Shown here piece after piece: positions 1 to 64,000 of a DNA stretch of 64,000 nt (positions are counted from its first letter, which is position 1; each line of letters begins with the position of its first letter). The position numbers and the translations under genes were made by a program. This DNA is from a virus. Where the stretch lies: positions 1-64,000 of the IMG/VR virus record IMGVR_UViG_3300027833_000015, one strand, 5' to 3'. A model generated the notes under the pieces. That model saw only the letters and a list, made by a program, of their open reading frames with translations, did not search any database and had not been told where the DNA came from.

Positions 1-75
1 AAGACTAGATCACCTGTCGTATTATCTACCTCGATGCTGTTCGTGCTGATGGCAATGCGGTCTAACATCATCAGG

Positions 76-291
76 TTAGGCATCTTGTTTCTCGAGAAAG
101 GCAAAGAATTTCTTAAACTGCCACTTGCGTCCGTTAATAGTGCCCATGACATCTCCTTTGACATTGCCAAAGACATTTCCTTTCACATTGCCCCAGACAT
201 TACCCTTGACATTGCCCTTGACATATCCGACATCGCCTTCGACATACCATGTGCCGTAAAGGTCTTGCTTCAATTCTGGTTTATTCTTCAT
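76..291 (-). CDS. Hypothetical protein with GNVK-type tetrapeptide repeats
   Basis: VKGNVKGNVWGNVKGNVFGNVKGDV repeat; GGGAG SD upstream; downstream of a sigma70-like promoter. Confidence 0.65.
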   Translation of the reverse strand: MKNKPELKQDLYGTWYVEGDVGYVKGNVKGNVWGNVKGNVFGNVKGDVMGTINGRKWQFKKFFAFLEKQDA

Positions 292-338
292 CGTTTTTCT
301 CCCAATACTGTGTGTGGTTTTCTCTATTCATATACACT

Positions 339-366
339 ATTATAAGGATATGGTGTGAGATGTCAA
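339..366 (-). promoter_or_regulatory. Sigma70-type promoter
   Basis: Minus strand TTGACA-N16-TATAAT-AGTG. Confidence 0.65.
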
Positions 367-521
367 GGTTTATCTGCTTCTATGAAGAGTTTGAGTGTGC
401 GTTGGTCATCTTGTATTGATAGCGTTATGCCATGGACGTTATGCTGGACATATGCACGACCACACGAGTCGATTACCTCGACTCTTGTTACTGTCTCAAA
501 GTGGATAGGTGGGTTATCCAT
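363..521 (-). CDS. Small phage hypothetical protein (52 aa, below ORF-track cutoff)
   Basis: Own translation MDNPPIHFETVTRVEVIDSCGRAYVQHNVHGITLSIQDDQRTLKLFIEADKP; TRVEVID..GRAYV..SIQDD.RTLK resembles a common small phage family; fills the gap between neighbours. Confidence 0.65.
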   Translation of the reverse strand: MDNPPIHFETVTRVEVIDSCGRAYVQHNVHGITLSIQDDQRTLKLFIEADKP

Positions 522-708
522 CTCGACTTATCCTCTGTAGTATGATGTCTATGATTGGGGTGAGGTCAGTCTCATGGGTGAAGATAATCTTGTCCCCAAG
601 GTGCGAGTTGACCAGCAGCGTCACATCATCTCCATCCTCTTCGATGCTCGTACTGATTGAGAATCGTTTTGTGAGGGCAGAGATGATTTGGTTCTCGATC
701 ATGCTCAT
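514..708 (-). CDS. Hypothetical protein
   Basis: ATG at 708 overlaps upstream stop (TAATG); start shortened relative to ORF track. Confidence 0.55.
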   Translation of the reverse strand: MSMIENQIISALTKRFSISTSIEEDGDDVTLLVNSHLGDKIIFTHETDLTPIIDIILQRISRDG

Positions 709-986
709 TATGAGACTTTGATCTTTGTTGCTATTTGAATGACGATAGTCGGAAGGACAAACAGTTGAGTAATATGCCCAATGACATATGCTCTGTCCTT
801 TCCTATAAATGTCATCTGAGACATCCACTCAGGAAAGAGGACACGCAGGTTCTCAACATCCATGTTTGTGTAGGCATGTCCGACCTGCTTGATGCACCAC
901 CACAGACGTGTGCCTGCTTCTCCTGGACCATCTGTCGCAACATATGCTTTCTTTGCTACTGACAATCTATCTTCGTAATCGCTCAT
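708..986 (-). CDS. Hypothetical protein, possibly membrane-associated
   Basis: Tightly packed ORF with hydrophobic C-terminus. Confidence 0.55.
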   Translation of the reverse strand: MSDYEDRLSVAKKAYVATDGPGEAGTRLWWCIKQVGHAYTNMDVENLRVLFPEWMSQMTFIGKDRAYVIGHITQLFVLPTIVIQIATKIKVS

Positions 987-1195
987 ACTATCTCCGTTAT
1001 TCCTCTGTTTGTTGGTGGGATTCTTTTTGTTGGGTGGCGAGCATCGCCCTCAACCATTAATGCCACTACTGGCACTGTTGGTACTGCTACTGTTTTGCCT
1101 TGTTCGAGCATTTCCTCTAACACACTCTGCGTAATGGCAATGACCAAAGGGGTCAGGTCTAACTCTTCTCCATTTAACACTAATTTACATTCCAT
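983..1195 (-). CDS. Hypothetical protein
   Basis: Overlap-coupled ORF. Confidence 0.5.
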   Translation of the reverse strand: MECKLVLNGEELDLTPLVIAITQSVLEEMLEQGKTVAVPTVPVVALMVEGDARHPTKRIPPTNRGITEIV

Positions 1196-1204
1196 ATCGT
1201 CTTC

Positions 1205-1657
1205 CTATATTGTTGATGTTATCACAAATCGGTCAAAATCGACACATCCATTTATAGTCTTGACTTCTGTGTATCTGATAAATACCTTGGAGTGTAGTTC
1301 TATCTCTTCTAGTATTTCGAGGATGTCCTCTCTATTATCTATAATCCATTGCTCAGGTTTTATGTTACGTTGGCCATGATATATTGGATGTATCTGCACA
1401 CAGCAAGAGGTCGTGTCGTCTGTCAACTTGAGCGTCTCTACAAAGAATCCATATTCTTCAGGGATATACTTTGCAGGAAGGTCGTACTCGAGATATGCGC
1501 ACTTAAATGATACGCAGACTTTGGGTCTGGAGTCGTACACGGAACATCCTGCTTCGCAGACATGCTCACATGAACCACCCCACTTGTAGTCGACGCCATC
1601 CTCGACGTCGATACACAATGAGTGACAACAAGCGGTACAGTCGCCACAACTACCCAT
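1205..1657 (-). CDS. YkgJ-like (CxxCxxCC) Zn/Fe-chelating cysteine-cluster protein
   Basis: CGDCTACC...C...CSVYDSRPKVCxSFxC pattern. Confidence 0.75.
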   Translation of the reverse strand: MGSCGDCTACCHSLCIDVEDGVDYKWGGSCEHVCEAGCSVYDSRPKVCVSFKCAYLEYDLPAKYIPEEYGFFVETLKLTDDTTSCCVQIHPIYHGQRNIKPEQWIIDNREDILEILEEIELHSKVFIRYTEVKTINGCVDFDRFVITSTI

Positions 1658-2937
1658 CAGAAGAAGCACATATCTGCTGGTTCTGCATTGTACATGGGGA
1701 ATGTTCCTGCGTCTGTATCAACAGGATCCCAACCTTCAAACATTTCATGCAACTGACTCATGTAGTATCGTACACGGTTGAGGTGATCAACACCGTCTGT
1801 TGCTGGGTCAGGAGCGATTCCCAGTAGATTGAATCCAGTCTCGTTTTTGCCACGTGCTTCAGATGCACCTGTCTCTGGTATGGTGAATCGTTCTGATCTA
1901 TCAGAGAAGAGTCCAGTTGCAAGGTCAGAGTAACTCATGATTGTTCCATATCCGTTGTACTCATCACTCAGGTCTCTATCGTACCCACGTATCAGGTATC
2001 CATAAGAGAAAGGAAACAACGTGCCACTAGGTGCGCCACGTGACGCAAAGTCGTGGTCCATACCAAGGATGTGGCCAATCTCGTGTGTGAACGTCTCATG
2101 TGCTCGCTCATAGTAGCGTGTCACCTCTGTTTCTTGGAACACGGTATTGATATGACACTGCGATACGCCACGACGATACTTCATCTCTCGTGTGAGATCA
2201 TTGTACAGTGCTACACCGCAAGCAAACGGGTCGTCTTCTATCTTCTTGAACAGGAATGCTATGTCTGCCTCAGCATCTCTCTGCCATGTATCCAAGTCGG
2301 AGAATTCTTTCTTGCCTTTGGTGAAGTAATCTATCTGCCTGTATAAGTCTCCACGTCCGACTTCGACGAGTTGTACACCTGCAAGTCGCAACTTCACATA
2401 CACACCTGAGTCTGCGAATAACTGGTTGGCGAGGTCGAGTTCTCGTTGAGCAAACTCTTCGTATGTGCCACCGTCGAGTTCCTCGTCGAGTTTAGTGTCA
2501 ACAACAGCAAGCAAGTCGATGATAGCGATCTCTGTGTTGTCTGCATCATATGGGAAGTCGATGTCTGATCGTACAAGGACGCCATCACATGTGATGAATC
2601 CATACACATCGTCACCTGTGCTCGTAGCATCAGTCAAACACTCAGTGGGTTTGCTCATCTGTGGTTCGACAACTACAGGAGGTTCGACTATCACTGGTGG
2701 TTCAACCACGACAGGAGGTTCGACTATCACTGGTGGTTCAACCACCACAGGTGGTTCGACTATCACTGGTGGTTCGACTATCACTGGTGGTGTAACGGGT
2801 GGTTCAACTACGACTGGTGGTGGAGTAGTTGGTGGGATGGTTATCGCAGAGGATGAATTACCTCCACCACCACCGCCACACCCAGATATGGCCATGACCA
2901 TCGCTGTTACTGCTGCTGTAAATGCTAATTTGCTCAT
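1657..2937 (-). CDS. Lipoprotein zinc metallopeptidase, metzincin (reprolysin/M12B-like), with Pro-rich linker
   Basis: Signal peptide with lipobox ISGC followed by poly-Gly; HEIGHILGMDH (HExxHxxGxxH); Met-turn GTIMSY. Confidence 0.85.
   Translation of the reverse strand: MSKLAFTAAVTAMVMAISGCGGGGGGNSSSAITIPPTTPPPVVVEPPVTPPVIVEPPVIVEPPVVVEPPVIVEPPVVVEPPVIVEPPVVVEPQMSKPTECLTDATSTGDDVYGFITCDGVLVRSDIDFPYDADNTEIAIIDLLAVVDTKLDEELDGGTYEEFAQRELDLANQLFADSGVYVKLRLAGVQLVEVGRGDLYRQIDYFTKGKKEFSDLDTWQRDAEADIAFLFKKIEDDPFACGVALYNDLTREMKYRRGVSQCHINTVFQETEVTRYYERAHETFTHEIGHILGMDHDFASRGAPSGTLFPFSYGYLIRGYDRDLSDEYNGYGTIMSYSDLATGLFSDRSERFTIPETGASEARGKNETGFNLLGIAPDPATDGVDHLNRVRYYMSQLHEMFEGWDPVDTDAGTFPMYNAEPADMCFF
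2660..2830 (-). repeat. 18-nt tandem repeat encoding PPV(I/V)VE
   Basis: About 8 copies of ggttcgactatcactggt-like units. Confidence 0.9.
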
Positions 2938-3116
2938 GCTAACTGCTCCTTGGTTTCTTCCTGTGAAATATTCAAAGTATTACCTGCTGCTTCCTCTGTA
3001 TAACGAAACGTGTTGAACCACGTGATGAATGCAAACTGGAATTTGTGCGGATGATGCTCTGGATTGATATGTGGATACCTATCCATGAATAATGCTAGTG
3101 TGTCATCGAAGTCCAT
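2934..3116 (-). CDS. Hypothetical protein
   Basis: Overlap-coupled small ORF. Confidence 0.55.
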   Translation of the reverse strand: MDFDDTLALFMDRYPHINPEHHPHKFQFAFITWFNTFRYTEEAAGNTLNISQEETKEQLA

Positions 3117-3369
3117 TGATGTCCTTTACAACATATTTGCGGTCTGGTGTTAGTGCCTTTGCCTTATTGGTGAAATGCATTCGAACAGCGTACTTACGAG
3201 CAATGGCAAAGAATGTGAATACTGTTGTCATAAGGATGGAGAGTTCTAGTGCACCGAGTTCCCACATAAGACCCAGCGTGAGCATGATCCAGTTGAGTGG
3301 GATGTTTATTGACATTCCGATGCCAGTATCAAATACTGACTCCCTGAATGCTTTTTGCTTGTCTGTCAT
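3103..3369 (-). CDS. Small two-TM membrane protein
   Basis: ES..DT.IG..IN, two hydrophobic segments, R.Y.VR..F; pattern common in phages. Confidence 0.7.
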   Translation of the reverse strand: MTDKQKAFRESVFDTGIGMSINIPLNWIMLTLGLMWELGALELSILMTTVFTFFAIARKYAVRMHFTNKAKALTPDRKYVVKDINGLR

Positions 3370-3396
3370 TATATTACCTTGCTCACAACGTAGATG

Positions 3397-3768
3397 TTAG
3401 TCATCCTCTCTTCGGTGTGGTGTTTCTTTGTTAAGTGTAACATACACGTCATTGTAAATATCTTCCACATAAGAGAGTGCGCGGAGATAGTCTGACTTGT
3501 GTGCCTGTTCACAGTGATCGGGAAATCCCAATATGTGGAACCATGAGTCAATTACATGACGCACGAATCCAAACCAGCGACCCTCTTTCTTGCGATAACA
3601 TCGCGCTGAGAGAGATTCGCATGGATTCTTTGACATGAACACAATCGTGTTCAGTGCCTGTGTGAGTGTAGCACCCACACGTCGAAAATAATGAGGAGCA
3701 TATACATGAGTGCGCTTGTTTACGAGTTCGTGTTCCCAAAAGTCTCGCTGGGTCATTATCGCGACCAC
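3397..3768 (-). CDS. Hypothetical phage protein
   Basis: TQALN...ESLSARCYR...ID..F...HCEQA motif typical of a phage family. Confidence 0.65.
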   Translation of the reverse strand: MVAIMTQRDFWEHELVNKRTHVYAPHYFRRVGATLTQALNTIVFMSKNPCESLSARCYRKKEGRWFGFVRHVIDSWFHILGFPDHCEQAHKSDYLRALSYVEDIYNDVYVTLNKETPHRREDD

Positions 3769-4370
3769 ATCGCGAAATTGTAGCGACCTGTTCTGATCAT
3801 GTTTGGTTTATTGCGCTCTTGATACTTCTCATTGCATATGTCCATGGTGATATTGAGCATCGGTCCAAATCCTTCCATGGATATTTCGATCGACGGGTCA
3901 TCAGTCGCCATGTAGTCATCACGCCAATGGATTCGATCTGCTTTGATCAACTCCGAAAAGAAGTGAAAAGTCGGTGTCCATACTGCTTGGATGACCTGCA
4001 ACGTTGCAGCATTTTCTACAGTAGGGACTGTTGTAGGGAAGTCGAAGCGTTTGCCGCTGATAGCAAATGCGCCATTGACAGTTGTGCCAACAGGTACATA
4101 GATATCCTGCTCGATGAAACGTCGGTATTCGAACTTGACATCAGCACACGATGTGCTGTTCCTATATCCTAGCACATAGGAGGTCATTGTTTCGTCGTTG
4201 AGGTAGCGGAGTTTTGGCCATCCATCTTGCTGGATGGTGACCTGCCACGTGTCAAACTCTGGGACATCTTCGGAGGAGTATGCTCGTTTAGTGTATACAC
4301 ATGCACCGCCAACGACAATGTACATGGTGAGCATGGCGATAGAAAAGCGAGCGTGATGGGTTAATTTCAT
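3756..4370 (-). CDS. Exported or membrane-anchored hypothetical protein
   Basis: N-terminal hydrophobic signal segment; first gene after promoter at 4396-4423. Confidence 0.65.
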   Translation of the reverse strand: MKLTHHARFSIAMLTMYIVVGGACVYTKRAYSSEDVPEFDTWQVTIQQDGWPKLRYLNDETMTSYVLGYRNSTSCADVKFEYRRFIEQDIYVPVGTTVNGAFAISGKRFDFPTTVPTVENAATLQVIQAVWTPTFHFFSELIKADRIHWRDDYMATDDPSIEISMEGFGPMLNITMDICNEKYQERNKPNMIRTGRYNFAMWSR

Positions 4371-4395
4371 AGTATATTTCTCGACTGGATACTCT

Positions 4396-4423
4396 ATTAT
4401 CTATACCCAGATTGAGATAGCAA
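4396..4423 (-). promoter_or_regulatory. Sigma70-type promoter
   Basis: TTGCTA-N16-GATAAT-AGAGT. Confidence 0.55.
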
Positions 4424-4424
4424 C

Positions 4425-4682
4425 TTATTTGTTGATGATCTTATCTAAGTGCTGCTCGAACTGGGTTATCTTGGGCAGTCGATCTTCCCAATAGATGTAG
4501 TTCTTGGCAGGGTCTTTCTTCAGGTTGTTGAGTAGTGGTTGGATTGCGGCACGGAGTTCAAGCAACTTAGACTCGAGTGCTTCCAACTCCACTGTCGCTG
4601 TGTCAACGTCTGCGCGTTGCTGTTGTATAAAATCCAGTTCGTCCAGTGTGACTGCGGTGAACCCAAAGTCAAAGTCGCTCAT
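4425..4682 (-). CDS. Conserved T4-like phage hypothetical protein
   Basis: MSDFDFGFTAV..DEL...I.PLLNNLKKDP.K.YIYW..R motif. Confidence 0.75.
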   Translation of the reverse strand: MSDFDFGFTAVTLDELDFIQQQRADVDTATVELEALESKLLELRAAIQPLLNNLKKDPAKNYIYWEDRLPKITQFEQHLDKIINK

Positions 4683-4683
4683 T

Positions 4684-5598
4684 TTAGCATCCTGCTGGTA
4701 GTCCACCGCATGCATCGCCTCTGCCATCGCCATCGGTGTCAAGTTGATCGGAGTTAGAAATCAATGGGCAGTTATCAATAGCGTCACCAACACCGTCATC
4801 ATCACTATCAGTGAAGTATGCTGCGTTGTAGTGACTATCGTGTTCGTCCATTATTCCAGTTGCAACACTATTAAGATCGAGATTGTATGTCGGTCCATAT
4901 GAATAGTTTGTGAGGTCAACGTTGTAGATAGCAGTCAACCAAACAAGTATCCCTTGGTCAATGAGGACAGTGCCTGGATGCCCAAGGTTGTCTGTGAATA
5001 TTGATGTCTCTTTGTCGCCTTGCATTGCGGTCACTTCAGGCAAGTCTCCCGCAGTGAAATGTTCACGCAGTTCGACAGATGATTGTCCGTAGGGGATACA
5101 AAAGATATCAGTATTAGGAAATAGAATTCTAAGTTGGTCAATGAATGCATGCCAATTGGGTTTGTACGCTTCCCATATCCCAGTATAGATTTCATCTGTG
5201 TAGTTAGATGGTTGTGGAATCCAAGGCAGAGCAATAAAGAATCTTGTGGAGGGATTCTTGTCTAACGCATAGTTGATCCAATTGACATATCCTGTTGTTG
5301 TAGGATAGTCGGGATGATAAGTCATTCCAAATAGTTCAACGTCACCACCATCTAATACGCCAGTGATAGTATTTTTCTTTGAAGTATTATTCCAAAGTGC
5401 TTCAGGTGTTCCAGTTGGACCCCCAGAGAACACAATAGTTTGCGAGTGTCCTGATATCCCAGCAGCAGCAGAATAGTCAGGCAGTAACTCTGCATAAGGT
5501 CTAAAGAAACTATGTCCAATAAGCAAAGAGTTCATACCATCAATAGCATATGCATTGAAAGAGAAAGTTACGAAGAGTACTGCTATCAATTTGTTCAT
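4684..5598 (-). CDS. Secreted SGNH-like protein with C-terminal thrombospondin type-3 Ca-binding repeat
   Basis: Signal peptide (..FNAYA); IGHSF block-I-like and DxxGH block-V-like motifs; DSDDDGVGDAIDNCP..SNSDQLDTDGDGRGDAC. Confidence 0.75.
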   Translation of the reverse strand: MNKLIAVLFVTFSFNAYAIDGMNSLLIGHSFFRPYAELLPDYSAAAGISGHSQTIVFSGGPTGTPEALWNNTSKKNTITGVLDGGDVELFGMTYHPDYPTTTGYVNWINYALDKNPSTRFFIALPWIPQPSNYTDEIYTGIWEAYKPNWHAFIDQLRILFPNTDIFCIPYGQSSVELREHFTAGDLPEVTAMQGDKETSIFTDNLGHPGTVLIDQGILVWLTAIYNVDLTNYSYGPTYNLDLNSVATGIMDEHDSHYNAAYFTDSDDDGVGDAIDNCPLISNSDQLDTDGDGRGDACGGLPAGC

Positions 5599-5717
5599 GT
5601 TTTTATTTCCTTCACAGGGGCAGGTTTATCTGCCTTTGGTTTACCGAATATTTTATCCCAGTTTGCTTCGATCTTCTTACGATCTTCTGGTCGACGCTTG
5701 TCACCTTTACCATTCAT
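5595..5717 (-). CDS. Small conserved phage peptide
   Basis: GKGDKRRP...NWDKIF motif. Confidence 0.55.
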   Translation of the reverse strand: MNGKGDKRRPEDRKKIEANWDKIFGKPKADKPAPVKEIKT

Positions 5718-5838
5718 CAGATGTCGTCCATTCTCTTTTGCACTTGTTACACTGCCAGTGGTCCCAGTTCTTATCACGCTGTGACCAATACTTGTAGTGG
5801 TACAATGCGCACCACTGCTTTTTGAACCAACTGATCAT
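5707..5838 (-). CDS. Small Cys/His (zinc-ribbon-like) protein
   Basis: Own translation MISWFKKQWCALYHYKYWSQRDKNWDHWQCNKCKREWTTSDEW; overlaps both neighbours. Confidence 0.45.
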   Translation of the reverse strand: MISWFKKQWCALYHYKYWSQRDKNWDHWQCNKCKREWTTSDEW

Positions 5839-6104
5839 AGAACGATACCAGATGTCGCTGCACTCCAACCTTTGACAAGGTCAGGGTGTGTTGGTATGAC
5901 TGCGAGGATGACACTTTTGTTCAGGGTCAACTCTGGTGGGTTTCCTTCACCCGTCATGCTAATCCCTGGAGCAAAACCTGCGCCACCTTCCTGTTGTACG
6001 AACAGACGTGGGTCAGATAATGTGACCGTTGTTTCTGACTCGCTCTTGAAACGTCCAACAATCTCTCCCAATATACTTACAACTGATACTACTTCACCGT
6101 GCAT
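5835..6104 (-). CDS. Hypothetical protein, Sm/SH3-like beta fold
   Basis: GEVVS....GEIVGR......TL..PR pattern. Confidence 0.7.
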   Translation of the reverse strand: MHGEVVSVVSILGEIVGRFKSESETTVTLSDPRLFVQQEGGAGFAPGISMTGEGNPPELTLNKSVILAVIPTHPDLVKGWSAATSGIVL

Positions 6105-6280
6105 TACTTCATTCCTCTATGATATCCCATTGATGTGTACTTCTCTTCCTGCTCAGGCATGATACGGATGGAGACTTTGCCCTTGGTCATCCATATCTTA
6201 CCTGTGTGCTGGTTTCCTACTGGGTCATTGCCCCATGGTGCTTTGGGCAACTTGCCGAACTTTTCTTCATCCCACTTCAT
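6104..6280 (-). CDS. Small hypothetical protein
   Basis: Own translation MKWDEEKFGKLPKAPW...GKIWMTKGKVSIRI...MGYHRGMK; TAATG coupling to the next gene. Confidence 0.5.
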   Translation of the reverse strand: MKWDEEKFGKLPKAPWGNDPVGNQHTGKIWMTKGKVSIRIMPEQEEKYTSMGYHRGMK

Positions 6281-6473
6281 CTTCTCTCTTCTCCACCCAG
6301 CGTTGTACCGCTGCGGTTAGATTTGCTCGGGTATATGTACCCTCTGCTTCGAGTATATTTAGGAGATTTTCTGCTCCCATGTATCGCTGTTCCAACGAGT
6401 TGCCTCTTCGACCAAGATAATATGCCAGTGCGATTACAACTGTTGCTATCAGTGTGTGTATGTATGGATCCAT
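6267..6473 (-). CDS. Small membrane protein
   Basis: N-terminal TM segment; GAGGAG SD; follows promoter. Confidence 0.65.
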   Translation of the reverse strand: MDPYIHTLIATVVIALAYYLGRRGNSLEQRYMGAENLLNILEAEGTYTRANLTAAVQRWVEKREDEVG

Positions 6474-6496
6474 GTGTTCTCCTCAATTCAGACTCT

Positions 6497-6525
6497 ATTC
6501 TACATCAAGCGGAATAGGGTGTCAA
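6497..6525 (-). promoter_or_regulatory. Sigma70-type promoter
   Basis: TTGACA-N17-TAGAAT-AGAGTC. Confidence 0.75.
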
Positions 6526-7929
6526 CTACATCTTAAACCCTTCAGATGCTATCTTCTTACCAGCAGTGGTCAGGTCAAACACTGGACCAGTATCCTCTGC
6601 TGGTTTTCCCGCACCATCGTTCATCAACGTCTGGTCTTCGGGGTCAATGTCATACAACTTCATCTTGCTTCTGTCCACGCCAACAACGAACCTCTCGTGC
6701 ATTCCTGGATCCGCATACCTATTCTTCAGGGTCTTCACCATGATCTGGCCAAGACTCTTCAACTCATCGTTGCTAATCAGCGCAAGCATAAGGTCAGCAG
6801 TCGCTGGCAATCCAAACGATTCACTGGTGTCCTCGAGTCCGATGTCGGAGTTACCAAACCCACTCCGTGTCGTCTGAGTTGCTGTCATAACAGGCAGGTT
6901 GAACTCCACTGCTAACCCACGAAGTTCCTCAGCAATGCTCTTGATGAAGGTGTACGAATTAACAGAACCACCCTGTTTGATCCTACTGCTGCCGCAAATG
7001 TTAAGGTAATCGATGTAGATGATATCAGGGGTAAACTTCTTCTTGAGTTTCAGTTCATTCAGTAACGCACGAAAATGACCCGCGTGTGCCTGTGATGTGG
7101 GGTACTCCTTTATGATGAGTTTACCATGCGTCTTCGCTGCTATCTTATCTACCTTCGAGGTGAAGGACTCACGGGTGAGGTCTGTGATCTTATCCAGAGA
7201 CACATCAAGCAGATTGGCATCAATACGTTCTGCGATTCGCTCCTCTGCCATTTCCATCGTGATATACAGTGCGTTCTTTCCCTGAGCGAGCGCAGCGGCA
7301 GCAGCATGGCACATGAAGAGAGACTTACCAACGCCAGTGCCTGCGAGTATTACATTCAGGGACTTATTAGGAAGACCACCTTTAGTGATGACATTCAAAT
7401 ATTCTATATCGAATGGGACACGTTCCTCTACTCTATGGTAGAAGTCGTACCGAGCATCTGCATTAGACAGATAGTCGTGACCAACGTTCGTGTCGAATGT
7501 GACAGCGAGTGCCTTCGACAGTATCTCAGGCAATGCGTTCTTCGTCATCGTCTGGTGCTTACCATCAATGATCGAGATAGACTCCATGACTGCATTGAAC
7601 AGTGCGCGGTCTTGACACCACTTCTCTGTATTCTCGAGCAACCATTCTGGGTCTGTTAGTTTATCTTCAGTGAAGAGATCAGGGAGTATATCTATTGCAT
7701 GTTCAAAGATCTGATCACTGGCAGGATTCTCGGACTCCTTCAGGGAGATACGAAACGATTCCTGTGACGGGAGGTTGTTATACTTGGCGACATACTGCAC
7801 ATACTCTTTGAACAGGAACTGGTGTGTCCCTTCGAAGTATGCTGGATCCATGAATGGAACCACCTTGCGCATGAAGGCATCGTTCGTGAAGAACTGCTTC
7901 AATATCATACTGGGCATATCAGAGGTCAA
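6526..7929 (-). CDS. 41: DnaB-like replicative helicase (T4 gp41)
   Basis: AGTGVGKS Walker A, ITMEMAEERIAERIDAN, IDYLNIC, SESFGLPATAD. Confidence 0.97.
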   Translation of the reverse strand: MTSDMPSMILKQFFTNDAFMRKVVPFMDPAYFEGTHQFLFKEYVQYVAKYNNLPSQESFRISLKESENPASDQIFEHAIDILPDLFTEDKLTDPEWLLENTEKWCQDRALFNAVMESISIIDGKHQTMTKNALPEILSKALAVTFDTNVGHDYLSNADARYDFYHRVEERVPFDIEYLNVITKGGLPNKSLNVILAGTGVGKSLFMCHAAAAALAQGKNALYITMEMAEERIAERIDANLLDVSLDKITDLTRESFTSKVDKIAAKTHGKLIIKEYPTSQAHAGHFRALLNELKLKKKFTPDIIYIDYLNICGSSRIKQGGSVNSYTFIKSIAEELRGLAVEFNLPVMTATQTTRSGFGNSDIGLEDTSESFGLPATADLMLALISNDELKSLGQIMVKTLKNRYADPGMHERFVVGVDRSKMKLYDIDPEDQTLMNDGAGKPAEDTGPVFDLTTAGKKIASEGFKM

Positions 7930-8311
7930 TGTAATCTCCTATTGTTGTGCCGTCTGAGTCAGGCGTGTGATTCTCGAATACCTGCATCAATATGGTTGCC
8001 ATATAGTTTGCGATATCCAACTCGTTTATCGTGAATCCTTCAGGGAGTTCTGGGCGGTGGACAACATCATAGTCAAAAGATAATCGACCATCATCAGTCG
8101 CCTCAAAGCGGTCATACCGTATAACCCAATTGGTGAAGTCACCTTTGAGTATGATGATCACCCACCCTTCTTCGTTGTCGGGTATTGTTGGGTCTGGTGC
8201 CATTATCCAGTCTTCACCCTCCACGAGAGGAAGATCTTCGACCTCGGGGAAGTCCACAAGGTCTATTGGTGTGAGAGTTATACCCTCATCACTATCGTAT
8301 GCCATAATCAA
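7919..8311 (-). CDS. Acidic hypothetical protein
   Basis: Coupled ORF between uvsX and gene 41 (position of T4 gp40). Confidence 0.6.
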   Translation of the reverse strand: MIMAYDSDEGITLTPIDLVDFPEVEDLPLVEGEDWIMAPDPTIPDNEEGWVIIILKGDFTNWVIRYDRFEATDDGRLSFDYDVVHRPELPEGFTINELDIANYMATILMQVFENHTPDSDGTTIGDYIDL

Positions 8312-8519
8312 ACTCCCAGTCTACAGGAACATCGATTATGTTGGCATCTCCTAACTGGACAAAGTTCACATATCCTTCTGGTTCACGCGACTTATACTCT
8401 GTTGCCTCTACAACAAGCAGTGGTACAGTCTGACCAACCATGTCAGCGTACCAGCGCATGCCATCACCGCGACTCGTAATCAACAGTGCCTTCTGAAACT
8501 TATTGTTCTCCATCGCCAT
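8292..8519 (-). CDS. Hypothetical protein
   Basis: WY...VG.....Y..REP.GYVNFV...DA motif; TAATG coupling. Confidence 0.6.
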   Translation of the reverse strand: MAMENNKFQKALLITSRGDGMRWYADMVGQTVPLLVVEATEYKSREPEGYVNFVQLGDANIIDVPVDWEFDYGIR

Positions 8520-9562
8520 TATTCAATACCCAAGTCAATTTCGGCAATCTCGCCACCGATCTGATAGGACTCTTTGACGAACGTCTTGAAGTCTGTTGTC
8601 TCAAAGATAGGTGTCCAGAACTCAGAGGTCATGGTGTCCTTCTCACGGAGTTTGCCTTCAAGCATCTCACCAGTCTCTTTGTTGACTCTTTGATACCATC
8701 CATTACTCGGTTTGATAACATAACCACCAGCAATAGCAAGATCAAGCAGACCAGACCACTGCTCAATGCCGCCACTCCAAGAAACCGACACAGGGACTTT
8801 AGACTTCTCTCGCACAAAGCGAGACTTTTCGACATTGATGATGAAATCATATCCTGTTATCTCTGTTCCTGTTTTGTTCTGACGACGACCAATGATCCAG
8901 ACGTTGTCTGCTGAGTACATGATACCAGTACCACCTGAGACGATGTCCTTCGGGAACAGACCGATCTCTTTGTATGTGTGGTTGATGGCAAGCATGGGGA
9001 TGTCTTTCATTGTAAGGTACGGAGTACACATACGGAACAAACCCTTGAGTGCTTTGGCGCGAGTCATATCTGCCACACCCTTCTCGCTCAGGGCATCATC
9101 CAGTTCCTTCTTGGATGCCATGTTGCCGATAGAGTCAATCACGATACATACCTTGTCTTTCTCGTCCAACTCTTCCAACTGGTGGATGAGGTCAAACTTC
9201 AACTCTTCGACGTTGGTGATAGGAGTATGCAGGACACGGTCGGTATCGATACCGAATGTCTCGAAGTATGCCTGTGGTGAACCAAACTCACTATCGTAGA
9301 ACAACACGACTGCGTCTTTGTGTGCACGTTGGTATGCTGCTGCCATAAGCAGGGCAAAGGAGGTCTTGAAGTGCTTGCTTGGACCAGCGAGGACTGTTAG
9401 TCCACTGACCAGACCACCATCGATGTCGCCACTCAGAGCAACATTGACCATGGGCACACCAGTATCAACCTGTACTTTGGTGCCAAAGAACTTGGAGGTT
9501 GCCAGTGGTGCTGACAGTTTGATTTTACTGTTTTTCTTCAGTTTGTCCATAATGGATGACAT
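8519..9562 (-). CDS. uvsX: RecA-like recombinase UvsX
   Basis: LAGPSKHFKT, FYDSEFG, DSIGN, SGGTG..YSAD; start reassigned to MSSIMDKLKKNS. Confidence 0.97.
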   Translation of the reverse strand: MSSIMDKLKKNSKIKLSAPLATSKFFGTKVQVDTGVPMVNVALSGDIDGGLVSGLTVLAGPSKHFKTSFALLMAAAYQRAHKDAVVLFYDSEFGSPQAYFETFGIDTDRVLHTPITNVEELKFDLIHQLEELDEKDKVCIVIDSIGNMASKKELDDALSEKGVADMTRAKALKGLFRMCTPYLTMKDIPMLAINHTYKEIGLFPKDIVSGGTGIMYSADNVWIIGRRQNKTGTEITGYDFIINVEKSRFVREKSKVPVSVSWSGGIEQWSGLLDLAIAGGYVIKPSNGWYQRVNKETGEMLEGKLREKDTMTSEFWTPIFETTDFKTFVKESYQIGGEIAEIDLGIE

Positions 9563-9563
9563 A

Positions 9564-10394
9564 TTATTCATCTCCTTTTGCGTTTGATTTGATAACTGTT
9601 TCGAGCAGAGGCAGTTGGCCATTGTGCTGCTTGACGAGGTCTGATAATGCAGAGGTGTCTTGGGTGCCAACACCCGACCAGTCTGTAGTGCCTATGCGAT
9701 GGTCAGTGACTATTGCCCTTGCTGTCATCGGAAAGTTTACCCCGAGGAGTTCCATTCCAGAGATGACCTTAGACAGTTCATCGAAGAATACACTCTTGGT
9801 GTTCAGGTATGCTTTGATTCCTTGACAGACAACCTGTGCCTCTATTGGCATGCATATATGTACAGCACCCTTGCCATTTGGGATGGTTATGTAAGAGTTG
9901 TATGAGAAGAATTCCATCAGTCCATCACACGATTCTTGCATACCACCAAGGATGATATAATCTGGATTGATATAATCATGAGAAGTATTGGTATCTGATG
10001 ACAGGTCAGGAGCATATATGAAACGCCCAAGTGCATCATCAGCGTGCAGGGTTTCTAATAGACTCATCAGTGTTTCCATAGGCAGGTCTGATTTGAGTAT
10101 GACACCAGACTTTGTCTGACGAATCAACTTCAGTACTGCATCAACGGTAGATGCAAACTCGTCTTTGCTGGTTGGAGTGCATACAAATGTCAGGGCAGGT
10201 TCTTGCTCACAGAGTTGGTCTATCGTTACATTGTACTTCGGGTCACAGAGGAAACGGTCAACATGGGGGACGAGAGACCTCTCGACTGCTGTACCCATCC
10301 TACCATGACCGACTATGCCCACAATTGGTTTATCTCCCTTGCCATAGTCAGGGTCTGTGGTCATTAGCATGGCAGGTTGGTTTTGTTCATTCAT
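9564..10394 (-). CDS. UDP-glucose/GDP-mannose dehydrogenase-family protein, apparently degenerate
   Basis: GIVGHGRMG Rossmann motif, FVCTPT, ILKS, IILGG, D.RIG; GxGGxC catalytic motif absent. Confidence 0.75.
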   Translation of the reverse strand: MNEQNQPAMLMTTDPDYGKGDKPIVGIVGHGRMGTAVERSLVPHVDRFLCDPKYNVTIDQLCEQEPALTFVCTPTSKDEFASTVDAVLKLIRQTKSGVILKSDLPMETLMSLLETLHADDALGRFIYAPDLSSDTNTSHDYINPDYIILGGMQESCDGLMEFFSYNSYITIPNGKGAVHICMPIEAQVVCQGIKAYLNTKSVFFDELSKVISGMELLGVNFPMTARAIVTDHRIGTTDWSGVGTQDTSALSDLVKQHNGQLPLLETVIKSNAKGDE

Positions 10395-10420
10395 ATGTGT
10401 GTTCCTCAACGTAGAGTTCT

Positions 10421-10449
10421 ATTATAATCGAACGGGATTGGTATGTCAA
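10421..10449 (-). promoter_or_regulatory. Sigma70-type promoter
   Basis: TTGACA-N17-TATAAT perfect consensus. Confidence 0.8.
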
Positions 10450-10676
10450 TACGGGTTTGTAACATAATAGTACATCCGAAACATCTTTCTGCGCACCTGA
10501 AAATCTTTATTTTGTTTCCGACGCCATCCGAAGTAGCAGTTGCGACGATGCTTCCTCCTGGTCATACGATTCGTCATATGCTCACGAGGTTGGATGATAC
10601 TACTCCTTTTCCCTGCTCGTCGTATAGGATTCATGTTTCTGTTTGTTCTCATATTTCTACGTGTCTGCGCTTTCAA
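10446..10676 (-). CDS. Small highly basic Arg-rich protein
   Basis: TTGA overlap with upstream stop; about 24 R/K in 76 aa. Confidence 0.4.
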   Translation of the reverse strand: MKAQTRRNMRTNRNMNPIRRAGKRSSIIQPREHMTNRMTRRKHRRNCYFGWRRKQNKDFQVRRKMFRMYYYVTNPY

Positions 10677-10912
10677 CTTATTGTTATCTCCGCTTCTGTT
10701 TTGATGACGACTCTTGCGCCACATGGTAGGATGGTGCTGTCGTTTCCACCATAGATGACTGTGGATGCACCATGTATTTCTACTTGGTGGCCATAGGTGT
10801 TGGTGCGTCCTTCCTTCACGGTGAGGACAGGTTCATTGGTTCCATTCTTCTTGTTGGAACGGATGATATGCTGATTTACATGGATGTATTTAATCGTCAT
10901 GCTTTCTTCCAT
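10673..10912 (-). CDS. Conserved phage hypothetical protein
   Basis: IHVNQH.IR.N.K.G..EPVLTVK.GR.NTYGH...L.CGARV.I.T motif. Confidence 0.8.
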   Translation of the reverse strand: MEESMTIKYIHVNQHIIRSNKKNGTNEPVLTVKEGRTNTYGHQVEIHGASTVIYGGNDSTILPCGARVVIKTEAEITIS

Positions 10913-11541
10913 ATAAATGTATCATCATAGTTGAAGTATGGGGTTTCTATATCATGATCAAGTCTAAATTCTAGCACAGCATGGCGAGTCTCCCTCTTGT
11001 CATAGTCGTGACCTATAATCAGACCACCTTGCTTTATCTTGGGATACCAAGCATTCATCTCATTCCTGAGTTGCTGCTGCGATAGGTGGGCATCAAAGAA
11101 CACGAAGTCCATTGTTCCATCTTCATACCTCTTTGCTGCTTCGATAGTGTCCACCTCGAGAATAGTTGCGCGGTCAGCACAACCAGACCAATAGATGAAG
11201 TTGATGGCAGTGTTGCGGATAAACTCTATCTGCTTCTGGTCGCGAACCATCTCACCACCACCGACATTATCTACATATGGTTCCCACTTGTCTATACCAA
11301 TCAGTTCATCGACATTGGTGCACACCTGCAACATGGTACAGAAACTGTTTGCTTGGTACAAACCCAACTCAACGCCACGGAGGTTCGGACCATGCGCTGC
11401 TACTGCAAGGACTATTGAGCGATTGCATGGGTACGTTCGTGTGAAGTCATATGTATCCATGCCCTGTGAAAAGACCGCAGGGGTCATCTGATTAGGAGTT
11501 CTCCTGTCTGTATGGGATGGTTTGCCGTATGTGTATATCAT
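10897..11541 (-). CDS. Class I SAM-dependent methyltransferase (Methyltransf_24-like)
   Basis: GVELG, IGID.W, DFVFFDAH, K.GGLIIGHDY. Confidence 0.85.
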   Translation of the reverse strand: MIYTYGKPSHTDRRTPNQMTPAVFSQGMDTYDFTRTYPCNRSIVLAVAAHGPNLRGVELGLYQANSFCTMLQVCTNVDELIGIDKWEPYVDNVGGGEMVRDQKQIEFIRNTAINFIYWSGCADRATILEVDTIEAAKRYEDGTMDFVFFDAHLSQQQLRNEMNAWYPKIKQGGLIIGHDYDKRETRHAVLEFRLDHDIETPYFNYDDTFIWKKA

Positions 11542-12200
11542 AGTGGGTACACCTTGCTGATTACTTCGGCACATGCCTTGGCGATATCCATGTGCTCGAG
11601 TTGAGTTCCGTTTTCACTGCGCAGTTCAATGTAGTGAATCCAAGAGCGCAGGGTGCCATTCATATACAGACGAGATACTGTGTTGCCTTCTGGCAGTACA
11701 CATCGTGCTTGCTCCTTTGCGATACCATGGTCGATTGCCCACTGGTATGCATTCTTCGCTGCGGTTAATACGTGGAGTTGCTGCATCTTCCAGTCTGCGT
11801 CAAGGTGTGAACCCTCTTCGAGTTCTACACTGTTCTGTCTGTTCTTCTCGTCCTGTAGGCGAGCATCACGCAACTCAAACGCTCCACCTACCAGTTCATC
11901 AACAGGATTGGCATATCGCTGACTGAACTCTTGGAATGAGAACGACCTGTGGCGCAGCATCTGTCGTGCTATGTCTCTGGTTGTTTCTATCTCAAGGCAC
12001 ATGCTGACCATTTCAAATGGCGACCAGTGGGCATTCTTCTTCAGGTAGTTCAACAACCTGTCGTTGGTGCTTTGGTTCATCTGGTTTGCTGGGTTGGATA
12101 CTCTCGCGCAGTGTGCAACAAGATCACTTATGCTGTTGTTGGTGAACTCATGGTTGAATGCATCTGCTGCTTTGCTGTAACTGATTAGTTCGACTTTCAT
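11538..12200 (-). CDS. thyX: Flavin-dependent thymidylate synthase
   Basis: HWSPFE, RQMLRHRSFSFQEFSQRY (RHRx7S), AKEQAR.VLP, TQLEH. Confidence 0.97.
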   Translation of the reverse strand: MKVELISYSKAADAFNHEFTNNSISDLVAHCARVSNPANQMNQSTNDRLLNYLKKNAHWSPFEMVSMCLEIETTRDIARQMLRHRSFSFQEFSQRYANPVDELVGGAFELRDARLQDEKNRQNSVELEEGSHLDADWKMQQLHVLTAAKNAYQWAIDHGIAKEQARCVLPEGNTVSRLYMNGTLRSWIHYIELRSENGTQLEHMDIAKACAEVISKVYPL

Positions 12201-12202
12201 TT

Positions 12203-13123
12203 TTAATCCTCGAATACATTTTGATATGCCCAGTCCAAAGCACCACCTGCTTCTCTGGACAGTGGACGGTTTTCGTACCAGTTGCCTGTTTCTTGATCGA
12301 GTTCAGTACACATCATGGCAATCTGGTCTTGTGTGATGGGATACTTCTTCTTGACTGCGTTGCATGCTGTTGCGATCATGATAGCATACATCTGCGAGTA
12401 CCAACCAGACTCGTTTACGGACTTATACTTCTCTGCCATTTTGTTCGGGAAGAACGGGCAGTCACGGTATCCACTCCATGAGAAGTTGGTGTTTGTCAGA
12501 GAGGACTTGCGATACTCCAGCACCTGCTTGCGCATCTCTGGGGACATGCGGTCGAGGAATGAGTTGCCTGTCTTCTCAACATACGGATATAAAATCTTCA
12601 ACTTACCAACAGAGATAGGTGCACCTGTCTTACGATAGAAGAAGTTGTGCGCACCCTTATAGTCTGCTGGGATATAGTACATACGCGAACTGTCTTTGGT
12701 CTGCTCATCACCGAGTTCACCGAGGTACTTGTTCAGGGCAAACCAGAACTGCTTGATCTCATCTGCCTCGACCACTCGGTCAAGGTCGAACACAATGCGG
12801 AACTTTGGTTTCTCTGGCGTGGATGACGCAGTGGAGTAGATAATGAAGTTGTGCTTCAGGGACTCGACCAGTTTGTCCACATCACCAGTGAAGTCGTCAA
12901 CGTCGACTGCTGCCCACTTGCCCCACTGAGTCACGTTCTTGTTAGACCGTGTGCTCTCTTCCACATACAGGGAAGGACTGATGAGGTATGCATCCAACTT
13001 GGTGTCAAGTGGTTGCTTGGACAGGAATTCCAACAGGGCAGTGAACTCCTCCCATGTGGCGAAGTCTGCCCGTCTGTGCGTTTTGTTATCCCAAGTGTCT
13101 TTGAAAATTGTTAGCGAGTACAT
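12203..13123 (-). CDS. Archaeo-eukaryotic primase (AEP/prim-pol)-like protein with helical C-terminal domain
   Basis: AVDVDD (motif I), YSTASS..KFRIVF (motif II region), D..TKDSSRMYY. Confidence 0.7.
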   Translation of the reverse strand: MYSLTIFKDTWDNKTHRRADFATWEEFTALLEFLSKQPLDTKLDAYLISPSLYVEESTRSNKNVTQWGKWAAVDVDDFTGDVDKLVESLKHNFIIYSTASSTPEKPKFRIVFDLDRVVEADEIKQFWFALNKYLGELGDEQTKDSSRMYYIPADYKGAHNFFYRKTGAPISVGKLKILYPYVEKTGNSFLDRMSPEMRKQVLEYRKSSLTNTNFSWSGYRDCPFFPNKMAEKYKSVNESGWYSQMYAIMIATACNAVKKKYPITQDQIAMMCTELDQETGNWYENRPLSREAGGALDWAYQNVFED

Positions 13124-13126
13124 GAT

Positions 13127-15655
13127 TTATCCGAAGAAGTCCTCAAGTGATACAGACTCTTCCTCAGTCCAACCAATCGCTTCGAGCACTGGTCGGACAA
13201 CAGCGAGGAATGCCTTGTCGAATTGTTTGTCATAGTCAACATACTTATGTAGACCAAAGTCCTCAGGCAGATAGTCGTAGAACGAGATGATGTTCTGCTT
13301 GATGTGGTTCTTTGGGTTGAGGTAGATGAACTTGATCTTCTCTCCATCCTTGATGGCAGTGTGACGCTTCTCCAGACCACCGTCCTTCAACAACTTGTTA
13401 TATGTCAGGGCACCACGCACGTGGATCGGGCATCCTTTCTTGTATACAGTATTGTGGTCACGCCACTTACCTATGTCCGACACACCACGTGGGAATGCGA
13501 CCTCATGTGGTTGTAGACCGTTGAAGTGCTTGCGGAATAGTTGTATAGCATTCTGCGTGTCCTTCTCTGTACCAGTAATCATGATCTTGAACAAACCCTT
13601 CAGGGCATCACGACAGGAGGCAGGAGTCGATGACTTGACTGCTTCAATGCCCATGATCTTCAGTTTAGGTTTCGCATACTGTACACCCTCATTGTTGTGC
13701 ACGTTCAGGATGTAGCGTTTCTTGGCAGTCCATATACCGTTGTCTGCGATTGCCTCACGACCCATCACCATCTTGTTGTCATAGGCATTCATGTATGTAG
13801 CGAGGTCTTCATATGACTTGGTGAACAGAGGCACGAACTTATCCTTGCCTATCTGGTCGAGCAACTTGACTGTCTGTGCGGTGTCGGTCAATCCCATCTT
13901 CTCGACCAGTGGACCAAAGTTCACATACAGCGAGTCAGTGTCCATGGCAACCACATAGTCGAAGTTGTCCGTACCAACTATCTTGTTCATGTAGTCATTC
14001 ACTGCACGTTCTGCCCAGCGGATAGACAACTGGCCAGACAGCGTGATTGCTTCTGCCATGCGGATGTCGTAGTATCGAAACCACCTGTTAGCGAGTGCGC
14101 CATAAAGTGAGTTCATCATAATTTTAATCGCCATTTGCTGATTGTCGAGTTTGGCGATATCTTTCTCAGCAGCAGCATCACCTGCCTCAACCTGCCCTTG
14201 CAACTTGAGCATGTTCTGTTTGATCTGCTTCCTCTCAGCATATAGACCATGAATGATATTGGGCAACACACCCTGTCCATCCTTGGTGAAGTGTACGCCA
14301 TTAGCAGCAATTGATTCGGAAGGTGATGATGAGTCGGGTCGAGTATGGTCAAGACAGTTGTCGACTGTGACACCAACAGTACGGTTGCCAGAGATAGTCT
14401 CAGGCGACATGTTGTACTGCATGATGAGGTGAGGATACAGAGAGTTCAAGTCAAACGATACCACCCACTTGTGGCGACCGACCTGTGGTTCCTTAACATA
14501 ACCACCAGCGAATGATTCGGCATCGTTTTCTTTCTTGGGAGGTACAACAACCTTGCGCTTACATAGTTCACGATATATGTAGGTGTCCCACAACTGCGTG
14601 GTTCCGAAGGACTCTTGGTAGTTACAACCACCCTTGTATGCTATGGTCATTGCCAGTTCGATCAACCCCAACTTCTCGTCAATGCGCTCAACCAACTGGA
14701 CATCCTTGATGTTATAGTCGATGAACTTCTGGTAGTCTTCCTTGTACAGCGTGTATAGGTTGCCATGCTCCTCATAGGAGAGTTTCTTCTCGCCTAGCAC
14801 CACGTTGGCGATGTGGTCGAGTTTGTACGACTCCTGTACACCAAAGGTCAGGTTGCCAAACTTCTGGAACAACTCATAGTAATCCAACTGCTCAATACCC
14901 ACCATGTCATATGTCTGCATTTCGCGACCCTTGACGTGGATGTTCTTCTCACGGACTACGTTCCACGGAGAATACTTCTTGTATGTGTCACCACCAATCA
15001 TACGCTTCGTGCGGTTGATGAGATATGGGAAGTCGAATCCGCGACAGTTCCAACCAGTGACAACGTCAGGGCAGGTGTCCTTTCCGTTCCAGAAGTTGAC
15101 AAACTTCAACAGCAGGTCGACTTCGCCAGCACACTTGATGAACTTGATGTCAGCAGGGTCAACGTCAATGTGCTTGCTGCACAGTTCAGGGTCATACTCG
15201 TCGAGCAGTGCCCAAATGTAATAGGTTGGTTTGCCATGGTACTTGAGGCAGATAGACTGGACTTCGCGGAGAGCATCAACAGGTTCAGGGAACCCATCAT
15301 CAGAGGCGACCTCGATGTCGATGTCAGCAACCAGCACCTGCTTGGGGTCAAACTGTATCTCGTTGGGGAACTTATCTTGGATGTACTGCGCGGCAAAGTT
15401 GTTATTGCCATGTGCTTCGAGGGAGTCAACATACTCATATCGTTTGCTAAACTCGGTTGCCTCCTTCATGGTATCAAAGGTGACAGGTTTGACGGATCGA
15501 CCGTCCATGGTGCTCCACTCAGTCTTTCCCGCCTGACTGGTGGTCAGATACATCACTGGGTCAAACGTGTCACGGAACTGTTCACGGACACCGTCTTTGT
15601 ACCCACGGTAACAGATGTTGTTACCGATGCGAGATATATTTGTATAGAACTTCAT
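13127..15655 (-). CDS. 43: Family B DNA polymerase (T4 gp43)
   Basis: DIEV exonuclease motif, SFDLNSLYPHL, KIMMNSLYG, DTDS, KKRY; no intein or intron seen. Confidence 0.98.
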   Translation of the reverse strand: MKFYTNISRIGNNICYRGYKDGVREQFRDTFDPVMYLTTSQAGKTEWSTMDGRSVKPVTFDTMKEATEFSKRYEYVDSLEAHGNNNFAAQYIQDKFPNEIQFDPKQVLVADIDIEVASDDGFPEPVDALREVQSICLKYHGKPTYYIWALLDEYDPELCSKHIDVDPADIKFIKCAGEVDLLLKFVNFWNGKDTCPDVVTGWNCRGFDFPYLINRTKRMIGGDTYKKYSPWNVVREKNIHVKGREMQTYDMVGIEQLDYYELFQKFGNLTFGVQESYKLDHIANVVLGEKKLSYEEHGNLYTLYKEDYQKFIDYNIKDVQLVERIDEKLGLIELAMTIAYKGGCNYQESFGTTQLWDTYIYRELCKRKVVVPPKKENDAESFAGGYVKEPQVGRHKWVVSFDLNSLYPHLIMQYNMSPETISGNRTVGVTVDNCLDHTRPDSSSPSESIAANGVHFTKDGQGVLPNIIHGLYAERKQIKQNMLKLQGQVEAGDAAAEKDIAKLDNQQMAIKIMMNSLYGALANRWFRYYDIRMAEAITLSGQLSIRWAERAVNDYMNKIVGTDNFDYVVAMDTDSLYVNFGPLVEKMGLTDTAQTVKLLDQIGKDKFVPLFTKSYEDLATYMNAYDNKMVMGREAIADNGIWTAKKRYILNVHNNEGVQYAKPKLKIMGIEAVKSSTPASCRDALKGLFKIMITGTEKDTQNAIQLFRKHFNGLQPHEVAFPRGVSDIGKWRDHNTVYKKGCPIHVRGALTYNKLLKDGGLEKRHTAIKDGEKIKFIYLNPKNHIKQNIISFYDYLPEDFGLHKYVDYDKQFDKAFLAVVRPVLEAIGWTEEESVSLEDFFG

Positions 15656-15679
15656 TCAACTCTCCATAATTTAGACTCT

Positions 15680-15708
15680 ATTCTACAGCAAACAGAATAG
15701 GATAGCAA
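15680..15708 (-). promoter_or_regulatory. Sigma70-type promoter upstream of gene 43
   Basis: TTGCTA-N17-TAGAAT-AGAGTC. Confidence 0.7.
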
Positions 15709-15709
15709 C

Positions 15710-16519
15710 TCAAAATTCATCAAATATAACAAGGTCTCTCCGCGACTGGCCATTGATACTTCTGGCGTTTTCATCTTTCGACATATCTTCAACAACATTG
15801 TCACAGTTCATTACATTTGTGTTCTTTGCAGAAGTGCAATAGAATTGTTTGACTGCTGACGGAAAGTGGTGGCCACCCTCATGAGGCAGTATAGTGGTGC
15901 CGTTTCCATATGACACCAGATCTTCTGGCCAGTATTCTTTACAGGGCATCATCCAGTCACGGTTGGGGTGTTTCCAACCCAGTACATCGTCATGGTGTAT
16001 TATACCCATTGGTCCACTGTATCTGTTTTTCGTATAAGGGAAGTTGTCAAGTAGACCAATGAACCACTGCGAATACTCCCAAGAGAGGCGATAGAACTCC
16101 ATACAGACGCCTGGAAAGAACCCGTCTACATTTCCCCATGCCATCTCATACATTGCTCTAAACGACTCCTCGTTGACGAGAGCAGCGTCATGCTCCATGA
16201 CGACGAGGTCATCTTCGCCATCTGCCATACGCTTGATCAGCATATAATGCGAGTGCATGATGGACTGATATATTGGGTGGTCATCGAATGTGCCTCCAAA
16301 GAACCTCGCCTTCAAATAATCATCTCCGTCATGTGTGACATAGAAGGGGATGGGATTTTCGTTCACTTGATAACGAATCGGAAGTGTTTTTGGTGTGGTG
16401 CATTGAACTGGGGTGATAGACAATATATCTTTCACTGGCGCGAAAGATTCAATCGACTTCTTCATATATTGGACAGAGACTGGGTTGTCAAAGTCCACGA
16501 TCATATAAGCGTTTATCAC
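15710..16519 (-). CDS. Glycosyltransferase, GT25-like
   Basis: AYMI N-terminus, SHY.L, VVMEHDA motif. Confidence 0.6.
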   Translation of the reverse strand: MINAYMIVDFDNPVSVQYMKKSIESFAPVKDILSITPVQCTTPKTLPIRYQVNENPIPFYVTHDGDDYLKARFFGGTFDDHPIYQSIMHSHYMLIKRMADGEDDLVVMEHDAALVNEESFRAMYEMAWGNVDGFFPGVCMEFYRLSWEYSQWFIGLLDNFPYTKNRYSGPMGIIHHDDVLGWKHPNRDWMMPCKEYWPEDLVSYGNGTTILPHEGGHHFPSAVKQFYCTSAKNTNVMNCDNVVEDMSKDENARSINGQSRRDLVIFDEF

Positions 16520-16662
16520 ATACCACCCGCAGGGTTAGATTATAGATTGTACCAGCATCATACAGGTTACAAACACTGTTGATGTTAATAGCGTCCATAC
16601 AGTAATGTCTCTTTTGCGCATTACTCTTTGACGATCTTCCTTGTGAAATGAATCATTCATGT

Positions 16663-17070
16663 TTACTTCTTGCTTCCTATGTTGTATTTTTGACACAGTT
16701 CCCAATCCTTTTTATCTCGGAAAGAAACTATCTTAATTTGCCTCAGTGGTGTTTTGTCTTTTGCTTGCGATGCATCCACAAGATTGACAAGACCCCAATC
16801 ACTCAGCAAAGTTGCTATGGTGTTGCGTCTACCCAAGTCTGATTCCTCAAGGTTTGCTTTCTTACCATCCAACAAGAACAATTCCTTGAAGTGGACGATA
16901 AAATAACGACCTTGCTTGTGTAGTATGTGGCAAGATTGCCACAACGTCTGCTCCTTCCTTGAAGCAACCCCAATACGGGTCAATGTTTCGCGAACCTTCA
17001 GAAAATCATCTGGTTCATTCAACGTAATCTCGAGCATATCGCTGGGAGACCAGTTCATTATATCAGTCAT
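16663..17070 (-). CDS. regA: Translational repressor RegA
   Basis: PDDFLKVRETLTRIGVAS, QSCHILHKQGRYFIVHFKELF. Confidence 0.97.
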   Translation of the reverse strand: MTDIMNWSPSDMLEITLNEPDDFLKVRETLTRIGVASRKEQTLWQSCHILHKQGRYFIVHFKELFLLDGKKANLEESDLGRRNTIATLLSDWGLVNLVDASQAKDKTPLRQIKIVSFRDKKDWELCQKYNIGSKK

Positions 17071-17129
17071 GAGATGTAACCTATTCCAAATCGTTGTTAT
17101 TAGTCAAGCACGTCAATGTGCGAGTCTAT

Positions 17130-17507
17130 TTAGCGTTTCCCTCCTTTTGACAATTTGGACTTGATAGCGGCAATATCTTCGGATGTGAATAGGTCCATCA
17201 CGCTTTCTGCCTTTGAATCACTGTAGTTGTAATACTCTTTGACGAGAGCAACGTTGTCTACAGCGTCTTTCTTCACCCACTTGCTGAATCGTTTGCGCTT
17301 GCGGATAGATGTGCGCAGGAAATCATATTGCATGCGACCATCCAGTTGATGACTACGGTTCATCTCATTGGCGAGAAGCACAGTGTCTTGGAAGTACGAC
17401 AGACCACGGTTGACCATGAATGCTGGATACTTAGACTCTTCCAGTGGATCCATTATATCTTTCTTGGTCATGTTGACGCTGTTGAGGTAATCGAATGGAT
17501 TGCTCAT
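17130..17507 (-). CDS. 62: Clamp loader small subunit (gp62)
   Basis: FMVNRGLS...ANEMN, RKRKRFSKW, EYYNYS..KA. Confidence 0.93.
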   Translation of the reverse strand: MSNPFDYLNSVNMTKKDIMDPLEESKYPAFMVNRGLSYFQDTVLLANEMNRSHQLDGRMQYDFLRTSIRKRKRFSKWVKKDAVDNVALVKEYYNYSDSKAESVMDLFTSEDIAAIKSKLSKGGKR

Positions 17508-17731
17508 CAGTGTATAGTCTCCGTGCCCTTGGGTTCTGCCAGAGCATTGGACACGTCAGTGTACAGGTCATATGCTAATGACTTACCATAGATCTTCTGT
17601 AGTGCTTGCAACTCTTCCACAGAGAATGATCGCAGTTCTACTTCCGCTATCTCTTCGAACTTGAGTAGCAGTCCAGTCAACTTCTTGAACAGAGAATGGT
17701 TCTCTTCTTCTGTCATCGGTTTGTCATCCAT
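17507..17731 (-). CDS. Hypothetical protein inserted between genes 44 and 62
   Basis: TAATG/TGATG coupling at both ends. Confidence 0.6.
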   Translation of the reverse strand: MDDKPMTEEENHSLFKKLTGLLLKFEEIAEVELRSFSVEELQALQKIYGKSLAYDLYTDVSNALAEPKGTETIH

Positions 17732-18669
17732 TACAGATACTCCAAGTTGGCCATACACTCAGTCAGACACGCGACCATATTCAACTCGTGGTCTGCAACA
17801 AACGCTGCTTTCATCTGGTAATCCGCGAGGATAAGAACCAGTTGCGGGATGCTGTTTGGTTCGACCTTGTCCATCATAGAGTCATACACGCCACGGAAGA
17901 TTGCTGCACTCTCCGTGTCCATGTTGTTAGCAACCCACTTGCGCATTTCCTTGAAGTCCTTGGACTTGAGGTGGCCAAACAGGTCGGAGATGCTGCTGGA
18001 TGTAGACTTGCTGATAACGTCGAGGTGGAGAATACCACCACGTGAGTGACGTTGGAGTTCGTTCAGGATTCGACGCCAGTCTGGGGCGTGACGCATAATC
18101 AACTCGGCAACGAGGTTGGGGTCATCAACAGTGATGTTCTCATCCTTGAGTATACCCATGGTGCGCTTCATGAACTGCTCGCACAGTTGCGCCATGTCCT
18201 TCTTGCTTGTGTTGAACTCGATGACACCACAACGAGAGTGCAGTGGTTCGATGATCTTATTCTTGAAGTTGCAGGTGAGGATGAAGCGACAGTTGTTGCT
18301 AAACTCCTCGATGAACCCACGCAATGCGGGTTGGGTTGATTGGGCGTTCAGGTAGTCTGCCTCATCGAGTATAACGACCTTGTATCCACCTTGTAGGGAT
18401 ACGCTTGATGCGAACTGCTTGATCTTACCACGGAGCGTGTCGATGTTACCTGACTCGGAAGCATTGATCAAGATGTAATCTAGGGAGAGTTCGTTGCATA
18501 TCGCACGTGCAACGGTAGTCTTACCAGTACCAGCAGTGCCAGTCAGTAAGAGGTTGGGGACTTCGCCAGTGTCGACGATCTCTTGAAATGTTTTCTTGAG
18601 GTTGGGTGTGAGTACACACTCTTGGATATTCTTGGGTCTGTATCGTTCTACCCAAAGTGAATCAGTCAT
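17731..18669 (-). CDS. 44: Clamp loader AAA+ subunit (gp44)
   Basis: WVERYRP, GTAGTGKTT, LDEADYL, SRC. Confidence 0.97.
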   Translation of the reverse strand: MTDSLWVERYRPKNIQECVLTPNLKKTFQEIVDTGEVPNLLLTGTAGTGKTTVARAICNELSLDYILINASESGNIDTLRGKIKQFASSVSLQGGYKVVILDEADYLNAQSTQPALRGFIEEFSNNCRFILTCNFKNKIIEPLHSRCGVIEFNTSKKDMAQLCEQFMKRTMGILKDENITVDDPNLVAELIMRHAPDWRRILNELQRHSRGGILHLDVISKSTSSSISDLFGHLKSKDFKEMRKWVANNMDTESAAIFRGVYDSMMDKVEPNSIPQLVLILADYQMKAAFVADHELNMVACLTECMANLEYL

Positions 18670-18692
18670 AGTTCTCTCCATAATATAAAATA

Positions 18693-18770
18693 AGTGAGCA
18701 GTTTACCTCTTGCTCAGGAGACGGGTGCGTTGCACCGACCAGAGCGAGTTTAATGTCATCTCGAGACGTT
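18693..18770 (-). ncRNA. Candidate structured RNA: two tandem H-type pseudoknots with a central hairpin (possibly wcaG-RNA-like)
   Basis: Minus strand GTC-TCGAGAT-GAC-ATTAAA-CTCG ... GGTGC-AAC-GCACC ... CTC-CTGAGCAA-GAG-GTAAAC-TGCTCA. Confidence 0.6.
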
Positions 18771-18774
18771 CGAA

Positions 18775-19026
18775 CTATCGTGCGCCAAGCAATGCGTATG
18801 CAGCAGTTACCATTGAGCGAGTTGGAGTGCCCAGACGATAGAAGGTTTTTGTTGCGCCCTTGCTGTTAGTACGAGCGTTGCCGAAGATAGCATATCCCTG
18901 TGCGCGGAGTTGACGAACAACTTCGTGTGGGTTTCCTGCGCTAAAGCGTGAAGCGATTTGCTTTGCGGTGAGTTGCTCACCTGCTTGTAGTGCATTCAAG
19001 AGACGTGCTGGTTGTGATTGTGACAT
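18775..19026 (-). CDS. Winged helix-turn-helix DNA-binding protein
   Basis: LL.ALQ.GE.LTAKQI..RF...NP...V..LR..GY.I....YRLGTP. Confidence 0.8.
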   Translation of the reverse strand: MSQSQPARLLNALQAGEQLTAKQIASRFSAGNPHEVVRQLRAQGYAIFGNARTNSKGATKTFYRLGTPTRSMVTAAYALLGAR

Positions 19027-19089
19027 AGTTATTACCATAATTAAAAAATGTGTCCGTTGTTAAAGGTGGAACACTATACCTTATTCTTG

Positions 19090-19161
19090 CTGGCGAGGCA
19101 GGGATCGAACCTGCGACATCTTCATTAACAGTGAAGCGCACTACCGCTGTGCTACTCGCCA
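19090..19161 (-). tRNA. tRNA-Asn (GTT)
   Basis: Acceptor stem TGGCGAG/CTCGCCA, anticodon arm CTTCA-CTGTTAA-TGAAG, T arm GCAGG-TTCGATC-CCTGC; CCA not encoded (followed by CAA). Confidence 0.95.
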
Positions 19162-19170
19162 ATACAAACT

Positions 19171-19338
19171 TTAATAATCGTTGATGCTCTCAAGGTGGGC
19201 GATGCGAGCATTATGCTCTTCACGCCACTTCTCTTCGGAAACACCATTTCGTGCTGCCTTAGAGTTGGCATAGGTGTATTCCTTTGCCTGTGCAATTGCT
19301 TGCGTCCTGCGTTGTGCTTGTGTACGTTGACTCTTCAT
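19171..19338 (-). CDS. Small hypothetical protein
   Basis: Own translation MKSQRTQAQRRTQAIAQAKEYTYANSKAARNG...; ATGA overlap. Confidence 0.5.
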   Translation of the reverse strand: MKSQRTQAQRRTQAIAQAKEYTYANSKAARNGVSEEKWREEHNARIAHLESINDY

Positions 19339-20150
19339 ACTTTCCATATCCTTATTTCGTTAATCAATTTCAATTCTTCTACCGTGAACGGTTCTAACAT
19401 CTCTTCTCGCCAAGCAAGAGGGTCACCGAACAATGAGTCACTGGAGGAATAACCATCTGCCTTGTTGTACATATAACATTCCCTGTTTTCGAATTGTCGA
19501 TAGACGATATCGCCTCGATGTGATGCGAGTTTCATCTTCATCATCAACTGTACATCTTCAGTGTTACACTTCAGACTATTGTACTTCTCGATGGCAGCAC
19601 CTTTCTTGTCAACACATACCAAACGTTCGAACCAGTAGTTGGCATCACCAGTGTATCCGCTCAACTCGAACATCCAACATGCAAGATCAACGGTGAGATC
19701 AAAACCCTTTCTCTCGACATGTAGTCGAAGATCGACGTTGTCCCAGTGACTCCTGACAATGTTCTGTTCGATCAGATCGCCAAATGTAAGCAACTGGCAT
19801 CCAAGCAAAGACAGAACATTGACATCAGGATTTGCGGTCATCTTATCTACTATCACCTGATGGCCATCCTCAGTGAATCTATCATCACCGTCCAACTTGA
19901 TCAGGTGGGTGTAGTCAGTGGTGAGGAAGTGGTCGAGGCAGGACTGGTGACCAGCACCTGCAAGACCGTTTGACTCAGTATGTATTATCGGATATCGCTC
20001 GCCAAGTTCGCTGTTGTCCAGTTCCTCTCTAAAAGAATCATCAAGAGTATTGCATATAATATGCGTGTCGTAATGACCTGGAATAGTGAACAGTGACTTT
20101 CGAAGTTGTTTAATGTTACCCGAGGTCAATACTGTGGTCAAGAACTTCAT
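19335..20150 (-). CDS. Glycosyltransferase, GT-A fold (GT2-like)
   Basis: TESNG..G.G..S, IKLDGDD (DxD) motif. Confidence 0.75.
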   Translation of the reverse strand: MKFLTTVLTSGNIKQLRKSLFTIPGHYDTHIICNTLDDSFREELDNSELGERYPIIHTESNGLAGAGHQSCLDHFLTTDYTHLIKLDGDDRFTEDGHQVIVDKMTANPDVNVLSLLGCQLLTFGDLIEQNIVRSHWDNVDLRLHVERKGFDLTVDLACWMFELSGYTGDANYWFERLVCVDKKGAAIEKYNSLKCNTEDVQLMMKMKLASHRGDIVYRQFENRECYMYNKADGYSSSDSLFGDPLAWREEMLEPFTVEELKLINEIRIWKV

Positions 20151-20360
20151 CTAGTCGTTTTCTGACTGGAACTGCTCACACATCTGTGCGATAGAGACAC
20201 ACTGGTCTCGCAGTTGACCGATGGCAGATAACTCTTCGCCTTTCACTGCGCCACGTTGACACATAGCGTCAACGACAGAGATAGTGGTGCGTGATGCGCG
20301 GAAAGCGGCATCATACATGGGACGAATTGAATCGACTGTTACTGTTTTTTCTTTGGACAT
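20151..20360 (-). CDS. Conserved hypothetical protein
   Basis: SR.TI.VVDAM.QRGA.KGEELS.IGQLRDQ motif adjacent to gene 45. Confidence 0.75.
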   Translation of the reverse strand: MSKEKTVTVDSIRPMYDAAFRASRTTISVVDAMCQRGAVKGEELSAIGQLRDQCVSIAQMCEQFQSEND

Positions 20361-20365
20361 GTTAC

Positions 20366-21040
20366 TTATGCTCCGTATGCAGATGATTTCTCAAGGGCAA
20401 TGTAGTAAACTACATCAATGGTCTTACAGGTGAACTTGCTGATCAACTTCGAAGAGATCTCAACGTCATAGTCGCCAGAGATTAACTTCATGTTGGCAAT
20501 GTTCATGATGAACGTGAACTCAGTTGTGTCGCATGTACCTGGAACAACGATGTCGAATGCGTTTGAAGTGGTGTCCGTGTTGTCTACAACAGAGAGTTGG
20601 ATGCCACCCTCAACAGCAGTGATAGACACTTTGTCGTGACCTAGTGCTGCTGCTGCGCTGCGTACACGCTTGAGGGTTGCTTCGTCCAACGTAAACTTCA
20701 CTTCTGCTTCGGGCATCGGGATGTCCTTGGCAGGTGAGGTCAGGATGCTGACATCACTGTAGAAGTATTTAACACTGGATCGACCAGAGGAGTCAGACAC
20801 CTTCACAGAGTCAGCACCGAAAGCAAGTTCAGGAGCGTCAACAAGACCAAGCACCGAGAGAAATTCGTTGAGATTGTAGATGCCTACGCTCTTGTCGAAA
20901 GACTGCTCGAGATTGGCGACTGCCATCACGTTCTTTGCTTCGGCAATGGTCTTCACAACGTTGCCTTCGTGCAAGACGATATTGTCTTGGATAGAAGCAA
21001 AGTTCTTCAGTACTGCCATGGTGTTTTCATTTAAATTCAT
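20366..21040 (-). CDS. 45: Sliding clamp (gp45)
   Basis: LKNFASI, IYNLNEFLSVL, YYIALE. Confidence 0.96.
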   Translation of the reverse strand: MNLNENTMAVLKNFASIQDNIVLHEGNVVKTIAEAKNVMAVANLEQSFDKSVGIYNLNEFLSVLGLVDAPELAFGADSVKVSDSSGRSSVKYFYSDVSILTSPAKDIPMPEAEVKFTLDEATLKRVRSAAAALGHDKVSITAVEGGIQLSVVDNTDTTSNAFDIVVPGTCDTTEFTFIMNIANMKLISGDYDVEISSKLISKFTCKTIDVVYYIALEKSSAYGA

Positions 21041-21081
21041 ACTATATTTCCTTGGTTAGTTGTTCTCTCGAAAGAGACTCT

Positions 21082-21110
21082 ATTGTAATCGAAACGGATT
21101 GACATGTCAA
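21082..21110 (-). promoter_or_regulatory. Sigma70-type promoter upstream of gene 45
   Basis: TTGACA-N17-TACAAT-AGAGTC. Confidence 0.75.
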
Positions 21111-21117
21111 CACTTTC

Positions 21118-22623
21118 TCAGAATGAGAAAGAGTATCCAACGCCAACACCAGTTTCGTCGTTGGTAATTGTTGTAGATAATGTTACTGAGTGTTTGCCAT
21201 CTTCTGTACGATGAGACAAACCAACAGCAGCAGCATCTTCTCCACCATAATTGCCATACCCAAAACCAATTGCAGTCTTACCTACAGTGGCATTTGGAAT
21301 TGCACCCATCGCAGCGATACCAGCAAGACCAGAATATATCTCACTCTTGAGGTGGTCCATATTCTGCTCCAAGTAATCAATGCGTGATGAATTAGTTTCC
21401 ACGTCTTCTGCTAACAGGTCAATGCGCATGTTTGTACTTACAATGCGCTTGCGATTGTCAACAGCGTAATCCATGCTTGCGGCACTACGTTGGTTGCTAG
21501 TGTCTATCTGTGCTTGGAGTTTGTCATCCATGACAATACGGGTATTGGTTTCGGACTGGATCGTCTCGGACAATATGGTGTCTCTAGCGATTGACTCGGA
21601 CTCCACATCAGTAGTATAACTCTCCAGACTACTAATATCAGTGGTATTGGTATCGATACGATCTCCCTGCACGTCCAGACGACCGTCGAGACGGTCTGTT
21701 TCGGAGGTTATACGGGAGTTCAAGAGGTCGTCTCCCGCCTCTCGAGCGTCCGTCTCAGAGGTTATACGGTCACCCAAACGGGCGTCTCCCGCCTCTCGAG
21801 CGTCCGTCTCAGAGGTTATACGGTCACCCAAACGGGCGTCTCCCGTCTCTCTATCGATCGTCTCGGTGCTTATACGGTCACCCAAACGGGTGTCCTCAGT
21901 CTCCCTAGCGTCCGTCTCGGACGTTATACGGGAGTCTAGACGGGTGTCCTCAGTCTCCCTAGCGTCCGTCTCGGACGTTATACGGGAGTCTAGACGGGTG
22001 TCCTCAGTCTCCCTAGCGTCCGTCTCGGAGGTGATACGGGAGTCCAGACGAGCGTCCTCAGTGATAAGAGCGTCCGTCTCGGACGTTATACGGGAGTCTA
22101 GACGAGTGTCCTCAGTGGTCCGAGCGACCGTCTCGGAGGTGATACGGGAGGAATTTGCATCCACCTCATCTGCTTGGTTGAGACTCGATACATCAATATC
22201 AACGTCTTTGCCATATATGTAATCACGACCCTGTGACTTGGCCATATCCTCAACACGGAGGGTCAGCGTATCGCCATCGACTTTGCCTGACTTGGTACGC
22301 ATGTCCTCTTTGTTGACAGTATCAATTTCTTCCCTGAGTTCAGTGTCATCATACGATAGACTGTCCCCAGTGTGGACATAACCATCAGCGTCCCTGCCAT
22401 TATTATTTTTCAGCAGAATATCGCCATCTTCAGTTACAACAGATGAACGACATTTTGATTCGGATGGATTATTAGATGCTTGGCCACCGCATGTGCCTAG
22501 TCTAAATCCGTTTGCGACTTCCTTGTCGGTGGCAGGGGTGCCAGCAACAGTAGCACCGAATGCGCTAACTGTTGTTCCATTAATTGTTGCAATAATTGCT
22601 GCGGTCATAATAGTCTTTTTCAT
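21118..22623 (-). CDS. YadA-like trimeric autotransporter adhesin
   Basis: Signal peptide MKKTIMTAAIIA..; coiled-coil stalk; anchor G.AG.AAM..IP...G.G.YGGE.A.AVG...GVGVGYSFSF ending in Phe; GAGG SD before 22623. Confidence 0.85.
   Translation of the reverse strand: MKKTIMTAAIIATINGTTVSAFGATVAGTPATDKEVANGFRLGTCGGQASNNPSESKCRSSVVTEDGDILLKNNNGRDADGYVHTGDSLSYDDTELREEIDTVNKEDMRTKSGKVDGDTLTLRVEDMAKSQGRDYIYGKDVDIDVSSLNQADEVDANSSRITSETVARTTEDTRLDSRITSETDALITEDARLDSRITSETDARETEDTRLDSRITSETDARETEDTRLDSRITSETDARETEDTRLGDRISTETIDRETGDARLGDRITSETDAREAGDARLGDRITSETDAREAGDDLLNSRITSETDRLDGRLDVQGDRIDTNTTDISSLESYTTDVESESIARDTILSETIQSETNTRIVMDDKLQAQIDTSNQRSAASMDYAVDNRKRIVSTNMRIDLLAEDVETNSSRIDYLEQNMDHLKSEIYSGLAGIAAMGAIPNATVGKTAIGFGYGNYGGEDAAAVGLSHRTEDGKHSVTLSTTITNDETGVGVGYSFSF
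21690..22150 (-). repeat. 54-nt tandem repeat (18 aa RITSETDARETEDTRLDS), about 8-9 copies
   Basis: Near-identical nucleotide units visible at 21700-22150. Confidence 0.92.
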
Positions 22624-22716
22624 TTCGACTTCCTCAGTATTTTTCATGATAGTAATTTCTGCATATCTGCAGAGGTTATATCTATACATCATCGGAAGTC
22701 GAGAATTTTTACCCAA

Positions 22717-23850
22717 TTATATCGAAGACTCTTCGTCGACAGTTACTGTTTCGTCCACCTTGGAGTACAAGTCCATGAACGCTGTCTTTGTTTCGTCATC
22801 GAAACGGTTGGTGCACATCTCGATCGCAGTCATACGCGAGTCGAAGATTTGGAACGCTTTGACAATATGTACAAGGCGACGAGTTGAGATGATCTCATCA
22901 ACACCACCATCGAAATAAGTCTTGCGGATAATATCTGCCCAGTTGACCAGTTTCTCGATAAACTCTTTGTCAGAGATATGCTTGGCAAGTATCTTGCGCT
23001 CGATTGCAGGAGTGGGATACTCTTGTTCGAGGGTAACAGGGAAACGCTCAAGGAATGCTTCGTTGAGGATGTTAGTCCCCATGAAGTTGCCATCGTCTGA
23101 ACCTTTACCCTTGGTATTAGCAGTCGCGATAACATTGAACCCAGCAGCAGGTTGGATGAAGTCACCAGTCTTCTTGATGAAGTATCCGTTGCCTTCCATG
23201 ATAGACTGGAGGCACATAACCTTCCCAGGACTTACCAGATCGATCTCGTCGAGCAGCAAAGTAGCACCCTGCTCCATTGCTTTGATCACTGGACCTTTGA
23301 AGAATTTGGTCTCACCATCGACCAGTCGGAAACCACCAATGAGGTCGTCTTCGTCAGTTTCTTCGGTGAGGTTGACACGGATAACAGGCAACTTGCTGGC
23401 AGCGTGCACCTGCTCAACCATGTAGGTCTTGCCATTGCCCGACAGACCACTGATGAACAGGGGATAGAACATGCCTGATTTGACAATAGTCTGTACTGTC
23501 TTGAAGTGTCCGAAGGGGACATACATATTGTCCTTGGTCGGTACAAGATTGTCGGTGAACCCAGTGGACTGGGCAGTCAGCGAGACTGCTGGACCAACGG
23601 GAGCAGCAACTGGTGCTACAACACGCGCAACGACTGGTGCGGTCACTCGGACAGCAGCAGGTTTGGACTTGCCCACAGGAGGGAAATGGTACATACCATC
23701 ACCAGCGGAGTTGTTCGCGTTCAGGACGCGATACAGGGAGTTGATGTCATTGTCTTTGGCGAATGACTTGATCTCAATACCTGATAGGAGACGAGGTTCA
23801 TCACCGTATTTGGTGGTTAACAACTCAACTAATAATTTTGCTTTGCTCAT
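22717..23850 (-). CDS. CobS/MoxR-like AAA+ ATPase
   Basis: GLSGNGKT, TDEDDLIGGFRL, LLLDEID, ATANTKGKG, AFLERF. Confidence 0.92.
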   Translation of the reverse strand: MSKAKLLVELLTTKYGDEPRLLSGIEIKSFAKDNDINSLYRVLNANNSAGDGMYHFPPVGKSKPAAVRVTAPVVARVVAPVAAPVGPAVSLTAQSTGFTDNLVPTKDNMYVPFGHFKTVQTIVKSGMFYPLFISGLSGNGKTYMVEQVHAASKLPVIRVNLTEETDEDDLIGGFRLVDGETKFFKGPVIKAMEQGATLLLDEIDLVSPGKVMCLQSIMEGNGYFIKKTGDFIQPAAGFNVIATANTKGKGSDDGNFMGTNILNEAFLERFPVTLEQEYPTPAIERKILAKHISDKEFIEKLVNWADIIRKTYFDGGVDEIISTRRLVHIVKAFQIFDSRMTAIEMCTNRFDDETKTAFMDLYSKVDETVTVDEESSI

Positions 23851-23889
23851 AATATACTTCCTCTTCAATTAAACTTCTAAATCACTCAA

Positions 23890-23960
23890 CTCAGACTATA
23901 TTATCGCTCAATCAGGGTCCAAGAACAAGTTCTAAAAAACCCTGTAGAATCAACAACTTA
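23890..23960 (-). promoter_or_regulatory. Repeated promoter cassette with IHF-like box (copy 1)
   Basis: TAAGTTGTTGATT...AACTTGTTC-N17-GATAAT; aatcaacaactta matches WATCAANNNNTTR. Confidence 0.75.
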
Positions 23961-26240
23961 CGCTATCTGAGACACTATATCCTGCAGCAGTTTACGAGTC
24001 TGCTTGCTGCTCGTAGCAGCGGAGGCGAATGCACGGGATATAGTACCTTTCTTTGCACCAGCAGCGACCTCATCCATCTTGGACGTTTTCTCTTGGAGGT
24101 TCTTGCCCCACAATACATACATCTGGTCATAACCTGGAGTTGGCACGACTGCGTGAGCACCGCTCTTAATTTCTTTCCATACTGAATCACGGTCGATGTA
24201 TGTTCCTGCCAAGTAGCAGCATGAGTTCAGTACACTACTGCGACCACCATCAACTACAAAGTAACCGAGCATCACCGAACCAGTCACGTCCTTGAATATT
24301 TCGAGCAGACGAGCAGTAGCATTGTCGCCACCACGTTGAGTCCTCAAGACGCGATATACTTTCTGGTTGATGGGACTACGAATAGTCACTACAGATGAAT
24401 CATTGCGCATCAAGTAGTTCAGGCGAGTGTTGCCCTGAAGACCATTGTTTACATACGCTGGGTGCGATTGACCATCAGTCAACAGGATAGTGTTTAACTT
24501 GTCCAGTTTGTACTGCTTGCGGAAGGCAACAGCAACAGGCATCATAGCAATGATTGCGCTGTCAAGTGGAGTACCACCCAAAGAGAATATGCGCGCAGGG
24601 TTGTACCCAACACGATTATTCCGTTGCTGCGAGTATGCACCACCAATGAGGTATTTTGCCATTGTAGTCATCTCAGTCTTGGTCATTCTCTCATTGAAGA
24701 TCTCCAACATACGCAGACGTGGATCAGTGAGGATAGTATCCATTGGCATGTTATCCCAGTCACGTGATTGACCACCTGACAGGTTATCAGTGAAACCATA
24801 TACACGGAACGGAACACCGATAGCGCGACAGAAGTTTACCATCAACAGAGTCTGCTTCACTACTGGAAACATCTGCTCCCACATAGAAGAAGACAGATCA
24901 AGTATCATGAGGAAACCGTGGTTCTTGCCTTCAGGTACTGTAGTGACTTTCTTGAAGATGTCGTCTGTTGTTCGGTAGTGGTTCATCTTGAGTGTATCAA
25001 GAGTACCAGTCTTGGATATTTTAGCACGTGCATGCTGTGTAGCAGACTTCTTCATTTCGAATTCTTTGACCATCAGCGCGATAGACTTCTTGGCAGTGGC
25101 ATACCACTTGTTGTATTGCTCTGTACCTGCTTCGAATAATGCGTCACGGTTTGCTAATTGTTCTTTGCGTCTGTAAATTTCAAAATCATCGGGTTTGTCG
25201 CTGATCTTCGCAGCGTGTTCTTCAGGAGTCTCGTGTAGAAGAACACCAGTGGTCAATTCACGCAGGAGTGTCTTGTATCCGTAGAATTGGTTCTCAAAGA
25301 GACCGTGTGCTGGCAGGTTCAGGTTATAAACCTGACGATCAGCATTGGGTGCATGTTGCTGGTCAATAGCGTCACGCAGTGCTTCGTCTGTCTCAGACCG
25401 TGGTTCGTCAGCAGAAGATTTGCCGCCAGTTTCGCCACTTTCTTTGGCGTCATCTTCGCCTTCTTCGTCTGACTCTTCTTCTTCTTCACCACCAGCGTCA
25501 TCGGAAGTAGGATCGCCATCTTCACCCTCACCCTCACCATCTTCTGGAAGATCACTCAAGTCCCAGTCAGATGTTTCGCCATCTTCGTCTTCGCCACTCA
25601 GGTCATCTTCTGACTCATCGTCGCCATCTTCTTGTGCTTGCTGGTCGTCTTCTGCGTCTTGTTTCTGTTGTTCTTCTTTCTGCTTTTTGCAGAAGGCAAA
25701 CAACTCGTCAGTGACTTCAACAACTTCTTCCCAAGTCTCAGTGCCGCCAACCTTGGCGATCCACTGCTGCTCGTCACGGGCAAACTCGACACCGATAGAG
25801 GAACCACATTTGAAGTATGTATTGAGACGGTCAATCAGTCCCGTCTTGTTGATCTGTTCGATATTTTTGCCAAAGAAACCAGCAGCGAGCAGGTCACGGT
25901 ATGATCGAATAAATGATGTGCGAAGTCCAGGGAATTTGCGCTGGATTAGTTTCTCAATGCGTGCATCTTCTACAACATTGAGGAATGACTTGTAACCTGG
26001 ACCAGCATCACATACAGCGTCATGCCAACCTTCTTCTGGAGTAAACAGTGCGTGGCCAACTTCGTGGCCAGTCAGGTGGTCTTCGGTATCTTTGGACATA
26101 TCAGACCACATAGGCAGGGTCAGGATACGGTCACGGACGTTAAATGATGCAGTCTTACAGTTCTCCTGCACTACTGTTATGTTCTCAGCAGCGAGTAGTT
26201 TTGCTAGGACGTTATTTCCGTGTTCTGCTTTCATATACAT
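23958..26240 (-). CDS. CobT-like protein: N-terminal HExxH metallopeptidase-like domain, acidic linker, C-terminal VWA domain
   Basis: HEVGHALFTP, NVVEDARIE, D/E-rich linker, LDLSSSM (MIDAS), GGTPL, LTDG. Confidence 0.88.
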   Translation of the reverse strand: MYMKAEHGNNVLAKLLAAENITVVQENCKTASFNVRDRILTLPMWSDMSKDTEDHLTGHEVGHALFTPEEGWHDAVCDAGPGYKSFLNVVEDARIEKLIQRKFPGLRTSFIRSYRDLLAAGFFGKNIEQINKTGLIDRLNTYFKCGSSIGVEFARDEQQWIAKVGGTETWEEVVEVTDELFAFCKKQKEEQQKQDAEDDQQAQEDGDDESEDDLSGEDEDGETSDWDLSDLPEDGEGEGEDGDPTSDDAGGEEEEESDEEGEDDAKESGETGGKSSADEPRSETDEALRDAIDQQHAPNADRQVYNLNLPAHGLFENQFYGYKTLLRELTTGVLLHETPEEHAAKISDKPDDFEIYRRKEQLANRDALFEAGTEQYNKWYATAKKSIALMVKEFEMKKSATQHARAKISKTGTLDTLKMNHYRTTDDIFKKVTTVPEGKNHGFLMILDLSSSMWEQMFPVVKQTLLMVNFCRAIGVPFRVYGFTDNLSGGQSRDWDNMPMDTILTDPRLRMLEIFNERMTKTEMTTMAKYLIGGAYSQQRNNRVGYNPARIFSLGGTPLDSAIIAMMPVAVAFRKQYKLDKLNTILLTDGQSHPAYVNNGLQGNTRLNYLMRNDSSVVTIRSPINQKVYRVLRTQRGGDNATARLLEIFKDVTGSVMLGYFVVDGGRSSVLNSCCYLAGTYIDRDSVWKEIKSGAHAVVPTPGYDQMYVLWGKNLQEKTSKMDEVAAGAKKGTISRAFASAATSSKQTRKLLQDIVSQIA

Positions 26241-26249
26241 TTCTCCTCA

Positions 26250-26321
26250 ATTCAGACTATATTATCGCACAATTCATGTACAAGAACAAGTTCCAAAAAA
26301 CTGAATAGAATCAACAACTTA
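26250..26321 (-). promoter_or_regulatory. Repeated promoter cassette with IHF-like box (copy 2)
   Basis: Same layout as 23890-23960. Confidence 0.75.
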
Positions 26322-26549
26322 CGCCATCTGCCTGTGGGAATATATGTCCCATTTCTCAACAATTGGTTGTCCGTATGCATCCTCGTCGACTGCGATATAT
26401 GCAACAGTCTTCAACACACGAGCATAGCGGAAACCATCGTTGGTCAGGAGTTTGTGGGGGAATTCCCAAGAGGCAGTGTTCTCGCCTTCATCATTGGGCA
26501 CATAGGTATGAGCACCCTTGACATCTTTCTCAATAAACGATCCAAACAT
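26319..26549 (-). CDS. Conserved hypothetical protein
   Basis: G.F.EK...R.A.VLKTVAYIAVDED..G.P..EKW.I motif; GAGGAG SD. Confidence 0.75.
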   Translation of the reverse strand: MFGSFIEKDVKGAHTYVPNDEGENTASWEFPHKLLTNDGFRYARVLKTVAYIAVDEDAYGQPIVEKWDIYSHRQMA

Positions 26550-26564
26550 AATCTCTCTCCTCAA

Positions 26565-26636
26565 TCAGAACACCTATTATCCCGCAAATAGGGTACAAGG
26601 ACAAGTTCGAGAAAACTGAATGAAATCAACAACTTA
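26565..26636 (-). promoter_or_regulatory. Repeated promoter cassette with IHF-like box (copy 3)
   Basis: TAAGTTGTTGATT...AACTTGTCC-N17-GATAAT. Confidence 0.72.
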
Positions 26637-26876
26637 CTCAATATCGGGAACCACACAGTGATATGTGTGGACTTTCCACGGGACGGTTCCGTATCTGACC
26701 CCGACTCGAACCACAGCGTGACCATCCTTCTCATAAGAACCTCCCGCATCTTCGCACTCAATCTGTGCTGACACACCGATATAGTACGGCACAGAGAGTA
26801 CTGCCACCGCCAAAGCAGGAACACCGAATACCATTGCACGCTCTACCCAGTCGCACTTCTTCCAGAAATTTAACAT
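26634..26876 (-). CDS. Small membrane protein
   Basis: One TM segment followed by C..AGG..C. Confidence 0.6.
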   Translation of the reverse strand: MLNFWKKCDWVERAMVFGVPALAVAVLSVPYYIGVSAQIECEDAGGSYEKDGHAVVRVGVRYGTVPWKVHTYHCVVPDIE

Positions 26877-27421
26877 GTTAGCGAGGATACCAGATAATCG
26901 ACAACGATCTGTGTATCATTTGGTGATTCATGGGGGAACTCAACCACGCAACCGAGTTCAGTACCAAACAGCGTGTGCTGGTCGCCAAACTTCTCGAGGA
27001 TATTCTTGCATTTGGTGCGTGTAGTCTGGATGAATTTCTCAGACTGGTCGGAACCACGCTGCCTGTATCTGCGCTCACGTTCTGCGTCCGATACGGTCAG
27101 GTGGATAATGGTGAGGTCGTCACCTGCTGCTTCGAAGAAACCTGCATTGTTGAGTCGGTCACCCTCACCAATTATGAACTCATCTGGTTTGGTGGAGATC
27201 CACTCAACTGCTTTGGGTGCCACTGCCATACTCAATCGGTCAGTGCCACTGAATGTTTCCTCTTCGGAATATTTGCCAAGGACACGGACGTTCCCTGCCA
27301 CGTGTGTATCAAGCAGGTCAATTGGGCGGTCATGCGTCCACTCACCTTGAGTCTTCATAAACTCTTTCATGATGGTGGACTTGCCAGTTCCAGGAATGCC
27401 AATTAGGTAGATCAGTTTCAT
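26870..27421 (-). CDS. P-loop kinase, putative 5-hydroxymethyluracil-DNA kinase-like
   Basis: GIPGTGKST, LGKY, FSGTDRLSMAV, EGDRL, R..RGS.Q; ATGA-coupled to the transferase. Confidence 0.8.
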   Translation of the reverse strand: MKLIYLIGIPGTGKSTIMKEFMKTQGEWTHDRPIDLLDTHVAGNVRVLGKYSEEETFSGTDRLSMAVAPKAVEWISTKPDEFIIGEGDRLNNAGFFEAAGDDLTIIHLTVSDAERERRYRQRGSDQSEKFIQTTRTKCKNILEKFGDQHTLFGTELGCVVEFPHESPNDTQIVVDYLVSSLTC

Positions 27422-28413
27422 ACAAAGAATGCCTCAAGACCGCCAACAGTGCGATCGTCTGGTTCAAAATTACCTGTGTCAAGAAACAGGTTGTACAGGT
27501 CAGGGTCGACTGTATCCAGCAACCACTTTGACTCCAGTGATTCCTTGCGGGCATCCCACAGTGGTGTCCAGTCGATGCCTTCCCAGTTATCTGCTTCTGC
27601 TTTCTTGATCTCTTCTGCCTGACGGTCAATGTAGAAACCAAGGTAGCGACCACGACTGCGTCGATATAATTTCTTGAAAGAACACAGACTGGTTTCCATA
27701 GCAAAGAAGTCTGCCTTGTCAGCAACGTGCGGATACCGCAACTTCACTTCTTGTAGTATCTCCCTGCCATTTGCTTCAAGGAAGTCAATCTGAGTGGCGT
27801 CGAGTTTCACATTGTTCTTCTTCGAGTCGACCCACTCAGGTTTGTCCATAGCGTAGCACATACCATTGCGATGCGACTTGGATCCACTACGGTCATGGAA
27901 CCACAGACTGTCAACGTCAACATCAATGCCGCACGTCTGCTTGAGTGTCTGTATGTAGAACCAAGTGGTGTAGCGACCAAACTTGTGCCATGAGTTGACC
28001 GTATCCCACAGAGTGTAGAAGTCCTTGACAGGGTCACCAACAAAGTTGGCAGTGATTGCTTCGTGCTGTGTACGGTCACCAACATAGTCCCTGTACGACT
28101 CAAACTGTGCAGGCAGGTGTCCTTTGTTCCACTTGGTGTCAGTCTGGTAACGCAACCGCTTGTAGTTGGTGTTGTTCCAATCGCGTAAACGCTCCAGACC
28201 TACCAACTCCATATCTGGAAATTCGTTCCAAACAACATATGAAGTTGGCCAAAAGTAGGTAGTGCCATATATCCAAGAGATCCACAGACGCTGCTCTGTG
28301 TTGTACTCGAAACGGTCAAAGAAATAATTCTGTAGATACAGTGATGGATCACAGTCTTCGATTTCAAGACCACGACCAAACCACTGAGTGAATATTTCCT
28401 TGCTGTCTGTCAT
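27418..28413 (-). CDS. Amino acid:DNA transferase / aGPT-pyrophosphorylase-like protein (HhH glycosylase-like fold)
   Basis: DCDP, KFGRYTTWFY, ETSLCSFKK, RYLGFY.DR motifs; linked to P-loop kinase. Confidence 0.75.
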   Translation of the reverse strand: MTDSKEIFTQWFGRGLEIEDCDPSLYLQNYFFDRFEYNTEQRLWISWIYGTTYFWPTSYVVWNEFPDMELVGLERLRDWNNTNYKRLRYQTDTKWNKGHLPAQFESYRDYVGDRTQHEAITANFVGDPVKDFYTLWDTVNSWHKFGRYTTWFYIQTLKQTCGIDVDVDSLWFHDRSGSKSHRNGMCYAMDKPEWVDSKKNNVKLDATQIDFLEANGREILQEVKLRYPHVADKADFFAMETSLCSFKKLYRRSRGRYLGFYIDRQAEEIKKAEADNWEGIDWTPLWDARKESLESKWLLDTVDPDLYNLFLDTGNFEPDDRTVGGLEAFFV

Positions 28414-29057
28414 AGAAATGCCTCAAGAGAGAAATGGGTTGGTTCAAATAATGCTTCACGGAACCAGTAGTCGCCCACTGCTTCAATGGCAGTCTCGACC
28501 TTCTCTGTTTTCTTAACACCAAACTTGTGCAGTTCAATGCATTCATCTCTGAGTTTATCAGCAACCTTTTGCGGAGGCAGGGCAACTTCATTGTCTTTGA
28601 TTGCCAACTCACGGAACGTCAACTGCTCGTGCTTGTTTGGAAATATTGGCACGTCACAGCGCAGGGAACCACTGGGGTCAACTGCCCAGAAGATGGTGCC
28701 GTTGCGTTTGTGCCATGTCACTGACGATGGAGTACATGACATCTTCAGTCGCTGCATACCCTGCGTGTGTGCTTCTGCCATCACGTCCCAGTATACAATG
28801 GAAGCGTATCCATTACCTTCTTTGCCTTCAAGCGTGACAATCTCATACAGGTTGGCATACTTTGATCGAGCACTGAATGTGATGAAGACCAGAGCAACTG
28901 GTTCTTCACCATCGAGCAACACAAACGGTGGGTTCTTTGTATAGTTCTTAAATCGAAACCACAGGTTGTGCGACGACTTGAGGAACTTGGTGTTAGTTCC
29001 TTCGGGTTGTTCCGCGATCAGTTTCTCAACTTGCTCTTGGTTGTACCGTGTGATCAT
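28410..29057 (-). CDS. GNAT-fold acyltransferase-like protein
   Basis: NLYEIVT...EGNGYAS (motif A-like), S..WHKRNG. Confidence 0.65.
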   Translation of the reverse strand: MITRYNQEQVEKLIAEQPEGTNTKFLKSSHNLWFRFKNYTKNPPFVLLDGEEPVALVFITFSARSKYANLYEIVTLEGKEGNGYASIVYWDVMAEAHTQGMQRLKMSCTPSSVTWHKRNGTIFWAVDPSGSLRCDVPIFPNKHEQLTFRELAIKDNEVALPPQKVADKLRDECIELHKFGVKKTEKVETAIEAVGDYWFREALFEPTHFSLEAFL

Positions 29058-29728
29058 TGCAAATCTACCAACATGTCGTTTTCTGAAAAGTAAGTGCGGT
29101 CTTCGACCAGTCCACTGTAGTCATTATATATGTACCTGACCATTGGATCGCATTTCACTGCTTTCCCCATGCCAGATCTCTCTATTATATCCGAAGTAGA
29201 TGCAAAGATCAACCCACCAAGGTCAGACGCCATCCACAGTGGACGCTCATGGTTGCGCCATCCTGTCAGATTACCATCCACATCAATGGCGGTCACTGCC
29301 ATAGAACGTTCGCGATACGCCTCGAGGGGAGTGTCTCCTGCCTCGATGCATCGTAGTATCAACTCAGAGTCGTTTTTAGTTTCTGTTTCATATTCCCAAA
29401 CGTCTGGGTCTTGGGAGATAACACCGTTGTGGGCAATTGCCATCTCGCGACCTTGGAATGGTTGGTTGTGTCGCAGGTCAGAGGTAGAGTATCGAATGTG
29501 ACCAATCAGCGTGAGTGTGTCGCCATCAACCCAGTCAGCAACGTTGTACTTGTCCATGAACTTGTCGGCACTGATGCCTTCTTTGATTGTGGTGAGTTTG
29601 CCTTGTTTCAGAAAGGTAACACCCGTGGCATGCTTGCCGCGAATCATGCTCTGTAGAAATAGATTCTTGACCAGAGCGTGGTGTACAGGGCGAATTCTGG
29701 GTATATGTACACCAATTACTCCGCACAT
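29054..29728 (-). CDS. Stand-alone class II (Ntn) glutamine amidotransferase
   Basis: Start reassigned to MCGVIG (Cys1 nucleophile); RG.HATG, GHIRYSTS, NQP, HNGVI, DSE. Confidence 0.88.
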   Translation of the reverse strand: MCGVIGVHIPRIRPVHHALVKNLFLQSMIRGKHATGVTFLKQGKLTTIKEGISADKFMDKYNVADWVDGDTLTLIGHIRYSTSDLRHNQPFQGREMAIAHNGVISQDPDVWEYETETKNDSELILRCIEAGDTPLEAYRERSMAVTAIDVDGNLTGWRNHERPLWMASDLGGLIFASTSDIIERSGMGKAVKCDPMVRYIYNDYSGLVEDRTYFSENDMLVDLQ

Positions 29729-29880
29729 GGTATTTCGATCCACTCATATATGAATTTGGGATATGCAAAGTTTGCTTTGCGGTTGGTGTATGTGGCCACG
29801 AGTGACAGTTGGAAACGCGAGTTGTGTTCAAAGAAAGTCACTGTACCGTTTCTATTCTGTTTGTACCAAATCTTCTTCAC
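29716..29880 (-). CDS. Small hypothetical protein
   Basis: GTG start overlapping DUF3310 stop (GTGA); 54 aa. Confidence 0.4.
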   Translation of the reverse strand: MKKIWYKQNRNGTVTFFEHNSRFQLSLVATYTNRKANFAYPKFIYEWIEIPCAE

Positions 29881-30149
29881 ACACCTTCTTCCAAATCATG
29901 TACGTGCAGGGCAATCAGACCATAGTGCAGAACCTTCAACAAGTCCTTCCTGTTCTTACCTTCCTTCTTGCCATATCGTTGGGTGTACTTGATGACGTTC
30001 CCGAGACAGAAACCTTCACCGTGTCCTGCGTCAATGACAAACTCAGTTGTCTGCACCTTGTCCTGCGAGTAGTGCTGACCATATGTGACATCCACATACT
30101 CTTGGAGTTCTTTGATCAGTGCGTCTTCGTCATACTTATAATCTATCAT
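29877..30149 (-). CDS. DUF3310 / T7 gp1.7-like protein
   Basis: HY, GFCLGNVIKY..RYGKK.G....DL.K..HY. Confidence 0.85.
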   Translation of the reverse strand: MIDYKYDEDALIKELQEYVDVTYGQHYSQDKVQTTEFVIDAGHGEGFCLGNVIKYTQRYGKKEGKNRKDLLKVLHYGLIALHVHDLEEGV

Positions 30150-30156
30150 AATAATC

Positions 30157-31554
30157 CTATCCAAAAAATTCATCAAGAGTACCAGCAACATCGAACGACT
30201 CGGGGTGATACTTTCGAGTCATCTCCTCACCACCGTTGTCAGTCAACCAGTCATACCACTCATTGTCGTCCCACATGCTCGGTGATACACCGTTCCAGTA
30301 TGGTCGCCACAGTTTGTGTTCTTCGTTCAGTCGACGCGAGTCAACGTATGCTCGACGCAGGTGCTCATATTCCCATGTGCCCAACTTCAACATATCTTCG
30401 CGGAAGTAGAACACAAGTGACATACGCATCAGGTCGTCTTCGCCAGAGTCAGGTGCCTCAATTGGAGTGTTAGCATGCATGACGCGCATGTTGTCCACCA
30501 ACAGTAGATCACCTGGACGGATATTGATGGCAGCACGAACTTCAGGGCATACCAACATACCACCCTTCCAGTCTTTCTTACCATCACTGATAACAGTCAG
30601 GTTGCTGAAACCTTCGTTCAACGAACCAGAGTCACGGTGACATGCCATACGCGCATTGCGGTCTTTGGTTGTCGTGTTGACTGTGATGGTAGTGAACGTG
30701 GTGTCTTCACCAATGAGGAACTTTGGATCCATTTGGTCAGCACACTTCTTCTGTCGTGCATGGCGAACTGGTAGCAGGTCAACAAAGGTTTGATCTAGTC
30801 GACGTGCGAACGGATAGCATTTCTCAAACACTTCACGGTTGTGATCAGTGAATGCAGTAGCACGACCATAAGGTATGCGAGGATAACGACCATAGAACCC
30901 AGCAATGCCAGACCAAATAGCAGTGGCATACATAGTATCTGAAATGAATTCTTTGCGTATCTTTGCAACATAAGTCTTTGCTTCCTCGAGTGTCATCACT
31001 CGCAGTTTGGTGAGCAGTAGTGGAAAGAACTCAGTGTATGTACCAAACTCTGGTTCGACTTTGGTGCGCAACCAAACACCACCACGATTCTCATCGTCAT
31101 CTGGTATGGCAGCAAACTCAGCAAGGGCATCAGAACCATCAATATTTGGTGGTTGTCCGTTCTCGAACCATGTCAGGACATTGATCTGGTATTGTGTGAC
31201 CCAGTCGCGATTGCCCTGTGACTCTTCACGTGGTCCCGCTGCCATGCCTCTGTTGTTTGATTCAATAGCAGCATCGAACAGACCAGCATATGCACCGTCT
31301 TGTTCTTCTTGCGTGAAAATGTTTTTACGGAACTTGAAAGCAATTCGATCTTCGTTCAGTCCTTCGTCTTCAACACCAGTGGATGGCATGTAGAAGTCTG
31401 CGTCTTGGTCAACGACAATGTCGAAGTGACTTTCGTCTGGGTATTGACCTTTGAGTGCTTCGGAGTCTTCGATGAACAGGGCAACATATACATCTTGTCC
31501 CTCATCACCAATGCTCTTCTCCCAAGAGCGACCACCTATTGTTACTATATTCAT
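30157..31554 (-). CDS. Tet/JBP-family 2OG-Fe(II) dioxygenase
   Basis: FTTITVN..R.ACHRD.G (HxD), GG.L..PE...A.NIRPGDLLL, HANTPI, RMSLVFYFRE; start MNIVTIGG with GAGG SD. Confidence 0.88.
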   Translation of the reverse strand: MNIVTIGGRSWEKSIGDEGQDVYVALFIEDSEALKGQYPDESHFDIVVDQDADFYMPSTGVEDEGLNEDRIAFKFRKNIFTQEEQDGAYAGLFDAAIESNNRGMAAGPREESQGNRDWVTQYQINVLTWFENGQPPNIDGSDALAEFAAIPDDDENRGGVWLRTKVEPEFGTYTEFFPLLLTKLRVMTLEEAKTYVAKIRKEFISDTMYATAIWSGIAGFYGRYPRIPYGRATAFTDHNREVFEKCYPFARRLDQTFVDLLPVRHARQKKCADQMDPKFLIGEDTTFTTITVNTTTKDRNARMACHRDSGSLNEGFSNLTVISDGKKDWKGGMLVCPEVRAAINIRPGDLLLVDNMRVMHANTPIEAPDSGEDDLMRMSLVFYFREDMLKLGTWEYEHLRRAYVDSRRLNEEHKLWRPYWNGVSPSMWDDNEWYDWLTDNGGEEMTRKYHPESFDVAGTLDEFFG

Positions 31555-31578
31555 TGTTGTTCCTCGAGTAGAGCATAT

Positions 31579-31607
31579 ATTATATAAGAAACGGATTGGG
31601 ATGTCAA
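31579..31607 (-). promoter_or_regulatory. Sigma70-type promoter of the modification operon
   Basis: TTGACA-N17-TATAAT perfect consensus. Confidence 0.8.
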
Positions 31608-31784
31608 CTATAAATCCCACATCGTCAGTCTACCTTCGTACAGACCCCATCGCTGGTGCTTTGTTTCGAGGACGTTTCCGTTGAAGTACAGGATCTTGAC
31701 CTTTGCTGTTCTCATCTCATTATAAAGCGTTGACAGGTCATTATATTTCTCACGCTTTGGTTTGTAGTTTTTAGATTTGCTCAT
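31608..31784 (-). CDS. Small hypothetical protein
   Basis: Own translation MSKSKNYKPKREKYNDL...LTMWDL, 58 aa. Confidence 0.45.
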   Translation of the reverse strand: MSKSKNYKPKREKYNDLSTLYNEMRTAKVKILYFNGNVLETKHQRWGLYEGRLTMWDL

Positions 31785-33507
31785 CGGACACCTTCTTGAT
31801 CTGAGAGAAGTTTTTCACTTTGGCGAATTCGATCTTGGCAGCAAACTTGCCTTCTAGTATCTCACCCTTGTGCGAGATAATGAACACGTTGGTGTCATCG
31901 CCCAACGTGTGGATGATCTTCAACAGGTTATCAATACCAGACTCGTCCAGAGAAGAGTCAAAGGTTTCGTCCAGTATCAACAGGTTGGTGCTGATGCTGT
32001 TCTTCATCTTGGCAATCTGCCTCCACGTGAACAACAATGCCAAGTCGATGCGCTGCTTCTCTCCCTCGGAGAAAGATGCGTATGAGAATGAATCCCTGTG
32101 ACGCGAACGGATAGTTTCTTCGAACTTTTCATCAAGGTCGAAGTGGACATAGAAGTCGAGGATAGACAGGTACTGATTAACCAGTTTGTTGATGACAGGC
32201 AGGTACTGCTTGATCACCTTAGTCTTGATGCCACTGTCTTTGAGCATCTCAGAGATGACCGTATTATATGCTGCTTGGTCATTCATCGTGTTGCGGTGAT
32301 CCATCAACTCGTGGTACTCTTTCATGAGCACGTCATATTCGTTATTCGCAGTTGCGAGGTCAGACGCACCACCACTCAGGGAAGCAATGTCAGCGCGATT
32401 CTTTTCTATGTTCTTATTGTGTGTCGCGATAGTCTGAAGATTGCCCTGTACATTCGTTAACAGAGATTGAACCTCCCTCATCTTCAACTCGTACTCTGTA
32501 ATATTAACAGTCACCTCATCACGGGAGGTTGCAACCTCTGCACCAGCAGACTGTAACTCTGCTGCTTGCTCTTTTGCTGTCTTCAGTTTACTTTCCTTCA
32601 GGGAAACGTCGATGTCTTGGTCGCAGGTCTCACAGTGATCATTCACCTCATAGAATTTAGCAGTCTTGACCAATGCTTTGATCTTTGTATTGAACTCTGA
32701 CTCGAAACCATTGAGTCGGGCGAGTTGCTTGCGTTGATCTTCCAGTAGTGGAGCGATCTCTAGACTTATATCATTCGCCTTGCTTTGGTTGGTCGCATTC
32801 TCACCAACGAGTTGTTCGATCTCAGCAGTAGTCTCAGCAATGTAGTCGTCTTTCTGTTTCTTGGCATCGTGATTCAACTTTGAAATGTCGCGGATGTATT
32901 TCTTCTGCGAGTCAGTCTTGGTTTCGTTTATGGCAATCTTGTGGTACACAGCGTTGACCTGTTCCTTCAACGTTGCGTTCTTCTCTTTGAGCAGACCGTT
33001 CATCTTCGAGAACACACCAATATCCAGCAGGTCTTCAATCACGTCACGACGATTCAGGGCAGACAACTGCATGAATGGCACGAACGATGAGGAACCGAGT
33101 ACAACCACTTGGTGGAAGGTCTTGTGGTTCAACTTGAGGATGTTCTGCTCGAGGACTTTCTGATACTCTTTGTTGTGCGAGTTCTGGTTGATCATCGTAC
33201 CATTGGCATAGATCTCAAACTTGACTGGTTTGATACCGCGCACAACTTTGTACTCTTTGTTGCCTATGGCAAACTCAACCTCAACCTGCATGCCCTTGTT
33301 GTTGATAGAGTTTACCAACTGTGCCTTGCTTATGCTTCTGTGTGACTTACCAAACAGACCATATGATATGGCATCCAGCATAGTCGACTTACCAGCACCG
33401 TTCTGACCAACGATCAGGGTGTGCTCACTTTTGTTCAGGAATATCTCCGTCCAGTTATCTCCCGTTGATAAGAAATTCTTGTATCGGATGGTCTTGAAAA
33501 TAATCAT
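31771..33507 (-). CDS. 46: Recombination ATPase, Rad50/SbcC-like (gp46)
   Basis: GQNGAGKST, CETC zinc hook, FSEGEKQRIDL, LDETFDSSLD. Confidence 0.97.
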   Translation of the reverse strand: MIIFKTIRYKNFLSTGDNWTEIFLNKSEHTLIVGQNGAGKSTMLDAISYGLFGKSHRSISKAQLVNSINNKGMQVEVEFAIGNKEYKVVRGIKPVKFEIYANGTMINQNSHNKEYQKVLEQNILKLNHKTFHQVVVLGSSSFVPFMQLSALNRRDVIEDLLDIGVFSKMNGLLKEKNATLKEQVNAVYHKIAINETKTDSQKKYIRDISKLNHDAKKQKDDYIAETTAEIEQLVGENATNQSKANDISLEIAPLLEDQRKQLARLNGFESEFNTKIKALVKTAKFYEVNDHCETCDQDIDVSLKESKLKTAKEQAAELQSAGAEVATSRDEVTVNITEYELKMREVQSLLTNVQGNLQTIATHNKNIEKNRADIASLSGGASDLATANNEYDVLMKEYHELMDHRNTMNDQAAYNTVISEMLKDSGIKTKVIKQYLPVINKLVNQYLSILDFYVHFDLDEKFEETIRSRHRDSFSYASFSEGEKQRIDLALLFTWRQIAKMKNSISTNLLILDETFDSSLDESGIDNLLKIIHTLGDDTNVFIISHKGEILEGKFAAKIEFAKVKNFSQIKKVSDEQI

Positions 33508-34568
33508 TAAACAACGTCCTGTGATTGTGCTTCAGTCATGAGGTCAAGGACTTCACTTTTAATACGTTCCTTGTTGAGTACAGTCTCGACATTATCGACA
33601 TATGCGCTGAGAAGTGAAGAAGTGTCTTCGACCTCGAGTCCATCGTCAGCAACGTTTGTACCTTCAAACTCGGAGAAGTCCTCTTGTATCTTGAGGTCAT
33701 ATGTGTCACGCTGTTGTATGCGATCAATGAATCGATCGAACGTGAACGAGTCTGCTTTCTTGATGACAACAACCTTGACGAATTGCTTGTCGAACCGAGC
33801 AGTGTCATACTCGCTGTAATCATTCTTGGTGTCATCATAGTAGACGCGCTGGAACAATGTCAGTGGGTTTTGTACAGGAAGCAATTCACGAGTATCCGTA
33901 TCAAGGATGTGGAAGAACTTATCATCGTGAGCATCGTTCCAGAAGAACTCCATCTGCGAACCAAGATAGTGGATGTTTTCTTGGTTTGACTTCACGTGGT
34001 AATGACCAGACAGAACCAACTCGAAACGGTGCAGGTTCTCAGCAGACATACCGTGTGTACAAGGCACACCGCGCAGCATGTCAAACCCATTGAGTTCGAA
34101 GTGACCGCCAATGACATCTGCCTTACAGTTGACAAGGAAGTCCATACACTCTTGTTCATTCTCAGGACAGATCCACGGAACAAGACCAACCTTCATGCCA
34201 TCGTAATCAAGTACAGAACAGTCCTGAACGATGTTGACTTCGTTCATGTAGTGACCCAGCAACTCCTTCAGGGAGTTTAGGTCGTTTGTGTTCTTGTAAT
34301 AGGTGTCGTGGTTTCCTGGAATTATATCCATGGTGATACCGTCAGAACGTAAACGCTCAAGGAACACTTTGCGGTTGCTGTTCAGTGCCTTGAAGTTTAT
34401 GAATCGACGGTTCTCATAGTAGTCGCCCAAGTGCAGTATCTGGGTGATGTTGTTGTCATTCAGGTAGGGAAAGAACACCTCGTTGTAGAAGCGTTCTTGG
34501 TACTCTATAAAAATGTCACTGCTGTTCCTGATACCACAATGTGTATCATTTAGGATTGCGATCTTAAT
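33507..34568 (-). CDS. 47: Recombination nuclease, Mre11/SbcD-like (gp47), apparent ATT start
   Basis: Frame extends upstream of the track start to (ATT)KIAILNDTHCGIRN; LGD, GNHD, SGHYH. Confidence 0.95.
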   Translation of the reverse strand: MKIAILNDTHCGIRNSSDIFIEYQERFYNEVFFPYLNDNNITQILHLGDYYENRRFINFKALNSNRKVFLERLRSDGITMDIIPGNHDTYYKNTNDLNSLKELLGHYMNEVNIVQDCSVLDYDGMKVGLVPWICPENEQECMDFLVNCKADVIGGHFELNGFDMLRGVPCTHGMSAENLHRFELVLSGHYHVKSNQENIHYLGSQMEFFWNDAHDDKFFHILDTDTRELLPVQNPLTLFQRVYYDDTKNDYSEYDTARFDKQFVKVVVIKKADSFTFDRFIDRIQQRDTYDLKIQEDFSEFEGTNVADDGLEVEDTSSLLSAYVDNVETVLNKERIKSEVLDLMTEAQSQDVV

Positions 34569-34571
34569 AAA

Positions 34572-35159
34572 TTACTCCTCGAAGAAAGCAGAGAGGTCAG
34601 AATCAACTCTCACTGTGCGCTTTGTTACCATTTTCTTCTTATAGTCTTTTATCTTGGTATCGTTTTCTTTGACATCGTCAATCCTGCGTCGCAGGTTATC
34701 GACAAATGATTGCACTGCCTTGGCGACCTGTGGATCTTCATTCGGGTCAACCATAAACTCTTCCAGACCAGACTCAGCAAGATAGTTCAGTTTGACATCT
34801 TGTTGACGCTGCTCTTTCTTGATGCGTCGAAGGAAAGCATACCATGCAATCTGGGTGAAGTAACCAAACGCATTTGGTTTGCCCTTGCGTGTTGCTGCTT
34901 CGACGTTATAGTTCTTGCATGCGCGGAGACAGTTCTCAACAGCATCCATGACCATCTCTTCACGATAGGTGTACCGCACAAAGTTAGACTTGTGTGACAA
35001 TCCTTCAGAGATCTTCAGGAAGCACTCAGCAACGTAACGTGGCATCTGTGGTATCTTTTCTCCTGCTGCTTCTGCCTCACGGACAGATATAACATGATCT
35101 ACAACTGATTGTGAGAACAGGGCATTATTAACATAATGTGGGCGTTCGCTGGGTTTCAT
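34572..35159 (-). CDS. 55: Late-transcription sigma factor (gp55)
   Basis: HYVNN, LSHKSNF..YTYREEMVMDAVENC, NAFGYFTQI...AFLRRI.KE. Confidence 0.96.
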   Translation of the reverse strand: MKPSERPHYVNNALFSQSVVDHVISVREAEAAGEKIPQMPRYVAECFLKISEGLSHKSNFVRYTYREEMVMDAVENCLRACKNYNVEAATRKGKPNAFGYFTQIAWYAFLRRIKKEQRQQDVKLNYLAESGLEEFMVDPNEDPQVAKAVQSFVDNLRRRIDDVKENDTKIKDYKKKMVTKRTVRVDSDLSAFFEE

Positions 35160-35192
35160 AATTTATTCCATTGTTTCATACGGTAGAACTCT

Positions 35193-35221
35193 ATTGTACA
35201 TCAAGTAGTATGTAATGTCAA
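35193..35221 (-). promoter_or_regulatory. Sigma70-type promoter upstream of gene 55
   Basis: TTGACA-N17-TACAAT-AGAGTT. Confidence 0.75.
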
Positions 35222-35634
35222 TCTTCGGTCAACAGTTTAGGTGGGAAGGAAAGTATATTGCCTCTTGGTGTGGGGTCGGGGTCACTGCCATCGTCAACAG
35301 GGTTGTCGTCGATCAACATCTCCTGTATGGCATCACAAGAACTGGTATACTGCTCAATCACCTTCTTGCTTGGTTTGTTGATACAAACAATCGAAGATGG
35401 GTTAACAGAAACAGCGACATCTAGTGCTTCAGGATATGATACAAACGGACGCAAGATATAATACGACTTGTTCAACTGCAACTCGTCATCTTCATACTCA
35501 ACAGCAACCATTTCAAGCGCATGACTGACAATGAACGTTTCTTTGGTTTCAATGTCGATGGACTGCGCGAGAATTTCTTGGCCAGTGGTTAGTTTGATCT
35601 GTAATATTTTCTCTATTTCTAATTCTATGTTCAT
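35218..35634 (-). CDS. Conserved hypothetical protein (Sm-like)
   Basis: QIKL.TGQEI N-terminus; conserved position after uvsW. Confidence 0.75.
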   Translation of the reverse strand: MNIELEIEKILQIKLTTGQEILAQSIDIETKETFIVSHALEMVAVEYEDDELQLNKSYYILRPFVSYPEALDVAVSVNPSSIVCINKPSKKVIEQYTSSCDAIQEMLIDDNPVDDGSDPDPTPRGNILSFPPKLLTED

Positions 35635-37094
35635 AGGATTACCTTGTGTATATCGAATTCAAACTTTTCTTTGTTGTACATCTTAACCCTTTCCTCTGCA
35701 TGCTTCAGAGTAAAGTTCTTCTTGGACTTGTTAGACAGGTCATCGGATAGGTCATACAACTTTGTGTCCTGTCCGTTCTCTGCCTTACGAAGTCCCCTGC
35801 CAATTGCCTGTAATACTTTCACCTGTGACTTTGATGGTGAAGCAAATACAATGTTGTGCAGGTTCTTGATGTTGATGCCTGTACTAAATGTACCCATGGA
35901 GGCAACGATTATGGCACCTTCACTACGCTCAACGATACCACGGATTGCTTCCCTATCGGAAACGTCCGTTCCACCGTGCACATAGAACACCTGATCGTTC
36001 TTCTCCTTGATCATCTTGTACAGTATCTCACCATGCTTCTCTACAAACTGATACAGTACCAAAGTGTTGCCAGTCTGAGTCAACGCAATGTTGCGTATCA
36101 GTTTGTTCCTCGGTTCGTAACCAACGAGGAAGTCTACTTCTTCCTGATAATTTCGATCTCTATTAAGTATACGCATCTCCTTTGAGTAGTCAAGCATAAG
36201 CATGTCTATCTTCAATCGGGCGAGTGTACCGTTGTCCTGCAAGTCTCTGGTGAACGTGACACGCTTTGTTGGACCAAATAGTCCCTCAAGTACCAACTTG
36301 TTGCACTGTGTGCCGTCCAGTGTACCAGTGGTGCCGAATCGATACTCTGCTTCGCTACACTTGTTCATCATAGTCGCGAGGGACTTTGCTTTGAACAGGT
36401 GACACTCATCACCGAACACGCAACCAAAGGCATCAAACCAATCTGGTCCAAGTCGGAACACTGACTGCCATGTAGTGACGATAACTCTCTTGGTCGTCTT
36501 CTTGTCCTTGCCCGAGTAGATCTTATGCACTTCGGTATCAACGTCCATGCCATAGTCAGCGAAGTCTTTGTACATCTGCTCCACGAGGGAGGTCGTCGGC
36601 ACAACGACAAGGACTGCTTTGTCATACCCGTCCAAGTACCAGCGCATCAGGTTGTATATGATGAACGACTTACCAGAACCAGTTGGGGACAGCAGGATGC
36701 AACGCTTGTTCGCGATACCGTGGGTGATTGCATCGTACTGGTACTTGCGTGGTGGGAATGGCATCTTCCACATCGCCTGTGATGCTACCAAGTGTTGGTG
36801 GTCGACTTTGTTCCTTGCTGTTGGCAGACCATAGTCGCTATCTTCCATCTGGATGTGATAGTGGCGGTCAGCAGCAAACTTGCAGAGTTTGGTGTAGAGT
36901 CCAACGTTCAGTTCAGCAGTGACTCCGTTGAAGAGTCTGATCTTACCGTCCCACTGCTTGCGCTTGAACGCTGGCATGAACTTAGCACCTGGAACCATGA
37001 ATGCGAAATACTCAGAGAGTTCTGCGCGGATACCAGCGTCACAGTCAACAAACATGTTGGCGTGGTTCAGTAGTTTAACAGTGAGTGTTGCCAT
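35631..37094 (-). CDS. uvsW: SF2 helicase UvsW
   Basis: SPTGSGKS, GDECH, TTGT, QAIGRGLR. Confidence 0.96.
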   Translation of the reverse strand: MATLTVKLLNHANMFVDCDAGIRAELSEYFAFMVPGAKFMPAFKRKQWDGKIRLFNGVTAELNVGLYTKLCKFAADRHYHIQMEDSDYGLPTARNKVDHQHLVASQAMWKMPFPPRKYQYDAITHGIANKRCILLSPTGSGKSFIIYNLMRWYLDGYDKAVLVVVPTTSLVEQMYKDFADYGMDVDTEVHKIYSGKDKKTTKRVIVTTWQSVFRLGPDWFDAFGCVFGDECHLFKAKSLATMMNKCSEAEYRFGTTGTLDGTQCNKLVLEGLFGPTKRVTFTRDLQDNGTLARLKIDMLMLDYSKEMRILNRDRNYQEEVDFLVGYEPRNKLIRNIALTQTGNTLVLYQFVEKHGEILYKMIKEKNDQVFYVHGGTDVSDREAIRGIVERSEGAIIVASMGTFSTGINIKNLHNIVFASPSKSQVKVLQAIGRGLRKAENGQDTKLYDLSDDLSNKSKKNFTLKHAEERVKMYNKEKFEFDIHKVIL

Positions 37095-37127
37095 TACAAA
37101 TGCCTATAGGAGAATGTCTCCTGCTAT

Positions 37128-37568
37128 TTAGGCACCTGCTTCGAACTGCTTCCAGCGGATAGAATTACCGATTGTCTGGTGTCGCCACTTGAGGGAGTCA
37201 ATAATTTCCTTCAGTGCTTCGACCATCGTCTTGTAGTACACAACAGTTGCTTCGCTTTGTTGTATCTCTGGGTCACTGTCATAATAGTACGACAAGTCGC
37301 CCTTCATGATCTTGAGACCATTGAATGGGTCAGGTTCCCAACCAAGATCAACAATCTCTTCTTGGGACATCTTGCCATTGTACCACAGGAACTTATTCTT
37401 GAGGAGGGTTTGTTGCTTATCTTCTGCTCGTTTCATCAGAAGTTTTGCTTGTATATAATAACCAAGATATTGTCCGTGTAACTTGGGAGTCTCACGTGAT
37501 GCTACATCTAGGTTATGTCCGATCTCACAGTCCGTTGCCCATTGGGCGAGGATACCATCTAAATCCAT
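37128..37568 (-). CDS. uvsY: Recombination mediator UvsY
   Basis: W..D..I, P.LH..YL, WYNGK, W..FEAG; next to uvsW. Confidence 0.88.
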   Translation of the reverse strand: MDLDGILAQWATDCEIGHNLDVASRETPKLHGQYLGYYIQAKLLMKRAEDKQQTLLKNKFLWYNGKMSQEEIVDLGWEPDPFNGLKIMKGDLSYYYDSDPEIQQSEATVVYYKTMVEALKEIIDSLKWRHQTIGNSIRWKQFEAGA

Positions 37569-37571
37569 ATA

Positions 37572-38075
37572 TTATTCAACTATCTCAAAGTAGGAAAATC
37601 TAAAGGAGGCAGGGAATGTTACATATTCCACTGACTGGTTGGTTGATTCAAAACGTATGTCGCCAACAGAAACTGGCAGCGCATCAATGTATTTGAATCT
37701 GATGCTGGTGTTGTTGTGACTCGTAAGAGCAACAATGGTTATGTCCGAGTAACTCGGTTGGGAAGATGTTTTGCCTCCAAAGTCATCACGCTTTGTGATC
37801 ATTGGACTATTGACACTTCGCAACATCCAGTTGTACATCTCTGTGTACGACTGCATCTTCTCGTCAAGCAGGACGTCCATGGTAAGTTCACCGAACTCCA
37901 TCTGACCTCCAGGCATTGGTACGCTCTGTATGCGCTTGACTGATGTTTCTACAGCAGGGCATGACGCTCCTGGATGTGTAACTGCCTGTACATAGAATTC
38001 TAAGTTGCTATAGTTCTTGCGATCTATGACTACTTTAAATCCCGTTGGTTGAAATAAATTTGCTGGTCCGTCCAT
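37572..38075 (-). CDS. 3: Tail tube terminator/completion protein (gp3)
   Basis: PTGF, LDE.M..Y.EMYNW, F.DA.P.S...I.F, F.FSYF. Confidence 0.88.
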   Translation of the reverse strand: MDGPANLFQPTGFKVVIDRKNYSNLEFYVQAVTHPGASCPAVETSVKRIQSVPMPGGQMEFGELTMDVLLDEKMQSYTEMYNWMLRSVNSPMITKRDDFGGKTSSQPSYSDITIVALTSHNNTSIRFKYIDALPVSVGDIRFESTNQSVEYVTFPASFRFSYFEIVE

Positions 38076-38101
38076 TTGTATTCCCCGACTTAACTCTCTC
38101 T

Positions 38102-38129
38102 ATTATCTCTATTTAGGATGAAATGTCAA
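38102..38129 (-). promoter_or_regulatory. Sigma70-type promoter with nested CTAAATA late-type element
   Basis: TTGACA-N16-GATAAT with CTAAATA at 38110-38116. Confidence 0.6.
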
Positions 38130-38226
38130 CACGAACTTTCGAGACCTAAATTTTATGCCGCGAAAATTGCGACGCCCTTTTACTTTTCATCTTTTTGGAG
38201 GTTTTGACCCCTTGATTTGCAGACAT

Positions 38227-38252
38227 AAAAAAACCCGCACCTAAATGCGGGT
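38227..38252 (-). terminator. Rho-independent terminator after gene 23
   Basis: ACCCGCA-TTTAGG-TGCGGGT followed by a T run. Confidence 0.85.
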
Positions 38253-38350
38253 CATAAACCTATTATAATTATTTCGGTTTTGGTCCCAAGGTAGGGAAGG
38301 TTTGGGCAACGATCAAGTCGCCCAATTCTTTCTACCGTACTACAATCGAC

Positions 38351-39688
38351 TTATGCAGAAACCATCAGGTTGTCCACTCGGAAGATACGATAGTACTGGT
38401 TGGTTTTTGCAGTAGCAAGACCGTTTGCAGGAGTGTCTCCAACAAAAGGATTAGACGCCATACCATAACGAGTCTTGAACCCGATACGTGGTTGGAAGTC
38501 ATTCTCGCCAACAGCACGAACCATTTGCAGAGGAACGTATGGGCAGTAGAATATACCTGCGTCATAAGCGTTTGTTCCTTTGTAACCAACAGTGACATAG
38601 TCGCTGACGGCATATGGATCGATGTATACACGCAGACGACCGTTCAGAACACCAGCAAAGGTGTTGCCAGTATCATCTACTTGCAGGTTAGCAGCGATTG
38701 CAGGAGCGTAGTCCAGCATGCCAGAAGCAACAAGAGCAGTAGCAACGTCAGAAGAGACGATAGCAACGTTTCCTTTACCACGACGAGTTTCTTTCGCGAT
38801 AACGTTTGCTTCACGGTCAAGTTGTACCAACAGACCTTTGAACTTCTCAGCAGACCAACGTCCATCAGCATCAGTGCTGAGGTCGAAGATACCATTGATT
38901 GCAGTGTTAGCAGTGCTAGCACCAGTTTTTGCTTGACTGTTTACAGTACGGATAACTTCACGGTTGATTTCAGCAAGGATCTCAACAGAAAGAATGTTAG
39001 CAAGTTCTGATTCAGCGTCAAGACCGTGGATTGCTTTCAGGTCTTGTGCAAGTTCAATGGTGTACTCTGCTTTCAGGGCACGTGACTTTGCTTCAACTGC
39101 TGCTTTCTCAATGGTGAAACCCATTTCGGCGAAATCGCCTCCAGTGTTACCCAATGCTTCAGCGGCAGCAGTAGTGATACCACCACCAACAGTTGGACCA
39201 GTTCGTTGGTCATCGATAGTGCTATCAGCGTCAGTGTCAGTAAGACCACCAAGACCAGAAGGACCACCAGTTTGTGTTACAGAAGAGTCGCCAGAGAAAG
39301 GTGTTAATGCTTCACCGAACAATGCCTCGTCACCATTTGTTGCTCCACCTTTAGTGGTCTTGTACTTGCTCTTCATAGCGAAGATCAAACCAGTAGGACC
39401 AGTCATTGGTTGAACACCACAGATGTCGTATGCCATCAGGTTAGGCATGGCACGACGAACGAGTGAAATCAGTACTGGATTCCAGTTAGCGACGTTTGCG
39501 CCAGTAGCGTTTGCAGCAGTTTCAGTCATAAACTGAGACTGACTACCTTCAGCAATCATTGCACGTTCTTGGTTTTCAAGAATGGCAGCAGTTACATTGC
39601 GACGGTGACGGTCTGTGATGTTGCCAGCAGACTCTTCGTTTAATACTGGTGCCCATTTTGAGACCAGTGATTCGTAGTTAATTTCCAT
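38351..39688 (-). CDS. 23: Major capsid protein (gp23)
   Basis: KWAPVL, LVRRAMP, GVQPMTGPTGLIFAM, SRALKAEYT.ELAQDLKAIHGLDAE, FYCPYVPL, GFKTRYG. Confidence 0.99.
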   Translation of the reverse strand: MEINYESLVSKWAPVLNEESAGNITDRHRRNVTAAILENQERAMIAEGSQSQFMTETAANATGANVANWNPVLISLVRRAMPNLMAYDICGVQPMTGPTGLIFAMKSKYKTTKGGATNGDEALFGEALTPFSGDSSVTQTGGPSGLGGLTDTDADSTIDDQRTGPTVGGGITTAAAEALGNTGGDFAEMGFTIEKAAVEAKSRALKAEYTIELAQDLKAIHGLDAESELANILSVEILAEINREVIRTVNSQAKTGASTANTAINGIFDLSTDADGRWSAEKFKGLLVQLDREANVIAKETRRGKGNVAIVSSDVATALVASGMLDYAPAIAANLQVDDTGNTFAGVLNGRLRVYIDPYAVSDYVTVGYKGTNAYDAGIFYCPYVPLQMVRAVGENDFQPRIGFKTRYGMASNPFVGDTPANGLATAKTNQYYRIFRVDNLMVSA

Positions 39689-39718
39689 TTAAAATACTCC
39701 TTGAGAGTGTTATGGGTT

Positions 39719-40747
39719 TTACTTTTGGTTTGTGTTGCGTATTGCCTGCAAGTATGAGGACATAGACGGAGCAACTTCTTCAGTCAATGCAACAGCATCG
39801 TCTTCAGTAACTACTTCTTCTGCGACTTCAACACTTTTGGCGAAGAAAGATTCTTTGACAGTGGCAACTTTGTATGCAAATGTTTCAGCATCTTCAAAGT
39901 CTACACTTTCAACTAACTTTTCAAACTTTTCTGCTTGGGTGTCTGCAAGATCAGCAATTGCTTCAGAGACGATTGCGCTCCGAGTCAATACTTCAACATG
40001 CTCGCCCAATACGATTGCGTCTTCAGTAGTTCTGTTGAGTGCCTCTTCGAGTTCCTCAACTTGATCTGCTAAATCATCAACCAGGTCTACCTTTGAGTCA
40101 GGCACTTCAATGTAAGACTCAACGAACAATCCTTTCAGATTCTCCATGAAGTTCTCAGCGATTTCAGCACGCAGACCGTTTTGAATAGCAACTTCGTTCT
40201 CTGCCATCCAGTTCTCAACTACATAGTTCAGGTAGGAATCTACTTTCTCGACCAACTCAGAGTTCTGCGTAGCAGTCTCTTCAGCGAGTTTGTCTTCGTA
40301 AGCAGTTTCAATTCGCTCAACTTCTTCAGCGAGTTTTGATTTCAATGCTGCTTCAAAGATGACAGCGGTCTTAACTTTAAACTCTTCGGAAAGAGTTGCT
40401 TCAGACTCAACCAACGCAGTCAATTCTTCAGAGTAGTCTTCGGCAGATTCTTCTGCAACAAAGTCTTCTTCAGAAAGGTCAACGTCTTCGCCCATAACAC
40501 CACCGTAAGCAGCAGAAAGAGATGCTTTATTCATCCCACTCAACTTGCTATACATGGCGTTGATCATAGCACCTTTGGTTTTTGGCATTGGATCGCTGTT
40601 CTTCTTGTCACCCTTACGTGCTGGTGCGCTAGAAGTAGCATCAGTTGTTTTGTCTACCGACGCAACAGACTGCTGTTCAGCGTTCTTCATGTCATGTACT
40701 GCTTCTACAACTTCGTCTTGAAGTTCTATATTGTTTTCTTCATCCAT
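39719..40747 (-). CDS. 22: Prohead core scaffold protein (gp22)
   Basis: LSEEFK.K...IFEAA, KVDSYLNYVVENW..EN. Confidence 0.95.
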   Translation of the reverse strand: MDEENNIELQDEVVEAVHDMKNAEQQSVASVDKTTDATSSAPARKGDKKNSDPMPKTKGAMINAMYSKLSGMNKASLSAAYGGVMGEDVDLSEEDFVAEESAEDYSEELTALVESEATLSEEFKVKTAVIFEAALKSKLAEEVERIETAYEDKLAEETATQNSELVEKVDSYLNYVVENWMAENEVAIQNGLRAEIAENFMENLKGLFVESYIEVPDSKVDLVDDLADQVEELEEALNRTTEDAIVLGEHVEVLTRSAIVSEAIADLADTQAEKFEKLVESVDFEDAETFAYKVATVKESFFAKSVEVAEEVVTEDDAVALTEEVAPSMSSYLQAIRNTNQK

Positions 40748-40759
40748 AATGGACTCCTT

Positions 40760-41425
40760 TTATAAGGTTTCTTTTAGGGAGGAGAGGAAATTTTTGAACT
40801 CACGAGTTTGCTCAGCATACGAATATACTTTGCTAGAAGGAGTAATGATTTCAGTCTCTTGTTCTTCACATATTTCCTGCGCGACGAGAATGCCTTTGTT
40901 CCATACCCAATCCACACCTTCCATGATTCCGTTTACGAAAGCACCAGGAGCGGATGGATCCTGTACAATATCAATTGTACTTAAAACAAAGTCTTCTCCG
41001 ACATACGAGGCACCGCCACGTTGCACAAGACTACCCATACCACGAGTTGAGACACCAAGGTTGACCCCACCAGAAAGCAAACCTTTTACGATTTTACCCA
41101 TGGGAGTATCTAATATTGATGCCTTTCCGATCACGTCATTGCCTTCAAAATGAAGGTCAGTGATGAGATGCGAAACTTTGTCGAGGTTGACTGTTGGACC
41201 ATCTGGATGGTTCAACTCGCCAACTGCTCGGTTCTTTGAAACTTGCTCTTCAACATACTTGTCTACAGCAGACTGCATAGTCTTCTTCGGGTAGACTCTA
41301 CCGTTCCGATTCTTTTGCTCTGCCTGTGCAAATACACCTTCGATGGTGAAAGACTTTTCGCCTTTCTCATTTTTCTCGACGATGCATTGAACATTTTGTT
41401 CGTTGAATTCAGCGATCAGTTTCAT
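40760..41425 (-). CDS. 21: Prohead protease (gp21)
   Basis: NRNGRVYP, GELNHP, GVSTRGMGSL, DIVQDPSAP.AFV. Confidence 0.97.
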   Translation of the reverse strand: MKLIAEFNEQNVQCIVEKNEKGEKSFTIEGVFAQAEQKNRNGRVYPKKTMQSAVDKYVEEQVSKNRAVGELNHPDGPTVNLDKVSHLITDLHFEGNDVIGKASILDTPMGKIVKGLLSGGVNLGVSTRGMGSLVQRGGASYVGEDFVLSTIDIVQDPSAPGAFVNGIMEGVDWVWNKGILVAQEICEEQETEIITPSSKVYSYAEQTREFKNFLSSLKETL

Positions 41426-41625
41426 TAAAATAATTCCTTGATTGCGGTCTCTATTGATTTTACAGCGTCCTTTTCAGAACGGAAGGTGTCGAGATGGTCA
41501 CCGTCAATGTATGCTTCAAAACCTTTATTGGTCTTGTATACAGCGCACTTTACTTTCTTGTGCTTCTTGCTGTACACAAGGTCACCCTTTGGGGTTTTGC
41601 TGCGAATTTCTGAAAAGTATTTCAT
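41425..41625 (-). CDS. Small basic protein (gp68 position)
   Basis: Coupled to gene 21; preceded by late promoter. Confidence 0.65.
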   Translation of the reverse strand: MKYFSEIRSKTPKGDLVYSKKHKKVKCAVYKTNKGFEAYIDGDHLDTFRSEKDAVKSIETAIKELF

Positions 41626-41631
41626 ACTGTT

Positions 41632-41639
41632 TATTTATA
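41632..41639 (-). promoter_or_regulatory. T4-type late promoter
   Basis: TATAAATA, intergenic. Confidence 0.8.
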
Positions 41640-41645
41640 CTAATC

Positions 41646-42089
41646 CTATTCTTCGTCTTCATCATCAGACAAAATATCTTCTATGTCTGATTCTGCTTCG
41701 TCTTCGTCGTAGAGACCAAGAGCATCTTCTGGTTCTTCATGCTCATCATCGCCACCCAGATCGATATCTAAGACATCTTCTGGTTCTTCATCTGCTAATA
41801 GAGCATCAACTTCTGCTTCTACTTCAGGGTCCAACTCTTCTTCTTCAACGTCGGAATCAATTTCTTCTTCCTCAGTTTCTTCTTCCTCAGTTTCTTCTTC
41901 CTCTTCCTGACCATTATACACAATATTGGCAATGCGTACTTTTTCCTGAGCAAGAGCGTCATCGATCTTACCTGCCATCAGGTCAGCAAATATCTTACCT
42001 GAGTCAAGTGTTTCGTTGCCTTTGATTGAGTGCAACAGGTCGTCTATACTTGGTGTAATAACTTCCACGTCCATTGTATCGTCTTCCAT
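41646..42089 (-). CDS. Acidic prohead core protein (gp67-like)
   Basis: Between portal and protease genes; extremely E/D-rich C-terminus. Confidence 0.7.
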   Translation of the reverse strand: MEDDTMDVEVITPSIDDLLHSIKGNETLDSGKIFADLMAGKIDDALAQEKVRIANIVYNGQEEEEETEEEETEEEEIDSDVEEEELDPEVEAEVDALLADEEPEDVLDIDLGGDDEHEEPEDALGLYDEDEAESDIEDILSDDEDEE

Positions 42090-42133
42090 AATATTCTCCA
42101 GTTTTATACGTTACAGTTTATATAGGACAAGGA

Positions 42134-43708
42134 TTAACCTTGTTCCTTTTCGTCATCTTCAGCGTCGACTTCGACTTCACCAGATTCAATTTCCGCTTGC
42201 ATCTGCTTCTTCATGTCTTCCGCTTCTTCTTTGGTAAACCTGAACACGTTAGTCATTACCCAATCTTTGCTCAGGTATTCACCAACATATTGTGCTGCTT
42301 GATCGACCAGTTGAAGTCTTTGTGTCAATACCTCTGCGTCTTTCAACTCAGTGTAGTGATTGTCTTTGTAGAACTCAACACGAACACGGTTGTGGAAAAG
42401 TTCTTTCCAATCAGCGTCTGTTATAACACCCTTCAGTATCAACTGCTGACGCAGGATATGGGTGAACAACTTGCCGAACCGCTGGCGTAGTCGAGTGATA
42501 AACTTCTGAAACTTGATTTCTTCTCGGTTGATCTCTGTAGCACGACCGAGGGAGTATGCTGACTCTTGCTCAAGGCGAGACACAGGCACGTTCAATGCTT
42601 GGTATACTTTGCGCTGGAAGTATTTGACGTCATCAATCTCGCCAAGGTTTGTGCCACCTGGAAGTGTAGTCACTTCAGTACCACGACCACCTTCACGACG
42701 AGGCAACCAGAAGTCATCCAGCATAGACATATGCTTGCGGGAGTCTTTCAATTCACCAGTGCTTTGATCGTACACAAGTTTGTTGCGGTAGCGTGTCATC
42801 AAATCATTGACATACTGTTCTGATTTACCCTTCGGCATGTTACCAGTATCAACGTAGAAGATTCGACGTTCTGGTGCACGTGCTAAACGATAGATGATCA
42901 GAGAGTCTTCCATCATACGCAGTTGGTTGATAGGACGCAGTGCTTTGTGTAAGTGGGAGATGACTCGTGACTTTGTTTCGTCAAGCAGACCAGAGGTCAC
43001 ATAACTCACAGAGTCATTACTCAGACGAACAGCACTGGTCTTTGCACCTGCTGTTATAGTAGCGTTGGCATTCTTCTTATCATTACCGTTCTTCTCATTG
43101 TAGATATAATATTCTTCTACCTTGTCAACAACGTCGACGCCAGTCGCTGGGTCTTTCTTCTTTACAACCTGTTTAACCTTGCGCACTTTAAGAGCATCGA
43201 TGTAACGAACTTCTTGTATGCCTTCTTTTGTTTTACTTGAGTCGACGATTAGGTGGTGGTACAATCGTCCGTCTACATACCAAGAGCGGAATATGTCGTG
43301 CGCTCTTTCGTTGAATGTAAGCATGTTGAGCACATGTTGAAATTCTACATGCACTTTCTTCTTGAGAGATTCAGACATATCAACACCGTCGAGGTTTAAC
43401 TCAACAACGTTCTCGTCGTCGGGGACTACAATTGCCTCGTTGACGATTTCTTCAATTGCCATATCTACTTCTGGGTGTGTAGCGTTGGCGCGATATTTGC
43501 GAATCTGATCTGCTTGGTCTTTAAATTGGAGGTCAGCATATATGTCCATATGCGTGCCGTAATGACTGGATGGCGAGGTTACATAACCAGTGCCGTCATC
43601 GTCTGTAGGTGCTACAACGGATGCAGCGGGAATTGGATCAACCGCTTGCTGGTCTTTCTTAGATCGGTTTATTTCGAAACCGAAAAGTTTGATACCGTTA
43701 TCTGCCAT
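42134..43708 (-). CDS. 20: Portal protein (gp20)
   Basis: WYVDGR, NQLRMMED...IYRLARAPERRIFYVD, DFWLPRREGGRGTE. Confidence 0.98.
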   Translation of the reverse strand: MADNGIKLFGFEINRSKKDQQAVDPIPAASVVAPTDDDGTGYVTSPSSHYGTHMDIYADLQFKDQADQIRKYRANATHPEVDMAIEEIVNEAIVVPDDENVVELNLDGVDMSESLKKKVHVEFQHVLNMLTFNERAHDIFRSWYVDGRLYHHLIVDSSKTKEGIQEVRYIDALKVRKVKQVVKKKDPATGVDVVDKVEEYYIYNEKNGNDKKNANATITAGAKTSAVRLSNDSVSYVTSGLLDETKSRVISHLHKALRPINQLRMMEDSLIIYRLARAPERRIFYVDTGNMPKGKSEQYVNDLMTRYRNKLVYDQSTGELKDSRKHMSMLDDFWLPRREGGRGTEVTTLPGGTNLGEIDDVKYFQRKVYQALNVPVSRLEQESAYSLGRATEINREEIKFQKFITRLRQRFGKLFTHILRQQLILKGVITDADWKELFHNRVRVEFYKDNHYTELKDAEVLTQRLQLVDQAAQYVGEYLSKDWVMTNVFRFTKEEAEDMKKQMQAEIESGEVEVDAEDDEKEQG

Positions 43709-43742
43709 TTTGTTTTCCTGTTTGGTAATACAATAATATAAT

Positions 43743-43773
43743 AAAAAGCAGGAGGAGTTTCCCCCTCCTGCTT
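43743..43773 (-). terminator. Rho-independent terminator after gene 19
   Basis: AAGCAGGAGG-GGGAAACT-CCTCCTGCTT followed by TTT. Confidence 0.85.
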
Positions 43774-43796
43774 ATACTTAGGACGACTCGCCAACC

Positions 43797-44336
43797 TTAG
43801 TTGGTGTTGTCGTTTGTCCAGTAGTCATACTCAATAGTAACAGTGAACTGCTCGATCTCGCTTTGTTGTGAATAGTCGAGTTCGATAGCAGATATCTGCG
43901 TTGGGAAACAGTTCTTCAAGAAGTAAGTCTTGATAGGAGACTGAATCTGATCGAGTTGTATAACTTCAATGTTGGTCGCATATGTACCAACGCCAGAGTT
44001 ATTTGCAAACACACCAGAGTTTCCACCATGAGTATTCATGCCATCCATCCATGCTTCGAATGCATCACGCACTGAGAAGTTTGTATCGTTATAGACAGTC
44101 ATTGTCCACGGTTCAAATGTACGGTCGCCCGCAAGTTTGACGATACGCCCACGGAATGGGACTTCGACAGGGTTGACTGTTGATGCAGGTAAGTTTGCTG
44201 CACGACACATGAAGTTAGTCAGTTCTTTGTTACCACCAGTATAACCTGGAAAGTTCACATTGACTTCGAACATGTTAGAGCGAGCACCGCCACCTGTTAA
44301 CTTCCCTTTGAAGTCATCTACACGTAAAATTGCCAT
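43797..44336 (-). CDS. 19: Tail tube protein (gp19)
   Basis: GGAR.N.F.V, VPFRGR..KLAGDRTFEPW, F.VT..YDYW. Confidence 0.96.
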   Translation of the reverse strand: MAILRVDDFKGKLTGGGARSNMFEVNVNFPGYTGGNKELTNFMCRAANLPASTVNPVEVPFRGRIVKLAGDRTFEPWTMTVYNDTNFSVRDAFEAWMDGMNTHGGNSGVFANNSGVGTYATNIEVIQLDQIQSPIKTYFLKNCFPTQISAIELDYSQQSEIEQFTVTIEYDYWTNDNTN

Positions 44337-44360
44337 CTTTGTTTCTCCTTAGATGAGTTC

Positions 44361-46136
44361 TTAAGAAAGTGTACCAACAACTTCTTCAAAGTCAAGTCCA
44401 GCGCGAGTAGCGACGAAGTTGAGAGTGATAAAGTTGATAGAGTACGTTGGTTTGATGAATATAGAAGCAACCAATTCATTGCGCGCACGCACTTCATCAG
44501 TATTGTTTCTGCTATCACACTGGACGTAGAAGTCTTCGATACCACGACGCGATTGAATTTCACGCAGTAATGGTTCGACGATCGCTACCAATTCAGAGCG
44601 AGTAAATTCATCGTTAAACTCGAACATAAAGTTACGAGCAGCGAGTGCGACAGATTTCTCAACCGCAAGGAACAAACGACGAACATTGATGCGATCAAAC
44701 GCACTTGCTCGTGATTGCTTAGTCTTGTCACCGAACAACAGTATACCGCGACCAGCAAATTGTACGACTGGGTTTACACCAACTTTGTACAACTCATCAC
44801 GCTGTGCTTTGTTCGGGGAATATGCAAGACCAGTAGCACCGAAGTATTCACCGCGACGTTCGCCAGCAGGAGAGTACCATGGACCATAGGATGCATCAGT
44901 AGCAGCAAGCAATCCAGCAGTAGTTGAAGCGGCAGGCACATAGATGTACGTGTCGTTAAACTCGTCTGCAACTCGCAGATAGTTGTTATCAACCATCAGA
45001 TAGTTGGAAGCACTGAACTGGTTAGTGGTTTGGATAGTAGCGTCAACTGCGTTGACGTTGCCCACGACTGCTGCTCGGTTAGGAGAAGCAACAACAACGC
45101 AATCTTTGCGAGTTGCAGAAGCAATACCTACCAAGTTATTGACTACAGCGACATGATCTTCTTCTGTATTCATTCCTGGAGCGATAAGGATCTGGACATC
45201 TATCTCTTCTTTGTCTTCGAAGTGTGAGAACCCTGCTTGGTAATCAGCAACTTCAAGCACTGGGCAGTCACGACCGCCAGCAAACTGACCAGTGGCAGAA
45301 TCTTGTGACCATGTGTTTGCGCCAAAGTTTTGAACGGTTGGTCCACTAGGTGCTGTGCCCCAAAGTGTGCCGCCAATCATGTTATCCGAGTCGCCAAATT
45401 GGCCAAAGCGGACATAGTTTGAACCATTGTTTATAACGGTTCCGATGTAGTTGTCTCCACCATCAACAGTCTTTGCGCCTTTGGCAACAGAAACGTATGG
45501 GAAAACTTCGAGAACTGTGTTCTTAGTTCCGCTGATAAGACCTGCTTTGTCGACGACTGCAACGTGAATTTCGTCAAACTTGACATCGCCTTCGAGACTT
45601 GCTGCCCAAGGAGAAGTTCCTGGGAAACCATTAAAGGCAGCAGAATACTTCCAACCGTCATATGTGGCGGTCAGTGCAGCATCATCAAGGAGATCTGTTT
45701 TGAGTCGTTGGAACAATGATACTTCGATCGAGTTGCCAAGTTCTCCAGGATATTTTGCTAGGAACAACTGACTTCCAGCATAGGATTCAAATACTTTATC
45801 GTTTTCGATAAGTACTGGAACACTGCTAAGAGTGGCGTTCACTGCGCTGTCGCCAATCGGTGCTGAGTTGTTGACTTGACGGTTTAAGATAAGGTTTCCA
45901 GAGTATCGCAGATACTGCTCAGCAGAGTAGTAGTCTACAGCACGCAAGTTGTCGGGTGCCCCGAACTGTGATGCGAGTTGCTCTTTGTTTTGGACCCGTT
46001 GTGGATCGTTAACTGGACCCCATTTGAATTGCCCCACCATACCGCTTAAAGAAGTCTCAACATTTGGCGCAACGCCAGTTAGGTCGATTTCTTTAATAAC
46101 GATTGCTGGAGAAACAGAAGGTGTTGTAAGTGCCAT
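44361..46136 (-). CDS. 18: Tail sheath protein (gp18)
   Basis: SP.IVIKEIDLT, AKYPG..GN, W.SPAG.RRG, AFDRINVRRLF, SINFITLNFVATR. Confidence 0.97.
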   Translation of the reverse strand: MALTTPSVSPAIVIKEIDLTGVAPNVETSLSGMVGQFKWGPVNDPQRVQNKEQLASQFGAPDNLRAVDYYSAEQYLRYSGNLILNRQVNNSAPIGDSAVNATLSSVPVLIENDKVFESYAGSQLFLAKYPGELGNSIEVSLFQRLKTDLLDDAALTATYDGWKYSAAFNGFPGTSPWAASLEGDVKFDEIHVAVVDKAGLISGTKNTVLEVFPYVSVAKGAKTVDGGDNYIGTVINNGSNYVRFGQFGDSDNMIGGTLWGTAPSGPTVQNFGANTWSQDSATGQFAGGRDCPVLEVADYQAGFSHFEDKEEIDVQILIAPGMNTEEDHVAVVNNLVGIASATRKDCVVVASPNRAAVVGNVNAVDATIQTTNQFSASNYLMVDNNYLRVADEFNDTYIYVPAASTTAGLLAATDASYGPWYSPAGERRGEYFGATGLAYSPNKAQRDELYKVGVNPVVQFAGRGILLFGDKTKQSRASAFDRINVRRLFLAVEKSVALAARNFMFEFNDEFTRSELVAIVEPLLREIQSRRGIEDFYVQCDSRNNTDEVRARNELVASIFIKPTYSINFITLNFVATRAGLDFEEVVGTLS

Positions 46137-46215
46137 TTTCGTTTCCTCGTTTCGATCGAAAAATTATATGTATCATTATAAGAATGACACTCGCCATCGA
46201 GCGTTCACATGCTCT

Positions 46216-46223
46216 TATTTATA
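46216..46223 (-). promoter_or_regulatory. T4-type late promoter upstream of gene 18
   Basis: TATAAATA, intergenic. Confidence 0.8.
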
Positions 46224-46240
46224 CCGATTGCTATTTACGA

Positions 46241-46390
46241 TTACCAGTGGTGAATTGCATTGGCGATGATGAACAAGCAGGTAGAGAAATTCACCACAAC
46301 AATGATTGTTCGGATGACCGCAACCTTGTCTGCATCTGAGTCTGTGTTGCCAGTCTTCTCACCGACTGCCTTCGCCCAGAGATTCCACAT
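46241..46390 (-). CDS. Small membrane protein
   Basis: MW.LWAKA.GEK....D..AD.VA.IRT...T..FIIAN.I.HW, a conserved marine T4-like family pattern. Confidence 0.7.
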   Translation of the reverse strand: MWNLWAKAVGEKTGNTDSDADKVAVIRTIIVVVNFSTCLFIIANAIHHW

Positions 46391-46394
46391 ATGC

Positions 46395-48023
46395 TTACCA
46401 GTCATCGTCATCCTTATGCAACATGCTCCATGGATCCATCTTTTCTTCGTATGTGATTTCTTCTGTGGTAGTTTGCTGGAAACCAAACGGTGGAACGTCC
46501 TCTTCAATCTGTTGCATTCTCTGGTCGAACATCATCTTCTTGATATCGATGTCAGTCAACTCTTGGAACATTGTGGTTGATGTCAGGTATCCAAACATAA
46601 CAAAGTTCATAACCAAATCATCGTGGTTACCAGAAGATGCTTCGTACGAGGCACCTTTGACTTCGAATGTAGATATCTCTAGTATAGTGTTCTCGTCTAC
46701 GATGTCAAGTTTATTTGTCTCCATCAGGTCTTTAAAACCAGAACAACCAAGACGCTTTATCCTTCTAGTCATCTCAACACCAATGCCACTCGACTTTGTC
46801 ATTGACTCCATGTGGACATTTTCATATTCCATCTCATGATAGATGCCCTGACAAACCAAAGCACCAGCATCATTTGATTCAATTACAACGTATGCCTGAT
46901 TGTAGGAATTCGCCCACTTATAGATAATATCAGGAAAGAGCAATGGAGAGATAAGATTGTTGCGATAGACAGCGACCTGCTTGAAAGGTCTGCTACTAAT
47001 ATCGATGACGTTAAACGTACTAAAATCCTGCCCCCTACCTTTCGCCACGTCGACACACATGACGTACTGAGAACCATTGCGAGGTTCATCGTATACCATT
47101 AAGTCTCCACCCTCGAGGATCTGTTTTGGTCTTGAGGTCTTCAGGTTCAACAGAGTTTCTGGATTGATCAGAGTATCGCCAGTTCCGAAGAACGTGTTTC
47201 CGAATTCCTGATCGAACTGTAATTGTGAAGTGTTAGCAATAGTCTCTTGCTTCCATGCCTCATCACGTCCTGGAACGTCCCACCAGTCAACACGGAATGG
47301 TTTGAATTCATTCACGCCCTGTACCGCACCTTCCCATATCTTATGGAACGGATTACCAATACCATTGGCAGTAGATGTCACGATGACCTTTGTGTTCTTA
47401 CCAGAAGATACAACAGGGTACGTTGATGTGTAGAACTCTGCTGCCTTTTCAACGAACGCAAACTCATCCATGAACAGTAGGTTGACCGACTGACCACGAA
47501 TGGAAGAACCTGATGTGGCGGCAGCGAATACTTTCGAGTTGTTGCTGAACTCAATCGTGCCTTTGTTCAGAGTCTTACATCCAGGTTGTAGGAAGAACGG
47601 GAGGTTCTCGAGCATCAGGGTAACACGAGAGAGCATCTCTCTGGCAGTTGCGCCTTTGTTTGCTACCACAGCAATGTTCTTCTCTGGGTGGAAGAGAGCA
47701 AACCAGAGGATGTATCCAACAGATGAGATAGACTTACCTGACTGGCGGCATGCCAGCACGATAGAGAATCGATTGCTATTGAAGTGGTTGAACATTTCTT
47801 CCTGATACGGATAAAGTTCAAACGGAACAAGACCATCGTTGAGGTTGATTACTTTGAGGTGAGTGCGAGCAAAGTATGCAGGGTCTGCCATACACTTGGC
47901 ATACTCAGCAACCTTGTCTTGAGTCCAGTCTTCTTCAATACCATCTTTCTTGACATGGGGATTGCCAAGGTAACTGGTATCGCCCTTATCCTTCGTCGTG
48001 TCTACTATCTTCGATGGTATCAT
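46395..48023 (-). CDS. 17: Terminase large subunit (gp17)
   Basis: YLGNP, RQSGKS, DEFAFV, STANG, DVAKGRGQD.S, HDDLVM. Confidence 0.98.
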   Translation of the reverse strand: MIPSKIVDTTKDKGDTSYLGNPHVKKDGIEEDWTQDKVAEYAKCMADPAYFARTHLKVINLNDGLVPFELYPYQEEMFNHFNSNRFSIVLACRQSGKSISSVGYILWFALFHPEKNIAVVANKGATAREMLSRVTLMLENLPFFLQPGCKTLNKGTIEFSNNSKVFAAATSGSSIRGQSVNLLFMDEFAFVEKAAEFYTSTYPVVSSGKNTKVIVTSTANGIGNPFHKIWEGAVQGVNEFKPFRVDWWDVPGRDEAWKQETIANTSQLQFDQEFGNTFFGTGDTLINPETLLNLKTSRPKQILEGGDLMVYDEPRNGSQYVMCVDVAKGRGQDFSTFNVIDISSRPFKQVAVYRNNLISPLLFPDIIYKWANSYNQAYVVIESNDAGALVCQGIYHEMEYENVHMESMTKSSGIGVEMTRRIKRLGCSGFKDLMETNKLDIVDENTILEISTFEVKGASYEASSGNHDDLVMNFVMFGYLTSTTMFQELTDIDIKKMMFDQRMQQIEEDVPPFGFQQTTTEEITYEEKMDPWSMLHKDDDDW

Positions 48024-48366
48024 AATCTGCTTTCACTTCCTTCTCATTAATGTCTTTCAACATACGTTGCAGGTCTGTAGTAGAACCGATGAACACATTG
48101 GTGTCGCCAGCAGGTAGTGCTGCTTGCTTCGGTTTGTCTTCTTTCTCAATATTCTTTTTCTGTTGGTGTAGGTTCATCAACTGGCCAGAAACATCAGCAG
48201 TATCCTTCATCAGTTTAGCAAGGACTTCATATGCACGTGGGTGCTCAGACGCTTTGGCGACCTCAAGCATTTCTTCAACGCCATCCCTACCCTTGCAGAT
48301 CATGTCATACAGAGTTTCGCGAGCAAACTCGTAATCATTATCCTTGTCTTCTTTATCGTCACTCAT
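47986..48366 (-). CDS. 16: Terminase small subunit (gp16)
   Basis: DYEFAR, SEHPRAYEV, FIGSTTDLQ. Confidence 0.93.
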   Translation of the reverse strand: MSDDKEDKDNDYEFARETLYDMICKGRDGVEEMLEVAKASEHPRAYEVLAKLMKDTADVSGQLMNLHQQKKNIEKEDKPKQAALPAGDTNVFIGSTTDLQRMLKDINEKEVKADYDTIEDSRHDEG

Positions 48367-49007
48367 GACATCAACATTCCTTTAGTGTACAGAGTATATA
48401 GGGTTTCTACACCGCAGGCAAATGCAATGGAAACGCTCGCTCTATACTTGTCGTTGTTCTCTATTCCATGTACTCGTTCAGTGTCAGCAACATAACAGGG
48501 TGACCAACCAACAGACAGCGTTCCTCCTTCTGGTGGATAGAAAGTGAGAGGTGCCCAGTCTTCACCAGAGTATGGTGTCAGAGGCAGGAACATAACTGCT
48601 TTGCGTGGTTCGTTATAGATTTGATAGTCTGTGTGAGGCGACATGAAACCATTAGGTGCGCACCTTGATAGAATTATATACGACAGGTGCTTCTTTGCTT
48701 CTGGGTGTATCAGGTTATACAGTGTCCTGATCTCTGGTTCTTGACCGTTCCAGATCAAGTCAATGCCTTCGTTGGCAGGAGTGGTTCTTATTATATGTCG
48801 CACACTATTGACATGATCTAGGTCACGGGTCTGCCACTGTTCGATAACATCCCGAGTCGGGTCATCGCCTGACCAACTTGGTGCGGTATCGAGTTTGGAT
48901 TGTTTGATCAGAACTTCCCGCAATTCAGCAGGAAGTTCAGTGCCATCTACGTGGAAGAAGTAACCTTCTTCACGTGCGGGAGTGTGGTACAAATTGGTCA
49001 CTGTCAA
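48363..49007 (-). CDS. 2OG-Fe(II) oxygenase-like protein
   Basis: PHTD ... VHGIEN ... R.SVSIAF facial-triad pattern; start uncertain. Confidence 0.7.
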   Translation of the reverse strand: MTVTNLYHTPAREEGYFFHVDGTELPAELREVLIKQSKLDTAPSWSGDDPTRDVIEQWQTRDLDHVNSVRHIIRTTPANEGIDLIWNGQEPEIRTLYNLIHPEAKKHLSYIILSRCAPNGFMSPHTDYQIYNEPRKAVMFLPLTPYSGEDWAPLTFYPPEGGTLSVGWSPCYVADTERVHGIENNDKYRASVSIAFACGVETLYTLYTKGMLMS

Positions 49008-49767
49008 GTATGCTCGTCACAATAGTATAATCAGAATCAGCAGAGACGGGTAATGGGTTCGTTGTTACACGAACTGTTTCTGCATAGTCAGAGTCATTTG
49101 GCACTGTACCATCCATGGCATATAGATCTATATCTATGCGGTTGATAAGTGCAGTGTCATCTGCTTTTGGACCATAGAAGTTTATCTTCATATCAAACTG
49201 TAGCGTGTATATGATAGTCCGTCTTGCTTCCATAGCACCTTCAAAGTCATCAGTGAATGCGACTGACTGTAGAATGATAGGAACATCTTCTACTATGTCG
49301 ACATCAGAAAGAGGTTTGACTGACAGAGTGTACTGTGGACCAAAGTATGGAAGTATCTGCTCAACGACTTGCAATGCATCATCGTGCTGCTTGGCATATA
49401 TACTTAACTCAAACGAGATGATGTATGGTGTGGGTGAATAGAACTTCTTTCCATTTCCAGGAGTATCTCCTACACCCTTGAATGAGTTCATCTTCGGCAT
49501 CTGACGTTGTGCATCATACTGCATGTTCACTATCTCGAATGACATCCGAGGTAGTTTGATTGCGAGTTGCCTTTCATTGTCTTCACCGTTGTTCATCTCA
49601 GCAATGCGCTCGAGGAACTTACGCTGGGGAGCATATGCCAAAGGCACCTTCATCTGGTCGTATGTGGTTGAACCTTTCTTGCGAATGATATACAGGTTGT
49701 CGAACATCGCACCAAAGATGGCAACAGACTTTCGTACACGCTCGTTGTAGAAGTGCTTGCCGAACAT
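48970..49767 (-). CDS. 15: Tail sheath stabilizer/completion protein (gp15)
   Basis: FG.MF, VPLAYAP..KFL.R, LPRMSFE, QVVEQILPYF.P. Confidence 0.95.
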   Translation of the reverse strand: MFGKHFYNERVRKSVAIFGAMFDNLYIIRKKGSTTYDQMKVPLAYAPQRKFLERIAEMNNGEDNERQLAIKLPRMSFEIVNMQYDAQRQMPKMNSFKGVGDTPGNGKKFYSPTPYIISFELSIYAKQHDDALQVVEQILPYFGPQYTLSVKPLSDVDIVEDVPIILQSVAFTDDFEGAMEARRTIIYTLQFDMKINFYGPKADDTALINRIDIDLYAMDGTVPNDSDYAETVRVTTNPLPVSADSDYTIVTSILDSDQFVPHSRT

Positions 49768-50681
49768 TATATGATTCCTCCAAAGGGATTAGTCTCACTG
49801 AAGTCGAGGAACTCAAACGCAGATACGCTGAACGAGTCTACAGTGCCATCGGCACCTCCAGGACTTGCTGGTTGTATCTCCTGTAACTCTTGTATGAGAG
49901 TTGGGGTAGCAATAGCACCCGACTCTGTACCGATAACAGCAATGGATGGGGTGAATTCCCTGTACTCGCCAGTGTTGTTACCGACATGTGCAAGATACAA
50001 TTGGTTGTCACCGTCAGCAACGTCAGAATCTTTCCAACCAACAACCTCACCATTGACGATATGATTGGTGTGCGTCTGTGTGACTGTTTCGCCTCTGATA
50101 TAACCAACAGAAGCAGAGTCCATAGTCAACTGGTATTGGTACGCTGCATATTCTTCTATGTCGTCTACCTCTGGTACACCAGTCTCAAAGTCGGCATTGG
50201 TGAATTCAAACAACTCGCAACGCATCTTGAACACAGGCAGTTTGCCCAGTTGATAGAATGGGTTCTCGTCTTCCACCTTCATTATCTCGAAAGTAGATCC
50301 ACTCAGAGGCACGTGGATAAGGTCGCCTTCACGTGGGCGATAATATTTCTCTTCTGTTGTCTCTTGATACTTGCGTATCTCGTTGTTCCATCGTCGACGT
50401 GCCATGAGCAGGGTTGCTGCGTCACGTATCTCTACGCCAAACTTAGAGAATAGATCTCCGTCACCGTCAAACCCTTCGAGGTTTTCTAGGTAGACTTCAA
50501 TCCTGTATGCATAAGCAAAGCGAGAAAGAGTCTCATCATTGAATATCATATCACGTGCTACAACCTCGCGTGGGAGATAGTAGATGTCTGTTCCGAAGAA
50601 TCTCATGGACTCGATAATCAAGTCCTCATATAAATTCTGTTCAGAGCGAACGTTGTGTCGGAAATGTCTGGAAGTTGCCAT
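49767..50681 (-). CDS. 14: Neck protein (gp14)
   Basis: EQNL..DLI.ES, YYLPR, SKFGVEIRD, RPREGDLI, PFYQLGK. Confidence 0.95.
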   Translation of the reverse strand: MATSRHFRHNVRSEQNLYEDLIIESMRFFGTDIYYLPREVVARDMIFNDETLSRFAYAYRIEVYLENLEGFDGDGDLFSKFGVEIRDAATLLMARRRWNNEIRKYQETTEEKYYRPREGDLIHVPLSGSTFEIMKVEDENPFYQLGKLPVFKMRCELFEFTNADFETGVPEVDDIEEYAAYQYQLTMDSASVGYIRGETVTQTHTNHIVNGEVVGWKDSDVADGDNQLYLAHVGNNTGEYREFTPSIAVIGTESGAIATPTLIQELQEIQPASPGGADGTVDSFSVSAFEFLDFSETNPFGGII

Positions 50682-50684
50682 TGT

Positions 50685-51449
50685 CTATCCTACAAAGAAA
50701 TCAGGTGGAACTTCTTGCTCCAACCGCATGCGCTCACGCAACTCGGTTATCTCTGCCTTTGCTTCTTCAAGGATCTGACGACCAGATATGGTCACGCCAC
50801 CTGGAAGTTGCATACCTTCAAACTTGGACATGTTCTGACCCCACTGCTCTTTGATCAGGGCAGTCGTAAAGTCTTTTACAAACATATCATTCCAAACAGA
50901 ACTATGGGTGCTCGGGTCGACTGATTGATATACTTCGAATGCAACGTGCTTGCCTGCTACGAGTTGGCCATCTTCGATGTCACTGTGTATGTAAACTCGG
51001 TTTGCTCGTCGAGAGAAAGTGATTAAAGGGAGACCATTTAACTTCATGTCAAGCATAGCAAGGTGTTGCTGGGTCTGCTCGTAGTATGCCATACCACCTG
51101 TGCCGTACCCAGCACCAGTTCTATTTCCCATGTCGCTCATGGCGAACTGGTACTGGAAAGAGAAGAAGTTTGAACTGCCTATCATTGCGCTGTTTACAGG
51201 AAACATCTTCGTGACAAACAAGATGTGGGCAGGGATGTCGACATATTTGTTCGCAATATCATCCTCAGTCATCTGGTGCTCGTAGTAGACGCGCTCGGTT
51301 GCGTCACCGTGAAACTCTTGATAGACTTGAAGTGCGTCATCGACTTTGTCTTCTATCTGATCTTCATCGACGTTGATTTCGATGACAGGTTCACCGAGTC
51401 GTCGTAGACTATAGTCGATGAGTCCTTGCCTTGTAGATATAATCGCCAT
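50685..51449 (-). CDS. 13: Neck protein (gp13)
   Basis: LRRLGEPVIEINVD..Q, K.QWGQN..KF.G.QLPGGVT. Confidence 0.95.
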   Translation of the reverse strand: MAIISTRQGLIDYSLRRLGEPVIEINVDEDQIEDKVDDALQVYQEFHGDATERVYYEHQMTEDDIANKYVDIPAHILFVTKMFPVNSAMIGSSNFFSFQYQFAMSDMGNRTGAGYGTGGMAYYEQTQQHLAMLDMKLNGLPLITFSRRANRVYIHSDIEDGQLVAGKHVAFEVYQSVDPSTHSSVWNDMFVKDFTTALIKEQWGQNMSKFEGMQLPGGVTISGRQILEEAKAEITELRERMRLEQEVPPDFFVG

Positions 51450-51478
51450 TGTATTACCCTAGTATGTTCTGATAGTTC

Positions 51479-51486
51479 TATTTATA
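51479..51486 (-). promoter_or_regulatory. T4-type late promoter upstream of gene 13
   Basis: TATAAATA. Confidence 0.8.
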
Positions 51487-51975
51487 CTATTCGAAATTGT
51501 ATATGGATTCTTTTGCTCGCTCAAGTAGCAATCCAGAATTATACTCTTCCTTTGAGTAGTCCCAGCGGACGTAAGGAACACCAGAGTTGGTGGTCTTTTC
51601 CGTGGGTGTCATAGGTGCGCCATTGACATGGTTCATAAAACCAATGATCTTCTTGTCGTTGTGTCGGACAAACCCATGCATAGAGTCTATGCCTATGGTG
51701 TCGAATGCCCATGTCATGGCAAGGTAGATGCCAACGTCTCGGGTCTTTTTCTTTTGTGATTTTGAGAGAGGGTATGAGTGTAGTCTGTGCCAGTCAGAAA
51801 CAGCACTGACCTCAACTGTGTTGTTGGGGCAGTCTTTGAGGAGGAACATAAAGTAAACTTCGCCATGGACTGTGCCAACAAAGTATCTATCAGCAGTCCA
51901 TTGCCTCAGTGTTCCCTTTGAATCTATATACTTTTGAGCATATCCATCCCATTCATTATAAAAATATTTCACCAT
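51487..51975 (-). CDS. Hypothetical protein, GNAT (RimJ/RimL-like) resemblance
   Basis: WAF..IG...M..FV...D.....F....G C-terminal pattern. Confidence 0.45.
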   Translation of the reverse strand: MVKYFYNEWDGYAQKYIDSKGTLRQWTADRYFVGTVHGEVYFMFLLKDCPNNTVEVSAVSDWHRLHSYPLSKSQKKKTRDVGIYLAMTWAFDTIGIDSMHGFVRHNDKKIIGFMNHVNGAPMTPTEKTTNSGVPYVRWDYSKEEYNSGLLLERAKESIYNFE

Positions 51976-51981
51976 ATTATA

Positions 51982-52323
51982 TCAATCGAATTTACAGTCA
52001 CTCAACGCAGCGCGAACAATTTCAATCTTATCTATCAACCTGTCTATGTCCTCTTCCGCATGCTGAATTCGAACAGTCTGTTCAAAGTCTTTAGGCAGTT
52101 GTCCAAGATCTCCTCTTGGCCACAGAATACGAAACTCTGTATTCTGTTTTACCTGCCCTACAATACGAATAGAACCATCCTCAAGAAAATCTAATCTGCT
52201 AGTGATCAGGAAATACTGACCCAGAAACAAAGATATTAAGACGGCAATTCCAATTAGGTTCTTTAATGGTATCGTTAATTTTGTACCTTCGCTCAATGAG
52301 ACTGGTTCAATAGGATCATCCAT
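51982..52323 (-). CDS. Membrane-anchored hypothetical protein
   Basis: LSE.T.LTIPLKNLI followed by TM segment and coiled coil. Confidence 0.65.
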   Translation of the reverse strand: MDDPIEPVSLSEGTKLTIPLKNLIGIAVLISLFLGQYFLITSRLDFLEDGSIRIVGQVKQNTEFRILWPRGDLGQLPKDFEQTVRIQHAEEDIDRLIDKIEIVRAALSDCKFD

Positions 52324-54325
52324 TCAATAAATTACCAGCAAGGTCGTAGATGCCAATACCGTGGAACCCGTCTACCTTATCGGCATTCAGGTTTGTTACT
52401 ACGGTGCCAGAAGCAACGTCAGTCAGGTCGAAGATAGAGGCAGCAGCGATACGCGCATCTGCTCTGGCGTTTGTATAGTATAGTCTAGTGCCTTCACTCA
52501 GGTTTGTTGTAGACTTGGCGGTGAATCCTGCGTCGACTCTTGCGTCTGCTCGTGCTTGAGTATAGTATAGTCTAGTGCCTTCACTAATGTCTGTTGTTGT
52601 AATACTTGCATTGATGTATGCATCAACATCAGCATCGTCATAAGCAGCAGCAGAGGAGATTGTACCGTTTGCAGCAATACTGATATTGGTACCAGCAGTA
52701 AGTGAAGCGACAACGTTGGCAGTATCAGTGACATCTGCCAGTGCTTCTATGTCAACCAACTTGGTATTGAGAGCAGCGGTGAAATTCTTTTGAGTCAGTC
52801 CACCATCACCCACTGAATAGGTAGTGTCGGTCGAGGAGATTGTGCCGTTTGCAGCAATACTGATATTGGTACCAGCAGTAAGAGCAGCAACAACATTGGT
52901 AGTGTCAGTAACATCTGCCAGTGCTTCTATGCCGTCGAGTTTGGTTCCGTCTGCTGCAACGTCACGACCATCCACATTACCGCTTACGGTTATTGCTCCA
53001 GTAACATCCAGACCAGCACTTGAAATATTGACACGTTGGGTGCCACCAGTGCTGAAACCGATGACCTCATCACTTGGCCAGTATATGCCTGTGTTTGTGT
53101 CACCATCATTACACAGCGTGGGAGCGGTCACCGATCCATCAGATAATCTGATAGTTCCCTCTATCTGATTGACAGTGCTGCCTAGGAGTTTAATGCCCCA
53201 ATTTGTTGTGGTAGGTGTACCTGTAACGGAATACAGACCATGGTAGAGATATGCAGTAGTAATTTCACCAGCATTATGATCGATTAACGTCCTAGCACCA
53301 TATGCAGTGCCAATTTCACCTTCATTGTGAGTTATTCTACCATAGATACCATGTGCAGAACCGACACGCCCTGTGGTACCAGTGGTGCCGTTGCTGTGTA
53401 AACCATACACACCGTATGCATTAGTGATCTGATTGGTTGATGCAGCAGTACCGTTGTCCATCGCAGAGTAACCATACACACCGATCTGTACAGAATTCAG
53501 GGTTGCTCTATTTTGATCTGCTTGGCCATAAACACCATACACGGTTGTTGTATTAGTCGACACGTTGGCATTTGTGCCGCTTGTCTGCCCGAGGAAATAT
53601 CCTCCTATAACTACGTCATTGTCGCCAGAGGATGTAGAGGTGGCATAGATACCATATGCCCGACCTTCATTGCTGTTGTCACCACCAGTGTATGAGGTAT
53701 CAACATCGACCTGTATTCCGATGTGACTATGGTCAGCAGTAGCAGCATCATTTCCCGAGACGTTCAGGTCGAAAAATGCACCCTGGATCTGATTATTTCC
53801 AGTGGTGTAGTCAACCTTCGAATGTATTGACCTCGTGTTGGCAGCAGGGTCCAGGTCGAGTGTTTTGAAGACATCGATATCAGTGGCGGTTGCTGTGAGG
53901 GAAGAAGTGCCGCCTTGGGTTAGATTTAATGTGTTTGCTCCAAAACTCAGGTAGTTGTCAGCATCACCATTGTGAGAGAGTTTTGAGTTGATCTGTACAT
54001 CAGCAACATTGAATGTCATTGAACTCTGATTTAACTGGGCACGAATAGCACTAGCGACATAGAACTTCAGATTGGCGTCTGTTTTGTTACCCATTATCGC
54101 AGGTCTTGCGGTGCCTCCACCCCAAGCAATAATTTCATCTTCTGCGATGTTTATTTCGTTAGTAGTTGTTATGTCGCCTGTGAGTGACCCACCTGCCAAT
54201 GGGAGGTAGTCTCCAAGGGCAGTTGTGGTGGTTGTTAAATCTGTGTTTAGATTGGAAAAGTTATCGTCCAACTCAGCGAAAGTCAGTGCGCTTCCCTTAC
54301 CTGATCTTAATGTGAGTGTGGTCAT
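52316..54325 (-). CDS. Tail fibre-like structural protein
   Basis: LTLR..KGSALT.AELD.NF N-terminus, YLPLAGG, GxYG beta-helix repeats, DGRDVAADGTKLDGIE, EGT.LYYT.AR repeats. Confidence 0.8.
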   Translation of the reverse strand: MTTLTLRSGKGSALTFAELDDNFSNLNTDLTTTTTALGDYLPLAGGSLTGDITTTNEINIAEDEIIAWGGGTARPAIMGNKTDANLKFYVASAIRAQLNQSSMTFNVADVQINSKLSHNGDADNYLSFGANTLNLTQGGTSSLTATATDIDVFKTLDLDPAANTRSIHSKVDYTTGNNQIQGAFFDLNVSGNDAATADHSHIGIQVDVDTSYTGGDNSNEGRAYGIYATSTSSGDNDVVIGGYFLGQTSGTNANVSTNTTTVYGVYGQADQNRATLNSVQIGVYGYSAMDNGTAASTNQITNAYGVYGLHSNGTTGTTGRVGSAHGIYGRITHNEGEIGTAYGARTLIDHNAGEITTAYLYHGLYSVTGTPTTTNWGIKLLGSTVNQIEGTIRLSDGSVTAPTLCNDGDTNTGIYWPSDEVIGFSTGGTQRVNISSAGLDVTGAITVSGNVDGRDVAADGTKLDGIEALADVTDTTNVVAALTAGTNISIAANGTISSTDTTYSVGDGGLTQKNFTAALNTKLVDIEALADVTDTANVVASLTAGTNISIAANGTISSAAAYDDADVDAYINASITTTDISEGTRLYYTQARADARVDAGFTAKSTTNLSEGTRLYYTNARADARIAAASIFDLTDVASGTVVTNLNADKVDGFHGIGIYDLAGNLLNG

Positions 54326-54412
54326 TTAACCTTGCCCTTCGGGTTAGTATAGAATAATAAAAAAGAGTTGGGAGAAATTGCTCCCCCATAGAGTAGTGAC
54401 CCAGTCTCTTTC

Positions 54413-54790
54413 TTAGTTTGGTGCTTCGTATGTAAGTGAAGAGATACTAATTGTATCGCCATCGCCAATAATAACAGAAGACAATATGATGTCACCTGTG
54501 TTAGCAGCAGTGTTCGATACATCGCCTTGGAATACCGTGGCACCAGCACCAGACTTGACTACAAACTTTGATACTGTTCCAGGTTCGCAGTCCGTGTCGT
54601 CAGCAATCGAACCAGCAGAGGCGATGCCATTTGCAGCATCACCGAAAGCAGTTGCGCTGAATGTCAGTGTTGCAACTACGGCACTTGCAGTAGTTTGGAA
54701 TTCAATCGATCCAGCACCGCCATTGTCGATCTTATCAACAATCAGGTCTGCAATATCGTTACGAATTGTTGTTGGGTGTGTTACTGCCAT
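54413..54790 (-). CDS. Virion structural protein (putative)
   Basis: RN..AD, ATLTFS.TAFG.A.NG.A, G..I.ISSLTY.AP; located in late region. Confidence 0.65.
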   Translation of the reverse strand: MAVTHPTTIRNDIADLIVDKIDNGGAGSIEFQTTASAVVATLTFSATAFGDAANGIASAGSIADDTDCEPGTVSKFVVKSGAGATVFQGDVSNTAANTGDIILSSVIIGDGDTISISSLTYEAPN

Positions 54791-54792
54791 TT

Positions 54793-54963
54793 TTACTTCT
54801 CCTTGATACTAGGGTCACTATTTGCGATTGAACATTCAATCGACTTGCCTTGTTCTTCAGTTACAGGTATCTCTATAGAAACTTCTTCTTTGGTACCATC
54901 CTTACGAATGACAACAGCGGTTCCTTTCAACTTACCCAAACTACCTTTTGCTCTTATACTCAT
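54793..54963 (-). CDS. Small hypothetical protein
   Basis: Own translation MSIRAKGSLGKLKGTAVVIRKDGTKEEV...; directly after TATAAATA at 54964-54971. Confidence 0.45.
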   Translation of the reverse strand: MSIRAKGSLGKLKGTAVVIRKDGTKEEVSIEIPVTEEQGKSIECSIANSDPSIKEK

Positions 54964-54971
54964 TATTTATA
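54964..54971 (-). promoter_or_regulatory. T4-type late promoter
   Basis: TATAAATA. Confidence 0.7.
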
Positions 54972-54984
54972 CACCTTCGAGTTC

Positions 54985-55347
54985 TTAATCAAATTTACTT
55001 ACGCTGCGAGAAATAATGAGGTTCCCTTCAAGTATTCTCTCTACCATTGTCACGCCAGACCCAGGATCAACATACTCTACTTCCAGGTCATACACATAAC
55101 GTCGACGCTGCATAGCATCTGTCTGGGTGTTTGTCAACATGAACTCGATAACACCACCTGTTGATGGTGGTAGCAATGACGTGGTGAACGAGATCATCTC
55201 GCTCGAGTCAGCGTCATAACTTCTGTTGACATTACCACGGACAGTATAACCTGTGGTGTCTCTGGGAGATCCATCAGTGGATAGCATCTTGACTTGCCAC
55301 TTTATGTCTGACCCTTGGTCTAATTCTAAATCTTCGTACTGCGCCAT
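54985..55347 (-). CDS. BppU-N-like Ig-fold structural protein
   Basis: L.LDQGSD, D.TGYT, G.I...LT..QT......YVYDLE, RILEG...I...V. Confidence 0.75.
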   Translation of the reverse strand: MAQYEDLELDQGSDIKWQVKMLSTDGSPRDTTGYTVRGNVNRSYDADSSEMISFTTSLLPPSTGGVIEFMLTNTQTDAMQRRRYVYDLEVEYVDPGSGVTMVERILEGNLIISRSVSKFD

Positions 55348-55404
55348 TGTTCAGATCCGTTTTAATATATCTCTATTTAGTCATTCTCGAAACGCGAGTC
55401 CCGA

Positions 55405-57297
55405 TTATTCTTGTCCGTCGAAAGAAATACTACAACGTATTTGTCGAGTATCTTTTTGTTTCACGGTGATATTATATACTGCTTTCGCGGAGACGTTTAT
55501 CGCGCGAGTATCTTTTTCTTTCACCGTGGTATTATATATTCCTTTCGCGGAGACGTTTATCAAGCGAGTATCTTTTTGTCTGACATTAACGTATTTTGCT
55601 AATGGCACCTTTCCGTATTTTCTGAACAGTATAGTAGAAGCACTGATAACGGAAGGACTTGCCTTTGGAGTTGAATCAACTCCTGTCACCGTCCTCTTGG
55701 TTGTTCCCACGACAATAGCAGGCGATGGTTGAATGTGAATTCTTGGTTCTATTTCTCGTTCACCAGTGCATAGAACCACGCAGTTCGTGGTCTGTAGAGC
55801 ACCACTTGCTGTGATCACCCTTTCCGCAGAACCAGAAAGATTAGAAGGTTGAGATTCAAGTTGTGTATCGACCGTGTCTTTTATTGTTCTTTCTGCGATG
55901 CCATCTACTTTGACTTCGGTATCTTGACAGATCGCAGAAACTACGACTACAACTACACGCTCACCATCTCCCGCAACAGTTACAACACCGACCTCATCTG
56001 CTGTGAGAGCACCATCAAGAACATTGATGGTCCTTCCTCCAGCACCAACTACTGTGCTGGCAGTTGATTGTACTGCTTGGTCTATTTCGTTTGTTTCAAT
56101 TTCGCGTTCAGCGAGACCGACAACAGAGGATGCTGTAGTTTCGAGTGTGCCTTGTATCGATATAATTCTTTCTGATGAACCGACCACTTTGCTCTGGTCA
56201 TTGACCAGACTACCACTGGCATTGATTATTCTCTCAGCAACGCCACTCGCTACGCTGGCAGATGATTGTACTGCTTGGTCTAATTCGTTTGTTTCTATTT
56301 CTCTCTCAGCGACACCATCCACAAGTGAAGCAGTGGTATCACAGTAACCATAACCAAATACAGAACGCTTAGTAGTGGCAGCAACAACGGAGGGACTTGC
56401 CTTTGGAGTCGAATCAACTCCAGTCACTGTTCGTTTGGTTGTACCAGAGACGACATTCGATATTGTCGGGCGAATGACGACGGAAGGTCTTATTTCTCGT
56501 TCAGAGACGCCATCGACTTTGCTCTGGTCGACGACCACAGCACCACTGCCAGTGATTACTCGTTCAGAGACGCCAACGACTTCGATCTGGTCGTCGACGA
56601 CCAGAGTACCACTGCCTGTGACTGTTCTCTGTGCTGTTGCAGAGACGGTGGAGGTCTGTGCTTGAAGTGCCTGAGTAGTTTCATTTATCTCGACGATACG
56701 TTCGGCAACACCGCTGGCAACAGAAACTCCTGTGGTCAGGGCAACGGTGGATCGTATCTCTCGTTCACTGGTAGAAGAAACATTTGCATCAGCGGTAACT
56801 ATTACACCTGTACCAACAATCGTTCTCTCTGCTGTTGCAGAGGCAGTGGAGGTCTGTGCTTCTAGTGATATGGAGGTTCTTATTTGCCTCTCAGCGACAC
56901 CAGAGACGACATTCGATATTGTCGGTCGAATAACGACAGTCCCTGGTTTTCGACCAACATCTGCTATACCACTGACAACGGATGGGGTGGAGACTTCGAC
57001 TGCGGAAACTACGGTTACAACTACACGCTCACCATCTCCAGCGACAGTTACAACACCGACCTCATCTGATGAGAGGTCGCCATTGACTACATTGATTTGA
57101 CGTTTAGAGGTGCCGCTTACAGAAGCATCGCCAGTTACAAGGATGGCGTCTACAGAATTGCGTTGTAGTGTTGCTTGCCCAGAGACTTCGGAATCTTGGG
57201 AAACGAGTTCCACGACCAGAACATGAAGACTGGTTGCATAGTCGACCGCGACATAGTCGATATCGACGTATTCGAAAATTTGACCAGATGATGCCAA
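55405..57297 (-). CDS. Repetitive S/T/V-rich virion protein
   Basis: More than 20 copies of an approximately 20-aa unit ending V.G.AER.I; basic C-terminal tail. Confidence 0.7.
   Translation of the reverse strand: MASSGQIFEYVDIDYVAVDYATSLHVLVVELVSQDSEVSGQATLQRNSVDAILVTGDASVSGTSKRQINVVNGDLSSDEVGVVTVAGDGERVVVTVVSAVEVSTPSVVSGIADVGRKPGTVVIRPTISNVVSGVAERQIRTSISLEAQTSTASATAERTIVGTGVIVTADANVSSTSEREIRSTVALTTGVSVASGVAERIVEINETTQALQAQTSTVSATAQRTVTGSGTLVVDDQIEVVGVSERVITGSGAVVVDQSKVDGVSEREIRPSVVIRPTISNVVSGTTKRTVTGVDSTPKASPSVVAATTKRSVFGYGYCDTTASLVDGVAEREIETNELDQAVQSSASVASGVAERIINASGSLVNDQSKVVGSSERIISIQGTLETTASSVVGLAEREIETNEIDQAVQSTASTVVGAGGRTINVLDGALTADEVGVVTVAGDGERVVVVVVSAICQDTEVKVDGIAERTIKDTVDTQLESQPSNLSGSAERVITASGALQTTNCVVLCTGEREIEPRIHIQPSPAIVVGTTKRTVTGVDSTPKASPSVISASTILFRKYGKVPLAKYVNVRQKDTRLINVSAKGIYNTTVKEKDTRAINVSAKAVYNITVKQKDTRQIRCSISFDGQE
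55440..55580 (-). repeat. 60-nt tandem repeat, about 2.5 copies
   Basis: gagtatcttttt...ttcgcggagacgtttatc recurring at 55447, 55506 and 55566. Confidence 0.8.
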
Positions 57298-57330
57298 GTG
57301 AGTTCCTGAAGATGAGTTATCACATCTTAT

Positions 57331-57981
57331 TTAGGACTCAGAAATATCCTCGATCAACATCTCTGCCATTTGCTTGCCAGTTTCATCTGGATTAAACATG
57401 TATGCTATGGTTGCACGGAGGCAGTTGGTGCTTGCTGCGTGGTACATCAACTTGTCTTGCTCGTCATATGTACCATAATATCCAAACTTGCACTGCCAAC
57501 CTTTAACATCAGGCACGACAACATGTTCGTTGGTGATAGGGTCGATGTATTCAAATTGTCCGTCACCTTCAGATGACCATGTAAACAGCACATTATATCC
57601 AGGAGCGTTTGCATTGTTGTGCCAAGAAATAAACCCACCAGCAGGGTACACGGCACTCAGAGCATTGTTCCTTGTGCCTGCCCATGCTTGCAGGTCTTCT
57701 TTAATCGCTAGTGCTGGTTGGGTGACTTCATGCCAGTGGTCATGGTTTTTGCATGAGAAATTTGATGGAGAGATCTCACAACCAACCATCATTCCTGGAA
57801 ACCCAGAGTGTTGTTTGCCCTGACCCATTATATACTTCAGGTAATCTTCGTTACAAAACTCGTCACGTTTGGATGTGTCGCGATCCATTGCCACTTTATC
57901 GAATTCAATCATTTCGAATATGGGAATGAACCTATTGAGTATCTCAAGCAGTTCTGGATTTAATATGGGCACAGTCTTCAT
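57331..57981 (-). CDS. 2OG-Fe(II) oxygenase-like (DSBH) protein with HxN motif
   Basis: YPAGGFISWHNNAN ... YHAA....R.TIAY. Confidence 0.65.
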   Translation of the reverse strand: MKTVPILNPELLEILNRFIPIFEMIEFDKVAMDRDTSKRDEFCNEDYLKYIMGQGKQHSGFPGMMVGCEISPSNFSCKNHDHWHEVTQPALAIKEDLQAWAGTRNNALSAVYPAGGFISWHNNANAPGYNVLFTWSSEGDGQFEYIDPITNEHVVVPDVKGWQCKFGYYGTYDEQDKLMYHAASTNCLRATIAYMFNPDETGKQMAEMLIEDISES

Positions 57982-58727
57982 AGTATAACATCACTCAGGT
58001 TTTTTGATGCTGCTGACGACATATGCACAAGTACTGTGTCATCGGGTTTGGGGAATTTTATGGGGTCAAGAATACTCCACCAATTCCACTTCTCATTATT
58101 GGCAAACTCTCCAACGATCAGACTGGCATACTTCGGTTCTTTATTGACCAACCACCACAGAGTGAATTGATCCCATATCGCTAGGCATCTCGGATACAAC
58201 TCGTAATCATACTCGCCTTTGTCGTTTAGTGGCCACCAATTACCTGACTGCTGCTCAACATATATGTCGTACCAATCCTGCATGAACTGATCAACGAGTT
58301 CGCTTTTTCTATATAGACAAACAGCGCCACACAATTCAAACTTACCTCCAGGGAAGTCGACATCTGCAAATATATGGTAGTGTTCGGGTTGAAGAGTCGT
58401 GTACACCATGTCGGAATCACCCAAATCGTCAAACACCTTTGAGATATCCTCATGGATAATTTCCATGTCGGCATCGATATAGAAGGTTATGTCCCATGGA
58501 CTATTTGCCATGCCCCAGAGTTTTGCGCGATAGTGATCGTCACAGAATAATATCTTATCTGCTTGGTCTGCTCGGTGGTCGAGGTATTTTTCTTCTACTA
58601 CAAGGCAGACATTTGCTTCTGGGTAGAAGTCTTTGATTCCATCAAGGAGGTTGCACGCCCAATCATAGTATATGGTTTCTCTCGAAGCAACTATGAGGTA
58701 TCCTTTAGTCTTTTTGCTCGGCATCAT
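57978..58727 (-). CDS. Glycosyltransferase, GT-A fold
   Basis: RAKL.....SP.D.T.YIDAD (DxD), WDQ..LW. Confidence 0.8.
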   Translation of the reverse strand: MMPSKKTKGYLIVASRETIYYDWACNLLDGIKDFYPEANVCLVVEEKYLDHRADQADKILFCDDHYRAKLWGMANSPWDITFYIDADMEIIHEDISKVFDDLGDSDMVYTTLQPEHYHIFADVDFPGGKFELCGAVCLYRKSELVDQFMQDWYDIYVEQQSGNWWPLNDKGEYDYELYPRCLAIWDQFTLWWLVNKEPKYASLIVGEFANNEKWNWWSILDPIKFPKPDDTVLVHMSSAASKNLSDVIL

Positions 58728-59187
58728 AAGTCACAAATCCAATTCCATTTTCTTCCATAACGATTAGTTGCGCATACATGTTCAATTCTACAATGTTCTT
58801 TGAACGACGCAACTTGCTTTTGAGTGTCTTGTTCTTTGTATTAGATATCATGTCGATAGCAAGCATCTTGATCTTGGAGTCGAATAATCGCTCAAGTTCC
58901 TTTGCCTGTGCTTCTGCCTTATCGCGTGCACCTTTCTGCTCGCGCTCTCGTTCCTTTCGGTCACCCCTTTCCTTGGTGTTCTCGTCTATTTTATCTACAC
59001 CAATCACATCAAGTAGTTCGGTGAAGTCTGGATTCTCTTCGCCCTTTTCAGTAATTTTACGGACGGTGAGAACCTGGGATATTTTTCGACCATCTGCATC
59101 TTCGATTACAAGAATCGCTTCTGCGCAATCTTTTTCTTTAGTATTCCAGAATGCGTTATCTAACCAGTTTCGTGATTGTACTGCCAT
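58705..59187 (-). CDS. Hypothetical protein
   Basis: Coupled to the glycosyltransferase; GGAGG SD; LF..K...F-like pattern. Confidence 0.7.
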   Translation of the reverse strand: MAVQSRNWLDNAFWNTKEKDCAEAILVIEDADGRKISQVLTVRKITEKGEENPDFTELLDVIGVDKIDENTKERGDRKEREREQKGARDKAEAQAKELERLFDSKIKMLAIDMISNTKNKTLKSKLRRSKNIVELNMYAQLIVMEENGIGFVTYDAEQKD

Positions 59188-59245
59188 GATATACCTCCAT
59201 GATATATTTCAGTTTGTAATTTATATATACGCCAACGAAAGACGG

Positions 59246-60892
59246 TTAATCGTCATACCGTACATACAGGGTGTATGTTTCTATAAGGGAAGATGTACTC
59301 TGAACGAGTTGGCCACCGTACTGCACCTGTCCCGTGAAATTCTGATTGATGAATCCTCTTGTACCGAGGAACGGGCGTGTGCCTTGGAAGTTTCTAGTGC
59401 CTTGGAAGTTTCTAGTGCCTTGGAAGTTTCGACTGCCTTGGAAGTTTCGAGTGCCTTGGAAAGATCGCGAACCTTGAAAACTCCGCGATCCAAGAAAGTT
59501 GGTGTTTCTAGCACCAATATAATATCGGGGTCCACTAAAGAAAGCAATGCGAGCACCCGCATATTGGATGTTTCGAGATCCAGCATAATATCCTACGAAC
59601 TGTCTCGTTCCAGCAAACTTTTCTTGACTGGCAAATTGTTGGAAAAATTGCTGTCCACCCTTACCGCTGTTTCGAACTCCCGCATACTGTACTTGACTTG
59701 CGAACTGTTGTGATGCGCTCACGTATGTTCCACCAAAGTCGCTGTTTACCGTCCCCCCGTATTGTCCGCTAAAAGCATTGAGGAACTGGTTGTAGTAATC
59801 CCCTAATATTCCACCATCCACCCACCTGTTGCCAGCGAAGTAATACTGTGGTTGCCCCACGAAATTCACGTTACCAACTGTCCACGAAGTTTGTACTCCA
59901 TTCGTCCATGATAACAATGCACTCGTATAGTCTGCTTGTGCACTTGCAAAGTCTGTTTGTGCGCTTGTAAAGTCTGCTTGTGCACTTGTATAGTCTGCTT
60001 GTCCACTTACGAAATACTCTTGTGGTGACTGGCGTGTTCCTGCATAATCTACATCGCCAACGTATTGTACTACATTAGTATCTCGACGTCTGTCTGTTGC
60101 TGTTCCTCTTGCTGTCCAAGACCCAGAATACCCAGCAGCGGTGGGAGTGCCTTGAGAAGATGAAAGTAATAGGTAGTCGCCTATGCCAGTGCTGGCGCGT
60201 AATTTCATTGTCAGATATGCATAATACTCTGCCATCTGTGCCTCTGTCAAACCCTTTACTGCGGGTTTTGAGGAAACCACATCGTACACTACGTTATTAC
60301 CAAGAGACCCTGCCCATGGAGCAGAGGTAGTTGGAGTGGAAAGATTGGTCTTTCTGTAGATGTCATACCCCACACTGCTTCCGTAGTCGTCTACGAAAAT
60401 GTTCTCGTCCCAAAGTTCATGTGTAGCAGCATCTGGGTTAGATGATGCGAGGACAAAAGTTCCAGGGTACTGATCGTCAATTGCCGTGCTGTATGACGCT
60501 TTGACTTCTAAACTCAACATGGCATCAGTCATTTTATATATCTGACCATCGCTGTCCGCAGAAAGAATCGGTGCAAACGAAGGCGATGTATATGCATCAT
60601 CTAACTGATGGAATGGGTAGGCAGTCTCAGTGTATTGTATTTCCGAGTTAGTTCCATGAGAACCAGTTGCAACATCATACTGCGTATCGGTCGCTGTACC
60701 TATGAGCGTGGATGTAGTTGCGTTGAAACATACAGATCCGTTGTAGCGATCAGTCGATGCTGCGTATGTATCTACGAGATACTCGCCTGCCTTTTCCCAT
60801 GCATATGCCAATGATGCGGCATTCACTTGCTCCAAATTTCCATCAGTATCTTTGATGGTCAAAGGATACTTTGTCATATGTTCTGATGACAT
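59246..60892 (-). CDS. Virion structural protein with (F/Y)xGxR low-complexity repeats (paralog A)
   Basis: PL..K...G.L N-terminus, W.ARGTATD, repeats, ETYTLY C-terminus. Confidence 0.75.
   Translation of the reverse strand: MSSEHMTKYPLTIKDTDGNLEQVNAASLAYAWEKAGEYLVDTYAASTDRYNGSVCFNATTSTLIGTATDTQYDVATGSHGTNSEIQYTETAYPFHQLDDAYTSPSFAPILSADSDGQIYKMTDAMLSLEVKASYSTAIDDQYPGTFVLASSNPDAATHELWDENIFVDDYGSSVGYDIYRKTNLSTPTTSAPWAGSLGNNVVYDVVSSKPAVKGLTEAQMAEYYAYLTMKLRASTGIGDYLLLSSSQGTPTAAGYSGSWTARGTATDRRRDTNVVQYVGDVDYAGTRQSPQEYFVSGQADYTSAQADFTSAQTDFASAQADYTSALLSWTNGVQTSWTVGNVNFVGQPQYYFAGNRWVDGGILGDYYNQFLNAFSGQYGGTVNSDFGGTYVSASQQFASQVQYAGVRNSGKGGQQFFQQFASQEKFAGTRQFVGYYAGSRNIQYAGARIAFFSGPRYYIGARNTNFLGSRSFQGSRSFQGTRNFQGSRNFQGTRNFQGTRNFQGTRPFLGTRGFINQNFTGQVQYGGQLVQSTSSLIETYTLYVRYDD
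59378..59482 (-). repeat. 18-nt tandem repeat encoding FQG(T/S)RN
   Basis: gtgccttggaagtttc(t/g)a, about 6 copies. Confidence 0.9.
59925..60002 (-). repeat. 21-nt tandem repeat encoding QAD(Y/F)TSA
   Basis: 4 copies of tgcacttgta(t/a)agtctgcttg-like unit. Confidence 0.8.
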
Positions 60893-60896
60893 GGTG

Positions 60897-62954
60897 TCAG
60901 GACTCAGAAACTTTACAATACAGGGTGTATGTCTCTAGGACTGTTGCTACTGCGGTCAAAGTGTCTCCCGCATACTGCTGGGAATTCTGACCAACGTATT
61001 CTCGAGTATACTGGCCAGCATATGTACCAGAGTACTGCGCTGAGTAGTTTGTAGGTACTGTACTCGGTCTCTGGATCGTAGAGTTTCTCGTATAAGTACC
61101 AGAGAATGTTCGCTGTCCAGTGAACGCTCCCGCATTATTTCGATACCCTGCGTATTGTTCGATGAATGTCCTCGAACCTCCAAACTGTCCGTTAGATCCA
61201 CCTTGTGCTGTTGTACGAGTACCAGCGTAGTTTGCTGCTCCCACATATCTCTCACTGATTAGACGCGACCCTGCATATTGATTGCCGTATGCTCTTTGTC
61301 CACCAAAGGATTGGTACGCAGTGTAATATCTGTTGCCACCGAACCAACGCTGGCCAGCATACTGAACCTGTCTTTGACCAGAAAATTGTCGGGTTCCAGA
61401 AAACGCTGCAAGGCGAACACCACTGAACTGTCGGGTTCCAGTGAACTGAGCGAATTTGGTGTAGTATCTGGGGACACCACCTCCCCAACCACTGCCCTTA
61501 CCGCCACCGCCAAAAGTGGTCGATGAGCGCGATCCAGCAAACTGTGTTTGACCACCGAAACTGCCATTGACAATACGGAGGAACTGGTTGAAGTAATTTC
61601 CGAGTCCAGGAAGGTTTACCCACCTGTTGCCAGCGAAGTTGGTGTTACCTTGTTGTGTTCCAACAAAGTAGTAGTATCCAGTAAAATAGTTGAAGCGTGC
61701 ATTGTTGCGAGTGCCAGCGAAGTATCCCAGATATTGACGCGAACCAGCGAATTGTTGGTATTGAATATTGACGAATGCGCGTGACCCAGAAAAGTTTCTT
61801 GTGCCAACATACTGGGTAGTGTATGTCCTCGAACCTAAATACTGGCCACTGTATGTGCGAGTAGAAACGAACTGAGTCGGTGCACCGTTCTGGTAGTTTG
61901 TTCGACTGCCTGAGAATGATAATAGTCGCTGGCCAGCATACTGCACTGGGACGTCAGCAGATGAAAACCCTGTATATTGACCAGTGTATTGTCCCGTGAA
62001 TTGTTCATTACTATATGATAGAAAAAACACAGAAGAATATTGGATAGATTCCAACACGTTTATTGTGTCTGATATAGTACCACGAGGTTGCCATGTGCCC
62101 GTTTCTCCTGTACTCGCAGGAGTTTGTGTAGAGGGTAATAGAACCATCTTACCGAGGTCGCTGAATACCCGAGCATGTCGGCATGCTTGTGCCATAGACA
62201 ACTCAAGGTTTGCTGATACGTTCTCTTTGATGTCATGTGTTTGATATGATGCATCGTCATCCGAAGGGAGAACAAGCAGGTTCATTTTCGCGGCATTGTA
62301 TGCAGACTGTTCAGCGGTTGTGCCGTCAGTCTTTCTATAGATGTTATATGGAGTTGATGTTGAAGCAGTCGTATCAGAGAAGGCAGAATTATTCCACACT
62401 TCCCATGATCCACCCTGCATAGCAGAGGGATTGGTGGTGCCTATACGAAACGAACCCACACTCTCTGTTGACAATGAATACTGCAACAGTCTCTTACCAA
62501 ACATTATAGTATAATCAGAGTCCATTTCACGGATGTCACCGTCAGAATCGACAGCAACTAATCTGCTGGCGAGCGATCCCGATTGTGTCGGGTAATCGAT
62601 ATGACTCAAACTATCACGGGCAGAACTATCATAACACTGGAATAGTGGAGTGGTGGTAGTTGAACTGCTCAGAGAAGTTCCTGGGTGTGTGCCAACTGCC
62701 TGATTGTAGAATGTGTCCGTGTACGAACCAATCTGAATCATGTCCGAATCCGCTACACGTGTCGCATAACGATCAATGGAACCATGATAGTTTCTGGCGT
62801 CATCATCAACCGTGCCAAGGTTACTGGCAGGATGATTATCTACAATATATTTCTCTGCGAAGATTGAGAGAGATTCTTCTTCTGCTGCTGTCAATGAGCG
62901 CAGGTCTGCGCCCGTACCCTTCAGCGTCAGAGGTATTGATTTCGAATGTGCCAT
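60897..62954 (-). CDS. Virion structural protein with (F/Y)xGxR low-complexity repeats (paralog B)
   Basis: Same architecture as 59246-60892: IG..TDT....GTH, WQPRGTISDT, ETYTLY. Confidence 0.75.
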   Translation of the reverse strand: MAHSKSIPLTLKGTGADLRSLTAAEEESLSIFAEKYIVDNHPASNLGTVDDDARNYHGSIDRYATRVADSDMIQIGSYTDTFYNQAVGTHPGTSLSSSTTTTPLFQCYDSSARDSLSHIDYPTQSGSLASRLVAVDSDGDIREMDSDYTIMFGKRLLQYSLSTESVGSFRIGTTNPSAMQGGSWEVWNNSAFSDTTASTSTPYNIYRKTDGTTAEQSAYNAAKMNLLVLPSDDDASYQTHDIKENVSANLELSMAQACRHARVFSDLGKMVLLPSTQTPASTGETGTWQPRGTISDTINVLESIQYSSVFFLSYSNEQFTGQYTGQYTGFSSADVPVQYAGQRLLSFSGSRTNYQNGAPTQFVSTRTYSGQYLGSRTYTTQYVGTRNFSGSRAFVNIQYQQFAGSRQYLGYFAGTRNNARFNYFTGYYYFVGTQQGNTNFAGNRWVNLPGLGNYFNQFLRIVNGSFGGQTQFAGSRSSTTFGGGGKGSGWGGGVPRYYTKFAQFTGTRQFSGVRLAAFSGTRQFSGQRQVQYAGQRWFGGNRYYTAYQSFGGQRAYGNQYAGSRLISERYVGAANYAGTRTTAQGGSNGQFGGSRTFIEQYAGYRNNAGAFTGQRTFSGTYTRNSTIQRPSTVPTNYSAQYSGTYAGQYTREYVGQNSQQYAGDTLTAVATVLETYTLYCKVSES

Positions 62955-62968
62955 GTACTAACCTCTGA

Positions 62969-63628
62969 TTATGGATTCAACAGAGTGCCAGCAGCGTTGT
63001 AGACATTGGGGATACGAGCATTCACCTCGTCTATTGCGCCATGCACTGTGTTGGCAGATATCTCACTACTACTTATACTACCTGTACCAGTGGTTGGCAG
63101 GGTGATTGAACCATAGAACTGCGAGTTGGCGTTGGTGAATCTGAGGGCATTCGTATTACTTGCGCCTGATTTAATTCTCAATTGCCCTGACGCTTGGGAG
63201 AGTTGTGCAAAGTTGACCCCACCATCTCTTAGTACAATGTCACCGCCATTAGCATCAAGGACGATATCATTTGGAGTGATAATAGAGAACGTGCTGGTTG
63301 CAGTAATATTGTTATCGCTGGCATCAAACACTGCTTCTATTTCGTTTATTGCAGCAACCAAGTTCGACTTGTCAGTGGTGTCCAGAGTAGAGATAACTCC
63401 AATCTCTATATCATGTTCGTTGATTGCATCTATAAGACTCTTGGCGGTTGTGGTGATTCCTGTGAGAGAGAATACAGAACTTCCTGGAAGTGGACCAAAT
63501 GCTGAGTCGAGATATGCCAAGTCAGAATCGAGTTGGGTGCGACCAAGGTTAAGTTTGTCGACCAACTGTTGGAATGTGTCTGTGGTCTGATATATCGGTT
63601 GGTCTTTTGGTTGCCATTCAATGGTCAT
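62969..63628 (-). CDS. Fibre-like structural protein
   Basis: TDTF...V.K.N, L.TT.K.NLVAAINE repeats, DI.LDA.GGDI.L.DGG, NVYNAAGTLLN C-terminus. Confidence 0.75.
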   Translation of the reverse strand: MTIEWQPKDQPIYQTTDTFQQLVDKLNLGRTQLDSDLAYLDSAFGPLPGSSVFSLTGITTTAKSLIDAINEHDIEIGVISTLDTTDKSNLVAAINEIEAVFDASDNNITATSTFSIITPNDIVLDANGGDIVLRDGGVNFAQLSQASGQLRIKSGASNTNALRFTNANSQFYGSITLPTTGTGSISSSEISANTVHGAIDEVNARIPNVYNAAGTLLNP

Positions 63629-63629
63629 C

Positions 63630-63860
63630 TTATTTTCCTTCTACCAGAGTTTGTATTAGTGCTTTGAGTTCTGCCATCTCATCCTTCAGGGAAGAGATCT
63701 CGGTCTTCATATTATCTTTTGTTTCTCGTTCTTGTATTGAAAACTCCTTGCGCTTTCGTGCAAGGAGTATATCATCTTCGTTAGTATTTATAACGGTTCC
63801 TGTCTCTATATTCTTATACCAACCAGACATACCCTTTACTTTGACAAGGTTCGCTTCCAT
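63630..63860 (-). CDS. Conserved hypothetical protein
   Basis: VKVKG......TG.VINTN...EI..LK.EM.ELK.LI; TAATG-coupled start. Confidence 0.75.
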   Translation of the reverse strand: MEANLVKVKGMSGWYKNIETGTVINTNEDDILLARKRKEFSIQERETKDNMKTEISSLKDEMAELKALIQTLVEGK

Positions 63861-64000
63861 TACGTGAGAGCAATGGAGCGAATAGACTGCAATATGGGTG
63901 CCTGACAATTGTTGGATGTCTTCATAACAACCTTCAACTGAAACGATACAAAGGAGGGCAGGTCGCCATCTTCGCCACCAATGAGGTACTTGTACTCAGA
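63860..64000 (-). CDS. 3' end of a large virion structural protein (DUF4815/VrlC-like), partial
   Basis: EYKY......F..FQLKVVM......P.L..IR.IAL-stop. Confidence 0.65.
   Translation of the reverse strand, partial: SEYKYLIGGEDGDLPSFVSFQLKVVMKTSNNCQAPILQSIRSIALT

Follow-up and report, generated by a model that had tools for sequence, protein, structure and literature searches.

The window analysed here, a stretch of 64,000 nucleotides, comes from an uncultured T4-like phage whose record of 153,883 bp (154 kb) is ~85% complete according to CheckV. It carries seven tightly packed genes on the minus strand, encoding a Tet/JBP dioxygenase (Tet), a DUF3310 protein, a 54-aa product, a class II glutamine amidotransferase (GATase), a GNAT, a member of the amino acid:DNA transferase family (AADT) and a P-loop kinase (Table 1). 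An original prediction made on this DNA had described them as an operon, and profile searches together with reading of the sequence found all seven on that strand where it had placed them. It had also announced a consensus promoter at 31579-31607. Indeed, a perfect TTGACA-17-TATAAT is read there ahead of Tet, and it is the single 12/12 match in the 9 kb scanned (25500-34500). A -35/-10 pair occupies the equivalent place upstream of Tet in the relatives L002, L003, L004 and L009, and a looser one in L008 and L012. A GAGGA ribosome-binding site precedes the true start of Tet, the ATG at 31554. The last four genes were said to be joined by ATGA overlaps, and direct reading of the sequence recovers all three start/stop overlaps (GATase/GNAT, GNAT/AADT and AADT/kinase). 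The genes lie as an insert with gene 45 on one side and the genes for the gp46/47 recombination nuclease on the other, and they are best explained as an operon of this T4-like phage that is driven by sigma-70 and expressed early.

Table 1. Features of the operon and related genes in the window.
Feature	Position	Strand	Evidence and remarks
Sigma-70 consensus promoter	31579..31607	-	TTGACA (31607-31602), 17-nt spacer, TATAAT (31584-31579); then ribosome-binding site and Tet start
Tet/JBP-family 5-methylpyrimidine dioxygenase (Tet), 465 aa	30157..31554	-	PF12851, 52.7 bits versus cut-off 34.9
DUF3310 protein, 104 aa	29877..30191	-	PF11753, E 4e-13
54-aa ORF	29716..29880	-	no Pfam or PHROG match
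Class II (Ntn) glutamine amidotransferase (GATase), stand-alone, 224 aa	29054..29728	-	GATase_6, 39.2 bits versus 27
GNAT-fold N-acyltransferase, C-terminal helical extension, 215 aa	28410..29057	-	PF00583, 19.4 versus cut-off 20.7 (just below)
Amino acid:DNA transferase family enzyme (AADT), 331 aa	27418..28413	-	PF18724 (ADDT), E 1.2e-23
P-loop kinase (Ploopntkinase3), 183 aa	26870..27421	-	PF18751, 68.5 bits, E 7e-19
80-aa membrane-type ORF, one hydrophobic helix	26634..26876	-	sequence read
gp45 sliding clamp	20366..21040	-	PF09116, 54-56 bits; may be the platform on which Tet, GNAT and AADT dock
gp43 family B DNA polymerase	13127..15655	-	DNA_pol_B, E 4.5e-31; tail ...SVSLEDFFG, the phage's reference clamp-binding tail
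ThyX flavin-dependent thymidylate synthase	11538..12200	-	PF02511, 136.6 bits

Conserved core and accessory genes

Across 13 IMG/VR loci, with GATase identities going down to 38%, Tet, GATase, a GNAT, AADT and the kinase are found together wherever the contig is long enough. The same five genes are present in the ParB-type locus L025, in the order ParB-Tet-GATase-GNAT-AADT-kinase. This co-occurrence, L025 included, leads us to consider the five as one selected unit. ParB itself is absent from this genome and from the 13 related T4-like loci.

The DUF3310 gene and the small ORF had also been counted as operon members; both lie outside the conserved core and are missing from wider relatives. The former, which has a domain in common with the nucleotide kinase gp1.7 of T7, is restricted to the closest loci (L002, L003, L004 and L009), and the 54-aa ORF is kept in those same four only, at 49-76% identity. 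A further ORF of 80 aa, absent from the earlier gene list, overlaps the kinase stop by 7 nt and is found only in L002 (89% identity). It is probably the last gene of the transcript, and the next promoter-like cassette begins directly downstream of it. These three ORFs are best explained as lineage-specific passengers.

Metavirome clusters of TET_JBP/5mYOX clade C1 have been published (Lee et al. 2021 NAR, PMC8989533, Fig. 2 sequences 22-25; O'Toole et al. 2026 PNAS, PMC13229309, Fig. 3B), and in them the Pfam set PF12851, PF18751, PF18724 and PF13522/PF13537 is drawn together, as here; L025 has exactly their layout. The statement that such neighbourhoods had been predicted without a known product hence stands only for the product, which, like the role of the GATase, is left open in those papers (PMC8989533, PMC13229309); the cassette itself is already drawn and discussed there. 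The locus studied here differs from these clusters in that it is devoid of ParB, in that its Tet of 465 aa has an insert and a C-terminal extension, and in that three of its enzymes bear polymerase-type clamp tails.

Proposed oxidation and phosphorylation of thymine

The proposal that this phage makes ordinary dTMP is borne out by the presence of ThyX (PF02511, 136.6 bits), which would supply normal dTMP, so that T would be incorporated during replication. In the 153,883-bp record (~85% complete) there was no match to PF00303, PF00145, PF02195 or PF01266, and a ThyA-like hydroxymethylase, a C5-methyltransferase, ParB, an FAD lyase and a gene like gp51 of Pseudomonas phage PaMx11 were all not found. 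The original prediction had named two of these, a C5-methyltransferase (PF00145) and a dUMP hydroxymethylase (PF00303), as findings that would speak against it. Because the 154-kb record is without PF00303, PF00145 and a gp51-like gene, we take Tet to be the source of the hydroxymethyl group.

The Fe/2OG residues of Tet are intact (13 relatives all keep H306/D308, H360 and R377), and compared with the ParB-linked 304-aa form of L025 the protein has an insert of ~90 aa and a C-terminal extension of ~65 aa. The available evidence supports the conversion by Tet of T in DNA to 5-hydroxymethyl-U (5hmU), and we infer its specificity for T rather than 5mC. Phage 5mYOXs of clades C1/C2 are shown T-dioxygenases (PMC13229309), and in the clade C1 papers the lack of a C5-methyltransferase led to the conclusion that T is oxidised in situ (PMC8989533, PMC13229309). 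On the other hand, ParB-less clade C1 enzymes had no detectable activity in an earlier screen (PMC13229309), which counts against this reading of Tet. A cassette hypermodifying cytosine, with 5-methylcytosine as the substrate of the dioxygenase, would have its precedents in the phage clade A/B 5mYOXs that oxidise 5mC and in the T-dioxygenases that take 5mC too in vitro (PMC13229309). Yet the absence of a PF00145 methyltransferase from the 154 kb, the link to kinase and AADT families known from 5hmU chemistry only, and the pairing elsewhere of the GATase-AADT unit with genes for ThyA-like dUMP hydroxymethylases make it extremely improbable.

The kinase matches phrog_800, as does the proven 5-hmdU DNA kinase gp49 of PaMx11, the direct match to gp49 being weak. 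By its sequence it is a probable 5-hmdU DNA kinase, which would turn the 5-hydroxymethyl-U produced by Tet into 5-PmdU.

Proposed installation and capping of the amine

PaMx11 has one of the closest known systems. It incorporates 5hmdU from a ThyA-like enzyme, attaches glycine to it and trims the adduct with an FAD lyase (PMC8989533). The logic running from kinase to AADT, amine and GNAT is common to gp46-gp49 of that phage and to our operon, and both probably lead to one and the same end product (PMC8989533; structures PMC11472151), with Tet and GATase standing here in place of the ThyA-like gene and the FAD lyase. Just as the kinases share one PHROG, AADT and gp46 both match PF18724 and share an E-T-x-x-C catalytic motif: in the alignment, the catalytic E243, T244 and C247 of gp46 face E240, T241 and C244 of AADT. 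BLASTP detects no similarity between AADT and gp46, nor between GNAT and gp48. Furthermore, the glycine-binding W146 and K150 of gp46 correspond to Y148 and F152 in AADT. With these residues replaced and the genome devoid of an FAD lyase, the PaMx11 route is unavailable here.

In the mechanism that we propose, Cys244 of AADT would attack C6, expelling the phosphate and forming an exocyclic methylene, to which ammonia would add to give 5-aminomethyl-dU; this ammonia would be released from glutamine by the GATase, docked on AADT via its active-site face. Related chemistry makes use of amines that are not amino acids: putrescine serves one member of the AADT family, and MnmEG takes glycine or ammonium at a comparable intermediate (PMC8989533). 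In tRNA modification by MnmEG/MnmC (nm5U, cmnm5U) the addition is likewise to the C5 exocyclic methylene of uracil (PMC8989533), although the enzymes are unrelated, the substrate is RNA and the likeness is an analogy only.

The GATase begins with MCGVIG and ends in an invariant DLQ, and none of 14 relatives departs from it at C2, R30, R79, T82, N101-G102 or D120. With GlmS, PurF, AsnB and the Gat-QueC domain of deazaguanine pathways in phages it shares an N-terminal Cys, an oxyanion Asn-Gly and the Arg and Asp motifs that bind glutamine. Unlike these, it stands as a protein of its own (224 aa) that has no synthase domain, and its proposed acceptor site is an enzyme working on a base in polymeric DNA. 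Structural matches of the GATase domain of a homologous fusion comprise the GlmS and PurF glutaminase domains, and also EgtC. Stand-alone class II GATase folds of the EgtC type are gamma-glutamyl hydrolases, not ammonia donors. If the protein were an Ntn amidohydrolase like EgtC, a gamma-glutamyl or glutamine-derived group would first be joined to the base and then cleaved on DNA to leave an amine or a glutamyl adduct, without an ammonia channel. In favour of this, the family is mostly stand-alone (among the best 150 representatives, 147 of 137-257 aa and three fusions of 523-588 aa). We nevertheless judge it very unlikely, since amide nitrogens are poor nucleophiles, ill suited to the AADT step, such a reaction is without precedent on DNA, and the invariant R79 and D120 are, as matched by motif, what we take to be the equivalents of the GlmS/PurF-type residues that grip the free alpha-carboxylate and alpha-amino groups of glutamine.

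Two natural GATase-AADT fusions, P0127 (588 aa) and P0253 (555 aa), share 37% identity. Each is followed by genes of the 5-hmdU kinase family and a ThyA-like gene, and no GNAT or amidoligase family match was found near them. An independent contig from IMG/VR repeats the P0127 junction, again within a single reading frame. Prediction of a complex between our GATase and AADT yielded 0.63, against 0.00 for the best of 3 controls. This mark is reached by 58/80 solved complexes and 2/110 mismatched pairs, counts that hold only roughly here because our own alignments were used. Runs share at least 64% of contacts, with a partner pLDDT of at least 87. The GATase contributes to the predicted interface with residue 1, the R30 loop, 80-82, 103/106, 160-163, 177-180 and its invariant LQ end; AADT contributes with 34-41 and 63-67, two stretches located between the pocket residues D22 and Y49/Y53 and directly after these. 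As modelled, the interface uses conserved residues and runs through the glutaminase active-site face. The AF2 model of a natural fusion has a pTM of only 0.56 and a disordered linker, and leaves a fixed arrangement of the domains unconfirmed.

Other fusions join the GATase to GNAT (P0124, P0125) or to amidoligase (P0123, P0126), and the GATase gene stands beside GNAT or amidoligase, never beside AADT, so the ammonia could go to another partner. AADT might then install a free amino acid or polyamine, as do the characterised PF18724 members, which use glycine, serine or putrescine (PMC8989533), and the GATase would serve later tailoring, amidating an appended carboxylate or acting with GNAT, with an amidated and/or acetylated amino-acid adduct as the final base. 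The Amidoligase_2-like gene added in sister loci, which would need a carboxylate or amine to ligate, fits such a scheme. We consider it unlikely, given that the GATase is kept without amidoligase in seven loci and in this window, and that the two GATase-AADT fusions stand beside kinase and ThyA-like genes only. Instead, these two fusions, the predicted complex through the active-site face, the replaced glycine-contacting residues and the missing FAD lyase support glutamine-derived ammonia feeding AADT.

Of the domain assignments originally put forward for checking, Tet_JBP, ADDT and GATase_6 were recovered by Pfam; that of GNAT falls below the Pfam cut-off and was recovered by structure. Its AF2 model (pLDDT 94.9) has SpeG and other GNAT enzymes as best Foldseek matches (probability 1.0), and many of its 333 metagenomic homologues carry PF00583. 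A role in capping the amine is supported by this fold, by the amine-acetyltransferase-like matches, by conservation in every related locus and by a tail of the type found on proteins that work on DNA; PaMx11 gp48 is the precedent for acetylation of 5-NmdU in DNA (PMC8989533). GNAT would acylate the primary amine, most simply from acetyl-CoA, to give 5-acetylaminomethyl-dU. The base made here is likely this 5-AcNmdU, known from PaMx11 by another route, and the novelty therefore resides in the route, not in the base.

Most likely, then, the operon oxidises thymine in already-copied DNA, swaps the new hydroxyl for a glutamine-derived amino group, and caps it; the product and the acyl donor are what we infer from its genes. 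The complete scheme, a post-replicative, clamp-tethered hypermodification of T in which Tet, the kinase, AADT with ammonia from the GATase, and GNAT would act in succession, seems to us somewhat probable. Each step in the order originally suggested (Tet, kinase, amination by GATase, GNAT) has computational support, and nothing contradictory was found.

Polymerase-type tails on three enzymes

Tet (...GTLDEFFG), GNAT (...FSLEAFL) and AADT (...GGLEAFFV) end in tails of the type carried by the phage's own polymerase. In T4, gp43 (ending ...SLDFLFG) and gp55 carry SLDFL[FY], a known clamp-binding motif (PMC7892883), to which the [ST]L[DE]xF[FL] ends seen here are similar. Other T4 clamp clients are gp33, DNA ligase and alpha-glucosyltransferase, the latter showing that an enzyme which modifies DNA can bind gp45 (PMC13216743). 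In contrast to these clients, the putative clamp-binding tails here are on a dioxygenase, an acyltransferase and an AADT. We consider that Tet, GNAT and AADT probably work while bound to gp45 clamps that stay behind on newly made DNA. Their polymerase-type tails suggest that the clamp may stand in for ParB: gp45 would be the activator in the ParB-less lineage, as ParB is for related T-dioxygenases.

It is possible, if doubtful, that the tails are a lineage-specific sequence habit or a site for another partner, the enzymes working without gp45 and the rest of the pathway remaining intact. The kinase has no such tail although it must act on DNA too, and binding of alpha-glucosyltransferase to gp45 adds little to T4 modification levels (PMC13216743). 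The enrichment in the operon (3/7 genes, hypergeometric P 2.5e-4) is that of a motif defined after the tails had been seen. Against a mere habit, an L[DE]x[aromatic/aliphatic]2 end is present in only 5/928 six-frame ORFs (5/203 greedy gene calls), the bearers besides Tet, GNAT and AADT being the DNA polymerase and a 96-aa ORF, and L025, the ParB-type locus, lacks the tails. Furthermore, these are kept in relatives, and in C48C1 and DLP6 the Tet tail matches that of each phage's own polymerase.

The operon and its place in a T4-like genome

The window is the initial 64 kb of an IMG/VR virus record of 153,883 bp (CheckV completeness ~85%). Pfam searches and inspection of the sequence recovered on the minus strand, over 26870-31607, the gene run of the original prediction, from a Tet/JBP dioxygenase (Tet) to a P-loop kinase. 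Its consensus promoter is a perfect TTGACA-17-TATAAT, the sole 12/12 site within 9 kb, at a position retained in relatives, and the three ATGA overlaps said to join the last four genes can be read directly in the sequence. The stop of the kinase gene is overlapped by an 80-aa membrane-type ORF. Since a repeated promoter cassette comes next, this ORF is probably the last gene transcribed with the operon. This intergenic cassette of ~85 nt (GTTGTTGATT..CAGTTTT..GAACTTGT..-35/-10..GAGGAG) is found in two copies immediately beyond the operon, each ahead of one small gene.

The source phage is T4-like. The upstream neighbours of the operon are gp47 and gp46, and its downstream side holds genes for a CobS-like AAA protein, the gp45 clamp, the gp44 clamp loader, the gp43 polymerase and ThyX. 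This parallels the T4 order 47-46-45-44-62-regA-43, so the hypermodification operon is an insertion into the replication module; in T4, the corresponding place is occupied by a-gt. The CobS-like ATPase (AAA_5/CbbQ_C) adjoins a 760-aa protein that matches phrog_459 (E 8e-172, labelled 'peptidase') and no Pfam family, and the pair is kept immediately downstream of the operon in relatives. Between the ATPase gene and gene 45 we also observed a 532-aa ORF ending in a YadA-type membrane anchor (PF03895, E 7e-13), an unusual cargo in a T4-like phage.

Coordinates of the operon, its surroundings and related features (window positions unless a locus is named)
Feature	Position	Strand	Remarks
Promoter	31607-31579	-	
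Tet_JBP dioxygenase	30157-31554	-	ATG at 31554 preceded by GAGGA
DUF3310 protein	29877-30191	-	E 4e-13
54-aa ORF	29716-29880	-	no family match
Class II glutamine amidotransferase (GATase)	29054-29728	-	N-terminus MCGVIG
C-terminal D-L-Q of the GATase	29054-29062	-	
GNAT	28410-29057	-	fold confirmed by predicted structure
Amino acid:DNA transferase (AADT, PF18724)	27418-28413	-	E 1.2e-23
P-loop kinase (PF18751)	26870-27421	-	E 7e-19
Intergenic cassette, two copies	26240-26330; 26560-26640	-	
760-aa protein	23958-26240	-	phrog_459
CobS-like ATPase	22717-23868	-	383 aa
YadA-anchor ORF	21118-22716	-	532 aa
gp45 clamp	20366-21040		downstream of operon
gp43 polymerase	13127-15655		downstream of operon
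96-aa ORF, outside the window	whole record (G000) 144569-144859 = L019:1070-1360	-	
PF18724 protein of Caulobacter phage Cr30	L017:9021-10250		
AADT of the most distant T4-like relative	L014:5127-6197		
Amidoligase-bearing sister loci	L005:6892-9726; L007; L012; L013; L014		L013 with two Amidoligase_2-like copies

Relatives of the GATase are encoded in 13 IMG/VR loci (38-93% identity), and every contig of sufficient length carries the full set of Tet, GATase, AADT and kinase. A GNAT is found in all these loci, either of the 215-aa type seen in the window or of a 180-aa type, the two being distant homologues (pairwise E 4e-7). The DUF3310 protein, whose domain also occurs in the T7 gp1.7 nucleotide kinase, and the 54-aa ORF are restricted to the four closest loci; since they are absent from most related loci, both appear to be passengers and were set aside as pathway members. 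Five sister loci carry an insertion between GATase and AADT, composed of an Amidoligase_2-like gene, the 180-aa GNAT and a ~433-aa protein without a family, pointing to an adduct of greater complexity in these phages, probably with an amide link. A tblastn search for an amidoligase elsewhere in the genome of the window phage found none. Among 50,697 phage records, neither the operon (megablast) nor its GNAT (tblastn) had a match.

The cassette type itself is already published. Tet-linked clusters were shown by Lee 2021, with amidotransferases listed as co-associated and of unknown function, and acetylaminomethyl-uracil is already known from Pseudomonas phage PaMx11 (PMC8989533); O'Toole 2026 described a ParB-linked clade as 'consistently linked' with GATases, P-loop kinases and AADTs (PMC13229309). 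As far as the literature searched shows, no publication gives the product of the cassette, a role for the GATase or a ParB-less long Tet with clamp tails.

Tet dioxygenase and the probable origin of the hydroxymethyl group

The dioxygenase scores above the PF12851 gathering cut-off (52.7 against 34.9 bits), and its iron triad (H306-x-D308 and H360) and 2-oxoglutarate-binding R377 are invariant across 13 aligned relatives. Its closest cultured relative is that of phage C48C1 (Kyanoviridae, 69% identity), followed by those of Stenotrophomonas phage DLP6 and Caulobacter phage Cr30. In the latter, a protein annotated as hypothetical and encoded ~2 kb downstream of the Tet homologue is a strong match to PF18724 (E 1.3e-52); judging from its genes, Cr30 may offer a system in culture for studying thymine hypermodification that begins with Tet.

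It had been predicted that the phage makes ordinary dTMP through ThyX and oxidizes T once it is in DNA. ThyX is indeed present in the record. The two genes that would speak for other origins of the hydroxymethyl group or other substrates, a ThyA-like dUMP hydroxymethylase and a C5-methyltransferase, were looked for and found nowhere in the ~85%-complete 153,883-bp record, which also holds no relative of PaMx11 gp51. As to the alternative that Tet acts on 5mC, the genomic context points to T as the probable substrate, given that a C5-methyltransferase was not found and that the linked machinery is 5hmU-specific. The same gene pattern led Lee et al. to argue that such Tet enzymes oxidize T in situ (PMC8989533), and T-dioxygenase activity was shown in vitro by O'Toole et al. 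for phage enzymes of the same broad group (PMC13229309).

Members of the ParB-dependent 5mYOX subclass of O'Toole 2026 have a co-located ParB homologue, whereas the Tet of the window lacks one. PF02195 had no match in the genome at E <= 0.1, and the ParB of a ParB-type locus (L025), used as tblastn query against the genome and the related T4-like loci, yielded nothing significant (best E 0.05, over 21 residues). In relatives, small proteins of 169 and 199 aa are encoded between gp46 and Tet; checked as possible cryptic ParBs, they had no family match.

Kinase, transferase and the proposed ammonia step

In the proposed route, 5hmU made by Tet would be phosphorylated to 5-PmdU by the kinase, aminated to 5-NmdU by GATase and AADT and acetylated to 5-AcNmdU by the GNAT. 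The kinase matches PF18751 (68.5 bits) and phrog_800 (E 1.7e-15); PaMx11 gp49, a proven 5-hmdU DNA kinase, also matches phrog_800 (E 5.2e-30). On the PF18724 model (formerly aGPT-Pplase2) the AADT scores 84.5 bits and PaMx11 gp46, a proven glycine:DNA transferase, 97.1 bits. In gp46, C247 is the catalytic Cys, E243 and T244 bind metal, and W146 and K150 bind glycine (PMC11472151). The catalytic residues correspond to E240, T241 and C244 of the window AADT, invariant or nearly so, but in an alignment at only 23% identity the glycine-binding pair is replaced by Y148/F152, which argues for a different nucleophile and not for exclusion from the family. Direct BLASTP comparisons were not significant for the GNAT with PaMx11 gp48, nor for the AADT with gp46 except for a short ETxLC patch, and single-sequence phmmer searches of PDB sequences with AADT, GATase and GNAT gave nothing usable.

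The GATase exceeds the GATase_6 cut-off (39.2 against 27 bits) and keeps all class II motifs: MCGVIG with Cys2, R79, N101-G102 and D120 are invariant. From GlmS and PurF, we take these to be the nucleophilic Cys, the Asn-Gly oxyanion element and the Arg and Asp that bind glutamine. The enzyme stands alone (224 aa), with no covalently fused synthase domain; its family comprises 231 cluster representatives at E <= 1e-30, with lengths of 137-257 aa in 147 of the top 150, and its C-terminal D-L-Q is invariant in nearly all relatives.

The most speculative part of the original prediction, that a glutaminase supplies the amine, gained the most support, from gene fusions, a predicted complex and the absence of the PaMx11 alternative. 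A search for longer relatives found two natural GATase-AADT fusions among metagenomic proteins, P0127 (588 aa) and P0253 (555 aa). Downstream of the P0127 gene come a 5-hmdU DNA kinase gene and a ThyA-like gene, and its junction was seen in one reading frame in a separate IMG/VR contig. P0253, only 37% identical, shares this architecture and adjoins a ThyA-like gene and two HMUD2 genes. Neither fusion has a family match to GNAT, amidoligase or FAD lyase nearby. On the other hand, the GATase is fused elsewhere, in other metagenomic proteins, to GNAT and to amidoligase, and another enzyme may receive its ammonia.

Furthermore, the window AADT and GATase were predicted to form a complex with a score of 0.63 (best of three controls, 0.00). 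Of 80 solved complexes, 58 attained this mark, as did 2 of 110 mismatched pairs; these counts are only rough because the author's own alignments were used. Agreement of contacts between runs was at least 64% and partner pLDDT at least 87, and the prediction supports binding of the two proteins. To our knowledge, no structure has been solved in which a class II GATase is bound to an AADT, so that a pass from a memorized structure seems unlikely. In the predicted complex, the GATase contributes conserved residues of its active-site face and the invariant C-terminal LQ, and the AADT residues 34-41 and 63-67, adjacent in sequence to pocket residues. The AF2 model of the P0127 fusion (pLDDT 76.8, pTM 0.56; unpaired 21-row alignment) has a disordered linker and does not fix the orientation of the domains; in Foldseek its top ranks were all GATase-domain matches, among which the AADT half was not matched to the gp46 structure. 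The route by which PaMx11 reaches a free amine, through glycine and then an FAD lyase, is not available in the window phage, which has no FAD lyase.

The profile and structure searches called for by the original prediction matched Tet_JBP, PF18724 and GATase_6 and confirmed the GNAT fold, with the GNAT sequence itself falling just below the PF00583 cut-off. PF00583 is recorded in many of its 333 homologues, and a search with a GNAT profile gave a single weak match, to an IAA acetyltransferase. The AF2 model (pLDDT 94.9) had 386 PDB matches at E <= 0.001, the best being SpeG-type amine acetyltransferases and other GNATs. A G-x-G loop lies at the expected place in the sequence; acyl-CoA would be the putative donor.

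Clamp-type tails and the proposed role of gp45

We scanned the 928 six-frame ORFs of the whole genome for C-termini in which L[DE]x precedes a pair of hydrophobic or aromatic residues. Five ORFs bear such a tail: the polymerase (SLEDFFG), Tet (TLDEFFG), the GNAT (SLEAFL), the AADT (GLEAFFV) and a 96-aa ORF; GATase, kinase and amidoligase are all without one. The tails of Tet, GNAT and AADT are of the SLDFL type and match the tail of the phage's own polymerase; T4 gp43 ends in SLDFLFG and T4 gp55 carries SLDFLY, and these are known sliding-clamp-binding motifs (PMC7892883). The tails of the three enzymes are kept in relatives, including the 180-aa GNAT type, and each of the Tet tails of C48C1 and DLP6 matches the polymerase tail of its own phage. 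The ParB-type locus L025, which encodes ParB, a short 304-aa Tet, GATase, GNAT, AADT and kinase, has no clamp tails.

ParB is a DNA clamp, and 5mYOX176 needs it only on double-stranded DNA (PMC13229309), which is why we propose, by analogy, that gp45 would take over the role of ParB for Tet in the window phage. A precedent is the T4 alpha-glucosyltransferase, which binds gp45, with a small contribution to T4 modification levels (PMC13216743). Our boldest reading, held tentatively and with the balance somewhat against it, is that a free-standing glutaminase seated on the AADT aminates 5-PmdU in DNA with ammonia from glutamine, while Tet, AADT and GNAT ride gp45 as a substitute for ParB. If true, this would be the first amidotransferase with a DNA base as acceptor, and gp45 would act in T4-like phages as an activator, as the ParB clamp does for related T-dioxygenases. 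The same analogy suggests a reason why some T-dioxygenases were inactive in tests on their own: those of T4-like phages may depend on the sliding clamp of the phage, as their relatives do on ParB.

Thymidine hypermodifications guard phage DNA against restriction enzymes and CRISPR nucleases. They are also a source of enzymes for DNA labelling and sequencing chemistry. For the published Tet-GATase-kinase-AADT metavirome clusters, the product gap is narrowed to a testable prediction of 5-NmdU and then 5-AcNmdU, with glutamine as nitrogen donor; confirmation would give an amine handle on ordinary thymine of existing DNA, making a modified nucleotide unnecessary. We regard the interest as moderate to high because the experimental test on offer is precise and cheap.

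The 96-aa ORF among the five tail bearers, without Pfam or PHROG match, ends in ...NSLEGFM; it could be a clamp client, for instance the late co-activator of gp33 type. The AADT of the most distant T4-like relative has the end ...VSLFDF. This resembles the polymerase tail of RB69 type more than that of T4 type, as though each phage's clamp were tracked by the tails.
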